In this document: in pieces, positions 1-60,720 of the stretch
How the letters are laid out: every line of letters begins with the position of its first letter
How positions within the stretch are numbered: the stretch's first letter is position 1
NCBI GenBank assembly: GCA_013286285.1
Contig: JABDGA010000003.1
Location: forward strand, 1 to 60,720
Source: Alphaproteobacteria bacterium
GTDB lineage: Bacteria; Pseudomonadota; Alphaproteobacteria; Rickettsiales; JABCZZ01
Direction: 5' to 3'
Length of the DNA stretch: 60,720 nt
Made by a program: the position numbers and the translations under genes
Notes under the pieces: generated by a model
What the model was told of the DNA's origin: nothing
Databases searched by the model: none
The model's input: the letters and a program-made list of their open reading frames with translations, nothing else

Positions 1-1
1 T

Positions 2-610
2 AACCTGCGTGACAAATCGCACCAATACCCGATAGAAAGCGCCATCATCAACCATAATACCCCGATGGCCGTAGAACTGCTGAACCACAACGCAGATTAC
101 CATGTCAAAGCGGCCAACGGCAAAACACTGGTGGAACTGGCCAAACAGAATAATAATCCGGAAATTGCGAAAATGATTCAGGACAGGCTCGATAAGGAGG
201 CAGCCGATTACGCCAGCCTGCGCAGCCCACAGAGATTCAAGGATATTATTCACAGCTATGCCTTCGATAGCTGTAGCTACCAATATTGGACTTTTGTACT
301 CGGTTCCAAGCAGGATCCCGAAAAAGCCTCTGAAATCACCCGTCAGGCCGAACAGGTGAAGTCCGACATTCTGCTGATGACGGAGCAGCTCCAGCAATAT
401 TACCCCGCCACGCCGCCAAAGGATTTAAAGCGCATCTCGACGGATTCGGCGAAGAAAATTTTTGATATTCTTGATGCCATGATTTCCAATAACAACCGCA
501 GAGCTCAGGGCGTCGGCGCTTCTAAAGACGCGGATGAGCGCTGCCACAAGATCTCTGACGTGGTAGAAATCAAATTCCCTGTAGCAAGCAAAGGGCCTGG
601 CAAAAAATGA
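2..610 (+). CDS. Ankyrin-repeat protein (5' end cut by window edge)
   Basis: The frame is open from nt 2, with no stop before the listed ORF 65..610. The N-terminal part NLRDKSHQYPIESAIINHNTPMAVELLNHNADYHVKAANGKTLVELAKQNNNPEIAKMI reads as consecutive ankyrin-type repeats. The stop TGA 608-610 overlaps the next start (ATGA). Confidence 0.75.
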   Translation, partial: NLRDKSHQYPIESAIINHNTPMAVELLNHNADYHVKAANGKTLVELAKQNNNPEIAKMIQDRLDKEAADYASLRSPQRFKDIIHSYAFDSCSYQYWTFVLGSKQDPEKASEITRQAEQVKSDILLMTEQLQQYYPATPPKDLKRISTDSAKKIFDILDAMISNNNRRAQGVGASKDADERCHKISDVVEIKFPVASKGPGKK

Positions 611-2475
611 TGACACGCTGCTATCGAGCCGGTTTTACACTGGTAGAATTATCGGTCGTCCTGATCATTATTTCCCTGATCGTGGGGATGACAGCGGTAA
701 GTGGCGTCACTCTCATCAGCACCGCGAGATATTCAGCCACCGTTTCTAAAATGGCGGCGCTGGATCAAGCGTTGATGGCATTCCGCATCGCCAATGACCG
801 CCTTCCATGCCCCGCCGATTTATCACAGGTACTGGGCAGTACCACTTATGGCACGGAAGGCAACTGTTCTGCTATTGCAGGCGGCGTGTTTGTCGCGCAA
901 AATGCCGGCGCGACGGCCACCGCAGCCGAAGGTGGTGTGCCCACCGCTGCGCTGGGACTGCCCAGCGATTTCATGTATGATGGCTGGGGCAACCGCTTCC
1001 GTTATGCCGTGGACACCGGTATGACCACCATCAATACCTTTTCCACCATGCGGATAGGCTGTGTAGATGGAGCGATTACGGTTTATGGCGGTCCTGTCTC
1101 CAGTTCTACCTATCCTGCGACCACGTACAACACTACACGCACTACCGGTGCGATTTATGTGCTTATGAGCCACGGCTCTAATGGCCACGGCGGCGTGACC
1201 AAAAATGCCGTAGTCAACAACACCGGCGCTCTTAACAGCGACGCCCTTACCAACTGCCACTGCACCAGTACTGGCGCTGCCAGCACCTATTCCCCCGTCT
1301 ATGTCCAGGAACAGCCTTATACCTATCAGGCCATAGCGGCAGCCAACGCCAATTACAACTTCGACGATATCGTCACCTATAAAGAACGCTGGCAGATGCA
1401 AACCGCATGGGATATGTCAGGAACCAACTGCGCCTCCGGCGTTTATACCCGCCCGATCACCATTGATCATACGAAAGTAGGCACGGTGAACAACACCGAT
1501 CAAGTTAATTTCCCGTTGCTTTTCTCCGGCACCTATTCCTACCTGGCAACGGTGGCAAATGGCGGCAATGTCACCAACGCCAACGGCTATGACATTACCT
1601 TCTCCTCCGACGCTGCCGGAAAAAATGCCCTACCCTTCGAGCGTGAAGGTTATAACGCCACAACCGGCGCAGTAAATTTTTGGGTACAGGTTCCTATCGT
1701 TTCTCACACTGCCGATACAGTCATTTACCTGCAATACGACAACACCGCGATTACGACCGATCAGTCCAACCAACCCCGTCCTTGGGATAGCAATTACAAG
1801 GCGGTATGGCATTTAGACGAAACAAGCGGCCAGCATATGGATTCAACAAGCAATGGCAATAACAGTTCCACTGTCAGCGTGACTGCGGAAGGCACCGCAC
1901 CAGGAAAAATCGGAGGAGCGGACCAGTTTACCAGTGCAAGCGGCAATTATGTGCAGATAACCGGCCTTATCGGCAGTCCTTCCAGTGTCACTCTTTCAGG
2001 GTGGGGATATTTGACCACCAATGGAACCAGCGGTTCGGATATTATCTCTATTGGAGATTACACAGAGATTCGTCAGGATGACGGGGGTACTAAGGATAAG
2101 GGATCTTTTTTCCGGGGAAGCGCAAACGGCAACTGGTATGATACCGCAACCACCCCGCAAACCAGCTTGAGTGCATGGCATTATTTTGTCTATACGTTTA
2201 ATAACAGCAATCCTACATACACCCAGACATTTTACGTGGACGGGGTGCAAAAAACCCAAAGTAACAATGCCTATCCCATCGTTTATTCCACATTAGGCTC
2301 CAATACGTTTATCGGCCATCATGGAAACGGTAGCAGCAATTACAATTATGGCGGGTATATAGATGAGGTACACATTTCAAACGCCGCTCGCTCCGCTGAC
2401 TGGATTAAAACTGAGTATAATAACCAGAGTTCTCCAAGTACATTCTATACTGTCGGCTCCGTGGTTTCACGCTAG
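607..2475 (+). CDS. Prepilin-type N-terminal methylation-domain protein with a pseudopilin-like core fused to DUF2341-like and LamG/concanavalin-like domains
   Basis: MMTRCYRAGFTLVELSVVLIIISLIVGM is a prepilin cleavage/methylation motif (G|FTLVE plus hydrophobic helix). DGWGNRFRY resembles the GspG/PulG pseudopilin core motif. YDITFSSD..ALPFERE..NFWVQVP..VIYLQYDN looks DUF2341-like. The C-terminal WHLDE...FYVDG...GYIDEVHISNAARSADWI looks LamG-like. Confidence 0.7.
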   Translation: MMTRCYRAGFTLVELSVVLIIISLIVGMTAVSGVTLISTARYSATVSKMAALDQALMAFRIANDRLPCPADLSQVLGSTTYGTEGNCSAIAGGVFVAQNAGATATAAEGGVPTAALGLPSDFMYDGWGNRFRYAVDTGMTTINTFSTMRIGCVDGAITVYGGPVSSSTYPATTYNTTRTTGAIYVLMSHGSNGHGGVTKNAVVNNTGALNSDALTNCHCTSTGAASTYSPVYVQEQPYTYQAIAAANANYNFDDIVTYKERWQMQTAWDMSGTNCASGVYTRPITIDHTKVGTVNNTDQVNFPLLFSGTYSYLATVANGGNVTNANGYDITFSSDAAGKNALPFEREGYNATTGAVNFWVQVPIVSHTADTVIYLQYDNTAITTDQSNQPRPWDSNYKAVWHLDETSGQHMDSTSNGNNSSTVSVTAEGTAPGKIGGADQFTSASGNYVQITGLIGSPSSVTLSGWGYLTTNGTSGSDIISIGDYTEIRQDDGGTKDKGSFFRGSANGNWYDTATTPQTSLSAWHYFVYTFNNSNPTYTQTFYVDGVQKTQSNNAYPIVYSTLGSNTFIGHHGNGSSNYNYGGYIDEVHISNAARSADWIKTEYNNQSSPSTFYTVGSVVSR

Positions 2476-2485
2476 CAGGCACTCA

Positions 2486-3076
2486 TTACTTTGCGCAAAG
2501 CGCTACATGGGTTTTGATATACTGCGAAAGCATTACGATGAAATTTTCCGCCGGGAGGCGGAAGCCGTTGAATATAAGCGCCACGGCAAGCGCGGATAAC
2601 ATGAAGCCGTACACGTTGAATTTTTCGATAGTATTGTACCGCAAAAATACCACCGCCGGCAGCAACGCAATGCCGCCAGCGATAAGACCGATGATAATCT
2701 CCGGCGCGGTATGAAATCCAAGGATAAGCCGTGTCAGGGCAATCGCGCTGATCAGAGGCACAAGCAACAATAACGGAACAAAACGCCATAGGCCCTGCAG
2801 TTGGCCGGCCAGAAGAAGGGCATAGGTGCCGAGCACGGCCACCGAAAGGGCGGCATGACCGCTGGGGGAATATATCCCATAACGGTGCAGCCCTTCATTG
2901 CAGCCACGGACAAATAGCTTCAGCAGCCCAATTAAAAAGGCGGATCCGGATAAAGACAGAAGCAGCGCGGAAGCTCCCTTGCGGCAGCCCTGGAACAGGA
3001 GATAGCCTGCCCCTGTTATCACCATGCAGCCTAAGACAAAGCTATCGCCAATATCCGTTATGAACGTTAAATTCAT
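2486..3076 (-). CDS. PAP2-family membrane phosphatase
   Basis: A polytopic 196-aa ORF carrying PAP2 motifs: SPSGHAA (PSGH) and TRLILGFHTAPEI (R-x5-H-x3-acidic). It is convergent with the upstream pilin-like gene. Confidence 0.6.
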   Translation of the reverse strand: MNLTFITDIGDSFVLGCMVITGAGYLLFQGCRKGASALLLSLSGSAFLIGLLKLFVRGCNEGLHRYGIYSPSGHAALSVAVLGTYALLLAGQLQGLWRFVPLLLLVPLISAIALTRLILGFHTAPEIIIGLIAGGIALLPAVVFLRYNTIEKFNVYGFMLSALAVALIFNGFRLPAENFIVMLSQYIKTHVALCAK

Positions 3077-3195
3077 ACTTTTATATACTCACTTGAACCA
3101 TTTTCAGCCCACTCCAAATGGTTGGTTACGATCGGCTCACGCGACGCAAACCCGTCATTCACAAAGGCGGTTTTGTATATTCGTGGGACGGACAT

Positions 3196-3226
3196 AAAAA
3201 AAGAGGCGCGAAAACACGCCTCTTTT
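3196..3226 (-). terminator. Rho-independent terminator downstream of cspA
   Basis: Stem gaggcg (3203-3208) pairs with cgcctc (3217-3222) around an 8-nt loop. On the plus strand it is preceded by seven A residues (3196-3202), which form a U-tract on the minus-strand transcript. It lies about 40 nt after the cspA stop. Confidence 0.6.
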
Positions 3227-3261
3227 CCGAATAGATTAAATATCAGATGGGGAAGCGTACT

Positions 3262-3468
3262 TCAGGAAAGAACTTTCAGATTTACCGCGGAGGACTTACC
3301 TTTTTCCATAGCAATTTCAAATTCAACACGCTGGCCTTCCATGAGCGTACGAAGTCCGGCCTTCTGTACGGCGGAAATATGCACGAACACGTCTTTAGAA
3401 CCATCCTCAGGTTGGATGAAGCCATAACCCTTAATGGTGTTGAACCACTTAACGATACCAATAGCCAT
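3262..3468 (-). CDS. cspA: Cold-shock protein, CspA family
   Basis: 68 aa. [34 protein letters not shown] contains the RNP1 (KGYGFI) and RNP2 (VFVHIS) motifs of cold-shock domains. About 480 nt of non-coding sequence lies upstream (3469-3952). Confidence 0.95.
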
Positions 3469-3759
3469 AATAAAAAACCTCTTGAGTCAATTAAATATCC
3501 GGAACTAAACGAGATGCAACTTTTCCTGAAACTGAAAAACCCCAGCACACCGCTCATCCGACCATGCAAACAAGCCCTGAGCCTACCCACACAGATTAGC
3601 ATTACTTATAACAAAAAAAAAACAATTGAAAGCAATTTCTATTCCGCAATACTTGCAGCGGACGGCGGCCTATTGTAATATAGTGACAGTTGCGAAAAAT
3701 CTCAGGCGAGGATGCCGGTTTCCCCTTATATTTTTCTTTCCGGCCTGTTTTTTAATATG

Positions 3760-3908
3760 ATTAGGTAGTATGCATTTTGTTGCTAGGCTGCGTAAAATAC
3801 GCAGGTTTTCGAGAACTGTACTGGAGCGTACTACGTACGTGAAGCACGGAAGCGGAGGAAACCAAGTAAGTTTGCCAGCATAGTAGATTAAAGTGCATAC
3901 TACCTAAT
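3760..3908. repeat. Perfect 15-bp inverted repeat pair enclosing 119 nt
   Basis: attaggtagtatgca (3760-3774) is the exact reverse complement of tgcatactacctaat (3894-3908). Inside lies a 7-bp hairpin, ctgcgta-aaa-tacgcag (3788-3804), followed by gtttt. Confidence 0.8.
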
Positions 3909-3952
3909 GTTACTGGTATGTTTGACTATAAAGTCCTGAATCCCGAGCATGA

Positions 3953-4756
3953 TTGCAACTCACGATGACAGAGATGGATGAACCGGAACATAATTCGTTG
4001 ACGGATAGTATTGAAGACGGCAGCTATTACGTTGCCGCACACCGCTGGTATTCCGATATTTTCCATGCTCCCATCGCTGAACGCAGTTACTATATCATTG
4101 TGCTGCTGCTGGCCTGCCTGAATGTGTATTACTCCGGCAGCGCGTTTATGAGTATGTTTCCGCTCAATGCGCCAGCAGCCTTCAACATTTCCGTAGGGGA
4201 TATATGGACCGAATATCCACGCATACAGAAACTTGCGCGCTCCAGCTCCGAAGACAAAAACGTCGCGCTGATGCGCTATCTTATCGAAAATTATATTACC
4301 AACCGCGAATCTTACGATCTCCGATCCTATGAATTCCGTTACCGCAATATCTGGAGCACCAGTTCCGCGCAGGTTTTTGATACCTATAAGACACTGGTGG
4401 ATCCGTCCAACCCTTTAAGCCTTTATCATCAGTACACCGATCTGGCAAACCGTACAGTTGAAATCGTTTCCATGGATTATGACCGCAAACCGGAAATCGC
4501 GCACGCACATGTTGTATTCAGAACACATGTGACATCCGTTGTGACGATGCGGGAACTCAGGCAGGCAAAATGGGAAGCGGATTTGTCTTACAAATACACG
4601 GATTTCAAAGTGGACCAGAAACTGAACACCCACAATTCGATTGCTGCACTTTTGGGCTTGACCGGGAAAGGCGCGAAGGGTAGCGGTGAAAAGAGGGGGG
4701 TGACTCCCATGACTTTCATGGTTACAGACTATCAGGTAAAAGAGATGCTTGAATGA
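3953..4756 (+). CDS. virB8: VirB8-family type IV secretion protein (bitopic)
   Basis: Short cytoplasmic N-terminus, one TM helix (YYIIVLLLACLNVYYSGSAF), and a roughly 200-aa periplasmic part that ends with a VirB8-like tail (VTPMTFMVTDYQVKE, compare NPLGFxVTxY). The listed start is TTG; an ATG at 3965 is an alternative. The stop overlaps the virB9-like start (ATGA). Confidence 0.6.
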   Translation: MQLTMTEMDEPEHNSLTDSIEDGSYYVAAHRWYSDIFHAPIAERSYYIIVLLLACLNVYYSGSAFMSMFPLNAPAAFNISVGDIWTEYPRIQKLARSSSEDKNVALMRYLIENYITNRESYDLRSYEFRYRNIWSTSSAQVFDTYKTLVDPSNPLSLYHQYTDLANRTVEIVSMDYDRKPEIAHAHVVFRTHVTSVVTMRELRQAKWEADLSYKYTDFKVDQKLNTHNSIAALLGLTGKGAKGSGEKRGVTPMTFMVTDYQVKEMLE

Positions 4757-5580
4757 ACAGACCTCTTTTGAAATATGGCGGCATCCTGGCAGTAACGCTT
4801 GCAAGCCTGTGCAGCGTGCCTGTCCAGGCGCTGTTGGATCCTGTTCCCATCGCGACCGATGCACGCATCAAAACCGTGATATACAGCGCCAACGAGATCA
4901 TTAAGTTCACCGGCTATTACCGGTTTGAATCCAACATACAGTTTGAGGAAGGTGAGACTATCGGCACCATATCGCTTGGCGACTCTGTTGCATGGCAGAT
5001 TAATCCGGTGGCGAACCGCCTGTTCCTGAAACCCATTGAGCAGGATGCCACGACCAACATGACGGTCATCACCAGCAAGCATACCTATTTCTTTGAGCTG
5101 CACGCCGCCGAAGCAAAGGATATAACCGATAAAGGCCAAACGATCGAGCTGCGCATCATCTACCCGAATGAAGATGCTTCCGGCGGGGCGGCGGTACATA
5201 GCAGCCTTGATCACGTACCGGATCTGGAGCAGGAGGATCTGAATAAATATAATTTCCGCTATAGCCTCAGCGGATCAGAAGAGATATCACCCATTCGCAT
5301 ATTTGATGACGGCGAATTTACGTATTTCCAGTTCCGTGACATCAATGCTGAAATACCTGCATTTTTCCAGGTGGACAAGGAAGGTAATGAGTCTGTGGTC
5401 AACTACCGCACACGCGGGCCGTACATTGTGGTGGAACGGGTGGCTGCCCGCTATACCCTGCGGCATGGGAAAAGCGTGGCTTGCGTATTTAATGAAGCAA
5501 TGGTAGACGGAAAACCCATGCATGCGTCGAAGCCGCGCTCCTGGTGGAGCAAAGTGACCTTCGGCCTATTTGACGATTAG
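4753..5580 (+). CDS. virB9: VirB9/TrbG/CagX-family type IV secretion protein
   Basis: It has a signal peptide (ILAVTLASLCSVPVQA). IKTVIYSANEIIKFTGYYRFESNIQFEEGETIGTISLGDSVAWQINPVANRLFLKPIEQDATTNMTVITSKHTYFFEL matches the canonical VirB9 N-terminal domain pattern. Confidence 0.75.
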   Translation: MNRPLLKYGGILAVTLASLCSVPVQALLDPVPIATDARIKTVIYSANEIIKFTGYYRFESNIQFEEGETIGTISLGDSVAWQINPVANRLFLKPIEQDATTNMTVITSKHTYFFELHAAEAKDITDKGQTIELRIIYPNEDASGGAAVHSSLDHVPDLEQEDLNKYNFRYSLSGSEEISPIRIFDDGEFTYFQFRDINAEIPAFFQVDKEGNESVVNYRTRGPYIVVERVAARYTLRHGKSVACVFNEAMVDGKPMHASKPRSWWSKVTFGLFDD

Positions 5581-5614
5581 CAGCCTCTCTTTGCGGCTTA
5601 CAATAACTGGTGAT

Positions 5615-6415
5615 ATGAGATATTTGATTTTTTTGTTTATCTTGCCTTTGGTTGCGCTTTCCGCGTGCAGCAAGAAGGAGGAAACTAAGGAAAAGCCGCC
5701 GCAATCGGTCGAGAAGCTTTACAATGACGCCATGGATAAGCTTAAGGACAGGGATTACAAGGAAGCCATTACCGCGTTTGAAGAGGTGGAGCGGCAGCAC
5801 AGCTATTCCGAATGGGCCTTGCGCGCTGAAATTATGGCGTCCTATGCCGCATACCGCAATATGCAGTACGACACCGCAGTCAGCAATCTCGACCGTTTTG
5901 TCAAACAGCACCCTAATAACAACGATACAGCTTACGCTTTTTATCTCAAAGCGATGTGTTACTATGTCCAGATCACCGATGTCGGGCGCGATCAGCGGGT
6001 GACGACCCAGGCGCAGCAGGCACTGACCGAGGTGGTAAAACGGTTTCCCGATACCGAATATGCGCGTGACGCCCGGATAAAGCTTGACCTGGTGAGTGAC
6101 CATCTTGCAGGCAAGGAAATGGAAATCGGGCGCTATTACCAGAAACGCCAGGATTACCTTGCTGCTATTAACCGTTTCCGAATCGTGGTTGAAAAATATC
6201 AGATGACCAGTCATACGCCGGAGGCGCTTCACCGGCTGGTGGAATGCTATCTAAAGCTCGGAGTCACCGATCAGGCGCAGAAATATGCGGCGGTCCTTGG
6301 ATATAATTACCCCAACAGTTCCTGGTACAAAGACAGCTATGCCGATATGAACAACAAACCTTTGCCGCCTGAACCTGGCAATAAAAACCTGGTGGATAAA
6401 ATATTGCCTTGGTAG
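5615..6415 (+). CDS. bamD: Outer-membrane assembly lipoprotein BamD (YfiO/ComL family)
   Basis: The start is set at ATG 5615, giving MRYLIFLFILPLVALSAC with a lipobox (LSAC). The TPR-like body (LYNDAMDKLKDRDYKEAITAFEEVERQH..., RYYQKRQDYLAAINRF) is typical of BamD. The listed ORF start at 5570 would add a non-signal extension. Confidence 0.85.
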   Translation: MRYLIFLFILPLVALSACSKKEETKEKPPQSVEKLYNDAMDKLKDRDYKEAITAFEEVERQHSYSEWALRAEIMASYAAYRNMQYDTAVSNLDRFVKQHPNNNDTAYAFYLKAMCYYVQITDVGRDQRVTTQAQQALTEVVKRFPDTEYARDARIKLDLVSDHLAGKEMEIGRYYQKRQDYLAAINRFRIVVEKYQMTSHTPEALHRLVECYLKLGVTDQAQKYAAVLGYNYPNSSWYKDSYADMNNKPLPPEPGNKNLVDKILPW

Positions 6416-6421
6416 TTAATC

Positions 6422-6449
6422 CGTTGCGCGTTTCCTGTTACGCGCAACG
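6422..6449 (+). terminator. 9-bp perfect hairpin after bamD (possible terminator, no U-tract)
   Basis: cgttgcgcg (6422-6430) pairs with cgcgcaacg (6441-6449) around a 10-nt loop. It sits between the bamD stop and the ferredoxin start. The lack of a T-run keeps confidence low. Confidence 0.3.
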
Positions 6450-6478
6450 AACACCGAGAAACAAATAACGATCTTTTT

Positions 6479-6784
6479 ATGCCCTTCTATAGTTACCATA
6501 TCTTCTGCTGCACCAACCGGCGTGAGCCAGGGCATACGCGCGGGTGCTGCACGGAAAAAGATGCAGAAGCCCTGCGTGATTACATGAAAAGGCAAGTTAA
6601 AACGCTTGGCATAGAAAAGACACGCGTTAATAATGCAGGTTGCCTGGATCGCTGCGAACTGGGGCCATGCATGGTTATCTATCCTGAAGGCGTCTGGTAT
6701 AGCTGCAAGACAAAAGAAGATATTGATGAAGTCATCCGCGAACACCTGCAAGGCGGAAATATTGTGGAGAGATTAAAAATATAA
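6479..6784 (+). CDS. Thioredoxin-like [2Fe-2S] ferredoxin domain protein
   Basis: 101 aa. HIFCCTNRR...GCC...AGCLDRCELGPCMVIYPEGVWY shows the Cys pattern and PxGxWY motif of this ferredoxin family. Confidence 0.8.
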   Translation: MPFYSYHIFCCTNRREPGHTRGCCTEKDAEALRDYMKRQVKTLGIEKTRVNNAGCLDRCELGPCMVIYPEGVWYSCKTKEDIDEVIREHLQGGNIVERLKI

Positions 6785-7015
6785 CTTATTCCGACGGAGA
6801 CCCTTCATTGCCCTCCCCGTGTGGCGGAGGAGGCAGAGGGCCATCCTCCCTGCCTGCCCGCCACCATGCGGCGGCATTTTCTGTAATGCGCTATAACAGG
6901 CATCCGAGATTTCCTTGTAATGATCCTCAAGACAATCCAGAATCCGTCCGCCTCCCGGCTGAATCCCCTTGCAGAATGTTTTAGCATCGTCACGGCAGGC
7001 TTCACGCGGCCCCAT
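6773..7015 (-). CDS. Small cysteine-rich-repeat protein, possibly an N-terminally truncated remnant
   Basis: ACRDDAKTFCKGIQPGGGRILDCLEDHYKEISDACYSAL resembles one unit of the bacterial Cys-rich repeat (C-x3-x-FC-x-V-x-PG-x-GRI-x-CL). There is no signal peptide. No start codon exists between the in-frame TAG upstream and ATG 7015. The C-terminal 30 aa look non-native. Confidence 0.35.
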   Translation of the reverse strand: MGPREACRDDAKTFCKGIQPGGGRILDCLEDHYKEISDACYSALQKMPPHGGGQAGRMALCLLRHTGRAMKGLRRNKLYF

Positions 7016-7053
7016 CGGAGAAGGATCCGCATAGACAGAGGAGGAAATCTATC

Positions 7054-8394
7054 TTATCGGTTCAGCTGCAAGGCCATATCATCCACAACACGCGATGCCC
7101 AGACATTGCGCGGTATATTCTCCACCTGCTCCTGCAGCATTGCCTTAAGCTTAGGCTGCCGATCTTTCACTCCAGGCAAATCCGCCCAGAATTTCGTTAC
7201 TTGATTCATTAGCTCCTCACGCCGCTCTTCCGGCTGCTGCGCAATCACCTCGGCAGCAAGCGCCATCACGCGCAGCTTGCCGTCAGCATTTAGACTACCT
7301 GCCGCATTGGATGGGTCCTTGCTCGATATGGCAACCAACAAATCCGCCAGAATATAAGCGGCAGTGGTGCCGGCAAGTATCAGATATGCGCCTGCCCCTT
7401 TTTTTTCATCTCTGTATTTTTCATATGCTTCACGCGCCAGCATCACTTCCGTTATCATGGAGCCATACCCGAACAGGCGAAGCGGTTTTTCTTTTATCCA
7501 GTTAATAAAGCTGCGGACAGGCCCCTTCTTTGCAGAACTTTCCTGTCCGTCTTCTAAGCTCCCTTTCGTCTGTTCGGGAATAAAAAATGAAATGGTTTTT
7601 AATGCCACGGAACTTATGCCGTACCCTAAGCTCCCCCACTTTTTATGTTCTTTACGAAAAGTTTTATACCCGGAAATCAATTTCGCGCCTGCACCGCCCA
7701 TATATAACAGCAAGGTATTTTGAGCGGCAGTGCGGTGCAAAAAGCTTTCCGTAGATGGTGGTTTAGTGCTCACCTTGCTGTCTATAGCCGCTAGCCCGGA
7801 ATCCTCCGGCAGGCTGCCGTTTATTTTCTTTATGAATGCCGCCGTTTTTTCTGATAGGACTTGTACGGCCTGTTCCGGTTTCGCAGAGCGATTCCCGAAG
7901 AGCGCGAGATTGGCTCCACCAAGGGTATAAAGCGAGCCAGCAGTGATAACATATTTATCTCTTTTACCACTCGCGTCTTTTCCCACTAAGCCATCCCACA
8001 ACAACCCTATGTCTCCAAACAGATTCAGAACTCCGGCCAAGGATAGGCTGTGGCGCTTAAGAAACTGTTTTATTCCCCCAAACCTTGCAGGTTTTGCGTC
8101 ATCCTGCGCATCCATTTTGATCTGCGGCGTTCCAATAATAAAACGATGCTCTGCAAGAAAATCGATGCAATCCTTCTCGTTTGCAAACCCATTTACCTGC
8201 AATGCGCTACGCCCATCCACGGTAACCGCCACGCATTGCCAGCTATGCGCTTCCAGTTTTTCACGGATTTCCGCAAGCTGCTCCGCCCTCAGATCCTCCC
8301 TTGCCGCTAGCAAGGCGACGGGCGGCTCCGCTGCCGTATGATGAAAGACGATTTCCGGGATCGCAGAATCGTCGGAAAAACGATAGATTGCCAT
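7054..8394 (-). CDS. Hypothetical protein, 446 aa, with hydrophobic segments
   Basis: A long ORF with protein-like composition, and every ORF on the opposite strand is shorter. I recognise no family. It lies divergent from 8633..10072 across an AT-rich 238-bp spacer. Confidence 0.6.
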   Translation of the reverse strand: MAIYRFSDDSAIPEIVFHHTAAEPPVALLAAREDLRAEQLAEIREKLEAHSWQCVAVTVDGRSALQVNGFANEKDCIDFLAEHRFIIGTPQIKMDAQDDAKPARFGGIKQFLKRHSLSLAGVLNLFGDIGLLWDGLVGKDASGKRDKYVITAGSLYTLGGANLALFGNRSAKPEQAVQVLSEKTAAFIKKINGSLPEDSGLAAIDSKVSTKPPSTESFLHRTAAQNTLLLYMGGAGAKLISGYKTFRKEHKKWGSLGYGISSVALKTISFFIPEQTKGSLEDGQESSAKKGPVRSFINWIKEKPLRLFGYGSMITEVMLAREAYEKYRDEKKGAGAYLILAGTTAAYILADLLVAISSKDPSNAAGSLNADGKLRVMALAAEVIAQQPEERREELMNQVTKFWADLPGVKDRQPKLKAMLQEQVENIPRNVWASRVVDDMALQLNR

Positions 8395-8632
8395 AGGTTA
8401 AAATATACCGGAAGCCTAAGGTAAAATCCACGCGAAACCCACTGAAGAAATATGAAGATTTTGTGACAATCTTGCAAACAACCTTCTACTAAAAAACCTT
8501 CTTAGTAGCATGATAAACAATATATTTTCTGTTTTCTTCTTTGCCCATCATATGATCTTAACAATCATTTTATAATAAAAAGATATATAATCCCGGCAAT
8601 GAGATCATTCTGTACACTATAGGAGCAACAAA

Positions 8633-10072
8633 ATGGCAATTGATACATCATTCATGAATGAAGTAGAGCTGTCCGAAAGAGTAGCTTCAAATTTAATAGA
8701 TCTTCATAGGTTAGCATCAGATAGACGCGTTCTCCCAATGTCCATGGCTCAAGCAATATCAGATTACTGGCCGAAGGAACTGCGCACCCCGGAATTCCAA
8801 ATTGCTTTAAATACCGCAATAATTGAAACTTTTAGAAGAGAAATCCAAGATGATATAGGTGAATTACGTGGAGAGCGAAGTAATCCGGATAGATCTATTT
8901 CAGACCGAATCCCTGCACATATAAGCGGTCTACAGAATGCCGCCGAGAGTTTAGGGTTAAATATTTCTGGATTACTCGAGTTATACCATCAGAATATGGA
9001 ATTATCGGTAACTACCTCGAATCTACAAAGGGCTGCCAACTTACAGCAGCAGATCGGCGAAACATCCGATCCCCAGGAAATTATGGCCCTCGCCGACCGT
9101 ATAAAGGAGCATATGGAGGTAGCAAAGTATGCGGAAGAGCCAATTGGCAATGTTGCTACTCTCATAGCAGATACTCAAACACAGCAAAATGCGATAAATG
9201 AACAAATCCTTGCTCAATGGCAGGGGATTACGCTGCCCAAAATAACGATGGCTGGTGTTGCAGAATCACTCCCGTCAGATAGAATAAGTGCCATAGCGCT
9301 TTATAGCGCACTTGGCAAGTTTAGCGATGTACCGGAGTTGCTGACGAACGAAATCAGAAGTGCGGCAGTCGCACAGACTACCCGGTTATTTGATGAAAAT
9401 AGGGCAGCGCTTGCAAGGGGTGCCGAACAAGGAAGGATAAGCGAGATAGACAATCATTTCACTGCATGCGAACAATTGGTTCACGCAGCACAAACAGCAG
9501 GGCTCACAGATGTGGCGGCAGCCCAAGATATTGACGCCGCCAGATGGGCAGCTTGTGTCGGATACGAAACGGGAACTCGTAATAGTCTTGCCTCAGTAAA
9601 TCCTAGCGAACACGTTGGTCACAACCACGCTCTTCTTTGCAGCATAATTCCAAATCGTATTACAAGAGCCGTTGAACTTGGCATGCCGGAGGAACGTGCG
9701 CAGAACCTCAGGGCAGCACTTCAAACTGCATGTGTTGAGGAAATTCGTAAGGATTTTGAATTGGTAAATTCCGGGCATCATCATCAACTTCATGATTTTC
9801 TTATTGCCAATAAAATTCCAGATTGCATCTCAACCGCAGCAACATGCGGTCTGCCAGAAGAAACGGTGCAAAGACTCAGGGCAGACCTTCAAGCCACCGC
9901 TCAAGCACATGGACTTTCTGACGAGCAGCACGGCCACCACCACAAGCTTTTTGCTGAGGTCCGACATCTTTTAGAACAAGTTGTTCACTTACCAGAGATG
10001 GCTATCCGTACCTTTGGAGGAAGAACGACCAATCACCAACAGCAGTCAGAAAACGAAGTATCGCACAGATAA
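8633..10072 (+). CDS. Hypothetical protein, 479 aa, with an internal ~55-aa tandem repeat and His clusters
   Basis: An aggagc RBS-like sequence precedes ATG 8633. The repeat is GMPEERAQNLRAALQTA...SGHHHQLHDF versus GLPEETVQRLRADLQATA...HGHHHKLFAEV. I recognise no family. Confidence 0.6.
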   Translation: MAIDTSFMNEVELSERVASNLIDLHRLASDRRVLPMSMAQAISDYWPKELRTPEFQIALNTAIIETFRREIQDDIGELRGERSNPDRSISDRIPAHISGLQNAAESLGLNISGLLELYHQNMELSVTTSNLQRAANLQQQIGETSDPQEIMALADRIKEHMEVAKYAEEPIGNVATLIADTQTQQNAINEQILAQWQGITLPKITMAGVAESLPSDRISAIALYSALGKFSDVPELLTNEIRSAAVAQTTRLFDENRAALARGAEQGRISEIDNHFTACEQLVHAAQTAGLTDVAAAQDIDAARWAACVGYETGTRNSLASVNPSEHVGHNHALLCSIIPNRITRAVELGMPEERAQNLRAALQTACVEEIRKDFELVNSGHHHQLHDFLIANKIPDCISTAATCGLPEETVQRLRADLQATAQAHGLSDEQHGHHHKLFAEVRHLLEQVVHLPEMAIRTFGGRTTNHQQQSENEVSHR

Positions 10073-10106
10073 ACTGCTCGCTAGGCTACATACATATACC
10101 CTTAAA

Positions 10107-10898
10107 TCAAGAAACCTTCTTGATAAGATAAGATAGCAGCCCATGCAGCACGGGTTGCAGCTCCCTTGCCTTTATCTCGTCGTAGGTAAAAGGATAGTCT
10201 TCCGCCATGTAATGCTTCTGCGCCAACTCTAACTGCACTGCATGCACGCCCTGCGCTGGGTTGCCGTAATGGCGGGTGATATAGCCACCCTTGAAACGCC
10301 CGTTATAGGCTACGGAATAACGACTACGCTTTGCCTGCGCCACAAGCCGCTCGCTTAACCCCGCATCGGCAGAAGCGCCGTCCGCCGTACCGATATTGAG
10401 ATCGGGTAATACCCCCTCAAAAAGCATGGACACCTGAGAACGGATCGAATGGGCATCGAACAGGATGATTTTTCCATGTTTTTCCCTGAGCGTATCCAGA
10501 ACCGACTGCAGCTTATCGTGATAGGGCTGCCAGTACTGCAAAACGCGCTGCTCTATTTCCTCTGCATCCGGTTCCTCCCCCTGCCGGTAGACCGACGTGC
10601 CGTCAAACAGCATGAGCGGGCACAGGCCGGTGGTGAACTTTCCGGGATAGAGCGATGCATTATCCTTACTGCGATTCAAATCCACGACGTAGCGCGAGTG
10701 GGTAGCCACGATCATATGCACGCCAAGCTGGCGCGCAAACGCATAGAGGCGTTCCACATGCCAGTCCGTATCCGGAAGCATCCGCGCAGGTTCGGTAAAC
10801 CGTTCACGGATGTTCCCAGGCACATGCGTCGCCACATGCGGGATGCTGACCAGCACCGGAACCTTGCCTGCAAGGTAAATATACGGCTCAGTTGACAT
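10107..10898 (-). CDS. hutG: N-formylglutamate amidohydrolase
   Basis: 263 aa. VPVLVSIPHVATHVP...DTDWHVERLY...SRYVVDLNR...DAHS matches the FGase family. It sits in hut context. Confidence 0.9.
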   Translation of the reverse strand: MSTEPYIYLAGKVPVLVSIPHVATHVPGNIRERFTEPARMLPDTDWHVERLYAFARQLGVHMIVATHSRYVVDLNRSKDNASLYPGKFTTGLCPLMLFDGTSVYRQGEEPDAEEIEQRVLQYWQPYHDKLQSVLDTLREKHGKIILFDAHSIRSQVSMLFEGVLPDLNIGTADGASADAGLSERLVAQAKRSRYSVAYNGRFKGGYITRHYGNPAQGVHAVQLELAQKHYMAEDYPFTYDEIKARELQPVLHGLLSYLIKKVS

Positions 10899-10926
10899 AG
10901 CCTTATTCTAGCTCTATCCCAAATAT

Positions 10927-12603
10927 ATGGCAATTCCTGAACGTAAATCTACGAACAGCCGTGTCATAAAAACACCGCACGGCACCAACCTCACTGCCAA
11001 AAGCTGGCTCACCGAGGCACCGCTGCGCATGCTGATGAATAATCTCGACCCGGAAGTAGCCGAGAATCCCGACGAGCTTATCGTATATGGCGGCATCGGC
11101 AAGGCGGCGCGCAACTGGGAATGTTTCGACCGCATCGTGGAAACGCTCACCCATCTCGCTGCGGACGAAACGCTGCTCGTGCAATCCGGCAAGCCGGTCG
11201 GGGTATTCAAGACCCATGCCGATGCGCCGCGTGTGCTCATCGCCAACTCCAACCTCGTGCCGCACTGGGCGACGTGGGATCATTTCCGCGAACTCGACCG
11301 CAAGGGGCTGATGATGTACGGCCAGATGACGGCCGGATCGTGGATCTATATCGGCAGCCAGGGCATTGTGCAGGGTACGTATGAAACCTTCGTGGAGATG
11401 GGACGCAGGCATTTTGGCGGCGACCTTTCCGGCAAATGGATACTGACCGGGGGCCTGGGCGGCATGGGCGGCGCGCAGCCGCTCGCGGCGACGATGGCCG
11501 GAGCGTCCATGCTGGCGGTGGAGTGCGACATCAGCCGCATACGCAAGCGCCTTGACACAAAATACCTCAATCACATGTCAGTGAACCTTAATGAAGCGCT
11601 TATGCTGATTCAGGAAGCACATAAAAATAAGAAAGCGATTTCGGTTGGACTGCTCGGCAATGCCGCTGAGATTTTCCCGGAACTGTTGAAACGCGGCATC
11701 CGCCCCGACATGGTAACCGATCAGACCAGCGCGCATGATCCGCTCAACGGCTATCTCCCAGCAGGCATGACATTGGCGGAAGCCGCCACCCTACGCCAGC
11801 GTGATCCGAAGGCGCTGGAGAAACGCGCGCGCGAATCCATCGCGCAGCAGGTGCGCGCCATGCTCGATTTCTACAAGCAGAAGATTCCGGTGGTGGATTA
11901 CGGCAATAACATCCGGCAGGTGGCCAGTGAGGAAGGCGTCAAAAACGCCTTCGATTTCCCCGGTTTTGTCCCGGCCTATATCCGCCCGCTGTTCTGCCGC
12001 GGCATCGGCCCGTTTCGCTGGGCGGCGCTTTCGGGTGACAAAGAAGATATTTACAAAACCGACGCCAAAGTAAAGGAACTCATTCCCGATGATCCGCATC
12101 TGCACCGCTGGCTCGATATGGCACGGGAGAAGATCGCGTTTCAGGGCCTGCCCGCACGCATCTGCTGGGTAGGCTTAGGGGAACGTGCAAAATTAGGATT
12201 AGCGTTTAATGAAATGGTCGCCTCCGGTGAGTTAAGTGCCCCGGTAGTCGTTGGCCGCGATCACCTCGATTCTGGCTCCGTCGCCAGCCCTAACCGCGAA
12301 ACCGAAGCAATGCAAGACGGCTCTGACGCCGTCTCTGACTGGCCGCTGCTCAACGCATTGCTCAACTGCGCCAGCGGCGCCACCTGGGTAAGCCTGCATC
12401 ACGGCGGTGGCGTCGGCATGGGCTTCTCGCAGCATGCCGGCATGGTTATCGTGGCCGACGGCACGAAGGAAGCCGCCAAACGCATAGAACGTGTTCTCAC
12501 CAACGACCCCGCCTCCGGCGTCATGCGCCACGCCGATGCCGGCTACGATATCGCTATCGAATGCGCGAAGAAGAATGGATTGAAGCTGCCGATGGTAGAT
12601 TAA
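10927..12603 (+). CDS. hutU: Urocanate hydratase
   Basis: 558 aa, with typical urocanase sequence throughout ([40 protein letters not shown]). Confidence 0.97.
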
Positions 12604-12609
12604 AAATAC

Positions 12610-12638
12610 TTGCAACCCGACACGTATCGAGTTACAAT
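12610..12638 (+). promoter_or_regulatory. Near-consensus sigma70-type promoter for higBA
   Basis: TTGCAA (12610-12615), an exact 17-nt spacer, then TACAAT (12633-12638). The higB ATG at 12644 lies only 5 nt after the -10 box and has no SD, which implies a leaderless or near-leaderless mRNA. Confidence 0.5.
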
Positions 12639-12643
12639 AGATT

Positions 12644-12922
12644 ATGATTGTTAGCATCCGGCATAAGGGACTTGCCGACCTATACTGGAAAAACGAGAGT
12701 AAAGGGATTCTGCAATCCCTCGTGAAGCGCCTACGGCAAGTACTGGCTTTGCTTGAAACTGCGAAAACGGTTGAGGATATGAATATACCGGGCTTAAGAC
12801 TGCATCCGCTGAAAGGCGACATGAAAGGATTTTACAGCATGAATGTTTCAGGCAACTGGAGGGTAGTTTTTCGCTTTGTAAACGGCGATGTGCTGGATGT
12901 GAACCTGATAGACTACCACTGA
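12644..12922 (+). CDS. higB: HigB-type toxin (plasmid maintenance killer, RelE/ParE superfamily)
   Basis: 92 aa. [10 protein letters not shown]...[40 protein letters not shown] is the characteristic HigB/killer-protein pattern. Confidence 0.9.
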
Positions 12923-12935
12923 AAGGAGTATAAAT

Positions 12936-13229
12936 ATGGCAATGAAAAACCCACCACATCCCGGCGAAATAATACGCGATCTATGCATCGCCCCTCTAGG
13001 TCTGACTGTAACGCAGGCCGCAGAAGGGCTTGGCGTTACCCGCAAAACCTTATCACTGCTGCTCAACCAGAAGGCAGGCATCTCTGCGGAAATGGCAATA
13101 AGGCTTTCCAAAGCCTTTGGCCGCAGCCCTGAAAGCTGGCTTAGCCTTCAGTCACTTTATGACTTGGCTCAGCTTTCCAAAAAGTTCGCCAAAATCAAGG
13201 TCACGCCTTTTATGGAACAGCACGTATAA
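12936..13229 (+). CDS. higA: HigA-type antitoxin (XRE-family HTH)
   Basis: 97 aa. [70 protein letters not shown] is the canonical HigA/VapI pattern. It starts 13 nt after higB. Confidence 0.9.
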
Positions 13230-13230
13230 A

Positions 13231-14763
13231 CTACCCCAGCAGCTCCCCACTCTTCACCAGCGCATGCACCGCTTCGATGTCCGGCGCCAGGATGCGGTCT
13301 TCGCTCAGGTAATCCACGCGCTTACGGATGGTAGCTTTGACGGCTTCGAGTTTTTTAGACGTTTTAAGGGGCTTAAGCATATCCAGCGCCTGGGCGGCGA
13401 CGAGCAGTTCTATCGCCAGCACATAGCGCACCTGCCTGGCGATCTGCAACGCCTTAAGCCCCGCTCCCGGCCCCATGGATACGTGGTCTTCCTGATCGTT
13501 GTTGGTGGGAATGGAATCGACGCTTGCGGGGAAGCACAGTGTCTTGCATTCGCTCGCCAGCGCCGCCGCCGTCACCTGTATCATCATGAAGCCGGAATTC
13601 AGCCCCCCATCCTTGACAAGGAATGTCGGCAGGCCGCTTTTTTCCGTGCGCATGGCGGTGTTGACGCGGCGCTCGGAAATCGTGGCAAGCGTGGTGATTG
13701 CCGCGCCCAGCCGGTCACAGACCCGCGCCGGATAGATGGCGTGGAAATTGCCGCCATGGATGACAAGGTTCCGGTCAGGAAACAGCAGCGGGTTATCGGT
13801 GGTGGCATTGATTTCGCGCTCGATAATCGCCTTCGTCTGCTCCAACTCGTCCCACACCATGCCATGCACCTGCGGCGCGCAGCGCAACGAATAGGAATCC
13901 TGTACCCTGCCGCAATCCACATGGCTCTTCGATACCTGCGTTTCCCCGCCAATCCATTGCGCGATTTCATGACCGCAGGCAAGCGTGCCTGCCTGCCGCT
14001 GCTCACGCAGCAGGATTTCATCTGTAATATGGTGCGACGCACGCAGTGCTTCAATGCTCATGGCGGTGGCAAGGTTGGCCGTGGAGAGCAACTGCTTCGC
14101 CTCATGCCACAGCGTCACTGCGAATGCCGCTGTCAACTGCGTACCGTTGATAAGGCATAACCCTTCCTTGGGGCCAAGCGCCAGGGGCTTTATGCCCGCT
14201 TTCTGCAACGCAGCGGCTGCGTTCATACGGACAAAGCCATTTCCCTGCGGCACCGTGCATTCGCCTTCCCCCAGCGTCGCCAGCACCGCATGGGCCGTGG
14301 GCGCCAGATCGCCGGAAGCGCCGACGCTGCCGCGTGCAGGCACACAGGCGAGTATCCCGGCTTCCAGCATCCGGGCAATGGCTTTGAGCTTCGCAAGCGC
14401 CAGTCCGCGATGGCCGCGACATACGGAGTTGAGCAGGATAATCCACAGCATCAGCACCTGATCGCGCGGCAACTCCTCCCCTACCCCGCAAGCATGGGAG
14501 CGGATGATATTATGCTGGAGCGCCTCTATCTTATCGGGCGCAATGCGCGTCTTGGCAAAATACCCGAACCCGGTATTCATGCCGTATACCGTATCGCCGC
14601 TGGTGGCCAGTTCATGGACAAACGCTTCGGCGGCGCTGGCACGTTTTTCCGCTTTCTTATCTATATTTATGCGGATACGCGCTTTGGGATCGAGCACACT
14701 GCGCGCAAAGTTCCACAATGTTTCTATCGTCAGATCTTCACCGCTTAATGTTATTTCCTGCAT
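13231..14763 (-). CDS. hutH: Histidine ammonia-lyase
   Basis: The start is placed at ATG 14763 (MQEITLSGEDLTIE). The listed start at 14850 would overlap hutI. The MIO-forming ASG triplet lies in GSVGASGDLAP. The sequence looks like HAL throughout. Confidence 0.95.
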   Translation of the reverse strand: MQEITLSGEDLTIETLWNFARSVLDPKARIRINIDKKAEKRASAAEAFVHELATSGDTVYGMNTGFGYFAKTRIAPDKIEALQHNIIRSHACGVGEELPRDQVLMLWIILLNSVCRGHRGLALAKLKAIARMLEAGILACVPARGSVGASGDLAPTAHAVLATLGEGECTVPQGNGFVRMNAAAALQKAGIKPLALGPKEGLCLINGTQLTAAFAVTLWHEAKQLLSTANLATAMSIEALRASHHITDEILLREQRQAGTLACGHEIAQWIGGETQVSKSHVDCGRVQDSYSLRCAPQVHGMVWDELEQTKAIIEREINATTDNPLLFPDRNLVIHGGNFHAIYPARVCDRLGAAITTLATISERRVNTAMRTEKSGLPTFLVKDGGLNSGFMMIQVTAAALASECKTLCFPASVDSIPTNNDQEDHVSMGPGAGLKALQIARQVRYVLAIELLVAAQALDMLKPLKTSKKLEAVKATIRKRVDYLSEDRILAPDIEAVHALVKSGELLG

Positions 14764-14764
14764 A

Positions 14765-16021
14765 TTATACTGCCCTGTATATACCTTGCCTGATGACCCC
14801 GATGCATGGGTTATAGCCGATGTTATAGGCCAGATCCTGCGGGTGGGCAATATCCCACAGCGCCATGTCGGCAGTTTTGCCCTCCCCTAGTGTCCCCACC
14901 TGCGCCTCCATGCCCAGCGCCTGTGCGGCATAGCGCGTCACCCCGGCCAGCGCTTCTTCCGGCGTCAGCCCGAACAGCATGCACCCCATGTTCAGCATAA
15001 GCAGGAGGCTGGCTGCAGGCGACGTGCCGGGATTGGAATCGGACGCTAAAGCTATGGGCACACGATACTTGCGCAAGAGATCCACCGGCGGCTTCTGCGT
15101 TTCCCGCAGCATGTAAAACGCCCCCGGCAGCAAGACGGCGACCGTTCCCGCCTTTGCCATGGCCTGAATACCCGCTTCCGAAGTATACTCCAGGTGATCC
15201 GCCGACAGCGCCTTATAGCGCGCTGCCAGTTCGGCGCTGCCCAGATCGGAAAGCTGACCTGCATGCAGCTTGACCGCAAGCTTATGCTGTTTGGCAGCCT
15301 CGAATATGCTTTCTATCTGCTGAGGTGAAAAGGCAATCCCTTCACAAAACCCATCCACCGCATCGGCAAGCTTTTCCGCCGCAATGGCAGGAATCATCTT
15401 CCGGCAGACCAACGCTACATAGCCATCGGCATCGTCTTTATATTCCGGCGGCACGCTATGCGCCCCCAGAAATGTCGTGCGCACGCTGACGGGATAGAGT
15501 TCTCCCAGCTTGCGCGCAACGCGCAGCATCTTCATTTCGCTTTCCATATCCAGCCCATAACCGGATTTTATCTCGATCGTGGTCACGCCTTCCCCAAGAA
15601 AGGATTGCAGGCGCTTTGCGCTCACGGCAAGCAGCTCCTCCTCGCTTGCGGCACGCGTGGCGCGGACGGTGGAAAGAATGCCGCCGCCTGCCGCCGCAAT
15701 CTCCGCATAGGATGCTCCTTGCAGGCGCAGGGCAAATTCTTCAGCGCGGTTGCCCGCATAGACCAAGTGCGTATGGCAGTCTATCAGACCCGGCGTAAGC
15801 CAAGCGGACTGTGCATCATGCACCTCGTTTGCCAGTTGTTCAGGCTTGCCGGGCAACCGCTCCGCCGCCCCCACCCATGCGATGCGGCCATTCTTGATAC
15901 CAACCGCACCCTGCTGGATGATGCCATAGTTCTCCTCTGCCATCGTCGCAAGACGGACGTTAATCCAGACCGCATCCCATCCGTGATGTTTTTGCCCGTG
16001 ATATTTTTGATTGTCCGCCAC
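14765..16021 (-). CDS. hutI: Imidazolonepropionase
   Basis: 418 aa amidohydrolase-fold protein with [16 protein letters not shown] and the HutI pattern. Its stop lies 1 nt from the hutH start. Confidence 0.95.
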
Positions 16022-16066
16022 ATTTCTCTCCGATACATTTAGAGCATAAAAGGGAGACTACAACCC

Positions 16067-17458
16067 ATGCAATGGAAAAGATATACGTCATTATTCGCCC
16101 GCAAGGCGCTCACCGCCCATGGCTGGCAACGGGACGTGGAAATACGGATCGATCCCCAAGGCTTCATCAGTGGCATCACCGCTCATGCTTCCCTCTCCAG
16201 GGAGACACCCGCCTTCGATCTGCTGCTGCCCGGCATGGCGAATGTCCATTCACACGCTTTCCAGCGTGCCATGGCGGGACTGACGGAATTCTCCTCCGGC
16301 AGCGGCAGGGATAATTTCTGGAGCTGGCGCGAAGTGATGTACCGCTTTACCCGCACGCTTACGCCGGAACATATGGAGATTATCGCCCGCGCCTTCTACA
16401 TTGAATTGCTCAAATGCGGCTATACTTCCGTGGGTGAATTCCACTACATCCATAACGATGCGGAAGGAAAACCCTATGCCGCCATCACGGAGCTTTCCGA
16501 CCGGATCATCGCAGGCGCGCAAGCAGCGGGTATTTACCTGACACACCTGCCGGTCATGTATGAAACCGGCAACTTCGGCGGCTCGGCGCCCAATGAAGGG
16601 CAGAAACGTTTCCTGCATCGCGTGGACAGCTATCTTGGATTGCTGGAAACCTTGCAGAAACGCTACAGCGCATCACCGGATATGACGTTCGGCATTGCCC
16701 CGCATTCCCTGCGCGCAGTAACGCCTGGCACGCTTTCAACAATCCTTACCGCGCTTCCCGGACTTGGACTTAAGGATTGCCCTATCCACATGCACGTAGC
16801 CGAACAGGAAAAAGAGGTAGCCGATTGCCTGGCATGGAGTGGACAGCGGCCAGTAGAATGGCTGATGAAGCATTACGATGTAGATACACGCTGGTGCCTG
16901 ATTCATGCCACGCACATGACGGAAAGTGAAACCAAAGCGGTCGCTGCAAGCATGGCAACCGTGGGATTATGCCCTTCCACTGAAGCCAATCTTGGCGACG
17001 GCATTTTTCCAGCGGAACGCTATTTGCAGGCAGGCGGGTGTTTAGGCATCGGCTCGGACAGCAATGTATGCATTTCACCGTGGGAAGAATTGCGCCTCAT
17101 GGAATATGCGCAGCGCCTGTCCACCCGCAGGCGTACTGTATTGTGCACGGAAGCAATGCCTTCCGTAGGCCGTACGTTGTTTGAGCGTGCGGCCCAAGGC
17201 GGAGCCCAAGCGCTCGGCATCCCTTCCGGCGCAATAGCCATAGGAAAACGCGCCGATCTGATAGCGGTTGGCCTCAATCACCCGCTATTGGCGGATAAAG
17301 AAAATGATGCGATCCTCGATACACTGATATTTGCTACCGCCCCCGTTATTACGGATGTATTTATCGCCGGAAAAAGAGTCGTCGAGAACGGCTCTCATCC
17401 CCAGGAAAACGAAAGCGCAACCGCGCTGCGCAACGTAATACGCATGGGCAATTATTAA
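16067..17458 (+). CDS. hutF: Formimidoylglutamate deiminase
   Basis: 463 aa amidohydrolase protein (LPGMANVHSHAFQRAMAG, HMHVAEQ). Together with hutG this indicates the five-step Hut route. Confidence 0.85.
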   Translation: MQWKRYTSLFARKALTAHGWQRDVEIRIDPQGFISGITAHASLSRETPAFDLLLPGMANVHSHAFQRAMAGLTEFSSGSGRDNFWSWREVMYRFTRTLTPEHMEIIARAFYIELLKCGYTSVGEFHYIHNDAEGKPYAAITELSDRIIAGAQAAGIYLTHLPVMYETGNFGGSAPNEGQKRFLHRVDSYLGLLETLQKRYSASPDMTFGIAPHSLRAVTPGTLSTILTALPGLGLKDCPIHMHVAEQEKEVADCLAWSGQRPVEWLMKHYDVDTRWCLIHATHMTESETKAVAASMATVGLCPSTEANLGDGIFPAERYLQAGGCLGIGSDSNVCISPWEELRLMEYAQRLSTRRRTVLCTEAMPSVGRTLFERAAQGGAQALGIPSGAIAIGKRADLIAVGLNHPLLADKENDAILDTLIFATAPVITDVFIAGKRVVENGSHPQENESATALRNVIRMGNY

Positions 17459-17556
17459 AGTTTACCCCTCCCTTATCCCCCGTAGCCTTGCTTCTTATAT
17501 ATTCCTTATGGAATAGGCGTTACCTTTTTAAGAATAATCAGCAAGGAGAAGGATAC

Positions 17557-17988
17557 ATGAAAGCAACGGTTCAAAGCGTTATGAAATATAATCCGGAAGT
17601 CATCTCCCCTGAGAACACACTGAAGGAAGCCGCACAGAAAATGGCGAAAATAGGTTGCGGCGTATTGCCGGTGGCCACAAAAGAGACTCCTCTGGGCGTG
17701 ATTACGGATCGGGATATCGTTATTCGTGCACTGGCAAAAGGAAAAGATGTCGCCACAGAGAAAGTACGGGATTACATGACATCCGACGTATTTTTCTGCG
17801 AGGCGGAAGATACGCTGGAAGAGGCGGCGGAGCAGATGCACACCAATCATGTCAGCCGTCTGGTAGTAATAGACAGCGGCGGAAAAATATCCGGAATATT
17901 GTCGTTCGGATGCATCTTAAGGAAACACCCGGACTTGCAGGAAATCACCAGTATCGTCAGTTGCGCCGTCGGTAAAAAAGCCGCGTAA
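17557..17988 (+). CDS. CBS-domain pair protein
   Basis: The start is set at ATG 17557, preceded by aaggagaa. There are two CBS motifs (VISPENTLKEAAQKMAKIGCGVLPV; FCEAEDTLEEAAEQMHTNHVSRLVVID). Confidence 0.85.
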   Translation: MKATVQSVMKYNPEVISPENTLKEAAQKMAKIGCGVLPVATKETPLGVITDRDIVIRALAKGKDVATEKVRDYMTSDVFFCEAEDTLEEAAEQMHTNHVSRLVVIDSGGKISGILSFGCILRKHPDLQEITSIVSCAVGKKAA

Positions 17989-18029
17989 GCGTATACCCGC
18001 ATATGGCTAAAAAATAAAGGAGATGGGTT

Positions 18030-18680
18030 ATGAATCGTATCACCGCACTTGCCGTCACAGGCGCTGCTGTATGTTATGCGTACGGTGTAGGCGCAACGGG
18101 CGGAGAATTACTGGTCCGTAACCTTCCCGATAAAGGGAACGTCACTGTCTCCGGGCAGGTCAAGGACATGGGCAGTAACCGGGAATTTACCTTAAGCGAT
18201 GAGAGCGGAACGATTAAGGTCAGCATTCCTGCAGATGAATCCGTGGTCATGAAAAATGGTGATAAGGTAACAGTCAGCGGAACCGTGGATAGCAGCTTTT
18301 TCGGACTGATCGGGAAACATATTGACGCCTCTTTAGTGGAGGTGAACAAAAATCCCGGGGAGGCAATGTCCGACAGCTTACGAAAAGATACGGGAATATC
18401 CGTGGATCAAGCCAAAACGGAACAGATCTCCCATCTCTCCAGCCAAGGGATGGTAAAGCTTTCCGGCACGGTAGCGGATGTTATCGGCCCGAAAAGCTTT
18501 ACGCTGGAAGACGGTACGGGAGCCATCACCATCAACATGCAGTCGGATGAAAACCTTGCCCTTGCCAAAGGCGCCAAGGTAACGCTGGTTGGGTATGTGG
18601 AAGAAGGAATGCTAGGTAAAGACATACGCGCCACCCATGTCATCATCACCAGCGCCGACCAGCCACACGCACAGAATTAA
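18030..18680 (+). CDS. Secreted tandem OB-fold protein (YgiW/BOF-like, duplicated)
   Basis: It has a signal peptide and two similar halves (NVTVSGQVKDMGSNREFTLSDESGTIKVSI...KVTVSGTVD and VKLSGTVADVIGPKSFTLEDGTGAITINM...KVTLVGYVE). This pattern is typical of BOF/YgiW OB folds. Confidence 0.55.
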   Translation: MNRITALAVTGAAVCYAYGVGATGGELLVRNLPDKGNVTVSGQVKDMGSNREFTLSDESGTIKVSIPADESVVMKNGDKVTVSGTVDSSFFGLIGKHIDASLVEVNKNPGEAMSDSLRKDTGISVDQAKTEQISHLSSQGMVKLSGTVADVIGPKSFTLEDGTGAITINMQSDENLALAKGAKVTLVGYVEEGMLGKDIRATHVIITSADQPHAQN

Positions 18681-18688
18681 GCAGCAAT

Positions 18689-19318
18689 ATGCACCATAAA
18701 TATCTCATCCTCTATCTCGTTTTCTCCGTCTTTCTGTTATCGGTCGCCATGCTGCCCCGTCAGACGCTTGCGGCCAGTGGGGACGATGCACGTCAGTTTG
18801 TCGATAAACTGGGCAAGCAGGTGCTCGCCACGCTCAATAATAATGGCGAAAGTAAGGAAGAAAAGCGCCAACAGCTACAGAAGATGTTTATGGACAATAT
18901 GGATATAGGCTGGATGGGACGCTTCGCTTTAGGCCCTGACTGGCGTCAGGCGACGGAAGATCAAAAGAAACGTTATCTGGATGCCTACAGGCAATATCTA
19001 CTGGCGCGTTACACCACCAATTTTACCGATTATACCGGCAGCAACTATACCATTACCGGTGTGCAGGCGGGCCAGGATGGGCAGTTTACGGTGAACATGC
19101 AGATTAAGACGCCTAAGCAGTCACAGGTAACCGAAGCCGGTTATACCGTGCAAATGGGGAAAGACGGGCAATTCAAAATTACGGACATCATTGTGGAAGG
19201 GGTCAGCATGATTACCACGCAGCGTTCTGATTTTTCTTCCGTATTCCAACAGAAAGGCATGGACGGGTTAGTGACTGAAATCCAGAATAAAATGCGCGCC
19301 GAAAAAAACAGTTCATAA
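18689..19318 (+). CDS. MlaC/Ttg2D-family periplasmic phospholipid-binding protein
   Basis: It has a signal peptide. FMDNMDIGWMGRFALGPDWRQATEDQKKRYLDAYRQYLLARY is the family-typical core. Confidence 0.65.
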   Translation: MHHKYLILYLVFSVFLLSVAMLPRQTLAASGDDARQFVDKLGKQVLATLNNNGESKEEKRQQLQKMFMDNMDIGWMGRFALGPDWRQATEDQKKRYLDAYRQYLLARYTTNFTDYTGSNYTITGVQAGQDGQFTVNMQIKTPKQSQVTEAGYTVQMGKDGQFKITDIIVEGVSMITTQRSDFSSVFQQKGMDGLVTEIQNKMRAEKNSS

Positions 19319-19328
19319 TGTATATGCC

Positions 19329-19739
19329 ATGCGGAAGACTTTCTCAGCTGCGCATGCAATTGCAAATGCCCGGGCTTACTCAAGGCATCTGGAAAAATTT
19401 AGCCACACCTGCGCAGGGTGGATAGGTACGTCCGGGGCATTCTTAATTGCTATTATCCTGATAGTCCTTTGGCTTATCTCCGGTGTGTTTTTTGCCTATT
19501 CCAATTCCTGGCAAACGTCTTTTACCTCGTTTACCAGTGTCATCACCTTTCTCATGCTCTTTCTGATGCAGCGTTCAGACAACAAAAAATACCTTGCGAT
19601 ACAGGTAAAGCTGAATGAATTGATCGCCAGCAAAAGAGGCGCAAGCAACAGCCTCATCAATATCGAAGAAGCCAGTGAGCAGGATATTAAGAATATTTAT
19701 AATACGCACCGCGAACTGATACAGAGGAGTATGGAATAA
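19329..19739 (+). CDS. Low-affinity iron permease family membrane protein
   Basis: 136 aa. GTSGAFLIAIILIVLWLISG...SWQTSFTSFTSVITFLMLFLMQRSDNKKYLAIQVKLNELI fits the Iron_permease family pattern. Confidence 0.7.
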   Translation: MRKTFSAAHAIANARAYSRHLEKFSHTCAGWIGTSGAFLIAIILIVLWLISGVFFAYSNSWQTSFTSFTSVITFLMLFLMQRSDNKKYLAIQVKLNELIASKRGASNSLINIEEASEQDIKNIYNTHRELIQRSME

Positions 19740-19745
19740 CAGCGT

Positions 19746-21416
19746 CTAATGGGTACGCTTATCCTTGTCACGCAACCTTCCCAGCTCTTCGCCCACGCGC
19801 TTCAGGCTTGGGCTACATCCGTCACGCGGCAGAATCACCTCAATCAGGTACATCTTGTCTGACGCGATGGCTTCCCGGATGGCCGCTTCCATCTCACCGT
19901 TATTCGTCACTTTTCTGCTGACCCCGGCCCCCAGGAGTTCCGTCATCTTGGTATAGTTCCAGCGCAGGATTTCGTTAAACGGCCCATCGAGGATAAAACG
20001 CTGCGTGCCGTAACCGTCGTTATTCAGCACGAAGACGATCGGGTTCATGCCGAATTTGGCCGCCGTGGAAAGCTCGATGCCGGTCATCTGGAATGCACCG
20101 TCACCGACAATCGTAATCACCCGATCTTCCGGACGCGCCGCGCTTGCGCCGATGGCCGCCGGCACCGCAAATCCCATGGAAAGGTAATACGCATCCGCAA
20201 GAAAATGCGTCGCCTTCTTCGTGCGCAGTTTCATCGCCCCGAAAAGGGAATCGCCGGTGTCGCAGGTAATCAGGCTGTTTTCCCCGGCATGCAGGCCCAG
20301 AATCCGGAAGAAGGATTCCATGGAAATCTCCGCCTGCTTTTCACTCTCGCCAAGCGGTTTCGGCTCCGGCGCAGGCAGCGGCAACTCACCAAGCGTGCGC
20401 GGCCGAACCGGCATCTCGTACAAACGTTCGAGGAACTCCCTGAGCACCACCTGCTCATAGGTGCGCGCGCCAATCTGCATTTTCTCCGTCGTGGCAAGCA
20501 TGGTGCGCTTGCGGCTCAGCTTCTCGCTCGTATTCATGAAGGCGAACCAGACATCGGTAATGAGCGCGCCGAGCATGATCAGGCAGTCCGAATCTTCCAC
20601 ATATTTCTGCACAGCGGCATCCGACAGCGGCCCCGAATAGACGCCGATAAACAGCGGGTGCGTTTCGCTGATGATGGACTTGGACATCAAGGTGGAGGCA
20701 ACCGGGATATTGAATTTGGCGGCCACCGCCAGCGCCTGCTCCACCAGCCCATGGCGATGCAGTTCAATATCGGCGATAATGACCGGCTGCTTTGCATGGT
20801 TGATAGCGGCCACCGCATCTTCAAGCATCGCATGCAGATTATCCGGATCGCTCACCGGCGCAGGAGGGTTGACCGCCGGAGGAATATGCGCGATAGGCAT
20901 ATCCACCACGTCGAACGGCACCTCGATATAGCCGGGGCGGGAATGCTCGAGCACCGCATCCACCACGCGCATGATTTCCGCCGCCGCTAGTGCCGGATCG
21001 AGCAGCACAGCCGTAGCACAGGTGACTTCCTCATAAATGCGGCGCTGGGTGTCAAACGTGCGCACCTTGTGATGCATCAGCACGTCCTTCTTGCGATCCA
21101 CCGGCGAAGGGCCGCCGGAAATCACCAGCAACGGCGATTTTTCTGCATAGGCGCAGGCCACCGAATTGAGCATATTCAACCCGCCGACACAGTACGTGAC
21201 GCAGGCCACCCCTAATCCGCTCACACGCGCATAGCCATCGGCGGCGAACCCCACGCTCGGCTCATGCGTCATGGTGATGATTTTAAGCGGCGACTGTTGC
21301 AGCCAGCGGAACGTCGGCAGGGCGAAATCACCCGGAATCCCGAACACATGCGTGACGCCCTTCTTATGCAGGTAATCAAATAAAAACGATCCGACGGTGG
21401 GAAATGCTGCGCTCAT
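19746..21416 (-). CDS. TPP-dependent alpha-keto acid decarboxylase (indolepyruvate/branched-chain keto-acid decarboxylase family)
   Basis: 556 aa. The N-terminus VGSFLFDYLHKKGVTHVFGIPGDFALPTF is typical of the pyruvate/indolepyruvate decarboxylase family. The TPP-binding GDGAFQMT...NNDGY motif is present. Its start overlaps the stop of the HMG-CoA lyase gene. Confidence 0.85.
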   Translation of the reverse strand: MSAAFPTVGSFLFDYLHKKGVTHVFGIPGDFALPTFRWLQQSPLKIITMTHEPSVGFAADGYARVSGLGVACVTYCVGGLNMLNSVACAYAEKSPLLVISGGPSPVDRKKDVLMHHKVRTFDTQRRIYEEVTCATAVLLDPALAAAEIMRVVDAVLEHSRPGYIEVPFDVVDMPIAHIPPAVNPPAPVSDPDNLHAMLEDAVAAINHAKQPVIIADIELHRHGLVEQALAVAAKFNIPVASTLMSKSIISETHPLFIGVYSGPLSDAAVQKYVEDSDCLIMLGALITDVWFAFMNTSEKLSRKRTMLATTEKMQIGARTYEQVVLREFLERLYEMPVRPRTLGELPLPAPEPKPLGESEKQAEISMESFFRILGLHAGENSLITCDTGDSLFGAMKLRTKKATHFLADAYYLSMGFAVPAAIGASAARPEDRVITIVGDGAFQMTGIELSTAAKFGMNPIVFVLNNDGYGTQRFILDGPFNEILRWNYTKMTELLGAGVSRKVTNNGEMEAAIREAIASDKMYLIEVILPRDGCSPSLKRVGEELGRLRDKDKRTH

Positions 21417-22306
21417 ACCTTATCCTTTTTGCCTAATGCCTTATGAATATATGCTGACGCGCTTTCAAGCAATGCGATATCCTGTACAGCACAACGCACG
21501 CTTCTTGCCTCACACCAGCGGATTAAATCCTCCATTGCCAGATTACCCTTAGGGCTATTGGCATAAGGGCAACCACCGAGTCCGCCGGTAGCCGCATCGA
21601 ACGTCCGGATGCCCAAATCATACGCGCGTTCGACATTGGCGATAGCGCTGCCGAACGTATCATGAAAATGCATCGCAAGCTGCGCGAGCGGAAATGCAAC
21701 ATCCACATGCGCCCCCACCAGAGCATCCACCCGTTCCGGCGTGCCGACGCCGGTCGTATCGCCCAACGACACTTCAAAGCATCCCATGTCGTGCAGTTGT
21801 TTCGAGCGCGATGCCACTTTCTGTGGAGAAAACGGTAAATCGGTATAGCCAAAAACATTCGATATATAACCGCGCACACGCATGCCGCAGGACAATGCCT
21901 CTTTCACCACCGGCTCTATAGCAATAAATGCCTCATCCACACCCGCATGGATATTCGCCTGCGAAAAGCTTTCCGATACGGCAAGAAAGATGGCAACTTC
22001 TTTTGCATTGACTTCTCTGGCACGCACGAGCCCCTTTAGATTCGGCACCAGATAGGAAAACACTGCGTCCGGAAACTCCCGCGCAACGGCTTGAAGCAAT
22101 GCGGCCACTTCCGCAGAATTGGCCATGCTAGGCACTGCCTGCGGCTTCACAAAGCTTCCCGCCTCAATGCGCCTAAGTCCTGCCAGAGCAAGCAGGCGGA
22201 TGAATTCCACTTTAGTTTCTGCAGAAAGGCCTGCCGCACCGGGCTCATTCTGCAACCCGTCCCGGGCGCCTACCTCCACCACTTCAATATCGTACGTGCT
22301 ATGCAT
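21413..22306 (-). CDS. liuE: Hydroxymethylglutaryl-CoA lyase
   Basis: 297 aa. EVGARDGLQNE, HFHDTFG and GGLGGCPYA are HMGL-family signatures. Confidence 0.9.
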   Translation of the reverse strand: MHSTYDIEVVEVGARDGLQNEPGAAGLSAETKVEFIRLLALAGLRRIEAGSFVKPQAVPSMANSAEVAALLQAVAREFPDAVFSYLVPNLKGLVRAREVNAKEVAIFLAVSESFSQANIHAGVDEAFIAIEPVVKEALSCGMRVRGYISNVFGYTDLPFSPQKVASRSKQLHDMGCFEVSLGDTTGVGTPERVDALVGAHVDVAFPLAQLAMHFHDTFGSAIANVERAYDLGIRTFDAATGGLGGCPYANSPKGNLAMEDLIRWCEARSVRCAVQDIALLESASAYIHKALGKKDKV

Positions 22307-22814
22307 GTCTCTCTTGCCGCTTGAGCCTTATCAGTTCCGCTCCCTCGCTTACCATCTCGCCTTCACGCGCCAGTACCGCTTCCACCACCGCATCATCCCC
22401 TGCGGCAAGCGTCATCTGCAGTTTCATGGCTTCCATCACCACTATCGCCTGCCCCTGCGCCACTGTGTCCCCCACTTTGACCAGCACCTGACGCACCAGA
22501 CCCGGCATAGGCGCTTTGGGACTCAGCTCCGCCTGCCTTGAGACCGCCGTATTATTCGCAACCTGTTCGGTTATCCTCGCCTGCGCACTGCCAATCTGCA
22601 CCCGATTTTCCTTACCCGACTGCCATACGGACACCGCCCTGCGCTGCCAGACTCCTTCCGCCACTTCACGCTCCAACATCATCCTGCCATCCGGCAAGCG
22701 GTAGCCGGAGAAATGGTAGAATTTTCCCTGAAAAGAAAAAGAGATCTCCTGCCCCTTGCGCGTTACGCCTTCAAGGGCCGCCAGACTACCGTTTATGTAT
22801 AAGGTTGTGTTCAT
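22299..22814 (-). CDS. liuD: Methylcrotonyl-CoA carboxylase alpha subunit, C-terminal piece (BT + biotinyl carrier domain)
   Basis: Starting from ATG 22814 (MNTTLYINGS...), the piece ends in a biotinyl domain, APMPGLVRQVLVKVGDTVAQGQAIVVMEAMKLQMTL (EAMK biotinylation motif). The listed ORF start at 23039 adds non-homologous sequence. Alternative ATGs are at 22841 and 22844. I see no strong SD. Confidence 0.8.
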   Translation of the reverse strand: MNTTLYINGSLAALEGVTRKGQEISFSFQGKFYHFSGYRLPDGRMMLEREVAEGVWQRRAVSVWQSGKENRVQIGSAQARITEQVANNTAVSRQAELSPKAPMPGLVRQVLVKVGDTVAQGQAIVVMEAMKLQMTLAAGDDAVVEAVLAREGEMVSEGAELIRLKRQERHA

Positions 22815-23017
22815 TGTCGCCAGTAAATGTGTGCTCGTCATCATCTGAATTTGCACCAGCAAACTATAGATAATTTTGCAATGCAAAATTCGGGGAATAA
22901 CGAGCGTATAAGTAACTATATAGGAAATCCGGGCAAGGATGCAACAGACATGAAAATTCCCTACGCCGCGAAGCTTATGCCACAAGGCGACGCAGGGAGA
23001 AATCCCGACAGGTTCAT

Positions 23018-23530
23018 TTAAGAATGCCTGCGCATCCAAGAAACAAACTTTCGGAAGGCACGGTCCAAGCTAGGAATGCTATGGGCCAGAACCAATAAAA
23101 AAAGAGCGATCAACAGTCTCTCATCCACACTCACACCACCTATGTGGATATGAACATGGAAGATCAAAAGAAGTACTAGCCCTACCTTAATAGCGATGAG
23201 CAAACATAAAAACGAAGCCCTAAGTATTTTGAACACACTCATCATTATAGCAGGAAAAGAGGCTGTTAACTTACGCCCCAGTCTCAGCTTGCGACGTAGG
23301 CAGTGTAGCAGCTGCACCACACCCGCTATCCCCCCTACCGCAACTCCATATTGCCAGCCTATAACTAAGGAAATTAGGAAACACGCTACGATGAGCATAA
23401 CGTATCTCATTATTTCGCTCAGTATAGAAATGTCACAGGGACGTTGATGATGCTTCTGCTCCTCATGTATCTGCTCTTGAGGCTTTTGCATCGCGCTCGT
23501 CACTCCTTTCGCACAAGTTTTGAACCTCAT
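23018..23530 (-). CDS. Hypothetical small membrane protein inside the insertion that splits liuD
   Basis: 170 aa with about 4 hydrophobic helices and visibly AT-richer codons than its neighbours. I recognise no family. It has the same orientation as the operon. Confidence 0.45.
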   Translation of the reverse strand: MRFKTCAKGVTSAMQKPQEQIHEEQKHHQRPCDISILSEIMRYVMLIVACFLISLVIGWQYGVAVGGIAGVVQLLHCLRRKLRLGRKLTASFPAIMMSVFKILRASFLCLLIAIKVGLVLLLIFHVHIHIGGVSVDERLLIALFLLVLAHSIPSLDRAFRKFVSWMRRHS

Positions 23531-23780
23531 GCGTAGTTATTTGATATATTATTAGTACTATCGAACAACATACGAGTCGGCACACCCGCGTTTGCGAGTG
23601 CGTTTTGTCCATACTTACGATCAATGTAGCAATAGAACCCCTGAGGATTCATGACGCACAGGATTATAAGTGTCTTAAGCGTTATTTTACCTTTCTGATT
23701 GCCTTAATCTTTAGAAAAATTGTGAATTTTTTGTGACAGTTTGTATACTTTTTTGAGAAGAAGGTAATAAAAATTTATTA

Positions 23781-25268
23781 TCAATTGGTTACAACCCTTG
23801 TCCACGCCGAATGCTCCGCTAATGACCCGGATGCAGCAGACGGTGCAGTATTGCCGCAGAGCAGATAGGCCGCCGCCAAAGCAGCAACTTCATCCTCGTT
23901 GTAGTTGTTTTCCAGCAGGGCCTGCCGGTGGCTGGCAATGAAACCGGTGGAGACTTTCCCGGCACGGAAATCTTCGCTTTCCAGCACACGCATCAGGAAA
24001 GCGCGGTTATGGATGGTGCCTTCCATCCATACTTGCGCCAGCGCATTTAAGAGGCGGCGGATAGTCTCCTCGCGGGTCTGCCCCCAGGCGGCAAGCTTGG
24101 CGATCATGGGGTCATAATTCGCGGATATCCTGCTGCCGCTGCTGTAGCCATTTTCGCAGCGCACATGCGGCAGATGCGGCAATGAGAATGCACTCAACAC
24201 TCCCGGCGCAGGCAGGAATTCACGATCCGGATCCTCGGCATAGAGCCGTACCTCCATCGCATGACCATGGCGTTTCACCTCTTTCTGGGTGAACGGCAGC
24301 GCTTTTCCCTCCGCCACTTGCAGCTGCAACTGCACCAGGTCAAGCCCCGTTACCATTTCGGTCACCGGGTGCTCCACCTGCAGGCGTGTGTTCATTTCAA
24401 GAAAATAGAATTCCCCGTTGGCATCCAGAATAAATTCCACCGTTCCCGCACCGACATAACCAATATGCGATGTGATGGCGATAGCGGCCCTGATCATGCT
24501 TTCACGCAATGCCTCCGGCAATTGCGGTGCCGGGCTTTCCTCCACCACTTTCTGGTAGCGGCGCTGTATCGAGCAATCGCGCTCGAAGAGATGCACGTGG
24601 TTGCCATGCGTATCGGAAAACACCTGCACTTCGATATGGCGCGGCTGAACCAGATATTTTTCCAATAATACGCGATCATCCCCAAACGCATTCTTTGCTT
24701 CCGCACGCGCCGCTTCAAGGGCAGCGGGCAGCGCATCCGCGCTTTCCACGATACGCATGCCCTTGCCGCCGCCGCCCGCCGCCGCCTTTACCAGCACGGG
24801 ATAGCCGATTCCGGCAGCGGCCTTTGCCAGCAGTTTCGTATCCTGCGCATCGCCGTCATAGCCGGGCACCACGGGCACGCCAATGGACTGGCACAGCCTG
24901 CGCGACTCTCCCTTATCCCCCATCAGGGCAATGATGTGCGCTGGCGGCCCGATAAACACAAGCCCGGCTTTGGTAACCGCTTCCGCAAACCGTGCGTTTT
25001 CAGAGAGGAATCCGTATCCCGGATGAATGGCATCCGCGCCACTGCTTTTTGCCGCCTCTATCAGTTTTTCGATATTCAGATAGGTTTCAGAAAGCGCATT
25101 GCCCATAAGCAATATGGACATATCGCCTGCGCTGGCATGGGGTAAATCCTTATCATCCTGCGCATATACAGTCACTGTTTCCACTCGCATCGCCCGGCAT
25201 GTCGCCACAATACGGCAGACGATTTCGCCGCGGTTGGCAATGAGCAGGCGTTTTATCTTTCCCACCAT
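23781..25268 (-). CDS. liuD: Methylcrotonyl-CoA carboxylase alpha subunit, N-terminal piece (biotin carboxylase/ATP-grasp)
   Basis: 495 aa. KRLLIANRGEIVCRI, GYPVLVKAAAGGGGKGMR, and EMNTRLQVEHPVTE are biotin carboxylase signatures. The piece terminates at ...EHSAWTRVVTN without any biotinyl domain. Confidence 0.9.
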   Translation of the reverse strand: MVGKIKRLLIANRGEIVCRIVATCRAMRVETVTVYAQDDKDLPHASAGDMSILLMGNALSETYLNIEKLIEAAKSSGADAIHPGYGFLSENARFAEAVTKAGLVFIGPPAHIIALMGDKGESRRLCQSIGVPVVPGYDGDAQDTKLLAKAAAGIGYPVLVKAAAGGGGKGMRIVESADALPAALEAARAEAKNAFGDDRVLLEKYLVQPRHIEVQVFSDTHGNHVHLFERDCSIQRRYQKVVEESPAPQLPEALRESMIRAAIAITSHIGYVGAGTVEFILDANGEFYFLEMNTRLQVEHPVTEMVTGLDLVQLQLQVAEGKALPFTQKEVKRHGHAMEVRLYAEDPDREFLPAPGVLSAFSLPHLPHVRCENGYSSGSRISANYDPMIAKLAAWGQTREETIRRLLNALAQVWMEGTIHNRAFLMRVLESEDFRAGKVSTGFIASHRQALLENNYNEDEVAALAAAYLLCGNTAPSAASGSLAEHSAWTRVVTN

Positions 25269-25271
25269 GGG

Positions 25272-26864
25272 CTACATCCTGAACACGCCGAAGCGTGTAT
25301 CGGCAATGGGGGCATTCAGACTTGCGGCGATGACAAGACCCAGCGTATCGCGGGTAGAGGCGGGATCGATAACGCCATCGTCCCAGAGCCGCGCCGTGCT
25401 GTAATAGGCGCTGCTTTCCGCTGCGTATTTCTCCAAAAGCGGCTTGCGGAGCGCTTCCTTTTCTTCTGGCGTCGGTTTCCTGCCTTCCTTTTCCATCGCG
25501 TCGTCGCGCACACGCGCCAGCACATCCGCCGCCTGCTCGCCGCCCATCACTGAAATACGCGCATTCGGCCACATGAAGAGAAAACGCGGGTCGTACGCAC
25601 GGCCGCACATGCCGTAATTACCTGCGCCGAACGAGCCGCCGATAATGATGGTGAATTTCGGCACCTGCGCATTACTCACCGCCATCACCATCTTGGCGCC
25701 GTGGCGGGCAATCCCCTCGGCCTCATATTTCTTCCCCACCATAAATCCGGTGATGTTCTGCAGGAACACCAGCGGAATTTTACGCATGCAGCACAGCTCG
25801 ATAAAATGCGTGGCCTTGATAGCCGATTCGGAAAAAAGAATCCCGTTATTGGCGACAATCCCCACCGGCGTTCCATGGATGGCCGCAAAGCCGCAGACGA
25901 TCGTAGTGCCGTAACGCCCTTTAAACTCCTGAAAACGCGAACCATCTACCAGCCGCGCAATAATCTCACGCACGTCAAATGGCATCCGCGTGGAATCCTT
26001 TGGCAGGATACCGTAAATATCTTCCACTGGATAAGCAGGATCTTCATAAGGTAAAGTGTTGCGCCTTGCCGCCGTCTGCCAGTTGAGGCTCGCCACAATA
26101 TCGCGCACCTTGGCAAGCGCTTCTTCCTCATTTTCCGCATAATGGTCGGCAACGCCCGACTGCGCCGTATGCACATCCGCACCGCCCAGCGCTTCAGCCG
26201 TAACATCCTCGCCGGTAGCCGCCTTTACCAGCGGCGGTCCTGCCAAAAAGATCGTACCGTTGCCTTTGACAATGACACTTTCATCACACATCGCCGGGAC
26301 ATACGCGCCACCCGCCGTGCACGACCCAAGCACCGCAGCAATCTGTGGAATACCTGCCGCGGACATGCGCGCCTGATTGAAGAAAATACGCCCGAAATGG
26401 TCGCGATCAGGAAACACCTCATCCTGCATGGGCAGAAACGCACCGCCGGAATCCACGAGATAAATGCAGGGCAGGTTATTCTGCATCGCGATTTCCTGCG
26501 CGCGCAGATGCTTCTTTACGGTGAGCGGAAAATACGTGCCGCCTTTGACGGTGGCGTCATTAGCAACGAACATGCATTCATGGCCATGCACGCGCCCGAT
26601 GCCGGTGACGATACCCGCCGAAGGCACTCCACCTTCCTTTTCATACATGCCGTGTGCCGCCAGGGCGGAAAGCTCGACGAATGGCGAGCCGGAATCCAGG
26701 ATACGCGCTATGCGCTCGCGTGGCAGCAGCTTACCCCGCGAATGGTGGCGTTCCACCGCTTTTGCCCCGCCGCCCTGCCGCACCTGCTCCATCTTTTCAG
26801 CCAACTCGTCGGCCAGCGCCTTATGATGCTGTATATTATCACTAAATTCCGTAGCCTGCGTCAC
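25272..26864 (-). CDS. liuB: Methylcrotonyl-CoA carboxylase beta subunit (carboxyltransferase)
   Basis: 530 aa of typical carboxyl transferase sequence ([24 protein letters not shown], ...[12 protein letters not shown]). Confidence 0.95.
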
Positions 26865-26865
26865 T

Positions 26866-28416
26866 TTAAAAGAACCCTAATGCTTTCGGGCTATAGCTGG
26901 TGATGACGTTCTTAGTCTGCTGGAAATGCGCCAACATCATGCGATGGTTCTCACGGCCAATACCCGATTGTTTATACCCCCCGAACGCAGCATGCACCGG
27001 ATAGAGGTGATAGGCATTGATCCAGATGCGGCCGGCCTTAATTGCCCGCGAGGCGCGGTAGGAAATGTTGAGGTTGCGCGTCCATACCCCGGCGGTGAGG
27101 CCATACGTGGTATCGTTCGCAATACGGATGGCATCATCAAAATCCTTGAACTTGGTGACGGAAACCACCGGCCCGAAAATCTCCTCGCGGAAGATACGCA
27201 TGGCATTATTACCTTCAAAGATAGTGGGTTTCACGTAATAGCCGCCATCCAGTTCCCCGCCGGGTTTTACGCGCAGGCCGCCCGTGCGGAGCTTTGCGCC
27301 TTCATTCTTGCCGATATCGATATAGGAAAGCACCTTTTTAAACTGCTCTTCCGATGCCTGCGGCCCCATCATCGTGGAAAGATCGAACGGATTGCCGACG
27401 GTTATTTTCTCCACCCGCGCGACCGCATTTTCCATAAACCTGTCATAGATCTTCTCATGCACCAGGACACGGCTGGGAGAAGTGCAGACTTCACCTTTAT
27501 TCAAGGCAAACATCGCGAATCCCTCCAGCGCCTTATCGGCAAATTCATCATCGGCATCCAAAATGTCCGGGAAGAAGATATTGGGCGATTTGCCGCCCAG
27601 CTCCAATGTCACCGGCACGATATTCTGTGAAGCATACTGCATGATAAGCTTGCCGGTGGAAGTTTCGCCGGTAAAGGTGAGCTTGCCGACACGCGGGCTG
27701 GTGGCAAGCGCTTTGCCCGCTTCCGGCCCAAAACCGTGCACGACGTTGATAACCCCCGGAGGGACAATATCCGCAATCAGCTCCATCAGCAGCATGATGG
27801 AAAGCGGCGTCTGCTCGGCGGGCTTGATGACGATGGTATTGCCCGCCGCCAGCGCCGGCGCGGTTTTCCAGGCGGTGAGCGTCAGCGGAAAATTCCAGGG
27901 AATAATCGCGCCGACCACGCCTACCGGCTCATGGAAATGATAAGCGACCATGTCGTTATCGATCTGCGAAACCGAACTGTCTTCGGTGCGGCAGGCGGCG
28001 GCGAAATAACGGAAGTGATCGATGACCATCGGCAGATCGCCTGCCATCGCCTCACGCAACGGTTTTCCCATATCAATGGATTCGGCCAGTGCCAGCGTTT
28101 CCAGATTCTGCTCCACGCGATCGGCGATTTTATTCAAGATTGCGGAACGCTGCGCCGCAGAAGTGACAGACCAGCTTTCCGCCGCTTTGTGCGCCGCATC
28201 AAGCGCCATTTCCACATCGCGTTCATTCGACCGCGCCGCCTGAAAAAATACTGTTCCGGTCACCGGGCTGATGCTGTCGAAATACTCCCCGCCTAGCGGC
28301 TCGACCATGTGGTTATTAATCCAGTTGCCGTAGCGCTTCTTAAGCTTCAGCTTATCTTTTACCGCATCCAGAATGCTTGCATGTTCCATAGATTTCTGTT
28401 TCTGGGCTGTTGACAC
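26866..28416 (-). CDS. NAD(P)-dependent aldehyde dehydrogenase
   Basis: 516 aa. ELGGKSP and [14 protein letters not shown] (catalytic Cys) are present. The architecture is that of the roughly 506-aa AcoD/AldB-like class. Confidence 0.95.
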
Positions 28417-28483
28417 GGCTTCCTCCCTTGGAATTACGCTATGCTAATTCATAGACCCGGCACCTGTGTTTGGCAACTAAAAC

Positions 28484-29632
28484 CTAGTCATTACAGCCGA
28501 TATGGCGGGAGATGATCAGGCGCTGGATTTCCGAGGTCCCCTCGCCGATGCGCAGCAGGCGGTGATCGCGCCAGAAGCGCTCGACATCATACTCTTCCAT
28601 GAGGCCGTAGCCGCCGTGAATCTGCACTGCCATGTCAGTGACTTCACCGGCGATTTCCGAGCTGTATAGTTTGGCCATCGCGGCTTCCTTGGTGAAGGGC
28701 TGCTGTGCATCCGCAAGTGCACAGACGTTGTAGAGATAGGTACGCGCCAGCTCGATTTTCATGTGCATATCCGCCAGCGCAAACGCGATGGACTGGAAAT
28801 GGGCGATGGGATGATTGAACTGGCGGCGTTCCTTGGCATAAGCAAGCGCCTTCTCATAGGCTCCCTGCGCGCAGCCCACCCCCATCGCTGCGATGCCAAT
28901 CTTGCCGCGATCGAGCGTCGCCAGCATCTGCCTGGAGCCGTCCCCTTGCCTGCCTAACAGATTCTCGTCCGGCACAAACACATTATCGAAATACAGCTCT
29001 GACGTATCGGAAGCGCGCCACATCAGCTTGCCATGCATGGCCTTCGCGGAAAACCCTTTCGTGCCGCGCTCCACGATAAAACAGGAGAGCTCCGGCTTGC
29101 CTTCGCCTTTGCTGCCTGTCACCGCCTGCACCGTAACGCCTGTATTCATAGCGGAGGCGCCATTGGTGATAAATATCTTCGCGCCGTTGATAATCCAGCC
29201 GCCATCCGTCTTTTTCGCCACCGTTTTGCTGCCACGCGAATCCGATCCCGCCCCCGGTTCGGTAAGCCCGAACGCCCAGAGTTTTTCCCCGGTGCAGAGC
29301 TGCGGCAGATATTTTTTGCGCTGCGCGTCATTGCCGAAATAATAGAGCGGCCCGATCCCCAGCGAATTATGGGCAGTGATAGTCGCCGCCTGCGATCCGT
29401 CCACGCGTGCAATTTCCTCACAGGCGACGGCATAGGCAAGATAATCCATGCCATGCCCGCCATAGCTCTCAGGCACGATGATGCCAAACAACCCCAGCGT
29501 TCCCATCTTACGCGTGAGTTCCTCAGAGAATTGCTCTTTCCTATCCAAATCGCGGGCGATCGGTGCAATCTCGCCTTCGGCGAATTTACGTACCGATTCG
29601 CGGAGTATCTGATGGGTTTCTGAGAACATCAT
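28484..29632 (-). CDS. Acyl-CoA dehydrogenase (short/branched-chain type; candidate isovaleryl-CoA dehydrogenase by context)
   Basis: 382 aa. FGLTEPGAGSDS, IFITNG and QIHGGYGLMEEYDVERFWRD are ACAD motifs. Its start overlaps the stop of the upstream synthetase gene (ATGA). Confidence 0.9.
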   Translation of the reverse strand: MMFSETHQILRESVRKFAEGEIAPIARDLDRKEQFSEELTRKMGTLGLFGIIVPESYGGHGMDYLAYAVACEEIARVDGSQAATITAHNSLGIGPLYYFGNDAQRKKYLPQLCTGEKLWAFGLTEPGAGSDSRGSKTVAKKTDGGWIINGAKIFITNGASAMNTGVTVQAVTGSKGEGKPELSCFIVERGTKGFSAKAMHGKLMWRASDTSELYFDNVFVPDENLLGRQGDGSRQMLATLDRGKIGIAAMGVGCAQGAYEKALAYAKERRQFNHPIAHFQSIAFALADMHMKIELARTYLYNVCALADAQQPFTKEAAMAKLYSSEIAGEVTDMAVQIHGGYGLMEEYDVERFWRDHRLLRIGEGTSEIQRLIISRHIGCND

Positions 29633-31302
29633 GCCGTCTCCTGTTCTTTAAGGTTAAGTTCAATGCACATCTGCTCGCGCATTTTGAATTTCTGGATTTT
29701 ACCGCTGACGGTAGTCGGGAATTCGGACACGAATTTCCAGTATTGCGGCACTTTGTAATGGGCAAGGTTCTTGCAGCAGAAATCCCGGATTTCCTTTTCA
29801 CCGGCCTGCGCACCGTGATGGAGCTGCACCCAGGCGCACAGCGCTTCGCCGTACTTCACATCGGGCACGCCAAACACGGCCGCCTGCGAAATCGCCGGAT
29901 GAGTGAAGAGAAATTCCTCAATTTCACGCGGGTAGATATTCTCACCGCCACGGATCACCATATCCTTCAGGCGGCCGGTAATTTTGTAATAACCGTCCGG
30001 CCTGCGGATGGCAAGATCGCCGGTATGCACCCAACCATCCTGCATCGTTTCTACGGTCGCCTCCGGATCATTGTAATAGCCGAGCATCGTACCGTGGCCG
30101 CGTGCGCAAAGCTCGCCCTGCTGGTTGTCCCCCAGCATCCTGCCGGAATGCGGATCGCGGATTTCAATGTCCACGCCGGGCAAAGGCGGGCCGACGGTTT
30201 CCACCCGCAGCGCGATGGAATCACACGTACGGCTTTGCGTCAGCACCGGCGCAGTTTCCGTCTGGCCATACGCAATGGTAATATCACGGCAGCCCATCAC
30301 ACCGATGACTTTCTTCATGATCTCTATCGGGCACGGACTGCCCGCCATAATGCCGCTGCGTAAGGAGGACAGGTTACGCGCTCTAAAGCTTGCATCCTCC
30401 AGCATTGCGACAAACATGGTCGGCACGCCGTAAATAGTCGTGCAACGTTCTTTTTCAATAGCCTCAAGCGTCGCCGACGGATTGAAATATTCGGCGGGAA
30501 CCACCAGCGCCGCACCGCGCACTATCGCACCGAGCACCCCCATCACGCATCCGAAACAATGATAAAACGGCACCGGCACGCACATGCGATCGGCCTCCGT
30601 GATTTCCTGACAGCCTGTGACATACCATGCATTCATCAGGATGTTGCAGTGCGATAACATGACCGCCTTGGGGAATCCGGTCGTACCGGAGGTATATTGA
30701 ATATTGATGGGATCCTTGGCGGAGAGCGTTGCCGCAATGCCTGCAAGCTGTGCATCGGCAACCGAGCGCCCTGCTTCCAGCATTTCATGCCAGGGCAAGT
30801 AATATTCCGGAGCATCCGGCTTTAGGGCGATCACATGCCGAAGTTTGGGAAAAGACGGGCAATGCACGCCGCCATGCCTTGCCTCTTTTATCTGCGGACA
30901 AGCCTCAGCAAAAATCGCATAATAGTCGGAAGACTTGAATGTATCGGTAAGGAATAAAGCCACAATATCGCTCTGCGCAATCGTGTAGCATAGCTCGAAA
31001 GGACGGTAGGCGGGATTAATCGTCACAAGCACAATGCCAACACTTGCTGCGCCATATTGCAGTAACACCCATTGCGGAATGTTGGTGGCCCAAACGCCGA
31101 TATGCTCACCCGGCTTGATGCCCAGCGCCAGTAGACTTTTGGCCACTTCTTGCACCGCAACATGAAACTCGTCATAGCGCATGCGCACGCCGCTCTGCGG
31201 AAACACCATGGCGTCGCGTTCTGCAAAGCGCCCTGCAATTCTGCCGAGCACCGCACCGATAGTAAGGCCATCGACCCAAGGCGATGATGATGTTTCAGCC
31301 AT
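29629..31302 (-). CDS. AMP-forming acyl-CoA synthetase (medium/branched-chain fatty acid-CoA ligase type)
   Basis: IQYTSGTTGFPKAVMLSH (AMP-binding motif), YGQTE and TGDLA..DGYYKITGRLKD are present. The start is placed at ATG 31302 (MAETSS...). The listed start at 31371 reads through a palindromic repeat element. Confidence 0.9.
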   Translation of the reverse strand: MAETSSSPWVDGLTIGAVLGRIAGRFAERDAMVFPQSGVRMRYDEFHVAVQEVAKSLLALGIKPGEHIGVWATNIPQWVLLQYGAASVGIVLVTINPAYRPFELCYTIAQSDIVALFLTDTFKSSDYYAIFAEACPQIKEARHGGVHCPSFPKLRHVIALKPDAPEYYLPWHEMLEAGRSVADAQLAGIAATLSAKDPINIQYTSGTTGFPKAVMLSHCNILMNAWYVTGCQEITEADRMCVPVPFYHCFGCVMGVLGAIVRGAALVVPAEYFNPSATLEAIEKERCTTIYGVPTMFVAMLEDASFRARNLSSLRSGIMAGSPCPIEIMKKVIGVMGCRDITIAYGQTETAPVLTQSRTCDSIALRVETVGPPLPGVDIEIRDPHSGRMLGDNQQGELCARGHGTMLGYYNDPEATVETMQDGWVHTGDLAIRRPDGYYKITGRLKDMVIRGGENIYPREIEEFLFTHPAISQAAVFGVPDVKYGEALCAWVQLHHGAQAGEKEIRDFCCKNLAHYKVPQYWKFVSEFPTTVSGKIQKFKMREQMCIELNLKEQETA

Positions 31303-31313
31303 AAATATGCCCT

Positions 31314-31385
31314 CGTCATCCCGTGCGAAAGCACGGGATCTCAGGCTATTATATTGAGATGCCGTGGTCAAGCCACGGCATGACG
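31314..31385. repeat. 72-nt double-hairpin palindromic element, copy 1
   Basis: Structure: cgtcatc-[ccgtgc gaaa gcacgg]-gatctcaggc, a 9-nt spacer, then gagat-[gccgtgg tcaag ccacggc]-atgacg. Its 30 nt at 31356-31385 are the exact reverse complement of 38792-38821. Confidence 0.85.
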
Positions 31386-31425
31386 TGGAAAGAGGTGTAA
31401 TTTATTTGGAAGGCTGATACATTAT

Positions 31426-31471
31426 ATGCCTCTCGCATGTGAAGCGTTGGGCCTTCACATGCGAGAGGCAT
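31426..31471. repeat. Perfect 19-bp stem hairpin
   Basis: atgcctctcgcatgtgaag (31426-31444) pairs with cttcacatgcgagaggcat (31453-31471) around an 8-nt loop, cgttgggc. There is no flanking U-tract on either strand. It lies in the divergent region between the synthetase and MaoC genes. Confidence 0.85.
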
Positions 31472-31537
31472 CAAAGCCGACGTTGAAAATGTGGGCTTTG
31501 CGCCGCAGAGCGAGCGTGACGCACGCCAAGAGTTGGC

Positions 31538-32038
31538 GTGCAAAAGGTATATATGGGAGACATGGAAGCTATGCGTAAAAAACTCTACTACGAGGACTTC
31601 ACTACCGGACAGCAATTGCGCAGCAAAAGCAGCTATACGATCAGCCGGGAAAACGCCATCGCATTTGCTCGTGAATACGATCCGCAGCCGCAACATATGG
31701 ACGAACACGAGGCCCAGGGGACCACTTTCGGCAACCTCGTCGTCAGCGGCTGGCAGACCGCCGCCGTGAGCATGCGCCTGAAAGAACAGACAGGGCTGTA
31801 TGATGTCTCCGGCGGACTGATCGGCGTGGGGATCGAAAATATACGCTGGCCACGCCCCACGCTGCCGGGCGATTCCTTACACGTGGTAGTGACCGTGCTG
31901 GAAAAGCGCCTGTCCAAATCACAGTCAGGCAAAGGCATCATCCGGTATAAAGTGGAAACCTTCAATCAGCGTGACGAACTGGCGATGGAAATGACCACCA
32001 CAGTCATCGTGCCGGCACCCCCAGAAGGGCAGCACTAG
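31538..32038 (+). CDS. MaoC-like (hot-dog fold) enoyl-CoA hydratase/dehydratase
   Basis: YEDFTTGQQLRSKSSYTISRENAIAFAREYDPQPQHMDEHEA...FGNLVVSGWQT is the MaoC dehydratase pattern. The listed start is GTG; alternative ATGs are at 31553, 31562 and 31571. Confidence 0.8.
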   Translation: MQKVYMGDMEAMRKKLYYEDFTTGQQLRSKSSYTISRENAIAFAREYDPQPQHMDEHEAQGTTFGNLVVSGWQTAAVSMRLKEQTGLYDVSGGLIGVGIENIRWPRPTLPGDSLHVVVTVLEKRLSKSQSGKGIIRYKVETFNQRDELAMEMTTTVIVPAPPEGQH

Positions 32039-32990
32039 CCGTAGTGGCATCTACCCGTTCCGCATGCCTCGTGGAGGAGGTAGCCCTGCCGTCATCCGGC
32101 AAGGTTTCATTTGAGTTATTGGTAACTCTTTGTGTTTCTGGTCGGGAAGAATTTTGGGAAATTTCATTTTTGGCAACCGACTTTTTCTTGCCCATCCAAT
32201 TCGCAAACAGATTATAGAAAAACGAATGCAGCAAAGCATAGGGAATCCCCAATCCTGCATCGGTGGCGATGCTTCTATGTATGAAATTCCAGCGCTCGCC
32301 TGCTTCCTGCGGACTGATGTTTTTGAATTTTTCCGGCCCTCGCCCTATCAACCTTGCAGCTTTCTCACTTAACTTCTCTACGTGATTAAACCATATTTTA
32401 TCACTCACTTTTGCCGTCCAGGGAATAAGGACAATGAGAAGCAGTGGCAGTAAGGCACATCCTCGTGCCGCAAGTCCCGCCCAGAAATTTTTCTTAGGTT
32501 CATTGTCAATCGCGTCATAGGCTTCCCGAAACTTGGGATCGCTCTCCACTTTTTCCTTGCCGTATATCAAGCGATCATAAAACCCGATGATGGATTTTTT
32601 GACTTTTTTGCTTTCCAGCACCCGCAAGGGCGGCAGCGTGAACATGCCGCCGGCAATCACGCCGAAGAATATATTTCCGTATTCCACGCTCTTTTGCCGC
32701 AGTTCATTATTCTTAATAGGAGAAAGTGCGCGGTTAAGCCCCCGGCTGATCGGATCGCTCCAGATCTTCTGACCCAATTTCGAGTATTTTCCCCAGTACG
32801 CAAAGCTTACACCGGCCATGGCATTAAAAATCCAGTCAATGCCTAAATACGTGCTCCAGAAATGGATACGTTCTCCCGCAGTCTTGCCACGAGGCCCAGC
32901 ACGATCGGGTTTCTCCGGATCCGAATCCAGTACGGGTGCCACATCCAGCGGGGTTTCGGCGGGTTCTTTTTTGGGTGTCTTATCTTCCAT
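32004..32990 (-). CDS. Hypothetical membrane protein, 328 aa
   Basis: A long ORF with several hydrophobic helices and Lys-rich loops. I recognise no family. Its 3' end overlaps the convergent MaoC gene by 35 nt. Confidence 0.5.
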   Translation of the reverse strand: MEDKTPKKEPAETPLDVAPVLDSDPEKPDRAGPRGKTAGERIHFWSTYLGIDWIFNAMAGVSFAYWGKYSKLGQKIWSDPISRGLNRALSPIKNNELRQKSVEYGNIFFGVIAGGMFTLPPLRVLESKKVKKSIIGFYDRLIYGKEKVESDPKFREAYDAIDNEPKKNFWAGLAARGCALLPLLLIVLIPWTAKVSDKIWFNHVEKLSEKAARLIGRGPEKFKNISPQEAGERWNFIHRSIATDAGLGIPYALLHSFFYNLFANWMGKKKSVAKNEISQNSSRPETQRVTNNSNETLPDDGRATSSTRHAERVDATTASAALLGVPAR

Positions 32991-33129
32991 GCGTTGTCAC
33001 AGGCCCAGGCTACACAAAATGCTTACGGTAATTTTACTACAGTGGGGGAGCAACGTCCATGACGGGTATATGAAGAAATTATGACAATAATCTTCACAAG
33101 GCTACTTTAATCATCTGGGAAACAATCAT

Positions 33130-33163
33130 AAAAAAGACCGGTGCCTTACGAAAAAGCACCGGT
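33130..33163 (-). terminator. Rho-independent terminator (minus strand)
   Basis: accggtgc (33137-33144) pairs with gcaccggt (33156-33163). On the plus strand it is preceded by A6 (33130-33135), which gives a U-tract after the hairpin on the minus transcript. Confidence 0.55.
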
Positions 33164-33190
33164 TAGAAACGGAATTACCAATATATTGCA

Positions 33191-33357
33191 GCTAGTGTGC
33201 CGTCCCATGCAACGCTTTACTTATAATTTATGGCATCCCCCCCAAGCAGCATGGGACGAGAAACACACTAGCCATTATTAATAAGTGTAGTGTTTACCCG
33301 CGCAGGCGGATTTTCGCGCAGAGAGGTAATATAAAACGCTACGCGGGACACTACACT
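33191..33357 (-). other. Two adjacent long bipartite hairpins in the 3' region of the small gene 33356..33589
   Basis: Hairpin 1 (33191-33272): gctagtgtg/cacactagc (9 bp) plus cgtcccatgc/gcatgggacg (10 bp), with a 38-nt apical loop. Hairpin 2 (33284-33357): agtgtagtgt/acactacact (10 bp) plus cccgcg/cgcggg (6 bp), with a 39-nt apical loop. All helices are perfect. Confidence 0.6.
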
Positions 33358-33589
33358 AAGCCGCCGCGTACAACACTTCATGGGTTATGCGGTTAAGGTT
33401 AATATCCACTTCATCCTGGGAAAGATTATATTTCTGCTTTATCGCCTCAAAAAACCCCTCCAGATCCGTCCGGTGCCGGTTGATTTCCTCTTCTGTCAGC
33501 TCAGGCCACTGACGGTGGATAAGCGTATTAATCGTCATTGAGGCGGGAGACATTTTCAGAATTTTTGCATCATTTGTGTTTCGCAGCAT
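33356..33589 (-). CDS. Small hypothetical protein, 77 aa
   Basis: The start is placed at ATG 33589, preceded by aggaaa. WPELTEEEINRHRTDLEGFFEAIKQKYNLSQDEV is faintly CsbD-like. Product assignment is uncertain. Confidence 0.45.
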   Translation of the reverse strand: MLRNTNDAKILKMSPASMTINTLIHRQWPELTEEEINRHRTDLEGFFEAIKQKYNLSQDEVDINLNRITHEVLYAAA

Positions 33590-33779
33590 ATTATTTTCCT
33601 TTCGATATAATACCTTAAGCACAAACAACGATTGCAAATCAAACATAAGCAAGCCAGACGCTTTGGAAAGGAGGGATATAAGCCAGTTATAAATACGTTT
33701 GTAGCCTTGGGGTTAACCCGATTTTAATCTTTTGGGGTTATAAATACAGTATACGCACAAATCCCAGCACGATAAATCC

Positions 33780-36323
33780 ATGGACGATCTGATCAGCGAA
33801 TTTATCACCGAAACGGTTGAGAGCTTGACAGCGCTTGATTCCGAGTTGATCCGGTTTGAGCAGGATCCGGGCAATGCGGAAGCGCTAGGGAATATATTCC
33901 GTCTCGTCCATACGATCAAAGGCACCTGCGGCTGGTTGGGATTAACCAGGCTGGAAATCATCGCCCATGCTACAGAAAATGTCCTGGGAGGGCTGCGTAA
34001 TAAGTCCATACCCGTATCGGCTGCATTGATTTCGACAGTGCTGGAGTCGCTGGACGCTACCAAGTCGATTGCCGAATATGTCAATACGCACGGCAAAGAA
34101 CCGGCTGGCAATGATGTTGCACTAATTCAGCGGATTAATGCAGCAGGACTCTCACAAGAGGCCGATGCCACTGATGTTTCAAAATCCTCCGATCTTCCCT
34201 TGCTGCCGCAGCCCGATGATACCCCAGCGCCTCCGGAAGACACACCGGACGACAGCCCTGTTGCAGGCAACCAGCCGCACTCGATTCGGGTCAATCTCGA
34301 TCTGTTGGAACATCTGATGCAGATGGTGGGGGAGCTGGTGCTGACGAGAAACCAGCTGACGCAGATTAACAAAATACGCAAGATCCAGGAATTTTCATCC
34401 AGCCTGCAGCAATTGAGTCAGATCACCTCGGAACTGCAGGAGAACGTCATAAAAACACGCATGCAGCCCATCGGCAACGCATGGTCCAGATTTCCCCGCC
34501 TGATACGCGAGCTGTCGCAGGAGCTGGGGAAAAAAATCCATCTGCAGATGATTGGCGCCGATACTGAACTCGATCGCCAGTTGCTGGAAGCCATCAAGGA
34601 CCCGCTGATCCATATGGTCAGGAACTCCGCCGATCATGGCCTGGAACCTGCGGAAGAACGGCTGGCTGCCGGAAAACCGGAAGCGGGCACCGTGACCCTG
34701 TCCGCCTTCCATGAGGGCGGCCACATCATCATCGAGATGTCCGACGATGGACGCGGGCTCAATATCGAAAAGATAAAACAGCGTGCCTTAAAGAACGGGC
34801 TGGCAAAGGAAGAAGATATCGCCAAGCTCACCAACCAGCAGATCGTGCAGTTCATATTCCTTCCGGGGTTTTCCACGGCGGATAAAATCACCAGTATTTC
34901 CGGGCGCGGCGTCGGCATGGATGTTGTACGCTACAATATCGAAAAAATCGGCGGCACGCTAGAACTCACCTCGTTCCAGGGCAAAGGCTCAAAATTCAAC
35001 ATCAAGATACCGCTTACCCTGGCTATTGTTTCCGCGCTTGTCGTCCAATCCTGCGGGCAACGTTTCGCATTGCCGCAGCTGGGCGTACAGGAAGTAGTGC
35101 GCATTGGTCATGACACGGGGCATAGTATTGAGCATATCAATCACTCCTGCGTCATGCGCCTCCGCGACAAGCTGCTGCCGGTCATAGCGCTGGCGGATGT
35201 GCTGGGCATGCATTCCGCAGATAGTACGCAGGCAGATGCTAAATTCGTAGTGGTATGCAGGGTCGGCAGCTACAGTTTCGGCCTCCGGGTGGAGCACATA
35301 TTAGACATGGAAGAAATCGTCATCAAACCCATGTCCGAGATTCTTAAATCCATCCCGCTCTATTCTGGCAGCGCCATATTAGGCGACGGCAGCATCATCA
35401 TGATTCTGGATCCGCATGGCCTGGCGCGCGCCAGCGGGGCGGAAGATGTGTCCAGCACCTTTGACGCGTCCGCCATGCTTGGCAGGCAGGCCGCCAATGA
35501 CAATCTCGTACGATTTCTACTATTTCAAAGCCAGACCGGCTCGGTCAAGGCCGTCCCACTGGAACTGGTGTCACGCATTGAAAAGATAGACATGGCGACC
35601 GTGGAGAAATCCAGCACGCACCCGATCGTGCAATATAAGGACGGGCTGATGCGGCTGCGCACCATGATGCATGAAACCTTACCGTCTAAAGATACGAAGG
35701 AAGTCATCGTATTTTCCTATGACAACCAGTATCTCGGCCTTGTGGTGGAGAAAATTCTGGACATCGTCACTGTGCCGTATGACATCAAGCTATCTTCCAA
35801 AGAAGCAGGATTGCTCGGCAGCACCATTATCGGCGGCCAGACCACGGATATTGTGGACGTAGCCTATATATTGCGTGAATTGGTCGGGATAAGCGACGTC
35901 GAAGGGACATTTGCCGAGCTGGACAGGAAATACGAGTTACTGTTTGTCGAAGACAATACCTTCTTCCGCAGCCTTACGGTGCCGCTGTTGATTTCCGTCG
36001 GGTACAAAGTCACTGCCGTCAAGGATGCAAGTGAAGCGCTCAAAATGCTGGAAAGCAAGCCGGGATTTGATGTCATCGTGAGCGATATCGAGATGCCCGG
36101 AATGGATGGGTTTGCCTTCGCTGAGAAGTGCCATAACGATCCCCGGCTCTCCCATATCCCCCTGTTCGCGTTCACTTCAAACAAGAATGAACAGATCTTG
36201 CAGAAAAGCAGGCAGTACGGCTTCAGGGATCTGGTGCTGAAAAACAATCGTGCGGCACTGCTGAAATCCATCGCGCTCTTCTTCAAGGAACAACAGGAGG
36301 GCATGTATGAACGCAGAGCCTAG
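33780..36323 (+). CDS. cheA: Hybrid chemotaxis histidine kinase CheA (Hpt, dimerisation, HATPase, two CheW-like domains, C-terminal receiver)
   Basis: Hpt box FRLVHTIKGT; HATPase (DPLIHMVRNSADHG, DDGRGL, GRGVGMD); two consecutive CheW-like segments; C-terminal REC (LLFVEDN...VIVSDIEMPGMDG...). Confidence 0.95.
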   Translation: MDDLISEFITETVESLTALDSELIRFEQDPGNAEALGNIFRLVHTIKGTCGWLGLTRLEIIAHATENVLGGLRNKSIPVSAALISTVLESLDATKSIAEYVNTHGKEPAGNDVALIQRINAAGLSQEADATDVSKSSDLPLLPQPDDTPAPPEDTPDDSPVAGNQPHSIRVNLDLLEHLMQMVGELVLTRNQLTQINKIRKIQEFSSSLQQLSQITSELQENVIKTRMQPIGNAWSRFPRLIRELSQELGKKIHLQMIGADTELDRQLLEAIKDPLIHMVRNSADHGLEPAEERLAAGKPEAGTVTLSAFHEGGHIIIEMSDDGRGLNIEKIKQRALKNGLAKEEDIAKLTNQQIVQFIFLPGFSTADKITSISGRGVGMDVVRYNIEKIGGTLELTSFQGKGSKFNIKIPLTLAIVSALVVQSCGQRFALPQLGVQEVVRIGHDTGHSIEHINHSCVMRLRDKLLPVIALADVLGMHSADSTQADAKFVVVCRVGSYSFGLRVEHILDMEEIVIKPMSEILKSIPLYSGSAILGDGSIIMILDPHGLARASGAEDVSSTFDASAMLGRQAANDNLVRFLLFQSQTGSVKAVPLELVSRIEKIDMATVEKSSTHPIVQYKDGLMRLRTMMHETLPSKDTKEVIVFSYDNQYLGLVVEKILDIVTVPYDIKLSSKEAGLLGSTIIGGQTTDIVDVAYILRELVGISDVEGTFAELDRKYELLFVEDNTFFRSLTVPLLISVGYKVTAVKDASEALKMLESKPGFDVIVSDIEMPGMDGFAFAEKCHNDPRLSHIPLFAFTSNKNEQILQKSRQYGFRDLVLKNNRAALLKSIALFFKEQQEGMYERRA

Positions 36324-36777
36324 ACAGGAAGCATATGGCCTCCCTGCGCCCGAAAACAAAAAATTCCTCAATGTCTGCGTAGGGCACCAGACATTCGGCA
36401 TCCCGATCCCCATCATACAGGACGTATTGCAGGATCTGAAAATCACCCCCGTTCCGCTGACTCCGCCGTATGTCTTTGGCCTGCTCAACCTGCGCGGGCG
36501 CATTGTAGCAGCCATTGACGTGCGCACCAGCCTTGGGCTGCCGCGCCTGCAGGATCACACAAACCGCAAGGTGATGAACATCATCGTGGAACACCGGGGC
36601 GAACTGTTCAGCCTGCTTGTGGATACGATCGGTGAAATCACCGATATTCCGCCCGATCAGATAGAAAGAAACCCCGACAATCTTTCCGAGCGCTGGAAGG
36701 CGGTGTCCCTTGGAATTTACAAACTAAAGGACAAGCTCATCATAATAACTAATATTCAGAAACTTATCGGTTTATAA
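36307..36777 (+). CDS. cheW: Chemotaxis coupling protein CheW
   Basis: 156 aa. FGIPIPIIQDVL..PVPLTPPYVFGLLNLRGRIVAAIDV is the CheW pattern. It overlaps cheA by 17 nt. Confidence 0.9.
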   Translation: MNAEPRQEAYGLPAPENKKFLNVCVGHQTFGIPIPIIQDVLQDLKITPVPLTPPYVFGLLNLRGRIVAAIDVRTSLGLPRLQDHTNRKVMNIIVEHRGELFSLLVDTIGEITDIPPDQIERNPDNLSERWKAVSLGIYKLKDKLIIITNIQKLIGL

Positions 36778-36868
36778 TCACCTTGGAGAATCGTTTCTGC
36801 ATTAAGAAAGTATTAATGAAACAGTGATAATATAGTGAGCTGGATGTTCGTAATCTGCAGGGTTGTAT

Positions 36869-37255
36869 ATGGGCGTAAATAAAAATATTCCGATATTGAT
36901 CGTAGACGACAACAAGACTGTATTGCGTATCGTAAGAAGTCTGCTGGGGCAGAATGGCTTCCATAACATTGAGGAAGCGATGAACGGCCAGGCGGCGCTG
37001 AACAAGATACAGGAAAAGGCCTTCGGTCTTGTCATATCCGACTGGAATATGGAGCCGGTCAGCGGGCTTGAGCTGCTCAAGAGCCTCCGGGCGGATGCAC
37101 GCATGAAGAACGTCCCGTTCATCATGGTCACCGCCGAGGGCAAACCGGAAAATATTACGACTGCCCGGGATGCCGGCGTCAGTAACTACATCGTCAAACC
37201 CTTCAGTTCGGAAACGCTGAAAAGCAAGATAGCCAGCGTGCTGGGGCCATTCTGA
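36869..37255 (+). CDS. cheY: Chemotaxis response regulator CheY
   Basis: ILIVDDNKTVLRIV...VISDWNMEPVSGLELL...MVTAEG...NYIVKPF carries the CheY-type D/D/T/K residues. ATG 36869 is preferred over the listed TTG at 36863. Confidence 0.95.
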   Translation: MGVNKNIPILIVDDNKTVLRIVRSLLGQNGFHNIEEAMNGQAALNKIQEKAFGLVISDWNMEPVSGLELLKSLRADARMKNVPFIMVTAEGKPENITTARDAGVSNYIVKPFSSETLKSKIASVLGPF

Positions 37256-37275
37256 CCACGGGAGCAACAGCACCT

Positions 37276-37908
37276 ATGCAGGACCTATATGACAGGCTGA
37301 TGATTCAGCTGGAAGCTTTGCGGAAGAAGAAGGACGCGATTACCCTGTATGACATCAGTGCCGTACTGGATGACGTCGCCAAATATCTCAGCAACGGCAA
37401 ATCGGAATTCAATACGCTGCTCCTGCAGGCAGAGATCGTCAAGATAGCCAATCATATAGACATTACCAAGAAAGAACTCGGCCTGCTGGTGCCGGGGGAG
37501 CACGCAAACCAGAATATTTCCCAGTTGGAAGCGGTCATACAGGCGACCGAGGAAGCCGCCGGCACTATCCTGGATGCGGCGGACGAGATCACCACGCTCG
37601 TGAATACCTCTGGCGCTTCGCAGGAAACCAAGGATAAAATCCTCGCGGTGACAACGCGTATCTATGAAGCCTGTAATTTTCAGGATCTGACAGGGCAGCG
37701 CATCATCAAGGTCATACGCGAGCTTGAATTCGTGGAAGCCAAGATCCGCCGCCTGATACAACTTATTTCCAGTAACAGCTCCGCTTCCGCAGAAGACTTC
37801 AATGTGCCACAGGACACCCGTCCGGATCGGCATCTGATGAACGGACCGCAACTGCCGGGGAGCGCACCCGCGCAGGCCGATATCGATGCATTGTTCAAAA
37901 AGGCCTAG
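37276..37908 (+). CDS. cheZ: CheZ-like CheY-P phosphatase
   Basis: 210 aa helical protein containing the CheZ active-site motif FQDLTGQRI. Confidence 0.75.
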   Translation: MQDLYDRLMIQLEALRKKKDAITLYDISAVLDDVAKYLSNGKSEFNTLLLQAEIVKIANHIDITKKELGLLVPGEHANQNISQLEAVIQATEEAAGTILDAADEITTLVNTSGASQETKDKILAVTTRIYEACNFQDLTGQRIIKVIRELEFVEAKIRRLIQLISSNSSASAEDFNVPQDTRPDRHLMNGPQLPGSAPAQADIDALFKKA

Positions 37909-37927
37909 TCCGGGGCAGGAACATATC

Positions 37928-38764
37928 ATGGCGCAGCATTCAAAAACATGTGTTATAAATAACAGCGAATTCGATTTTATAAGCCGCCTTGTGAAGCAAC
38001 ACTCGGGACTGGTGATTCCCCGCGATAAAACATACCTGGTGGAAAGCCATCTGTCGCCGCTGGCGGCAACTCACGGTTTTCATACTCTTTCCCAATTCAT
38101 ATGCTCGCTGAAGAAGCATACGGATGAGAAAATGGCCGGCGAAGTGATCGAGGCCGTGACCAATCATGAATCCATGTTCTTTCGTGATAAGAAGCCTTTT
38201 GAGCAGCTGAGGAAAATGATACTGCCCCGTATCCGAAACATGCGTGCGAAAGGGAGCAAAATTCGCATATGGAGTGCGGCCTGCGCCACCGGCCAGGAGC
38301 CTTATTCCCTGGCTATATGCCTGCTGGAGGAAGCCACGTCCATGGCGGGATACGATTATGAAATTATCGCCACCGACATTTCTGCGCAGGCGCTTGCAAA
38401 GGCCAAACGCGGAATTTACACGCAATTTGAGAGCCAAAGAGGAATGCCCAAAGAATTGCTGCACAAATATTTCATCAAACTAGTGGATTCCCGCTGGCAG
38501 GTGAACGCAATGCTGCGCGACGTGATCACGTTCGGCAAACAAAACCTGCTGGAAGAGTTCGTCGTACCGGGAACTTTCGACCTGGTGTTATGCCGCAACG
38601 CTCTGATATATTTCGATGACGCCACCAAACGCGTGCTTCTGGAAAAATTTCGCCTGAGGATGAACCCGGGCAGTATGTTGATGGTGGGCAGTGGGGAGAA
38701 TCTTACAGACATTCCTCATAAATTCGCCGCCATGGAGAATGCACATGGCGTGTATGTTCTATAG
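37928..38764 (+). CDS. cheR: Chemotaxis protein methyltransferase CheR
   Basis: The start is ATG 37928 (MAQHS...). ESMFFRDKKPFE, IWSAACATGQEPYSLA and VLCRNALIYFD are CheR SAM-methyltransferase motifs. Confidence 0.92.
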   Translation: MAQHSKTCVINNSEFDFISRLVKQHSGLVIPRDKTYLVESHLSPLAATHGFHTLSQFICSLKKHTDEKMAGEVIEAVTNHESMFFRDKKPFEQLRKMILPRIRNMRAKGSKIRIWSAACATGQEPYSLAICLLEEATSMAGYDYEIIATDISAQALAKAKRGIYTQFESQRGMPKELLHKYFIKLVDSRWQVNAMLRDVITFGKQNLLEEFVVPGTFDLVLCRNALIYFDDATKRVLLEKFRLRMNPGSMLMVGSGENLTDIPHKFAAMENAHGVYVL

Positions 38765-38791
38765 TCATTCCCGATAATTTTCGTCTTTTTT

Positions 38792-38863
38792 GCGTCATGC
38801 CGTGGCTTGACCACGGCATCTCAGGCCGTAACACGAGATACCGCGCTTAAAGCGCGATATGAC
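38792..38863. repeat. 72-nt double-hairpin palindromic element, copy 2
   Basis: Structure: cgtcat-[gccgtgg cttga ccacggc]-atctcaggc, an 8-nt spacer, then gagata-[ccgcgc ttaaa gcgcg]-atatgacg. It has the same length, termini and architecture as 31314-31385. It lies in the convergent cheR/MCP intergenic region. Confidence 0.85.
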
Positions 38864-38930
38864 GATGTGTATGGAAATTATCAGGAAATGACTATAAAAG
38901 AGATCCGTCCAGCCCGGCTTAACTGGCAAC

Positions 38931-39908
38931 CTATTCAGAATCTTTCGGATGCTTGCGGATAAACTGCTTTACACGCCCGATTAGATCCAACGATTTATGG
39001 GTATTGGCTGAGATGTCCTTGGTGACAATGCTTTGTTCTTCGAGGGCGGCAGCAACACTACTCACATATTCGCTGACCAGATCAGCCGTCTTCACTGCCT
39101 CCCCTACACTGGAAGCGACTTTCGTCGATATATTCTGCATCTCGGCGATTTCCTTGGAAATATTATCCGTCGCCGCCCCGGTCTGGTTAGCCAGGCTTTT
39201 CACTTCCGACGCCACCACCGCAAAGCCTTTTCCGGTTTCCCCAGCGCGCGCGGCTTCTATAGTGGCGTTCAATGCAAGCAGGTTGACCTGTTCGGCAATT
39301 CCCCGGATGAATTCGATAATACCCGCCATTGCCTTGGAAGTCTTGAGTAATTGTTCGCTGGCTTCTTCCGCAAAATCTATCTTGGTGACAATATCGCCCA
39401 CCGCCGTCTTGGACAGGTTCATATTCCTGTTGATCTCATTAATGGAAGCAGACATCGCCTCCGCCGCCGCCGCCACGCTTTTAATGTTATCGGAAGACTC
39501 CTCGATGAGCCCTGTGACCTCGCCATGGGAATTGATAAGTTCGGTTACATCCACGGCAAACATGATAACTTTTAAGTGCCCTTTCTTATCCGTGATCGGG
39601 TTATACGATGCCTGTACCCACACTTCTTTATCGGCCTTACTGATCAACCGGTAGCGTGCGACCTGGTGCTCACCGCGACTTAACTTGTCCCAGAAATTCT
39701 TATATTCCTTACTGCCTGCGTAAGACGCGCCGATGAGTATGCTGTGGTTTTTGCCGATGACCTCATCGCCTGTATACCCCAGCAGCGCCAGAAAATTTGC
39801 GTTGGCGGCAATGACGCTGCCGTCCATCGCGAATTCCGCGACGGCCTGGGATTTATCCACCGCCGCCTGCTTTGCGGCAAGCTCAGAGTCATCACGTCTT
39901 TTCCACAT
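38931..39908 (-). CDS. Soluble PAS-domain methyl-accepting chemotaxis protein
   Basis: The start is ATG 39908 (MWKRRDD). It has an N-terminal PAS domain ([35 protein letters not shown]) and the MCP signalling hairpin core ([35 protein letters not shown]). There is no TM helix. Confidence 0.9.
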
Positions 39909-39998
39909 AATAATCCGGTATCCCCGACTGTTTCCCGAAATCTTTAGGCAGTAAAACAATTAGTGCATTATGATAGGAAGATCAATAATTATAGTACC

Positions 39999-40943
39999 CT
40001 ATACATTTCCTGCTTTCTTGGCCTCCACCGCCTGGGCGTCATAGAAATTGTAGCAACTCCCGTTTCGCATTTTTGCCATATACATGGCCCTGTCCGCCTG
40101 CTGCATGAGATTTTCGCGCGTGACAGTCATGCTGTCGAGGTTGGTTGCGATGCCGATGCTGACTCCCACTTCCACGGATTTTTCGCCGATGGAAAACGGC
40201 ATGGAAATCTGATGGATTATTTTTTCCGCTACCGCCACACAATCATTGAGATGTTTGATGTCTTCCAGCAGTAATGCGAATTCATCCCCTCCAAAACGTG
40301 CGGAAGTATCGTAAGGCCGGGTGGATGTTTTAATGCGCACGGCCACCTGCTTCAGGAGCATATCTCCGGCGGCATGGCCCAGCGTGTCGTTGACCTGTTT
40401 GAAACGATCGAGATCCAGGAAAAAGATGGCGATACCCATCGGATTGCGCTTACTTCTTTCGATCATGAAATCCAGACGGTTCTCAAAGAACGTGCGATTG
40501 GCGAGCTCCGTCAACGCGTCATAGTTGGCGCGGGTAAAGAGATTGCCTTCCATCTGTTTGCGCTGCATGGCATAGCGTATGGCACGCTTTATCACCTCGG
40601 CATTGCTGCTGTCTTTGAACAGATAGTCCTGCGCGCCGTGGCCTACGCTGCTGACCGCCGTATCTTCGTCATTATGGGAAGTCAGGATAATAATGGGGAT
40701 ATGGGGCACAAGCGTATGAATCCGGATCAGCCCGTCAAATTCCGAAGTATCCGGCAACGAGAGATCCAGCAAAACAACATCAAATGCGCTGGCCGCAAGG
40801 CTGTTCACCGCTTCTTTAAGCGTTTCTACATGCTGGATATCGTAAAGCCCGGCAGATGCCTTGGTGAGCCAATTCCGGATAAGAATCGCATCCGTCTTCG
40901 TGTCCTCCACCAGCAATACACGTATGGTTTTTTCTTCCGTCAT
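39999..40943 (-). CDS. Response regulator with GGDEF diguanylate cyclase output
   Basis: REC (VLLVEDTKTD...VLLDLSLPD) followed by GGDEF (RFGGDEFALLL). The start at 40943 overlaps the stop of the upstream kinase gene by 1 nt. Confidence 0.9.
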   Translation of the reverse strand: MTEEKTIRVLLVEDTKTDAILIRNWLTKASAGLYDIQHVETLKEAVNSLAASAFDVVLLDLSLPDTSEFDGLIRIHTLVPHIPIIILTSHNDEDTAVSSVGHGAQDYLFKDSSNAEVIKRAIRYAMQRKQMEGNLFTRANYDALTELANRTFFENRLDFMIERSKRNPMGIAIFFLDLDRFKQVNDTLGHAAGDMLLKQVAVRIKTSTRPYDTSARFGGDEFALLLEDIKHLNDCVAVAEKIIHQISMPFSIGEKSVEVGVSIGIATNLDSMTVTRENLMQQADRAMYMAKMRNGSCYNFYDAQAVEAKKAGNV

Positions 40944-41671
40944 TACCCTTCCCTGCAAGCTATCGTGAATGTAAACACAGCGCCCTGCCCCGCTTCAGAT
41001 TCAACCCATATCTTTCCGCCATGCATTTCCACTATTTTCTTCACTATCGCCAGCCCCATGCCGATTCCGGGGTAGACATCATCCGTATATAGCTTGCGGA
41101 AAGGCTGGAATATCCGTTCCTGAAATTCCTTTTCCACACCGATGCCGTTATCCTGCATGGAAAACGCCCATGCATTATCGTTGCGTTGTGCGGATATTAC
41201 GATATCGGGTGTTTTATCTGCTTCAGTGAACTTCAGGGCATTATCCAGCAGGGCGGAAAACACTCGTGCATAGTGCTGGGGGACGGCATGTATCCTGGGC
41301 AGTTCACCCGTGATCGTTATCTTGGCACCCCGCGATGCAATCACCGTATCCAGCGCCTGGGCAGCCTGTTTTACAAGCCCCCCACTGTCCGTGTCCGAAC
41401 GCGCTTCGGTTGACAGGGAAAGACGCGAATATTCCAAGACGCCATCGAGCATATTCTGCAGCTTTGCACCGCTTTCCTGCACCAGCGCCAGATACAACCT
41501 GCCTTCGTCATCCATTTTCGCGCCCTGCTCATCCTGCAGCAGTTTGGAGAATTCCGTTATGGAGCGTAACGGCGCGCGGAAATCGTGGGAGACAATATGC
41601 GTGAATTCCTTGAATTCGCGCGCGAGGGCTTCGGCGTCAGACGGGAAAATATGCGTATCCGCAACGCTCAT
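40943..41671 (-). CDS. Cytoplasmic histidine kinase (HisKA + HATPase only, no sensor domain)
   Basis: 242 aa. H-box FTHIVSHDFRAPLRSI; N/G boxes (LLDNALKF, DNGIGV, GIGMGLAIVKKIVEMHGG). Confidence 0.9.
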   Translation of the reverse strand: MSVADTHIFPSDAEALAREFKEFTHIVSHDFRAPLRSITEFSKLLQDEQGAKMDDEGRLYLALVQESGAKLQNMLDGVLEYSRLSLSTEARSDTDSGGLVKQAAQALDTVIASRGAKITITGELPRIHAVPQHYARVFSALLDNALKFTEADKTPDIVISAQRNDNAWAFSMQDNGIGVEKEFQERIFQPFRKLYTDDVYPGIGMGLAIVKKIVEMHGGKIWVESEAGQGAVFTFTIACREG

Positions 41672-42150
41672 GCCTCGCCCTGCTGCACGCTTTCGGGCAA
41701 TATGGCAGAGCTGAACCAGAACTCCTCCAGGGTTTTTACAATATCAACGAACTTATCCAGCGTGACCGGCTTCACCAGATAGCTATTGGCATGCAAGTTG
41801 TAGCTTTTCACCACATCCAGTTCGGCACTCGAACTGGTCAGCACTATCACTGGAATTTTCTTAAGCCGCTCGTCCGATTTTATTTCTTTCAGCACTTCCT
41901 GACCGTTTTTCTTCGGAAGATTTAGATCCAGCAGTATGATATCGGGCATGGGTGCGTTGCCCCTGTCATCACGGCGCAGGAACTGGATAGCCTTGTCGCC
42001 GTCTTCCGCAACGGTGATATTATTGGGAAGCTTTGCCTTCTTGAAAGCTTTTTTGGTCAGGATGACGTCGCCGACATTGTCTTCCACCAACAATATCTCA
42101 ACGGGCCTGCCTTTATGGGATATGGTGTCTGAATTTGCGCTGTTTTCCAT
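41668..42150 (-). CDS. Single-domain response regulator (Rcp1-like)
   Basis: ILLVEDNVGDVILTKKAF...ILLDLNLPKKNG...VVLTSS.. is a receiver-only protein. It has an ATGA overlap with the downstream kinase gene. Confidence 0.9.
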   Translation of the reverse strand: MENSANSDTISHKGRPVEILLVEDNVGDVILTKKAFKKAKLPNNITVAEDGDKAIQFLRRDDRGNAPMPDIILLDLNLPKKNGQEVLKEIKSDERLKKIPVIVLTSSSAELDVVKSYNLHANSYLVKPVTLDKFVDIVKTLEEFWFSSAILPESVQQGEA

Positions 42151-42196
42151 ATTATTTATTCCGAGTTATGCGTTTAAGGAGTTGGTAAATCTAACC

Positions 42197-42248
42197 GTCA
42201 TGCCAGAAACCCGTTTTTCCAAAAACCGCAGTTTTTTGCTGGCATGAC
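42197..42248. repeat. 10-bp inverted repeat with a 32-nt loop, sharing termini with the 72-nt element
   Basis: gtcatgccag (42197-42206) pairs with ctggcatgac (42239-42248). The termini (c)gtcatgcc...ggcatgac match those of 31314-31385 and 38792-38863. It lies between the two single-domain regulator genes. Confidence 0.6.
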
Positions 42249-42281
42249 AATCCCTATATTTCATATATACTATATCTAACG

Positions 42282-42713
42282 TCATTTATTCCTGCGGATT
42301 TTGAGCAGATCCTCAATAATATGCTGTCTTTCAAGATTGATGGGCTTCGTAATGTAGCTGACTGCATGCAGATCATAACTTGCAACGACATGGTTCTGTT
42401 CCACCGAGCCGGTCAGCACTATCACCGGAATGTCCTGAAGGTTCTCATCGCTTTTTATTTTTTTCAGCAGTTCAATTCCTTCCATTTTCGGAAGGTTCAG
42501 ATCCAAAAGTATGAGAGAAAGGCTATTGGAGAAACTATAGTTGCTTTTCTGCAGCATGTCCCATGCATGCTCGCCGCTGCGCGCGATCGTGATATTATAG
42601 GGTATCTCCAGCGCCTTGAAGGCATTCTGGGTAAGCAGCACATCCTGAGGATTATCTTCTATTAACAATATCTCAGCAACTTTCTTCCTGAGTGTATTCT
42701 GCATAGCTGTCAT
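42282..42713 (-). CDS. Single-domain response regulator (Rcp1-like)
   Basis: ILLIEDNPQDVLLTQNAF...ILLDLNLPKMEG...VVLTGS is a receiver-only protein, 10 nt downstream of the large kinase gene. Confidence 0.9.
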   Translation of the reverse strand: MTAMQNTLRKKVAEILLIEDNPQDVLLTQNAFKALEIPYNITIARSGEHAWDMLQKSNYSFSNSLSLILLDLNLPKMEGIELLKKIKSDENLQDIPVIVLTGSVEQNHVVASYDLHAVSYITKPINLERQHIIEDLLKIRRNK

Positions 42714-42723
42714 ACTTCCTCCT

Positions 42724-45714
42724 TTATGATTTAAGTATCGTGAAGTAGAAAACGCTTCCCTTGCCCGGCTCTGACTCCACCCATATTTTGCCGCCGTGAT
42801 TTTCCACTATTTTTTTGCAGACGGCAAGTCCTATGCCGGTCCCCTTGTATTGCTGCCAGGTATGCAGCCTGACGAACGGCTCGAATATCTTTGCGGCATG
42901 CGCCTGCTCCATGCCGATGCCGTTATCCTTTACCGAGAATTTCCAGAAGGCTCCTTCTTCCTCTGCCGCGACATGCACCTGCGGAACCGTATCCTCGGCC
43001 TGGTATTTCAATCCATTGCTGATCAAGTTTTGCAACAGGCTAGTGAATTGCACGGGAATGCCCTTTATCACCGGCAACGTATCATACGTCACCTGCGCTT
43101 TTCTATCCTCTATCGCCTTGGAAAGGTTAACGAGTACATGCTTTATCTCTTTCTTGACATCAATATCCGCTATACGCACCGCGCCTTTTCCGATACGCGC
43201 GTATTCCAGCAGATCCGCCACCATATTCTGCATGCGCAGGGCAGATTCGGTGATAAGTTTCAGGTATTCCTGCCCTTCATTATCGATTTTATCCGCGTAT
43301 TCATCCACAATGACGCTGCTGAAATTCGCTATCATCCGTAGCGGCTCCTGCATATCATGCGAGGCAACATAAGCGAACCTTTCCAGCTCCGTATTGGATT
43401 CGTTGAGCTTGGCAATCAGTTTCCGCTGTGCTTCCTCTGCCGACTTACGGGCGGTTATATCCAGTACAATGCCCAGGAACCCCACGATGTCGCCGGAGTT
43501 ATTATGCATCGCAGTCATAAACAGCATGCCGGGAAACCGTGTACCGTCTTTGCGTATGAATGTCCATTCTTCTTCATAGGTCATACCCATGGAAGGTTTC
43601 TTGACAAAGGTTTCAAACCCCGCCTCCACAGCCATTCCCAACTCAGCGCTCAGCGCCTCCGCACGCGCCGTCACCTCCTCCGGATCATGCCAGAGGGCGG
43701 GTGTCTCCCCGCCCACGACTTCCAGTGCGCTGTAGCCCAGTGCATCCTGTGCTGCCGTGTTGAAAGACACCACCGTGCCCTGCGTATCGGTTGCAATAAT
43801 CATGCATGCCGAATTGGACAGGATGGCGTTATTAAGGCGGTAGAGATCTTCCAGTGCAATTTCCGCCTGTTTGCGATCGGTGATATCATGCGTTATCTTG
43901 GCAAACCCGATATGCCTGCCTTCATCATCATACAATGCATCCAGCTCGACGATGGCCCAGAACAGCTTACCATTCTTGCGGACCCGCCATCCCTCCTCCA
44001 TGAGCTTGCCGCAGCAAAGCGCTGTTTTTATGGCATTCTGAGGCTTGCCTGCATGCTGGTCTTCCGCGGTATAGAAAATGGAAATATGCTTGCCGATAAT
44101 TTCACCTGCCGCATATCCTTCAATACGCTCGGCGCTGCGGTTCCAGCTTTCCACCTTTCCCGCCACATCCAGCCAGTAGATCGCGTAATCCCTGACGCCG
44201 TCAATCAGCTTTTCATTCCGCATCTCTGTCAGGCGCAGGATTTTATTGTTCAATTTCCATTTAAGCGCAAAGTAAAGACACAGACTGCTTAACAAGGAGG
44301 TCAGGACGCCTGCGATAAGGACGGTAAGCGGAATCAGGGAGTTTTTCGTGGCCAACAATTTCGCGGTGGGAGTAAGCGTCAGCCTCCATTTTCTATCATT
44401 GCTTTTGAGCTCTGCGTTTTTCATCCAGCGTGTTTCAACAGCGGTTTGCGCCGGAACGTTAGAGAGCACCATATCGTTGCCGTCATATATGCTGACATAA
44501 AAATTGCCTTTTCTCCTTTCCATCAAGGGAGCAAAAAAGTTCTCCATCCGTATCACGGCCACGATGATGCCATCGAACGGCTTGCCAGCCTTCGCCTGCA
44601 GGTAAATGGGGTGGTAGTAAATAATTCCCTTGCCCCCCTGTATCAGATCAATGGCATCCGCAATGGCGGGCTGATGCGTATCCAATGCTTTATCGATTGC
44701 CGCTTTACGCCTGGCTTCCACGTTAAGCGTGCGGCCAATCAGCTTTTCATTCCCTTGCAGCGGCTCAACCCTCTGCAGCTTCAGATCCTTATCCAGCCAC
44801 TCAATCGCAACAATGAATTTATAATCCCTTACATACGTCCTGACATCACTCGACCATAGCTCCAGAGGCGTGCCGCCGGCAATTTCCCAGCGGTTGCTGA
44901 TACGCCCAATCGCATTATATAATTCCGCAAGCTGAGCTTCTGTTACCGAACTCAGACGTTCGGTTTCCGACTGCATCATTGCATCGAATTTCTCGTCTTC
45001 ACGACGGTAGACGGAAGCAGACAGCGCGATGGATATCGTGAGCAGGCATACGCATACGGGCACCGGAAGCCATAAGTGGGCCCCTTTGACGTTTTCCCAA
45101 GTATAGCCGATAATGCAGATGCCGAGCAGGATAAAGCAAAACGCGCTATGCATGGCCATTTCGGTGGCATTTCCCCAGATATATCCGAAAGGTATGCCGA
45201 AGATGTATTCAATCATCGGTATGGCTCCCATGGCAACGACGATGCTGCTGGCAAGCGCTATGATCATCGAAAAATATTGCTTTGTCTTTGCATAGGAGCT
45301 GAGAATAAGCGTAAATCCGATTAATATAAGGCCGGTAGCGGCTGCAGGAACCATTCTGCCGGGATAGGCATATATCGCGTTCGTCTCCGTAAACGGCGTG
45401 ACAAATAACGTGTCTATTCTCAGATTTACGCCGGTTATATATTCCAGTATGGTCAGGCTGCCGATGACGGCAACCACACAGGCTGCAAGGCGTGCAGACC
45501 GGTTGAATTTCAGGCAGAGTCCGATGAGCGCGGTCGGGCTCAGCACAAAACATAAGGCCGTGTTGAACTTCATGGTTCTGAAGGACGGCGTTATTTGTAC
45601 CCATTCCAGATTATGCAGGACCCATCCGGCCATCACCTGCAGCCCAAGGAAGGCCACGAACATCAGGCTGGAGAAGAAAGCTATATATGCTATCAAGTAC
45701 CGTTTCATACGCAC
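42724..45714 (-). CDS. Large membrane sensor histidine kinase (multi-TM N-terminal domain, extracytoplasmic sensor domain, three PAS domains, HisKA, HATPase)
   Basis: 996 aa. About 7 N-terminal TM helices, then a roughly 200-aa loop domain bounded by another TM. PAS-like repeats are present (e.g. AGEIIGKHISIFY, ALGYSALEVVG). The H-box is FAYVASHDMQEPLRMI, and the ATPase boxes are NGLKY, DNGIGM and GTGIGLAVCKKIVENHGG. Confidence 0.9.
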   Translation of the reverse strand: MRMKRYLIAYIAFFSSLMFVAFLGLQVMAGWVLHNLEWVQITPSFRTMKFNTALCFVLSPTALIGLCLKFNRSARLAACVVAVIGSLTILEYITGVNLRIDTLFVTPFTETNAIYAYPGRMVPAAATGLILIGFTLILSSYAKTKQYFSMIIALASSIVVAMGAIPMIEYIFGIPFGYIWGNATEMAMHSAFCFILLGICIIGYTWENVKGAHLWLPVPVCVCLLTISIALSASVYRREDEKFDAMMQSETERLSSVTEAQLAELYNAIGRISNRWEIAGGTPLELWSSDVRTYVRDYKFIVAIEWLDKDLKLQRVEPLQGNEKLIGRTLNVEARRKAAIDKALDTHQPAIADAIDLIQGGKGIIYYHPIYLQAKAGKPFDGIIVAVIRMENFFAPLMERRKGNFYVSIYDGNDMVLSNVPAQTAVETRWMKNAELKSNDRKWRLTLTPTAKLLATKNSLIPLTVLIAGVLTSLLSSLCLYFALKWKLNNKILRLTEMRNEKLIDGVRDYAIYWLDVAGKVESWNRSAERIEGYAAGEIIGKHISIFYTAEDQHAGKPQNAIKTALCCGKLMEEGWRVRKNGKLFWAIVELDALYDDEGRHIGFAKITHDITDRKQAEIALEDLYRLNNAILSNSACMIIATDTQGTVVSFNTAAQDALGYSALEVVGGETPALWHDPEEVTARAEALSAELGMAVEAGFETFVKKPSMGMTYEEEWTFIRKDGTRFPGMLFMTAMHNNSGDIVGFLGIVLDITARKSAEEAQRKLIAKLNESNTELERFAYVASHDMQEPLRMIANFSSVIVDEYADKIDNEGQEYLKLITESALRMQNMVADLLEYARIGKGAVRIADIDVKKEIKHVLVNLSKAIEDRKAQVTYDTLPVIKGIPVQFTSLLQNLISNGLKYQAEDTVPQVHVAAEEEGAFWKFSVKDNGIGMEQAHAAKIFEPFVRLHTWQQYKGTGIGLAVCKKIVENHGGKIWVESEPGKGSVFYFTILKS

Positions 45715-46013
45715 CGGCTTTACCTGCAGGGTGAAGTATCGCTTTGTGAATACAATACATTATCCTGGGTTTATAAATGGTTAATATGAAGTGTTCATTA
45801 CTCCCAAAATAGTCTTTTCTATGCATATACATTAGGCAACGTGCTAAATTTAACATACCGAAAATGCAGAAGGAATATGCCCTATATTGGGATTAGCCAT
45901 TGTCGGGCAAAAACAGCGACAGGCATCCAAGATTATCCTTAAGCAGAACAACTTACTAATATATAATAATAAATTAACCGCGCCCTATACCAGCGATGCG
46001 TGCATACCAAAGG

Positions 46014-46087
46014 TGGCTGGGGGACTAGGGCTCGAACCTAGATTAACGGAGTCAGAGTCCGCTTTCCTACCATTAGAAGATCCCCCA
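46014..46087 (-). tRNA. tRNA-Gln (anticodon CUG)
   Basis: Hand-folded cloverleaf: acceptor TGGGGGA/TCCCCCA (U1-A72, discriminator G, encoded CCA), D arm TTCT/GGAA, anticodon arm GCGGA-CTCTGAC-TCCGT, T arm CTAGG-TTCGAGC-CCTAG. 74 nt. Confidence 0.93.
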
Positions 46088-46223
46088 GAGGTAAAAACCC
46101 CACAGGATAGCCCTTTGGCGAACGTCTGGACACTTATCGAATAAGCCCTAAAAGCGCAAGATAAAACTTATTTGCTTGTATTTATAATGCGCTTTGCTAT
46201 TTTTGCCAGCCGCATCAGCATAA

Positions 46224-46300
46224 GCACTCGTAGCTCAACTGGATAGAGCATCAGACTACGAATCTGGAGGTTGGGAGTTCAAGTCTCTCCGAGTGCGCCA
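46224..46300 (+). tRNA. tRNA-Arg (anticodon ACG)
   Basis: Cloverleaf: acceptor GCACTCG/CGAGTGC, D arm GCTC-AACTGGATA-GAGC, anticodon arm TCAGA-CTACGAA-TCTGG, T arm GGGAG-TTCAAGT-CTCTC, discriminator G, encoded CCA. 77 nt. Confidence 0.96.
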
Positions 46301-46579
46301 CATTTTTCGATATATTACATTATACTGGTTCAACTGATTTGTCTAAGTATCTTATAAATCAGACCAGCGGAGATTTTTACCAGCATGCGCCTAAGAGGCT
46401 CAGGCCGTGAAACAGCTAGAACTGCAATAAAACCTTAACAATTCATTACCTTAATGAAGAAATAAATAAAGGCAAAATAGTGTCCGGTTAATGTTCCTAT
46501 AGATAGTTCTTTGTAGGACAGACTGCAGAAATTTCTGTTGTCTGGTATGGAATATTCATCTCAAAGAAAGGACAATGAG

Positions 46580-46678
46580 ATGAAATCAGGAGTAGTATTA
46601 TGGGTAGGATTACTCATTGTAGCCGTTGGTCTATTGCCTAAAATTTTTGGCCGCACCCGCTGTGGGGCAACTCACTGA
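46580..46678 (+). CDS. Possible 32-aa hydrophobic peptide (below the ORF-track cutoff)
   Basis: ATG 46580 is preceded by aaaggacaatgag (AGGA about 8 nt upstream). The peptide is MKSGVVLWVGLLIVAVGLLPKIFGRTRCGATH, one TM helix plus a basic tail. There is no other support. Confidence 0.25.
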   Translation: MKSGVVLWVGLLIVAVGLLPKIFGRTRCGATH

Positions 46679-47105
46679 GTGCCTAGCCAAGGAGGATGGA
46701 AGGTATGTGGACACTGCGCTCGCACGAATTTTCCACATCCAGGTACACGTCACCGCTGCAACAATTGCGGCGGTGCTTTCGAGCGAATGCCCGAACTCGA
46801 TTTTCCCGGTCAGCCTGACCAGTGGCAGGATGACCAACAAAGCTAACCTTACAAAGGTTGTACACAAGATCTGGCCTCCCACAACGGAGGACAGTCTTGT
46901 GTGCCCGCACTTTACGGGTAACTTTCCTCCTTTTTTGCTCTTCCCAAATACTGCATATTCAATAACAATGTATAACTCATCAACTCTTCTGAAAATATCC
47001 TCCCCTTCTATCCCGCTGGAGATTTAAAAACAGACGCATTTTTATACCATTGTGGAAACACTCTATAGAGTGTAGAGTGCTTTCTATTCTAGATAGAAGA
47101 ACCCT

Positions 47106-47312
47106 ATGGAAAAATGTATAGACTGCTCTGTTTGTGGCGGGAGTGGCCGTGACGTGAGTAATAGCGGGCCTTGTTTATCTTGTGAAGGATGCGGCAAAGT
47201 CCCCAATCCGGAGTATTCTCCCAAAGCAAGCCAGGCGGAATGCTGTACTCAAAATTATATCGTCCAAAATCATCTAAAAGATGTAAAGAAAAAGCCCCCT
47301 TCAGATAAATAG
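47106..47312 (+). CDS. Possible small zinc-finger protein (two CxxCxGxG motifs)
   Basis: 68 aa. CSVCGGSG and CLSCEGCG resemble the DnaJ-type CxxCxGxG zinc-binding repeat. The SD is weak and the surrounding region is AT-rich and gene-poor. Confidence 0.3.
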   Translation: MEKCIDCSVCGGSGRDVSNSGPCLSCEGCGKVPNPEYSPKASQAECCTQNYIVQNHLKDVKKKPPSDK

Positions 47313-47744
47313 CCGCCTTAATCTGCGCAACTGCAAATTTGAGAAAGCGCCTAAACCGCGGTAAATCCTGCTTTTGCAAATACATTGCTTATGCACTCAG
47401 ATGCTTTTTCCGCTGCAATGTTCTCAACACAAAAATTTGCAATAAAACTATCAGTAGAGGTTTAACGGACTCACAGGCTTTTCCAACTCTATGACACCAG
47501 TCTCAGCACTTCATTCGGACTGAATACATGGATACAGATGAAAAAAATCCACAAAGAGGCCAGATATACCAGTAAAAGCATCACTATCAGTATCGCCATC
47601 AGTATTCTGCTCATACTCAACTCCATTGTTAGGGGTAACAGGAGGGGCGTGCAAAAAGAAAGGCTGTATGTGAATAGCATATTTGGAAGAATAATCCCAG
47701 TGTTTCTATCATGGGACGTTTACCCCATCAGGGATAGGCACAAC

Positions 47745-49097
47745 TTAACGCAGCAGCTTACCACTAAGCCCACCAGTGAGGGATTCCATTATGAATTCCC
47801 GAAGACTTACTGACTTGTCATCGCGGTTACGGCGCAAAAGAGAGCCGGCGATAAATATCGTACCCAGCAGTATAAATGGTTCCAGCGGCTTGCGGTAACG
47901 ACCTTCCATCACTCCCGTCTGCTGGAACAGCATCAACAGTATCATAACGAACGCGATACACGTAATAAACATTTTAGGGCGCTCCATGCGGCACACCGGC
48001 GTAAACGCAAGGATCGCCGTGATACAGAACACAAATACCCAGCGTAGCTGCCAGTTCAAAAAATGTAATGGCCGCCCAGGATGCATATCCGAATCAGGCC
48101 AGGAAGGGCCAAACATGAAATAAATGGCGTTTTCATATATATCCTTAAGACGTTCATAGAAAGTATGCTGCTGCGCCGCTTCTCTTATGGTAATATCCCA
48201 ATCCTGCATTCCATGAGCCAAATCGATGGTGACGATATAAGGGCTCTTTATACGGTAGGAGGTATAGTTTCCCAATGGCTCCAGCGGATTAATATAAAAA
48301 GAAGAGGAAGACCAGCCATAACTCCATCTTTCCCCGGTTCTCGTATCCCACATGTCGAGCCCAAAGCTGGTGTGGCCACTGTCACGGTTAATATTCTCCC
48401 GTCCCGCGTATCCGAATGGAGAGACACTGCCCATGGCTTTGTAGGTGTGCCACCCAGCAGGCAGCGCGAACACGGTAAATAACCCCACCATACCGCAGAA
48501 TGTCTGAAATTTTCTGGGTTGGAAGGATAGCAGGTACGCCATGCCGATACACGCAACCGGCACCATCATCTGTTTGGTAAAACCAGTGATCAACCAGCAC
48601 ACCACCGCAATCATGCAGGAGGAAAGCGTCTGTTTACGCGCACTGCGAAACGTCATCCACATGGCAAGAGCCGTGGCGGGCAACACGACGGTTTCAATCA
48701 TGAAATACCCGTACATCACCAGAAACGAGGGATGCGCACCAAGTAATATAGCGTATAAAAGCCCGGTTTTGCGTGTGCAAAACTCCCGCAATGCACGATA
48801 CCAGAAATAAGGCAAGGAAGCGCACAACAAACCCGTGATAAGGGAAATGATGCTTCGGTTATTATCCGCTGCCAGCTTGCGCAGCACATATATCCATACT
48901 TGGTAAGCTTTGGGATCGGTTCCATTCCCATAGTGAGGAGACAACAGATCCGCGCCAATCTCCCAATGCGCCTTGAAATCCGACCAAAGCTGATCCACAG
49001 GATTGAAATAAAAGGGATATAAAAACCGGCATACCAGGACGCAGGCAAAAATCCATGTCAGGCATTTTTCCCATTCTAAGGACCAGCAATATTTCAC
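47745..49097 (-). CDS. Polytopic membrane protein, possible GT-C-type glycosyltransferase
   Basis: 450 aa with at least 10 hydrophobic helices and a roughly 120-aa soluble loop (GYAGRENINRDSGHTSFG...DWDITIREAAQQ). It starts 9 nt downstream of the GT2 gene in the same operon. The function is inferred from context and topology only. Confidence 0.5.
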   Translation of the reverse strand: MKYCWSLEWEKCLTWIFACVLVCRFLYPFYFNPVDQLWSDFKAHWEIGADLLSPHYGNGTDPKAYQVWIYVLRKLAADNNRSIISLITGLLCASLPYFWYRALREFCTRKTGLLYAILLGAHPSFLVMYGYFMIETVVLPATALAMWMTFRSARKQTLSSCMIAVVCWLITGFTKQMMVPVACIGMAYLLSFQPRKFQTFCGMVGLFTVFALPAGWHTYKAMGSVSPFGYAGRENINRDSGHTSFGLDMWDTRTGERWSYGWSSSSFYINPLEPLGNYTSYRIKSPYIVTIDLAHGMQDWDITIREAAQQHTFYERLKDIYENAIYFMFGPSWPDSDMHPGRPLHFLNWQLRWVFVFCITAILAFTPVCRMERPKMFITCIAFVMILLMLFQQTGVMEGRYRKPLEPFILLGTIFIAGSLLRRNRDDKSVSLREFIMESLTGGLSGKLLR

Positions 49098-49106
49098 TTT
49101 ATTTTC

Positions 49107-49811
49107 TCATCTTCTGTCTTCACGCCGGCACTTCCCGGCAAAGCTGAAAAGTTCCTGAAACGCACGCAAAATGACGCGCAGACTAGCTCCCGTGGCAACA
49201 CCTCCCTTGCGTGGAAGATGCTGCACTCCAATCTCCAGTAAAGTGCACCCTTGCTGTTTGAGTCTGTACAGCAACTCTGCGCTAATCATTGCACCACGCA
49301 TTTCGGGCGGGTGTTGATGCAAGAAGTAGGTAGGGAATAATTTAAAGGCGCAATCCACATCGCGAACCCGGATATCCAGTATCCACCGAATCAACCATTT
49401 CCACCCCCAGGCATTCAGCTTACGCATCCTTGAATCCTTTCGATCCAAACGATACCCAATCACCGCATCATATTTATCCTTGAACTCCAGCAAGAAGGAC
49501 AGATCGGCAATATCAAACTGTCCATCGGAATCCATTAAAAAAGTACGTTCTTTGGTCGCAGCGGCGAACCCCGTTGCCAGCGCAGAGCCATACCCCCGAT
49601 TACGCTCATGCGTCACCATCCTGACACGCCGCTCGGTCTCCATAATCGTGGTAACTATCGCTCCGGTGCTATCCTTGCTGCCGTCATTGACCACAATAAT
49701 CTCAAAATCCCCTGCCAGCGCGCTTAATATCTGTGTAAGCGTATCGCCGATTACCGCTTCTTCATTATACGCCGGCAGGACAACGGAAAGGCTATGGACG
49801 GGGATTATCAT
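49107..49811 (-). CDS. GT2-family polyprenol-phosphate glycosyltransferase (DPM1/ArnC/GtrB-like)
   Basis: LSVVLPAYNEE, EIIVVNDGSKDST, NRGYGSAL, FLMDSDGQF (DxD) and DCAFKLF are present. At 234 aa it has the size of a soluble-domain-only enzyme. Confidence 0.88.
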   Translation of the reverse strand: MIIPVHSLSVVLPAYNEEAVIGDTLTQILSALAGDFEIIVVNDGSKDSTGAIVTTIMETERRVRMVTHERNRGYGSALATGFAAATKERTFLMDSDGQFDIADLSFLLEFKDKYDAVIGYRLDRKDSRMRKLNAWGWKWLIRWILDIRVRDVDCAFKLFPTYFLHQHPPEMRGAMISAELLYRLKQQGCTLLEIGVQHLPRKGGVATGASLRVILRAFQELFSFAGKCRREDRR

Positions 49812-49934
49812 GAAGACTCAAATGTTCGCGCTATTTTGTGCTGGAGTATATCTTTATTCGGTTAATATTTCCTTTATTTTCTTAGAGTTCTTACACATTG
49901 ATATTTGACGCAAAAATTTAGAACATGGCAAAAT

Positions 49935-51644
49935 TCAGTATACGCAATACCACATAGCAAACATTCCGGCATTCAGAAACATCAGGGCAGAAAGCACAGC
50001 GATAACCAGCATAACGGTCCGAGGCTGTTTCAATGCACGCGCCAGCACTAAGAAACACGGCAATGCGAGTATGGAATAGCGGCCAACGGAAGACATCCAG
50101 CGTTCTGTAATATAAGCAATGCCAAGCGTTAGCGTAGCAACAACAATTTCCTCTGCAATAAGCCAACGTTTGTATATACCGAGAATCAACAATACAACGG
50201 CACTCAACCACTCTCCTTCATCGAGTAGTAAACGAGGATAAAAACCGGGATTGCGCCATCCACCGCTCGTAAAGAATTCCCATAACGGACGGAAAACCAG
50301 TAAATCTTCTATCCTGCCTTCCCCCCAGCCAAATGAACCCCACGCTTTCTGACGATCCAGAAAAAGAAATGGACTCCCATGAAACGCCCATTGATAGCAC
50401 ATGAAAAATATAAGCCCCCATGCAGAAAGCCCTGTATACATTATCATACGAAACACCCGATGTAGACAAGGCATGCCCGCATCACGCCGCCACACATGAA
50501 CGCCAACAGCAAAAGCCGCGGCAATTCCCTGAGATCGGGTAGCAGTAATCAGCCCCGCAATAGCTATCAGCCAGTATAATGGCCAGCGTTTTACAAAACC
50601 ATAGAGCAGAACAGTTAGCAGAAACAGATAAAGTGATTCGGTGTAAGTCATACGCAGGAAATACGAGGCAGGACAAAACAGCACAAACAGCAGCGCATTA
50701 TCTGCCAAATCTACACTGTCAAGCCGTATCTGCCCATAGATTCGCCATTGCCGAGCGAAAAGTGCAAGGCTTACCAACGTCACGATAAGAAGACTGAATT
50801 CTTGTGTAAACCCGGTAATTGAATATACAACAGCACCTAACAAGGGATAGAGAGGAAAAAAAACAATCGGCGAATTGTTTAGTCCTGCTTCATCATAGCC
50901 TTTTTTCATGAGTATATATTTGTACCACTGCCCATCCCAATTAGCGTACCATTCGCCGTGATAGTCAAATTCATAGCCTGTACAAGTGCCGTGCCTCAGA
51001 AACGTTACCCCCGCTACCACGCCTGCATAAACCAATAATGTACTGACCATGCATGGCAGCAACCATGGAGGTAGCACACGCCAAATGGAGGCCAGCCCAT
51101 ATGGAGTTTTGGCACTAAGTAGCCCCTCCAGAATGAGAAGAATGCTTATGGCAAAGGTTAATGCTTGCCAGAGCGGAGGCTCATATCGCACATTGATACT
51201 CGCTGGCCCTCCTGTATTCTGGAAATCGATCAATAGTGTATTATCTCCACTATGCAGCCACGCCCCCAGATCGATGACAAATCCATTCCTGTAATCGCAA
51301 AGATCGGCGGGAGGAATAGATGTCAGCGGCACGTCCACGCCATTGACCACAACCACAGTGGCACAGTCATCCGGAATAATATGCAGGCGAGTGGGCAATG
51401 ATATCATCCGGCTGAGATCCATGCGCAATGTGTATTTGTACAACCCTGACGGAAAGGGATCTGAAAACGGCAGAGAGACCGGTTTCTGCTCCGTGGCAGT
51501 ACCCATGTAAGTCGTAAGGATGCCGTGGGTGAAGAGATAACTGGGCCTAGTCATGCTGTAGACATTGAATACAAATAACACTACGCCTACGATCAGCAAT
51601 ATCCATGATGAAATGCGACAAAATCGTATGGAAAAAAACGTCAC
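49935..51644 (-). CDS. GT-C membrane glycosyltransferase candidate (PIG-V/mannosyltransferase-2-like) with an extra N-terminal extracytoplasmic domain
   Basis: WYANWDGQWYKYILMKKGYDE....PIVFFPLYPLLGAVVY resembles the WD..WY..IA..GY...FFPLYP signature of the PIG-V/GT76-like family. About 11 TM helices are present. The GTG start overlaps the upstream stop by 1 nt. Confidence 0.6.
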   Translation of the reverse strand: MTFFSIRFCRISSWILLIVGVVLFVFNVYSMTRPSYLFTHGILTTYMGTATEQKPVSLPFSDPFPSGLYKYTLRMDLSRMISLPTRLHIIPDDCATVVVVNGVDVPLTSIPPADLCDYRNGFVIDLGAWLHSGDNTLLIDFQNTGGPASINVRYEPPLWQALTFAISILLILEGLLSAKTPYGLASIWRVLPPWLLPCMVSTLLVYAGVVAGVTFLRHGTCTGYEFDYHGEWYANWDGQWYKYILMKKGYDEAGLNNSPIVFFPLYPLLGAVVYSITGFTQEFSLLIVTLVSLALFARQWRIYGQIRLDSVDLADNALLFVLFCPASYFLRMTYTESLYLFLLTVLLYGFVKRWPLYWLIAIAGLITATRSQGIAAAFAVGVHVWRRDAGMPCLHRVFRMIMYTGLSAWGLIFFMCYQWAFHGSPFLFLDRQKAWGSFGWGEGRIEDLLVFRPLWEFFTSGGWRNPGFYPRLLLDEGEWLSAVVLLILGIYKRWLIAEEIVVATLTLGIAYITERWMSSVGRYSILALPCFLVLARALKQPRTVMLVIAVLSALMFLNAGMFAMWYCVY

Positions 51645-52924
51645 TACTTTATTTTCCTTCGATTAAGAAAGCGGAAAATACCGCGCTCTTTCATCCATAA
51701 CGCATAGCTGACGTAGTCCGGGTCGCGGGAGAGGTGGATCTCCTCCGTCTTGGCGCGTAACCAATATATGCCATTCAGCATCAGCAGGGCCAGACAACAG
51801 CGCATACTTTCCCAGGCATTTCCATGCACGATGAACGGAATGGAAATCAGCCACCATGACAGATTCTTCGCAATATACGCAGGATGCTTGGTATAACGGT
51901 AAGGGCCGCCGGTAATAATCCCCCTATGGGTAAGGTTGGAAAAACGCGCTCCAAACGCGACGGTAGCCCATACGTAAACCAACACCAGCAGTAAAATCAC
52001 GCTGCCCCATGCCATATATAAAAGCGGGAATCCGGATAACCACTGTTCCCAGCCGTAACCATTGCCGTAATTCAGGTATTGCTGCCCCATCTGCGACCAA
52101 AACGGCTCATAGCATACCAATGCAACTACCCATCCCAACATCGTAGGTTCTGCAGAACGCAGATGCGTATCGGTAAGGCGCAGCGAGATAAGGTATCCCA
52201 TTGAAACCAAGCCTACGTCTACAAAATAAAACGCATCCGAGAAAAAGTGGTAGTACGCAGGAAAGCCGGACAGAGAATGGGAAGAGGACGCAAGTATCCA
52301 TTTAAGATCATTACAAAAATAAGTAAACATCAATGGCAAAAAATACCCTTTAATCAACCAGCCGGTCAGATGCTGCCTGAGAATGGCGAAGTCCACCTGC
52401 TGCCATTGCAGCATCACCGCTTTTCCCATATGCCAGTAGCTGTCCTGAGGGACACGCATGATACGGTCTATAAGCACAATATAGGGAATAGAAGCCAGAA
52501 CCCATACCGGCAGGACAAACTTCAGCATCCGATAATAATTATCGTAGAATGCGCCATGGTATTCAGGAAACACCCAATAAAGCAGCCCGATAAAGGCGAA
52601 GCTCCCCAGCAGCCCGATAAATTTGCACAGGCTTCTGCTCCAGGATAAATTATGGCGGGAAAAATCAAGCCCCGTGGTTCCACGGCGGTGGACATTTTGC
52701 CAAGGAAGATCCATAGAAAAAATTGCCGCGGCGGTGAAAAGCAACACAAAAAGCGCGGAGTATGCAATATTAGGAAACGGGTTGCTTTTGTATAGTATGG
52801 CTACAGAACCGATGAAGGCGGCTGCCCCGGCAAACGCGGTCCAGCCATTCGTGGCGGAGGGAGGAAGCGTCCGGGTAGGTTTGGAACTATCAGATCTACT
52901 CATAAGGTTGGCAGGAAATCTCAT
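51644..52924 (-). CDS. Polytopic membrane protein with a C-terminal ICMT/PEMT-type methyltransferase domain
   Basis: 426 aa. The C-terminal THRGIITGGPYRYTKHPAYIAKNLSWW matches the isoprenylcysteine carboxyl / phospholipid methyltransferase family motif (GPY.y.RHP.Y). Confidence 0.65.
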   Translation of the reverse strand: MRFPANLMSRSDSSKPTRTLPPSATNGWTAFAGAAAFIGSVAILYKSNPFPNIAYSALFVLLFTAAAIFSMDLPWQNVHRRGTTGLDFSRHNLSWSRSLCKFIGLLGSFAFIGLLYWVFPEYHGAFYDNYYRMLKFVLPVWVLASIPYIVLIDRIMRVPQDSYWHMGKAVMLQWQQVDFAILRQHLTGWLIKGYFLPLMFTYFCNDLKWILASSSHSLSGFPAYYHFFSDAFYFVDVGLVSMGYLISLRLTDTHLRSAEPTMLGWVVALVCYEPFWSQMGQQYLNYGNGYGWEQWLSGFPLLYMAWGSVILLLVLVYVWATVAFGARFSNLTHRGIITGGPYRYTKHPAYIAKNLSWWLISIPFIVHGNAWESMRCCLALLMLNGIYWLRAKTEEIHLSRDPDYVSYALWMKERGIFRFLNRRKIK

Positions 52925-53064
52925 TATTCTGCGTGCAGAACGTGATCATAGGTACAGACGGCATATGCCTTATGCAAGGTTCTTTTGACAAAAACGCGAC
53001 GGGCGCGTTGGAATGCGTATCTCCTGATGCAAGCTCGTCACTCATATCAAAAAACGCTTAACCT

Positions 53065-53104
53065 TCATAAAACTTTAACAATTATATAGTATACTGATTA
53101 CAAT
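53065..53104 (+). promoter_or_regulatory. AT-rich promoter-like element conserved upstream of both Cys-rich genes (copy 1)
   Basis: tcataaaactttaacaattatatagtatactgatta aligns without gaps to 56311-56346 (27 of 36 identical by my count). It contains TTAACA (53075-53080), an 18-nt spacer, then TACAAT (53099-53104). The ATG at 53171 is preceded by gggag. Confidence 0.3.
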
Positions 53105-53170
53105 CAAAATAGTAGGCTGGTAATATAGTCAGCCAGAATACACATACGCCGTGCGCAAGGGAGAATCGTC

Positions 53171-54583
53171 ATGACAAAAAGCAACCCATCGTCAAAAAGC
53201 AAATTCCGCACGCTGTGTACCTCTTTAGCACTTGCTACGTTGCTATTTTGTGTTCCCACGACCCTGTTTATCTATGGCGGCAACGTGTTCGCCCCCTCCA
53301 CCGCTCAGGCGGCTCCTACTATCGGTACTCTTCTGAACGGAAGCTCCAGTGGTGGAGGCAACCAGCCACAATGCTTGAAAGTTGACACAACAACAGGCGC
53401 AAGCACAGTAATCACATGCCCATGCCCGTCCTCACTATCTAACACCCAAACGTGCGCGCCATGCTCAGATCTAGATCCCAGCCTCTGTGTCAATAGCCCA
53501 GGCACTGGCAGCAGCAGTGGTGGCAACAATAGCAACAGTGACGCGGATGCGTGCGCAAACCTGACACTGGCGGATGCCACTAATTGCGGCCTGACCAATG
53601 ATAAAAAAGGAACGGGGGTATTTTGCGGTCAGGACAAAACCGGCCCTGGCGGCGACGGTAAATCGGATAATTGTGGCATGGGGGGCAATATAGGCACGCT
53701 GTATAAATGTTCATGCCCCAATGGCATAGGTGCCGGCAAGTGCACCACGTCAGTAGTGCAGGTTTGTAATCCCAATCCTTGCCAGGTAGTGATGGGCGCG
53801 GGTAATCCCGATGCGTGCGGGGCAGCTGGTAATGGTAGCGGTGGGGGCAATGGCAGCAGCAGTGGAGGTGGTAATGGCAGCAGCAGCGGTGGCGGGGCAC
53901 CGAAATATACGGGGCATTGTGATTACGACCAAGATGCAAGAGGCGTGTATCATTGTGTGTGCACAGTCCCGTCAGGCATGTCTTGTACAGCTTTGGGAGG
54001 AATCATACCTACTAATGACCCCTCACGTGACGGTCAGTGTGAATTGGCCGGCAGTAATTGTGACTGCGCAAATCCAAGCAAAAAAATCTGCAATACTTCA
54101 GGCAGCAGTAGTGGAAGCAGCAGTAGTGGCGGTGGCAACCAGTCGAAATGTCTGACAACTGACACAACAACAGGCGCAACCACGATAGGCGCATGCCCCT
54201 GCCCGTCATCACTACCTAACACAAAATCTTGTGCCCCATGTTCAGATTTAGATCCTAGTCTTTGTACAAATAGTCCAGGCGGTGCTCCGGATGGCGACAC
54301 TTGCCATGCTACAATTACCAACCAGAGCGGTAGCGCCAGCGTGGCCGGACAATGCTCTGGTAACAATAACTGCATAAATTCGCCCGATACAATTTCTGTG
54401 GAGACAACAGGTGATTCAAGTTGCGCGAATGGATTCTGCTGTCATGGTGCACCATTCTCAGATTGTTGGTACGGACAGTTTGGTGGCCCAGCATCGGATT
54501 GCAGATGCAAGAATAATTATTCTGGTTGTGCTCCAACTTTTGGTGCTGGAGGATGGTCTTGCCCACCAAGCGACTGTCCATAA
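53171..54583 (+). CDS. Secreted modular Cys/Ser/Gly-rich protein (no recognised family)
   Basis: 470 aa. It has a signal peptide (LALATLLFCVPTTLFIYGGNVFAPSTAQA). At least 5 Cys-rich modules are separated by SSSGGG / GNGSSSGGGNGSSSGGG / SGSSSGSSSSGGG linkers. One roughly 52-aa module is repeated (see repeats). RBS gggag. Confidence 0.8.
   Translation: MTKSNPSSKSKFRTLCTSLALATLLFCVPTTLFIYGGNVFAPSTAQAAPTIGTLLNGSSSGGGNQPQCLKVDTTTGASTVITCPCPSSLSNTQTCAPCSDLDPSLCVNSPGTGSSSGGNNSNSDADACANLTLADATNCGLTNDKKGTGVFCGQDKTGPGGDGKSDNCGMGGNIGTLYKCSCPNGIGAGKCTTSVVQVCNPNPCQVVMGAGNPDACGAAGNGSGGGNGSSSGGGNGSSSGGGAPKYTGHCDYDQDARGVYHCVCTVPSGMSCTALGGIIPTNDPSRDGQCELAGSNCDCANPSKKICNTSGSSSGSSSSGGGNQSKCLTTDTTTGATTIGACPCPSSLPNTKSCAPCSDLDPSLCTNSPGGAPDGDTCHATITNQSGSASVAGQCSGNNNCINSPDTISVETTGDSSCANGFCCHGAPFSDCWYGQFGGPASDCRCKNNYSGCAPTFGAGGWSCPPSDCP
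53348..53503 (+). repeat. Intragenic 156-bp direct repeat, copy A
   Basis: It encodes SGGGNQPQCLKVDTTTGASTVITCPCPSSLSNTQTCAPCSDLDPSLCVNSPG. It aligns without gaps to 54125-54280. Confidence 0.85.
54125..54280 (+). repeat. Intragenic 156-bp direct repeat, copy B
   Basis: It encodes SGGGNQSKCLTTDTTTGATTIGACPCPSSLPNTKSCAPCSDLDPSLCTNSPG. Length and frame are the same as copy A. Confidence 0.85.
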
Positions 54584-54606
54584 ATATAACAAAACAATTA
54601 TTTATT

Positions 54607-56199
54607 ATGACAACGAATTTCCGCAACATATGCATGCGGTTCATCTTTCTGGCGTTAGTAACGCTATCACTGACTGATCCATTGTTAGCAGCTAACAATG
54701 GGTCATTCGCCGTATGCCCGTGCGTGAATGTCTATGCAGGCGTTCCGGGCAATTGTCCTTCTATGGAGCCGCTAGCTATGGCGGTATATCACACCGGCCC
54801 AAGCGTAGCATATAATACCAGCCGCAGCATGAGCCTTTTTCTCCGTGATGGTAATGGCTATCTGGAATCTGTTTCCCAGATGGCTCCCAATGCAACTTCA
54901 TGGGGGAGCGCTAACTGGCAAAACCTAAAGGGTAGCTTAAACAGTGATCCGGTCGCTATTTCTCGTAAGGGAAGTAATCTGGAGGTATTCTATATCGGAT
55001 TTGACGAAGCTGTATGGCATATCCGGCAGTTGCCAGGCAGTACGAAATGGGGCGGCCATGCCATCATTGGCGGCGCTGTCGGCGGCCAGGTAACCGTGGC
55101 ATATATTCCCGCTTCGGACAGCGTACAGCTCTTCTATAAAGGGGATAATCAATCACTGATGACGATTACGGAGAACAATGGTAGCTGGGGTAAACCCGTT
55201 GCACTCCTCCCGGCAGGCTCTGTCGCCAGCAATGTCGCCAGCATCGATGTCGGTGGCAACCGTTACCTCTTCTTCCGAGGAAATGACGGAAGCCTGAAAA
55301 TTGTATCACTCATGCCAGGCTCTACTATGGCAAGCGCTCCCGCTGCCCTCACCCCCCCCTGGACAGTGGATAGCAACCTCACACCTATTCTAGACGCAAG
55401 CGGCAATATCATCGTATTTTACCGGGGACCTGATTATGCGTTATGGAAGGTTTCTTCTGCCGGAAGCACAGGCTGGGAACGCCCGCTTTCGCTGGGAGGC
55501 AGGGCCAGCAGTGACCTCTATGCCACCCTACTTCCCGGCAAGCAGATACGCGTATACTACCGCGCAACCGACGGAGGCGTGTATTATGTTCAACAGGACA
55601 AGGGCACTACTGTGGGATGGAGCAAACATAAACATCTGCTCGGCGTATCAGCAAGCGTGAAGAATTCTTCTGGGGCAACGCTTTTGAGCCAGACGCTCTT
55701 TAGCAATCCAGTGACTGGCATTAATCCTGATGGACGACAGGAAGTCTTCTATATCGGCAGTGAAGGCGCTCCGTGGCATATGTGGGAAACGGCAGCTTCC
55801 TCATCCGGGCAACCCTATCCAGTCTGGACTTCCCAAGCGGCGCTCGGAGGCGTAGGAAGCGCTCCGCGCGGCAATAGCATTATCGCAACGGCCATTACCA
55901 GTGCCAACCCCATAGCATCTTACACCGCGCTGGATGCTGCCACGATATACGATATTATTGGCAATGCACCATTCTTCGAGACATGTTCCACATTCCCCAC
56001 CCCTACTATCGGATTTAATCATCCATTGCCGGATTGCAACAACGTACCAATGATCAGCCGTGCGATGGGTATTGCCTTACTGATAGACGACATTCAAACC
56101 GCAATAGCCTCTGTGAAAGCCAGTACAACCGGCTCAGTGACGCAGGCACAATTTGACGCCTTGATTAAAGCGCAACTGACAAAGATGGGTATTTTGTAA
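54607..56199 (+). CDS. Secreted seven-bladed beta-propeller protein (lectin-like, PLL/DUF346-style repeats) with a conserved C-terminal ~100-aa domain, paralogue 1
   Basis: The start is ATG 54607, giving a signal peptide (MRFIFLALVTLSLTDPLLA). There are seven repeats of about 45-55 aa with strand pairs such as LEVFYIGFDEAVWHIRQ, VQLFYKGDNQSLMTI, RYLFFRGNDGSLKIV, IIVFYRGPDYALWKV, IRVYYRATDGGVYYV and QEVFYIGSEGAPWHMWE. It starts 24 nt after the Cys-rich gene. Confidence 0.8.
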   Translation: MTTNFRNICMRFIFLALVTLSLTDPLLAANNGSFAVCPCVNVYAGVPGNCPSMEPLAMAVYHTGPSVAYNTSRSMSLFLRDGNGYLESVSQMAPNATSWGSANWQNLKGSLNSDPVAISRKGSNLEVFYIGFDEAVWHIRQLPGSTKWGGHAIIGGAVGGQVTVAYIPASDSVQLFYKGDNQSLMTITENNGSWGKPVALLPAGSVASNVASIDVGGNRYLFFRGNDGSLKIVSLMPGSTMASAPAALTPPWTVDSNLTPILDASGNIIVFYRGPDYALWKVSSAGSTGWERPLSLGGRASSDLYATLLPGKQIRVYYRATDGGVYYVQQDKGTTVGWSKHKHLLGVSASVKNSSGATLLSQTLFSNPVTGINPDGRQEVFYIGSEGAPWHMWETAASSSGQPYPVWTSQAALGGVGSAPRGNSIIATAITSANPIASYTALDAATIYDIIGNAPFFETCSTFPTPTIGFNHPLPDCNNVPMISRAMGIALLIDDIQTAIASVKASTTGSVTQAQFDALIKAQLTKMGIL

Positions 56200-56310
56200 G
56201 CCAAGGCTGTCAATATAAAAAGATATATCATCGTCTTAGTATCTTTTACCTTCCAAAAGCATACGCCCTTAAAACTGTCAGGCACTTTCCGAAAAGGAAT
56301 GTGTTTACTG

Positions 56311-56349
56311 TCATAAAGAATTAATAATTATATGGTATATTATTAATAT
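56311..56349 (+). promoter_or_regulatory. AT-rich promoter-like element conserved upstream of both Cys-rich genes (copy 2)
   Basis: tcataaagaattaataattatatggtatattattaa matches copy 1. It contains TTAATA (56321-56326), a 17-nt spacer, then TAATAT (56344-56349). Confidence 0.3.
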
Positions 56350-56379
56350 AACTATAAAAACAGTTCTTTAGAAAATTTT

Positions 56380-57793
56380 ATGCTGGCCGGGCTATTCTCA
56401 GGATACAGGTTATACAAATTTTACTCCGCTTTGATGTTTGCGGTCGTGTTATTTGGCGCTCCTATATTCTACCCCACTTCTGTTTTCGCTGATGAATGCG
56501 CGGGGGTACAGATAAACGCACATTGCGGCTTAACTAATGGCAACACCGGATCGGGTAAGTTTTGCGGCAATGACTGTGGCGTCGCTGGTAACAATAATAC
56601 GCTTTATACATGCATCTGCACCAGTCCGGGCAACTGCCATAATGATCCTAATCCTAAAAACCCACCGCTAAACTGCAATCCCTGCATTCGGTATCCCGAT
56701 TCATACCAGCCCGATATGTGCGTACATCCGACCGTAGCAGCAACCCAACCGCCTGTCTCAAGAATCCTGCCGGTGCAGGAAATTCATGCGCCGCGGACGG
56801 GGGACAATGCATGACAAGTGAGTCATGTTTAAATAATATTATCATGCCAACGTCCAGCTCCAGTGGAGGGACTGGAAGCTGGAGTGATTGCAACTCTCCT
56901 AACGTATGCTGCACAACAACGGCGGCACCTATCTGCACCCGTAGGGGAGATACTCAAAACTGTATTTGTACGGGCAATGTTAACAACAGCTGCGCGTTCT
57001 TTAGTGATCTGGGCGGATGGCAATGTCCGGATGGCCCCAACACTTGTGCTCCTCTTAACAGCAGTAGCAGCAGTGGTGGGGGAAGTGGTAGCAGCAGCGG
57101 TGGTAATGGGAATGTTGCTACACCAACATGCGCATTAGAAGATATTAACTCAGGCGCAGTTGTACAAACAGGGCTATCCTGTTATGATAGTCCGTGTTAC
57201 CCAGCCCCAAGCCCTTCGCCAAGGCCGTCCACACCGCCATCGGCGCTACCGTGGAGGTCGTCAAGCGCAACGAACTCCATACCTTCGCCCTCATTCCAAA
57301 ACGATGGGTCGTCGAACGCTCTTTCGCCTGGCTCGAAAAATGTAGAAGACTCTGGAAAAACTGCGAACGGAAGATCAATGCCAGTCTCAATATGGCCGTC
57401 CTCGCTTTCCTGGTTTTGATCCTAAAAAAATCGTGAACAGGCTCTAAGAGCAGCACTCTGCCGGATAATTCCTGCACGTCGCTCAACCAGCAATTTGGCG
57501 GCAATGACTTTGCCTGCCTGCCTCGGCCAGCCTGCGAAGCCCATGGTGGAGATGCAATAAGCGTGGGAGGATGTTCAAACGGCTGGGTATGCTGCGAAAC
57601 CAATGCCTGTACAATGCTGGGCACTTATGCCACTTGCGAAACAAAGAGCGCATGTGCAAATGGATATGACGGGTTTGATGTCAGGTACGGCAAACCTGTA
57701 ACCTCTGACCCTGCAGCCACGGCTTGCAAAGGCAACCAGATATGCTGTGATTGTCCTACATGTAAACTACAGAGTCCGCGTCCGCTTCCATAA
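56380..57793 (+). pseudogene. Second Cys/Ser/Gly-rich secreted protein gene, disrupted by a frameshift and an IS5-family remnant
   Basis: Homologous Cys-rich reading continues across three frames. 56380..56814 has a signal peptide and CGLTNGNTGSGKFCGND...TLYTCIC, like 53171 paralogue residues CGLTNDKKGTGVFCGQD...TLYKCSC. The 56718..~57196 frame carries the SSSGG linkers and ...GGWQCPDGPNTCAP. The ~57448..57793 frame reads ...GGCSNGWVCCETNAC.... The frame switch occurs somewhere in 56658-56814. Confidence 0.65.
57197..57444 (+). mobile_element. IS5-family transposase 3' remnant (C-terminal ~80 codons plus element end)
   Basis: It translates to ...PFAKAVHTAIGATVEVVKRNELHTFALIPKRWVVERSFAWLEKCRRLWKNCERKINASLNMAVLAFLVLILKKS*, the characteristic C-terminus of IS5-family DDE transposases (RWVVERxFAWLxxxRRL). 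It is visibly GC-richer than its flanks. The sequence ends ...gaacaggctc followed by taa. No 5' part of the IS is present. Confidence 0.75.
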
Positions 57794-57831
57794 CTTCAAT
57801 TTCTTACAATGCTTATTAAGAAAGATCTATC

Positions 57832-59439
57832 ATGATAAAAGCATTACCAGGAAGTAGCTTATGCACGATGATAAGCACTCGCCTGTTGCTAGCAACGTTG
57901 TTGCTTTGTATGGAGACCAACAACAGTCATGGCGACAATAGCAGCGACCTTTTTCCGGTATGCCCGTGTTCTGATGTGTATGCAAGCACCCCTGGCAATT
58001 GCCCCTCTATGGAGTCTGTGGGTATGGCCCAGTACCAGACAGGGCCAAGCATAGCCTATAATACCAACCATGGCATGATGCTATTTATCCGCGATGTCAA
58101 CGGCTACCTGGAATATGCTCCCCTGACAGGGACTAGCTCAGGGCCTGCCGATTGGAAAAACCTATATGGCAGCCTGAACGGCGATCCGGTGGCCATCTCC
58201 CGCAAAGGTGGGAATCTGGACGTATTTTATATCGGCCTGAACGAAGGAATATGGCACGCCAGGCAATCCTCTGGGCAATGGGGAGGTCCCTTCTTCATCG
58301 GCGGCCATGCAGGCGGTCAGGTTACCGTAGCGTACAGCGCCGCTTCAGACATGGCGCAGCTTTTCTATAAAGGCGATGACCAGTCACTGATGACGATTAC
58401 CCAGCCTGGAAACAATGGAACATGGGGCAAGCCCGTCGCAATACTCCCGGCGCAGTCCGTCACCAGCAACATCGCCAGCATTGATGTCGGCGGCAACCGT
58501 TACCTGTTCTTCCGCGGTATGGATGGCAGCCTTAAAGGGGTAGCGCTTACGCCCGGTTCCACTGCAGCAAGCGCTCCTGTCACTCTGACAAAGACCTGGG
58601 CAGTAACCAGTAATATATCACCGGTGCAGGATGCATCCGGTATCACCCTATTCTATCGCGGCCCGGATTCGGCGCTGTGGGAAGTACCCTCGGCAGCGGG
58701 AAGCTGGGCACAGCCGCTTTCTCTGGGCGGCAGGGTCAGTGGCGATCCGGTCGTGACCACATTACCCGGCGGACGGATACGCGTCTATTACCGTTCTACT
58801 GATGGCGGCATATATTTCGTGCAGCAATCTCAGAGCACCGCGAGCACTACCCCCTCATGGAGCAAACACCAGCATCTACTGGGGGTATCGGCAAACGCCA
58901 AGGATTCTTCAGGCGCAACGCTTCTCAGCCAGACCATTTTTAGCAACCCGGTGATTGGTATTAATCCCGATGGAAGACAGGAGGCGTTTTATGTCGGCAA
59001 TGAGGGCGCGATGTGGCATATGCGAGAGGGGGCAGCATCTTCGCTCAGCCAACAGTATCCGGCATGGAGTCCACAAACCTCGCTGGGATATATAGGACTT
59101 GCAGCGCGGGGCAACAGCATTATTGCGGCAACTCTGACCGGCACGCAGCCCATAGCGTCCTATACTGCGCTCGATGCAGCCACAATATACGACATCATCA
59201 ACAACGCACTATTCTTCAATACGTGCCTTGCAAATCCTACCCCTCTTATTGGATTTAATCATATGCTACCAAGCTGCGATGGCATACCGATTATCAGCCG
59301 CGCGATGGGTATTGCCTTATTGATAGACGACATCCAGACAGCGATAAACGCCGTCAAAGCCAGCACGAAAGGTTCCGTCACACAGGCACAATTCGACACC
59401 TTGATTAAAGCACAATTGAAGAAAATGGGGATTCTTTAA
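57832..59439 (+). CDS. Secreted seven-bladed beta-propeller protein, paralogue 2
   Basis: 535 aa, collinear with 54607..56199: the same CPC..VYA..PGNCPSME N-terminus, the same blade motifs, and a near-identical C-terminal tail (ISRAMGIALLIDDIQTAI..VKAST.GSVTQAQFD.LIKAQL.KMGIL). An alternative start is at 57868. Confidence 0.8.
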   Translation: MIKALPGSSLCTMISTRLLLATLLLCMETNNSHGDNSSDLFPVCPCSDVYASTPGNCPSMESVGMAQYQTGPSIAYNTNHGMMLFIRDVNGYLEYAPLTGTSSGPADWKNLYGSLNGDPVAISRKGGNLDVFYIGLNEGIWHARQSSGQWGGPFFIGGHAGGQVTVAYSAASDMAQLFYKGDDQSLMTITQPGNNGTWGKPVAILPAQSVTSNIASIDVGGNRYLFFRGMDGSLKGVALTPGSTAASAPVTLTKTWAVTSNISPVQDASGITLFYRGPDSALWEVPSAAGSWAQPLSLGGRVSGDPVVTTLPGGRIRVYYRSTDGGIYFVQQSQSTASTTPSWSKHQHLLGVSANAKDSSGATLLSQTIFSNPVIGINPDGRQEAFYVGNEGAMWHMREGAASSLSQQYPAWSPQTSLGYIGLAARGNSIIAATLTGTQPIASYTALDAATIYDIINNALFFNTCLANPTPLIGFNHMLPSCDGIPIISRAMGIALLIDDIQTAINAVKASTKGSVTQAQFDTLIKAQLKKMGIL

Positions 59440-60152
59440 GCCACGTCTTTGACTTCTTCCACAATGACTTCCATGCGGTAGCCGATGCCCAGCTCGGTGA
59501 CAATATAGATGGGCTTTGCCGGATCCGGCTCGATTTTCTCACGCAACTGGCTGATATAGACGCGCAAGTACTGCATATTGTCTACATGCGCCGCACCCCA
59601 GACGTCCTTAAGAATCTGCTTATGCGTAAGTATCTTGCTGCGGTTGATAATCAGATAGCGCAGGAGATCGTATTCACGTGGGGTGAATACCGCCTTCGTA
59701 CCATTGATGAACACCTCGTGGCGTACCAGATCCATACGGATATTGCCGTTGACCAGATCCGGCTCACCGCCTTCGTGCGTGGCAGCCTTGCGCAGGTTCG
59801 CATAAATGCGCGCGAGCAAAACGTCCGGGTTAAACGGCTTGGTAACGTAGTCGTCTGCACCCACTTTCAACGCATTAACGATTTCCTCGTCCTCATTACG
59901 CACCGAGCAGATGATAATAGGGGTTTGCGACCATTCGCGTATGCTCGCGATCACCTCCTTACCATCTATGTCCGGAAGTCCCAAATCCAGCAATATGAGA
60001 TCCGGACGTACGGAAGCGGCGAGCCGGACCCCTTCCCTGCCGTTATCGCATTCCACCACCTTGTATTCCGCTGCTTCCAGCACGATATTGAGGAGCTTGC
60101 GGATAGGCGGCTCATCTTCAATAATGAGTATGGTATTTTTCTTCTGTGTCAT
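59436..60152 (-). CDS. kdpE: OmpR-family response regulator, KdpE-like
   Basis: REC (ILIIEDEPPIRKLL...ILLDLGLPDIDG) plus winged helix. The tail is KdpE-like (REYDLLRYLIINRSKILTHKQILKDVWGAAHVDNMQYLRVYISQLREKIEPDPAKP..IVTELGIGYRM). The convergent overlap with the propeller gene is 4 nt. Confidence 0.8.
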   Translation of the reverse strand: MTQKKNTILIIEDEPPIRKLLNIVLEAAEYKVVECDNGREGVRLAASVRPDLILLDLGLPDIDGKEVIASIREWSQTPIIICSVRNEDEEIVNALKVGADDYVTKPFNPDVLLARIYANLRKAATHEGGEPDLVNGNIRMDLVRHEVFINGTKAVFTPREYDLLRYLIINRSKILTHKQILKDVWGAAHVDNMQYLRVYISQLREKIEPDPAKPIYIVTELGIGYRMEVIVEEVKDVA

Positions 60153-60275
60153 AATCAGTGCTATCCATCAATTTTGATCGGATTCTACAGGCAGCAATCC
60201 TACCGGGCAACTAAAATAAGCAGATTCCAGCCATTTTAATATCCATCTCGCCATAAAGAATCTGACGATACCTTT

Positions 60276-60720
60276 TTATTCGTTAATCAATTCAGCCTGC
60301 ATCACGTCTGTGCGCCCGGTAGTGAATGCCGCTATGGAACTGGCAAGGTACATGCGCCACATACGGATAAAACGGTCATCATACCCCAACGCGCGTACTT
60401 CCCGCTCATGGTTATTGAAATTCTCCAGCCACCGGTTAAGCGTAATAACATAATTCTGACCGAATGCGAACATCTCACGGCAGGTTAATCCTGCTTTTTC
60501 CGCCAGTTCCCGGAATAGCGGCTTCGGCGGCAGCACACCACCTGGGAAAATATACGTTTCGATAAAACCGTTTTTTCCGTGAGTGCGCTCAAACACGTCC
60601 GGATCGATGGTGATGCATTGCACCATCGCCCTGCCTCCGGGCTTCAAGCGTGCTTTTACCGTATCAAAATAGATCGGCCAGTATTCTTCGCCGACATGTT
60701 CAAACATACCAATAGAAACG
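60276..60720 (-). CDS. cfa: Cyclopropane-fatty-acyl-phospholipid synthase (5' end beyond window)
   Basis: The frame stays open to the window edge (..VSIGMFEHVGEEYW...). YIFPGG.LP, ...RMWRMYL and the rest are typical of the CFA synthase C-terminal half. Confidence 0.9.
   Translation of the reverse strand, partial: VSIGMFEHVGEEYWPIYFDTVKARLKPGGRAMVQCITIDPDVFERTHGKNGFIETYIFPGGVLPPKPLFRELAEKAGLTCREMFAFGQNYVITLNRWLENFNNHEREVRALGYDDRFIRMWRMYLASSIAAFTTGRTDVMQAELINE

Follow-up and report, generated by a model that had tools for sequence, protein, structure and literature searches.

A Liu-type operon with a candidate dehydrogenase-independent entry for leucine carbon in a Rickettsiales lineage

An operon that is rather likely to serve leucine/isovalerate catabolism of the Liu type was found in a lineage of the Rickettsiales in which no branched-chain keto-acid dehydrogenase (BCKDH) complex was found, with a decarboxylase, an aldehyde dehydrogenase (ALDH) and a CoA ligase as its proposed entry. 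The window, i.e., the whole stretch of 60,720 nts that was analysed, is an entire contig of a MAG that is 53% complete, 47% of the genome being unseen. Encoded within a liu operon, the three entry enzymes could make isovaleryl-CoA without the BCKDH complex. A comparable bypass has been proposed for S. aureus: in the working model for MbcS (PMC11167679), branched acyl-CoA arises by the successive action of keto-acid decarboxylase, aldehyde dehydrogenase and acyl-CoA synthetase. The S. aureus route feeds fatty-acid synthesis and coexists with BKDH, its genes are scattered, and its decarboxylase and ALDH are not identified (PMC11167679). In contrast, the present lineage, for which no BCKDH was found, has the three genes together in a single catabolic operon.

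The proposed route would start with the conversion of leucine into 2-ketoisocaproate by the genome-encoded transaminase IlvE, followed by decarboxylation to isovaleraldehyde by the ThDP decarboxylase of the operon, oxidation to isovalerate by the ExaC-like ALDH and activation to isovaleryl-CoA by the AMP-forming ligase. The ALDH and the ligase would also let in external isovaleraldehyde or isovalerate. Isovaleryl-CoA would then be converted into 3-methylcrotonyl-CoA by a short-chain-type acyl-CoA dehydrogenase (ACAD), into 3-methylglutaconyl-CoA by a three-polypeptide MCC (BC, BCCP protein and carboxyltransferase), into HMG-CoA, in relatives, by the crotonase LiuC, and into acetyl-CoA and acetoacetate by HMG-CoA lyase, the acetoacetate being activated by a SCOT-type CoA transferase encoded outside the operon. 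The features of the locus are:

19746..21416, minus strand, ThDP-dependent 2-keto-acid decarboxylase (KDC), last operon gene (TPP_enzyme_N/M/C domains)
21413..22306, minus strand, HMG-CoA lyase (PRK05692, 292 bits, over the cut-off of 246)
22299..22814, minus strand, small MCC subunit with the biotinyl (BCCP) domain (Biotin_lipoyl domain)
22815..23780, no strand, 966-bp AT-rich insertion between the BC and BCCP genes (GC content and locus comparison)
23018..23530, minus strand, hydrophobic orphan ORF of 170 aa inside the insertion (hydrophobic stretches at about residues 33-69 and 92-136)
23781..25268, minus strand, biotin carboxylase (BC) subunit, MCC alpha N-terminal part (Biotin_carb_N, CPSase_L_D2, Biotin_carb_C)
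25269..25271, no strand, junction without liuC (MCC-beta stop TAG, ccc, BC start ATG)
25272..26864, minus strand, MCC beta, the carboxyltransferase (Carboxyl_trans domain)
26866..28416, minus strand, non-acylating NAD(P)+ aldehyde dehydrogenase, ExaC-like (Aldedh, 535 bits)
28484..29632, minus strand, acyl-CoA dehydrogenase of short-chain/butyryl type, candidate isovaleryl-CoA dehydrogenase (structure-sequence matches)
29629..31302, minus strand, AMP-forming acyl-CoA ligase, first operon gene, candidate isovalerate-CoA ligase (AMP-binding, AMP-binding_C)
31303..31537, no strand, divergent control region (72-nt double-hairpin element and perfect 19-bp inverted repeat)
31538..32038, plus strand, MaoC-type (hot-dog) hydratase, divergent from the operon (MaoC_dehydratas, 62 bits)

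ORF and domain profile searches place ACS, ACAD, ALDH, MCCB, BC, BCCP, HMGL and KDC on the minus strand with MaoC divergent, which confirms the gene content and overlapping junctions described in the sequence-only reading. The operon is tight, with stop/start overlaps of 4-8 nts in the ORF coordinates at 29629-29632, 22299-22306 and 21413-21416; the HMG-CoA lyase gene overlaps the BCCP gene by 8 nts and the KDC gene by 4 nts. The start of the ligase is most probably at 31302 and not at 31371, because the alignment with relatives sets in only around residue 20-30 of the long ORF, and MAETSSS has its first codon at 31302. The order ACS-ACAD-ALDH-MCCB-LiuC-BC-BCCP-HMGL-KDC is common to seven further full-length loci and the complete genome G018, and HMGL-KDC alone is visible in the short loci L030 and L033. 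In total, KDC is linked to liu genes in 11 genomes. The NCBI labels of the relatives read "Rickettsiales/Alphaproteobacteria bacterium".

The order was sampled with 41 genomes, 33 of which reach at least 90% completeness, G018 being a complete genome with the same operon. E2 genes number two at most in each of the 41 genomes, PDH and OGDH where annotated, and those of the genome under study annotate as these two. The cluster contains no E1/E2/E3 gene, the contig and the assembled genome (53% complete) yielded none beyond PDH and OGDH, and the only E1 genes in G018 are PDH E1 alpha and SucA. The genome-wide search for bkd and E1-E2 genes, suggested as a check in the sequence-only reading, hence returned PDH and OGDH only in this genome and no third E2 in the 41 genomes; judging from gene content, the usual BCKDH complex seems to be absent throughout the order. 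No POR/VOR-type enzyme scored above the cut-off in the five genomes checked, and IlvE, the branched-chain aminotransferase, is encoded (509 and 494 bits, cut-off 396). In G001, G003 and G004 there is an orphan PDH-like E1 alpha/beta pair that has no E2, which counts against the BCKDH-independent reading.

True MCC beta and the orthologues of the ALDH and the ligase are confined to the same five of the 41 genomes (G000, G003, G011, G018 and G026). Two of these five, G011 and G026, have ALDH, ligase and liu genes together and KDC elsewhere, which also counts against a BCKDH-independent entry. Furthermore, KDC orthologues are found next to housekeeping genes in six genomes of the order that have no liu genes, ALDH or ligase, suggesting that the family has another role. 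A doubtful alternative is that the operon mainly scavenges external isovaleraldehyde, isovalerate or 3-methylbutanol by way of the ALDH and the ligase, KDC being a resident, general-purpose gene whose position at the end of the operon in one clade is fortuitous and which does not feed leucine carbon into it. It would account for ALDH and ligase tracking the liu genes perfectly where KDC does not, being unlinked in G011 and G026 and present in the six liu-less genomes. It also fits with the existence of liu-linked ligases in BCKDH-bearing organisms such as P. putida, which counts against the BCKDH-independent reading; that PP_4063 of the P. putida liu cluster is a candidate isovalerate ligase (bioRxiv 10.1101/2020.07.04.188060) speaks for that reading. 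However, KDC closes the operon and shares its 4-nt overlap with HMGL, the linkage is kept in 11 genomes, and the linked KDCs form a clade of their own with changes confined to KivD-pocket-aligned segments; moreover, without BCKDH or VOR these cells would have no other way of bringing leucine into the pathway. The entry through decarboxylase, ALDH and ligase is supported as far as the genomes show (no third E2, no POR/VOR, IlvE, co-occurrence and KDC linkage), that is, by genome comparison and not by biochemistry.

The phylogenetic placement of KDC, also suggested earlier, yielded a distinct liu-linked clade (SH-aLRT 100). The nearest solved enzyme is the A. brasilense phenylpyruvate decarboxylase PPDC (2NXW, 343 bits) and KivD/KdcA score about 240. 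All 11 liu-linked KDCs fall within this 14-member clade, which disagrees with taxonomy; the KDC of G001, a genome of the same genus, belongs to a distant clade. Six of 556 columns (290, 291, 295, 296, 474 and 541) separate the clade from 40 other alphaproteobacterial orthologues, and all six fall in segments aligning with KivD pocket residues: directly past the catalytic Asp288 (KivD S286 being position 289), three residues past the counterpart of KivD V461 and at that of KivD M538. KDC belongs to the same three-domain fold family as the Ehrlich-pathway ThDP decarboxylases KdcA/KivD of L. lactis and PPDC, and the HH motif, the cofactor Glu52 and Asp288 (PPDC Asp282) are conserved. Unlike KivD, it has a Gln at the Glu aligned with KivD E462, as do all alphaproteobacterial orthologues. 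Its score against TIGR03394 is 416 bits, under the cut-off of 554. PPDC, the nearest characterised relative, prefers phenylpyruvate, which counts against the leucine reading.

The scores of the other two entry enzymes also lie under the family cut-offs (ALDH against NF050026 ExaC, 834 bits, cut-off 900; ligase against PRK12583, 731 bits, cut-off 832). Database annotation commonly treats liu-linked ligases as acetoacetyl-CoA synthetase. It is highly improbable that the ligase closes the pathway in this way, with KDC and ALDH acting on aromatic or other keto acids, even though KDC is nearest to a phenylpyruvate decarboxylase and liu-linked ligases occur alongside BCKDH. SCOT A and B subunits were found in G000, G003, G004 and G018, so the operon ligase would not be needed for acetoacetate, and in G026, where ALDH-ACS head the liu operon, a separate second ligase and a thiolase at its tail would serve the exit. 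In addition, the ALDH co-occurs with liu genes only, and neither PaaA nor PaaC was found in the 41 genomes, hence phenylacetyl-CoA would have no onward route.

Downstream of the entry, the best solved matches of the ACAD are of SCAD/Bcd type (370-310 bits) against 246-281 bits for IVD structures, and it carries the MCAD-type 'IGEGT' glutamate. By these matches it is not of LiuA/IVD type, a point against the leucine reading; its G018 counterpart is the sole short-chain ACAD of that complete genome. MCC beta scores 777 bits with its P. aeruginosa counterpart and 758 with human MCCB, compared with 497 bits for geranyl-CoA carboxylase beta. The best solved match of the biotin carboxylase is P. aeruginosa MCC alpha, residues 7-457 (518 bits). 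The BCCP protein, its gene start at 22814 inferred from alignment with relatives, has about 90 N-terminal residues without sequence match, followed by residues 92-166 aligning with P. aeruginosa MCC alpha 580-652. What was described as a split MCC alpha is indeed two genes, but this is a conserved BC plus BCCP design, G018 having separate genes for 504 and 170 aa with an ATGA overlap, to which a genome-specific insertion at 22815-23780 has been added. The insertion has a GC content of 42.4% (genome 50.4%, operon genes 54-58%), occurs once in the genome and in none of the relatives' loci, and no terminal repeats were found in it. Its orphan ORF matched no Pfam/NCBIfam family and gave no tblastn match in relatives' loci.

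The locus differs from its relatives in a second respect. A crotonase LiuC gene of about 750-800 bp lies between MCC-beta and BC in all ten relatives' operons with a readable interval (the contig of G011 ends short of it). Here liuC had rightly been noted as missing from the cluster, and comparison with the relatives, whose operons carry it, indicates that it is cleanly deleted and that the loss is specific to this genome. The whole-genome search for liuC that had been proposed found no crotonase gene in the cluster, the contig or the assembled 53% of the genome. The hydration step may be carried out here by MaoC or by the product of a gene in the unassembled half, or may be missing.

The proposal that MaoC substitutes for LiuC is not supported as written. 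MaoC and LiuC coexist in G003, G018 and L170, where MaoC adjoins a LiuC-containing operon, and in G026, where the two are unlinked, so substitution cannot be the usual role of MaoC; in relatives it would not simply be a LiuC substitute, and in this genome, with liuC deleted, it could be one. That MaoC replaces LiuC as 3-methylglutaconyl-CoA hydratase and that the pathway here is complete seems unlikely to us. In favour of it, MaoC orthologues occur in all five liu-bearing genomes and none of the 36 others, MaoC is the divergent neighbour of the leading liu gene in two distinct operon layouts (in L170, of a minimal liu operon), and every operon ORF other than the deleted liuC is intact. MaoC also keeps the catalytic Asp/His pair at hydratase-2 spacing (closest solved structure 3EXZ, function unknown), and its family includes methyl-branched dicarboxylic enoyl-CoA hydratases, model matches to Ich/RipB and mesaconyl-CoA hydratase being weak. 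Conversely, by the inferred usual MaoC stereochemistry, hydration of the E-isomer would give the enantiomer unused by HMG-CoA lyase, no MaoC-type methylglutaconyl-CoA hydratase was found in a literature search, and more remote homologues of MaoC (42-55% identity) lie away from liu genes.

A tentative reading, somewhat less doubtful than replacement, is that the pathway is broken and decaying in this genome, inactivated recently by liuC loss and the BC/BCCP insertion, its ORFs having yet to degrade. The liuC loss is clean, no crotonase is present in the assembled 53%, and the translational coupling of BC and BCCP, as it exists in G018, is interrupted by the foreign 42%-GC insertion. The gene set as a whole can be dispensed with, since the same-genus genome G002 (100% complete) lacks it entirely. 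On another contig of this genome, secA is present as three ORFs, pointing to gene decay or sequencing errors. However, the nine enzyme ORFs have all kept their full length, at 55-88% identity to those of G003, and 47% of the genome is unseen.

Compared with liuRABCDE of Pseudomonas, the carboxylase matches and the HMG-CoA lyase are alike, and relatives keep the B-C-D order with the crotonase between the carboxylase genes. Unlike the Pseudomonas system, this one has no LiuR in view, an ACAD of SCAD type instead of LiuA type, an MCC alpha encoded by two genes, and ALDH, ligase and KDC genes in addition; the order yielded no BCKDH, and liuC is deleted in this genome. Similar in content is yngJIHGFE of B. 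subtilis, which comprises a ligase, a short-chain-type ACAD, separate BC and BCCP, HMG-CoA lyase, crotonase and carboxyltransferase; the acyl-CoA ligase is YngI, and the biotin carboxylase is YngH. All these are likewise in one cluster here, the crotonase in relatives. B. subtilis has a bkd operon, YngI thus being a liu-linked ligase in an organism with BCKDH, and its yng cluster has neither ALDH nor keto-acid decarboxylase, both unlike the operon described here.

Finally, the arms of the inverted repeat in the control region (31426-31444 and 31453-31471) are 100% complementary; in G018 the corresponding spacer measures only some 40 bp.

The window is the entire 60,720-bp contig C3 of the metagenome-assembled genome (G000), which comprises 1.45 Mb in 77 contigs and is 53% complete. 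It carries nine enzyme genes, arranged as a minus-strand row from an acyl-CoA ligase to a keto-acid decarboxylase (KDC) plus a divergent MaoC gene.

Enzyme genes of the operon, assigned by domain families, and the adjoining MaoC gene.
29629-31302, minus strand, AMP-forming acyl-CoA ligase
28484-29632, minus strand, acyl-CoA dehydrogenase (ACAD)
26866-28416, minus strand, aldehyde dehydrogenase (ALDH)
25272-26864, minus strand, MCC carboxyltransferase
23781-25268, minus strand, biotin carboxylase (BC)
22299-22814, minus strand, biotin carrier (BCCP) protein, 171 aa
21413-22306, minus strand, HMG-CoA lyase
19746-21416, minus strand, ThDP keto-acid decarboxylase (KDC)
31538-32038, plus strand, MaoC-type hydratase, divergent from the ligase gene

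The ORF coordinates bear out the gene content and the three stop/start overlaps listed in the sequence-only reading; in addition, 1 nt separates the ALDH and MCC-beta genes and 3 nt the MCC-beta and BC genes. For the ligase ORF, 31302 is the most likely start, since alignments with relatives begin only at residue 20-30 of the longer version. The genes flanking the operon in the window, none of them visibly connected with the pathway, encode a HutF-like amidohydrolase, a CBS protein, MlaC, an iron permease, a 328-aa ORF without family and CheA. A promoter and terminator scan across the operon gave counts no higher than those in shuffled sequence.

The core of the operon is a Liu pathway. The carboxyltransferase scores 777 bits against P. 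aeruginosa MCC beta and 758 bits against human MCCB, versus 497 bits for GCC beta and at most 280 bits for PCC beta, and is accordingly a true MCC beta. Since it resembles MCC much more closely than GCC, a geranyl-CoA (Atu) pathway in place of Liu is rejected. For the BC protein, the match covers residues 7-457 of MCC alpha (518 bits), and the C-terminus of the BCCP protein aligns with MCC alpha residues 580-652; biotin carboxylase and biotin carrier are thus both present as two genes, as they are in G018, a relative from another family assembled as one closed 1.86-Mb contig. The HMG-CoA lyase scores 292 bits against PRK05692, above the NCBIfam cut-off of 246. The ACAD retains the MCAD-type C-terminal Glu and reaches 310-370 bits with SCAD/Bcd-type structures versus 246-281 bits with IVD structures, which places it outside the LiuA/IVD type. 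Apart from the operon enzyme, the complete G018 genome encodes no ACAD but a glutaryl-CoA dehydrogenase and a long FadE-like enzyme. This leaves the operon ACAD as the sole candidate for converting isovaleryl-CoA, with its IVD function suggested by context. The layout, with a ligase, a SCAD-type ACAD and separate BC and BCCP genes, is similar to that of the B. subtilis yng cluster.

Among 40 relatives and a species-representative collection, 10 more genomes were found to carry this operon, at full length in eight; loci L030 and L033 show HMG-CoA lyase and KDC only. The operon-bearing relatives are labelled Rickettsiales or Alphaproteobacteria MAGs by NCBI and include, besides G018, a genome of the same genus that is 98% complete (G003). 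Lake water or activated sludge is the source of many relatives. The sequence-only reading had pointed to the missing liuC as a property of the cluster, which is correct for this window and not for the system. At every locus covering the MCC-beta/BC interval (seven genome_contigs loci, G018, the rearranged operon of G026 and the minimal operon of L170), a crotonase gene lies inside it. Because the relatives carry a crotonase there and the window interval reads TAG-ccc-ATG, the missing liuC is a clean deletion peculiar to G000, not a trait of the system. No crotonase was detected in assembled G000 (53% complete), in which no ECH_1 match was found and no tblastn hit to the G018 LiuC had an E value under 2.7.

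The "split" of MCC alpha noted earlier has two components. Separate BC and BCCP genes are the design of the relatives as well (in G018, they encode proteins of 504 aa and 170 aa and overlap at ATGA), and the 966-bp insertion between them (22815-23780) is an addition of G000. At 42.4% GC, the insertion lies below both the genome (50.4%) and the operon genes (54-58%); it is single-copy and carries a 170-aa hydrophobic orphan ORF. It was rejected as a mobile element since it has no terminal inverted or direct repeats, second copy or family match. A search for the empty site in same-genus genomes found no counterpart, the flanking proteins there being only 40-56% identical and not syntenic.

Two variant arrangements were also observed. 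In the relative G026 (contig C100, locus L109, 4900-19238), the order is ALDH, ligase, a 120-aa ORF, ACAD, a 138-aa ORF, MCC beta, LiuC, BC, BCCP, HMG-CoA lyase, a second ligase (PRK08162 type), thiolase and SDR; both small ORFs are without family and the KDC gene is on a separate contig. Locus L170 (GCA_048537145.1, 3395-10459) holds a minimal ACAD, MCC beta, LiuC, BC, BCCP and HMG-CoA lyase operon with a divergent MaoC gene, and no ligase, ALDH or KDC gene within 10 kb.

In G000, one E1 alpha/beta-E2 set annotated as PDH and one SucB were found; taken alone, the lack of BCKDH in this genome is weak evidence, because the genome is incomplete. The order-wide survey constitutes stronger evidence: among 41 genomes of the order, 33 of them at least 90% complete, none has a third E2 catalytic domain, and the two of G000 annotate as PDH and OGDH. 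In the complete, operon-bearing G018, the E1 types are PDH E1 alpha and SucA only. No POR/VOR-type enzyme passed the cut-off in five genomes, and the branched-chain aminotransferase is well over its cut-off in G000 and G018. The remaining caveat is an orphan PDH-like E1 alpha/beta pair in three relatives (L026 4635-6699 in G003, L027 4499-6626 in G004 and L028 4536-6552 in G001). It was rejected as a BCKDH: the pair scores 270-279 bits against TIGR03182, below the cut-off of 394, it is adjoined by Flp/Tad pilus genes and by no E2 or E3 gene in any of the three genomes, and it is absent from G018.

The distribution of the genes ties ALDH and ligase to the pathway. True MCC beta (at least 74% identity), ALDH (at least 63%), ligase (at least 59%) and MaoC (45-64%) all occur in the same five genomes (G000, G003, G011, G018 and G026) and in 0 of the 36 others of the order, a co-occurrence that is a pattern carrying no statistical test, the five belonging to four families and being related to each other. 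The complete genome G002, of the same genus as G000, has none of this set. G000, G003, G004 and G018 encode the subunits of a SCOT-type CoA transferase, hence acetoacetate activation can do without the operon ligase. Because the ligase is thereby freed, the simplest role for it would be isovalerate activation; its assignment as an acetoacetyl-CoA synthetase is made unlikely by SCOT and by the exit genes that G026 has of its own (second ligase and thiolase). The isovalerate role would agree with the fitness-based suggestion that the P. putida liu-cluster ligase PP_4063 may ligate isovalerate (bioRxiv 10.1101/2020.07.04.188060). Elsewhere in alphaproteobacteria, 20 loci with ligase orthologues include a single liu-linked one, and ALDH or KDC genes are near none of them.

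The KDC has the three ThDP domains (Pfam TPP N/M/C), and Glu52, His115-His116 and Asp288 are conserved in 81 of 81 KDC sequences. With 416 bits against TIGR03394, below the equivalog cut-off of 554.5, it represents a related clade of that family, not an equivalog. The nearest solved structure is the A. brasilense phenylpyruvate decarboxylase (PPDC; 343 bits), followed by KivD, KdcA, and pyruvate and indolepyruvate decarboxylases at 229-266 bits. An aromatic route to phenylacetyl-CoA was rejected because it would have no continuation, PaaA/PaaC being found in 0 of 41 genomes by a search of uncertain sensitivity, which gave no match in the E. coli control either. KDC orthologues (56-77% identity) are common across the order without liu context, next to tad, uvrB, glycosyltransferase, PHB depolymerase and carAB genes, hence the role of the family extends beyond leucine. 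One such orthologue, in the liu-less G019 (L017, contig C9), has one in-frame TAG stop and is a possible pseudogene.

All 11 liu-linked KDCs fall in one 14-member clade (SH-aLRT 100) when 81 sequences, none of them a characterised decarboxylase, are placed in a maximum-likelihood tree; G003 and G018 have one KDC each and the KDC of same-genus G001 is in a distant clade. Because the liu-linked KDCs share a clade while that of G001 is distant, the operon including KDC behaves as a unit that does not track taxonomy. The operon GC content, 4-8 points above the genome mean, fits such a unit. Six of 556 alignment columns fully split the liu-linked clade from 40 other alphaproteobacterial orthologues.

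KDC positions splitting the liu-linked clade from the other orthologues.
Position 290: W in the liu clade, F/L in the others
Position 291: F/S in the liu clade, L/M/Q in the others
Position 295: G/N/R/S in the liu clade, D/M in the others
Position 296: T in the liu clade, F/G/H/N/S/Y in the others
Position 474: F/Y in the liu clade, H/I/N in the others
Position 541: V/A in the liu clade, L/M in the others

In the alignment, position 541 is the equivalent of KivD Met538, a pocket residue. Positions 290-296 follow the catalytic Asp288 (PPDC Asp282), KivD Ser286 aligns to 289, and 474 lies 3 residues past the KivD Val461 equivalent. The KivD substitutions S286T and V461I raised isobutanol output (PMC12312269). 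Changes limited to pocket segments are the trace that a shift in substrate preference would be expected to leave, without indicating the substrate itself.

An entry to isovaleryl-CoA via KDC, ALDH and ligase is, on balance, the favoured reading, with moderate confidence. At the level of genome comparison, the BCKDH-independent supply proposed from the sequence is supported by the finding of no BCKDH in 41 genomes and by the co-occurrence of ALDH and ligase; the MaoC substitution proposed with it is not supported as the usual role of MaoC. In G000 itself, with liuC deleted and half of the genome unseen, the pathway may or may not function. The same decarboxylase, ALDH and ligase logic underlies the BKDH-independent working model for branched-chain fatty-acid synthesis in S. 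aureus, a model that does not yet name its decarboxylase and ALDH (PMC11167679). If true, the route would be a natural, operon-encoded case of a bypass hitherto only proposed for S. aureus, and each of its three steps has a named candidate gene. No published account of such an operon came up in literature searches; KDC, ALDH and ligase within one catabolic Liu operon, a whole order without detected BCKDH, a pocket-localised signature of a recruited KDC and the MaoC-liu association all appear to be undescribed. Pathway-prediction tools score leucine degradation as absent when BCKDH is missing, a call that, if the route is real, would be wrong for a widespread group of uncultured freshwater, soil and wastewater alphaproteobacteria. 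The six clade-specific KDC residues also offer a hypothesis on substrate choice in a family used for fusel-alcohol engineering.

The MaoC protein has a hot-dog MaoC domain (PF01575, 62.5 bits) in which the catalytic Asp and His keep the spacing of hydratase-2 enzymes; the motif reads D-P-Q-P-Q-H when aligned with 3EXZ, the nearest structure, which is without known function. The gene is divergent and upstream of the ligase gene in G003 and G018, divergent from the minimal operon in L170, located after KDC in L074, beside an unlinked KDC in L038, and present and unlinked in G011 and G026. Distant homologues (42-55% identity) have no liu context and are uninformative for function. L172, G026 and G003 also contain an MFE-2-like set for short-chain beta-oxidation (ACS2-thiolase-ACAD-SDR), but a role of MaoC as its hydratase fits worse than one with liu, because G018 has MaoC and lacks this set. 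Substitution for LiuC does not explain the presence of MaoC, which is tied to the liu core alongside LiuC. In G000, where liuC is gone and all other ORFs are intact, MaoC is a candidate for the hydration.

The usual MaoC stereochemistry would speak against simple LiuC replacement on the E isomer and permit action on the Z isomer, from which an R-type hydratase would yield the same (S)-HMG-CoA. If MaoC hydrates 3-methylglutaconyl-CoA itself, liuC would be dispensable, as in G000; if it rescues the Z isomer instead, it would take a substrate that the crotonase cannot use. A literature search linked no MaoC enzymes to 3-methylglutaconyl-CoA. A possible hydratase step that is new to science is hinted at by the strict co-occurrence of MaoC with liu and by the natural loss of liuC. 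It is a speculative and rather unlikely proposal that MaoC is a regular, undescribed part of leucine catabolism (3-methylglutaconyl-CoA hydratase or Z-isomer rescue), forming with KDC, ALDH and ligase a self-contained, lipoate-independent pathway mobile between families.

Elsewhere in G000, secA is read as three successive minus-strand ORFs on contig C54 (L007: 5108-5932, 4131-5117 and 3161-4255) spanning model positions 2-243, 255-560 and 557-814; these two frameshifts in an essential gene are either sequencing or assembly errors in the MAG or gene decay. The ligase/MaoC divergent spacer of the window (~235 bp) contains a 72-nt double-hairpin element (31314-31385) and an inverted repeat (31426-31471) whose 19-bp arms pair perfectly around an 8-nt loop; the same spacer is only ~40 bp in G018, hence both are additions in G000. 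The 328-aa ORF (32004-32990, minus strand), without Pfam family, converges on the MaoC 3′ end with a 35-nt overlap, is kept beside MaoC in G003 (56% identity) and is also present in the relative G006 (41%).

Follow-up and report, generated by a model that had tools for sequence, protein, structure and literature searches.

The window analysed here, a stretch of 60,720 nucleotides from the alphaproteobacterial contig JABDGA010000003.1, contains four open reading frames in the order CysA (53171..54583), PropA (54607..56199), CysB (56380..57793) and PropB (57832..59439). All of these genes, as well as their modules, the blocks duplicated upstream of each pair and the fragment of an insertion sequence within CysB, lie on the forward strand. 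A two-gene module, in which a gene for a cysteine-rich protein is followed by a propeller gene, is real and is present twice in the window, as stated in the original prediction. The coordinates given there could be confirmed for all four reading frames, and only the gap within pair 1 was corrected from 24 to 23 nt (54584-54606), while that within pair 2 is 38 nt as claimed (57794-57831).

CysA is intact and encodes a protein of 470 amino acids with 44 cysteines and, as judged by eye, a signal peptide. Module alignments resolve it into module X1 (53372-53488), the CGL domain (53552..53818; C..L.L...CGL...G.G.FCG...C....G..TLY.C.C...C...C....PD.C), a degenerate CGL-like module (53918-54091), module X2 (54149-54265), module V (54302-54442) and module Z (54437-54580), which are joined by Ser/Gly linkers. 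CysA matched nothing in Pfam or NCBIfam, no full-length homologue was found among 5.8 billion proteins and a word-index search with its CGL region returned CysA itself as the sole sequence.

CysB was predicted to be decayed, and this is indeed the case. Its 5' ORF (56380..56814, 144 aa) encodes a signal peptide, recognised by eye, and an intact CGL domain (56497-56721) and then runs out of frame at a single frameshift near 56720-56760, which is also present in a Logan contig of the same run. The middle part is read in another frame (56718..57208) and contains modules V (56787-56912) and Z (56907-57053), a Ser/Gly linker and an X-like module (57129-57197) which is cut by a fragment of an insertion sequence. 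The 3' remnant, in a third frame (57473..57793), contains two V-type modules (57473-57595 and 57608-57748) and the stop codon. Module alignment bears out that the two upstream partners have modules in common but in different order and number, which supports the suggestion that the Cys-rich partners evolve by module shuffling. A NACHT_sigma match on CysB (E 0.006, far below the cut-off) was rejected as chance.

PropA (530 aa) and PropB (535 aa, intact) have the same architecture, consisting of a signal peptide (by eye), a Cys-containing N-terminal segment, a propeller and a tail. The original prediction had judged them by eye to be collinear and about two-thirds identical, and had left the exact values and the dN/dS to a pairwise alignment. 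In that alignment 348 of 503 residues are identical (69%, BLASTP; 66% over the global alignment) and the N-terminal F.VCPC..PGNCPSME segment is indeed common to both proteins. The two genes are under purifying selection (dN/dS 0.14), and the saturated dS of 1.68 indicates that the duplication is old. However, the 3' ends, earlier described as nearly identical at the DNA level, are only 80% identical over the last 149 nt. Since 20 of the 29 differences in this region are at third codon positions, with a pS of 0.70 against a pN of 0.07, the resemblance is explained by purifying selection and gene conversion was rejected. A tree of seven propellers is star-like and unresolved, and in it the distance between PropA and PropB is no smaller than their distances to homologues from other metagenomes.

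A block of about 50 nt upstream of each pair was also part of the duplication. The block of pair 1 (53065..53113) aligns with that of pair 2 (56311..56364) and holds a sigma-70-like promoter site (53075-53104; TTAACA, 18 nt, TACAAT). The core of the block, AATTATATRGTATA, occurs twice in the window (0.03 expected), both times in the upstream blocks, and the motif is absent from the related loci. The cassette is rare and is present as two old tandem copies.

The second copy is decaying, because CysB is frameshifted and cut by a 5'-truncated element, probably of the IS5 family (57209..57450), of which only the C-terminal ~80 aa of the DDE transposase remain (Pfam DDE_Tnp_1, E 2.4e-8; DDE_Tnp_1_2, E 1.1e-6). 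The Logan contig graph branches at 57209 and 57445-57450, and the branching contigs imply fuller copies of the element elsewhere in the same metagenome. Independently assembled Logan contigs of the source soil-metagenome run break at this repeat into a left contig (40831-57238) and a right contig (57416-60720 and beyond), so that the join which attaches the 3' half of pair 2 is provisional and depends on a repeat of 237 nt. The tandem could be partly an assembly artefact, in which 57416-60720 would come from another copy, locus or strain and be joined through the IS repeat. The position of the breaks, exactly at 57209-57450, the other contigs which branch into and out of the repeat, the mean k-mer depth of 54.6 on the left against 13.5 on the right and the distance between PropA and PropB described above are consistent with such a join. 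However, contig depth ranges between 3 and 76 across the window as a whole, so that the step is not specific to the junction, and it was rejected as decisive proof of chimerism. Moreover, the left contig alone contains CysA, PropA, the second promoter block and the 5' part of CysB; it ends in a Cys-rich gene, and the right contig opens on Cys-rich modules and continues into a propeller gene, as one interrupted pair would. We consider an artefact unlikely.

Neither protein family had been recognised in the original prediction. This does not hold for the propeller protein, whose propeller is, by homology, clearly a seven-bladed member of the PLL/PHL lectin family and whose tail is a fragment related to GH24 lysozymes. 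The seven blades, predicted earlier, are evident in the AF2 model and the blade alignment (about residues 60-415 of PropA; 54784-55851). Searched against the PDB with hmmsearch, the propeller family profile matches PHL with an E of 1.3e-43 and PLL/PLL2-5 with E of 1e-36 to 1e-41, while Foldseek of the AF2 model identifies PLL (5c9l, E 6e-26, TM 0.87). Pfam PF26607 (Beta-prop_PLL) is precomputed for all family members and the NCBIfam beta_propeller_lectin model matches with an E of 1.6e-14. Scans of genome and metagenome contigs with the propeller alignment yielded distant propellers only (27-29% identity), which have no tail and no Cys-rich neighbour. Elsewhere, PLL-type propellers are found on GH18 and RHS/YD proteins.

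The seven W-motif blades are homologous to those of Photorhabdus PLL, PLL2-5 and PHL (PF26607; 5c9l, 5mxe, 6rfz, 6t96, 8q81-83) at 25-27% identity. In PLL/PHL lectins, fucose or O-methyl sugars are bound in hydrophobic pockets of two tryptophans situated between blades, for example Trp199/Trp214 in PHL (PMC5584973). This two-Trp signature is kept in three blades here, as the stacking Trp is present in blades 2, 5 and 7 only and the second Trp in six of the seven blades, while the sugar-bonding Thr is replaced by F, P or S. Loss of the stacking Trp from four of the seven blades suggests that the ligand may differ from a PLL-type sugar. Similar to P. laumondii, in which five PLL genes lie side by side (PMC12203525), the paralogues PropA and PropB are encoded close together. 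In contrast to the PLLs, which lack a signal peptide and come from an insect pathogen, PropA and PropB belong to a soil metagenome bacterium and carry a Sec signal peptide (by eye), an extra Cys-containing N-terminal segment, a 115-aa GH24-derived tail and an upstream or, in homologues, fused Cys-rich partner.

The non-propeller tail, earlier put at roughly 100 aa, comprises about 115 aa (residues 416-530 of PropA; 55852-56196). Its GH24 (phage lysozyme)-like segment extends from TIGFNH to QFDALIK (55999..56166) and the protein ends 10 residues further on. PF00959 matches all seven family members (best E 7.5e-6) over profile positions 17-72 of 125 only, and the isolated tail reaches 23.8 bits, above the cut-off of 22.3. 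It matches chain residues 33-87 of the endolysin 8hp8 in the PDB (E 2.6e-6) and, by hhalign, residues 29-83 of 227 of a canonical phage GH24 gene (L010). Homology between the tail and GH24 lysozymes and endolysins (PF00959; 8hp8 endolysin mtEC340M, 6h9d) is confined to the central ~55 residues of these enzymes, which span the TIGYGH hairpin through the LTQxQFDAL helix and lie between the EFEG..YRD catalytic segment and the C-lobe.

The catalytic triad of T4 lysozyme consists of E11, D20 and T26. The N-terminal catalytic segment with the Glu and Asp cannot be aligned to the tail, none of the seven members has a family-conserved Glu upstream of TIGFNH and the T26-equivalent position varies among them (T/L/V/M/V/H/F). 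All members stop 10-11 residues beyond the QFDAL helix, where the catalytic domain of the canonical enzyme still has more than 60 residues to run; the C-terminal lobe is absent and the tail falls short of the complete two-lobe GH24 fold of about 125-160 aa. Within the propeller protein, constraint is strongest in the tail (pN 0.07), which has many invariant residues including D443, D494 and D495. The AF2 model of the tail is poor (pLDDT below 50), which leaves structural room for a non-canonical active site. Because the segment with the catalytic Glu, Asp and Thr is missing, as is the entire C-lobe, the sequence indicates that the tail is most likely a structural or docking part and not an enzyme.

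The Cys-rich partner matches no known family, as the original prediction had it. Its CGL domain, about 80 aa in length, leads the Cys-rich partners (behind X1 in CysA) and has no Pfam or PDB match. A profile search of 1.84 billion representatives yielded about 11 true matches. Five others (P0021, P0023, P0024, P0030 and P0032) were treated as spurious, being Ig/NHL/Kelch or other repeat proteins according to Pfam; P0028, of a similar repeat type by eye, was treated likewise and P0034 was set aside with the spurious G.Y.C-type matches. The CGL domain of CysB was modelled by AF2 with a pLDDT of 81, and a Foldseek comparison of the CGL model with PDB and BFVD returned nothing at E <= 0.001. By hhalign, CGL is related to a six-Cys repeat of 50 aa (98%, E 2.5e-13, 48 columns), bearing in mind that these repeats were collected with the CGL profile and their selection is not independent of the comparison. 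Sequence profiles of neither the domain nor the repeat matched the PDB. The repeat forms tandem arrays behind the CHAP peptidoglycan amidase domains of P0022 and P0025 and behind the NAGPA phosphodiester glycosidase domain of P0035, these domains all scoring above the Pfam cut-off, and is also present in P0018, while the CGL domain is also found on a T4SS_pilin protein (P0029).

The core of CGL aligns with the CHAP-associated repeat (CPxGxGLYCGGxGVxGDxxTLYxC...QxCxxGC...DxC) and carries its cysteine framework GxYCG ... TLYxC ... QxC..GC ... DxC, both being exported and disulfide-rich. However, CGL has an extra N-terminal Cys pair (C..L.L...C) and often two more cysteines in mid-domain, and it is single in each protein whereas the repeat is arrayed. 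Both lack a Pfam family and a solved structure, and a literature search on the Cys-rich repeat behind CHAP domains returned nothing relevant. The homology of CGL to the CHAP/NAGPA-associated repeat and its fusion to a T4SS pilin suggest that this small, undescribed domain is most likely a cell-surface or cell-wall glycan binding module.

The pairing proposed from the two copies in the window is conserved elsewhere. In each of the other three informative loci (L001, L002/L003 and L004), whose flanking genes are unrelated, the gene immediately upstream of the propeller gene encodes an exported Cys-rich protein, and CGL is fused to the propeller at the N-terminus in P0006 and at the C-terminus in P0020. 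Neither of the two observations named in the original prediction as refuting it was made, as the Cys-rich partner falls in no known family and homologues elsewhere do lie next to each other. The partner in L004, although Cys-rich, lacks a CGL domain, so that the requirement for the partner may not be strict, and since the family is tiny (seven propellers with a star-like tree) the conserved adjacency rests on few independent events.

On balance, we lean towards the hypothesis that the anciently duplicated cassette encodes an exported, non-catalytic pair for the recognition of glycans or cell walls. Both products would be exported by the Sec pathway. In the propeller protein, a signal peptide and a short N-segment with a disulfide have been added in front of a PLL/PHL propeller, and the vestige of a GH24 muramidase, of which only the central hairpin and helix segment was retained, behind it. 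Its partner is a rapidly shuffling series of small modules, disulfide-knotted and connected by Ser/Gly linkers, with CGL in the lead. After export, we infer, the two would form a multivalent non-catalytic recognition complex, for adhesion to or agglutination of other cells, to which the propeller may contribute about three intact two-tryptophan sugar pockets and the Cys-rich partner variable binding modules. Lectin-guided cell-wall hydrolases similarly combine a PLL-type propeller with a wall-hydrolase-derived domain in an exported protein, but in the present protein the hydrolase-derived part is cut short and seems to be inactive, and a separate Cys-rich partner is conserved.

Directly upstream of the first pair lies a divergent operon (47745-52924) with GT2, PMT_2-like and ICMT-like matches, encoding a GT2 polyprenyl-phosphate sugar synthase, two GT-C-like membrane proteins and an ICMT-like methyltransferase. 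The pair could be a self-directed surface glycoprotein and its lectin, in which the operon glycosylates the Ser/Gly linkers of the Cys-rich proteins, perhaps with O-methylation, and the propeller binds the resulting glycans and builds a cell-surface layer. Ser/Gly-rich linkers would be plausible O-glycosylation sites, and PLL lectins prefer fucosylated and O-methylated sugars. Linker glycosylation is putative, however; the operon is not beside the pair in L001, L002 and L004, where the two-gene module alone is conserved, and the linkers are Thr/Pro-rich instead of Ser/Gly-rich in L004 and in CPR-like CGL proteins. Such a surface layer therefore seems doubtful.

It appears improbable, too, that the locus encodes a two-component antimicrobial, in which the Cys-rich protein would be a polyprotein whose defensin- or knottin-like modules are released from the linkers and the lectin propeller would target the envelope of a competitor. 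The V modules have a six-Cys spacing (C-x5-9-C-x5-C-x9-20-C-x4-6-CC), and in the beta-defensin/crotamine framework six cysteines are paired C1-C5, C2-C4 and C3-C6. However, the match of the V-module profile to crotamine, of beta-defensin fold, is cysteine-driven and not significant (E 0.012, 19 bits). CGL-type repeats and PLL-type propellers associate with lytic enzymes (CHAP, GH18, RHS) and fast module turnover would be typical of conflict systems, but the lysozyme part is vestigial and the locus shows neither processing sites nor an immunity gene or a dedicated exporter. We give little weight to a bolder proposal, an unrecognised exported heteromeric lectin in which a half-lysozyme docks the shuffling Cys-rich partner, CGL is a new wall-binding fold and the V modules are beta-defensin-like, together forming a diversifying recognition or attack system against microbial envelopes. 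An active lectin-guided muramidase, its tail completed by the invariant upstream Y..LDAAT motif or by the partner, is very unlikely, for although the tail is so strongly conserved down to its invariant aspartates and fusions of lectins with wall hydrolases are common, it lacks the conserved Glu, varies at the T26 equivalent and stops where the GH24 C-lobe should start.

To our knowledge, PLL-family lectins have been studied only as stand-alone Photorhabdus proteins. The locus represents a rare environmental branch of this family, in which an exported propeller with a constrained muramidase remnant is paired or fused with Cys-rich modules. The tail is a clean example of a catalytic domain that was truncated and then kept for another, probably structural or docking, role. 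Together, CGL and the 50-aa repeat are a candidate new class of cell-wall-binding module; CGL-type modules would be of practical interest for lysin engineering and may bear on the recognition of other cells by CPR and soil bacteria.

The window carries an exported two-gene cassette as an old tandem duplicate. An ORF scan recovered all four genes of the original prediction at their places. Pair 1 is formed by the Cys-rich gene CysA (53171-54583, 470 aa) and the propeller gene PropA (54607-56199, 530 aa counted from the ATG), which starts 23 nt beyond the CysA stop, while pair 2 is formed by the broken gene CysB (start at 56380) and PropB (57832-59439, 535 aa). PropA and PropB had been described as collinear and do align end to end, with 348 of 503 residues (69%) identical by BLASTP, 66% identity in a global alignment and 69% nucleotide identity in a codon-level comparison. 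The dN/dS ratio of the two is 0.14 (dN 0.23) with a saturated dS of 1.68; the duplication is thus old, and purifying selection has acted on both copies. The last ~50 codons were said to be nearly identical in DNA, which did not hold since 56051-56199 and 59291-59439 are only 80% identical. Among the 29 differences, 20 fall on third codon positions, and the 3' ends show the highest protein-level constraint (pN 0.07). Gene conversion at these ends was rejected, as no conversion tract is seen. Alignment also revealed a duplicated upstream block of ~50 nt (53065-53113 and 56311-56364). The window has two copies of the block's core, AATTATATRGTATA, both of them within these blocks (0.03 expected), and the block of pair 1 overlaps a sigma-70-like site.

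One copy of the Cys-rich partner, CysB, has decayed into three pieces in three frames. The first frame, which runs to a stop at 56814, opens with the signal peptide and keeps the first module intact; a frameshift lies near 56720-56760. The second holds disulfide modules V and Z and, after a Ser/Gly linker, an X-like module cut at 57208/57209. Next comes the 3' part of an IS5-type element (57209-57450), which codes for only the C-terminal ~80 aa of a DDE transposase (DDE_Tnp_1, E 2.4e-8), and the third frame, with two further V modules, ends at 57793. The frameshift is unchanged in the Logan contigs, an independent assembly of the source soil-metagenome run. The IS fragment interrupts that assembly: its left contig spans 40831-57238 (depth 54.6), its right contig 57416-60720 and beyond (depth 13.5). 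The fragment is repeated in the metagenome, with contigs branching into and out of it; one contig reaches it from longer transposase sequence and another exits into unrelated DNA, so that fuller copies exist in the same sample. Since contig depth ranges between 3 and 76 over the window as a whole, the depth step at the fragment proves nothing. A mis-join of the second half of pair 2 to the rest is unlikely: the Logan contigs do break at the repeat between both halves, but the left contig alone already contains, beyond PropA, the second promoter block and the start of a second Cys-rich gene. Over 20900-60720 the Logan contigs have mean depths of 75.6, 10.4, 8.7, 3.3, 6.2, 16.4, 28.3, 54.6 and 13.5, with many breaks in 29260-40830, and the window may be a strain mosaic or contain mis-joins. 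Part of 1-19950 occurs mostly in human-derived sequencing runs; it could represent a gene of high conservation or a stretch resembling a contaminant.

The linkage of the Cys-rich and propeller genes is conserved. The propeller-with-tail subfamily is tiny: five other sequences, 63-72% identical, were found among 5.8 billion proteins, and none in 185,579 species genomes or in a scan of JGI metagenome contigs. In agreement with the predicted pairing, the propeller gene is preceded, at a distance of 17-180 nt, by an exported Cys-rich gene at loci L001, L002/L003 and L004 on other contigs, where the flanks are unrelated (ribBA/MarR in L001, a sulfotransferase and Tn7-like genes in L002, short ORFs in L004). 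In L005 an IS1-like gene (80-523) is upstream of the propeller gene, and in L006 the propeller gene is frameshifted and truncated by the contig end. The L004 partner is Cys-rich and lacks the ~80-aa leading domain, here called CGL, so that the requirement may be for a protein class and not for one domain. The homologue P0006 carries CGL fused at its own N-terminus besides having an upstream partner. Thus, the two components occur in three arrangements, as adjacent genes, as an N-terminal fusion (P0006) and as a C-terminal fusion (P0020), which is good evidence for a joint function. Mobile-element genes adjoin the cassette in related loci, namely Tn7-like TnsA/TnsB/TniB-type genes in L002 (10423-14426), the IS1-like gene in L005 and HTH_7 genes in L006 (1289-1758), and the window itself has the IS5 fragment, a hint that the regions housing the cassette are variable and mobile.

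Four membrane or glycosylation genes form an operon divergent from the pair (47745-52924, minus strand). One encodes a PMT_2-like GT-C protein (47745-49097), and another a protein resembling GT2 polyprenyl-phosphate sugar synthases (49107-49811). The other two products are membrane proteins, one of 569 aa that matches no family (49935-51644) and one of 426 aa whose end is like an ICMT/PEMT methyltransferase (51644-52924). A self-directed surface system of glycoprotein and lectin, tied to this glycosyltransferase/ICMT-like operon, seems improbable as the operon is not conserved beside the pair at the other loci.

The partner is a Cys-rich mosaic whose leading domain is undescribed and has a relative in a repeat carried by wall hydrolases. 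CysA contains 44 Cys, with Gly and Ser accounting for 29% of its residues, and it has no Pfam or NCBIfam match and no full-length homologue among 5.8 billion proteins. Its modules are ordered X1, CGL, degenerate CGL-like, X2, V, Z, and those of CysB are CGL, V, Z, X (cut), the IS fragment, V, V, bearing out the proposal of shared modules in differing order and number. X1 and X2 share 30 of 39 residues (78% identical DNA) and form, with a GGGNQ lead-in, a direct repeat (53348-53503 and 54125-54280); this duplication is younger than that of the whole cassette. The cysteine spacing of the V modules resembles that of beta-defensins, and their match to crotamine is weak (E 0.012) and serves as a lead only; a defensin-like antimicrobial pair is quite unlikely.

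CGL is also the first domain of the partners in L001 and L002, and in an alignment across partners nine positions are invariant, of which six are Cys. Only ~11 credible members emerged when 1.84 billion representative proteins were searched with a profile. P0020 is a PLL-type propeller (PDB PLL, E 2e-27; 24% identity to PropA across the propeller) with a C-terminal CGL domain, and its upstream regions look CHAP-like, though the match is weak (Gsp amidase, E 0.16). P0029 carries CGL on a T4SS pilin (PF18895), and several members are Thr/Pro-linker proteins, two with dockerin-like ends. Such linker proteins with dockerin-like or SdrD_B-like parts are P0019, P0026, P0027 and P0033, which by eye, like P0029, resemble proteins of ultrasmall (CPR-type) bacteria. 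By hhalign, CGL is related (98% probability, E 2.5e-13) to a 50-aa six-Cys repeat with the consensus CPxGxGLYCGGxGVxGDxxTLYxCxxGxLxVxQxCxxGCxxMPxGTxDxC. This repeat forms tandem arrays of 4-11 copies (P0022, P0025, P0035, P0018, P0031), located behind CHAP in P0022 and P0025 and behind NAGPA in P0035, with eleven copies in P0018. The repeat belongs to no Pfam family, is without relatives in the PDB and is probably an undescribed cell-wall-binding repeat. Foldseek matched an AF2 model of CGL (pLDDT 81) to nothing in PDB or BFVD.

The second product combines a lectin propeller of the PLL family with a vestigial GH24 (phage-type lysozyme) tail. The propeller had not been recognised in the original prediction, and profile, model and Pfam matches now place it among the Photorhabdus PLL/PHL lectins. 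Precomputed Pfam assigns PF26607 (Beta-prop_PLL) to all close homologues, and among PDB entries a profile of the seven-member family matched PHL, PLL and PLL2-5 (E 1e-36 to 1e-43). The AF2 model (pLDDT 70-90 in the blades, <50 in the tail) superposes on PLL and PLL3-5 with TM 0.87-0.89 at 25-27% identity. The seven blades are mutually alignable. Following the residue roles in the two-Trp sugar pocket of PLL/PHL (PMC5584973), the stacking Trp is present in blades 2, 5 and 7 and replaced in the other four, and the second pocket Trp is present in six; going by these residues, about three predicted PLL-type pockets may survive. PLLs have no signal peptide (PMC12203525), whereas the Prop proteins open with a signal-peptide-like segment, judged by eye, followed by a short segment with a conserved PC...PGxC core.

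Pfam Phage_lysozyme was matched by all seven family members (best E 7.5e-6) and by the tail alone (23.8 bits, cut-off 22.3), in each case within profile positions 17-72 of 125. A PDB profile search found endolysin 8hp8 (E 2.6e-6, chain residues 33-87). With a phage endolysin from a viral contig (L010:2869-3552, 227 residues) as the canonical GH24 enzyme, hhalign covered residues 29-83, from WTIGYG to TQAQFDALVS. The homology to GH24 lysozymes extends over the central segment only, which lies between the EFEG...YRD catalytic segment and the C-lobe. The family alignment has no conserved Glu upstream of TIGFNH, the position equivalent to Thr26 of T4 lysozyme is variable, and all members stop 10-11 residues past the QFDAL helix, which together indicate a loss of activity. 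Judged from its sequence, the tail is a strongly conserved vestige of a muramidase and very probably not an enzyme; an unconventional active muramidase is highly improbable.

The propeller family is already known and characterised, and fusions of lectins with wall hydrolases appear to be common. New are the truncated lysozyme retained under strong constraint, the obligatory Cys-rich partner (possibly a protein class rather than one domain), the CGL domain, and the related CHAP-associated repeat, which is without family or structure. We somewhat favour the reading that the exported pair would act as a multivalent, non-catalytic complex recognising the glycans or cell walls of other cells, to which the variable Cys-rich modules would give specificity.
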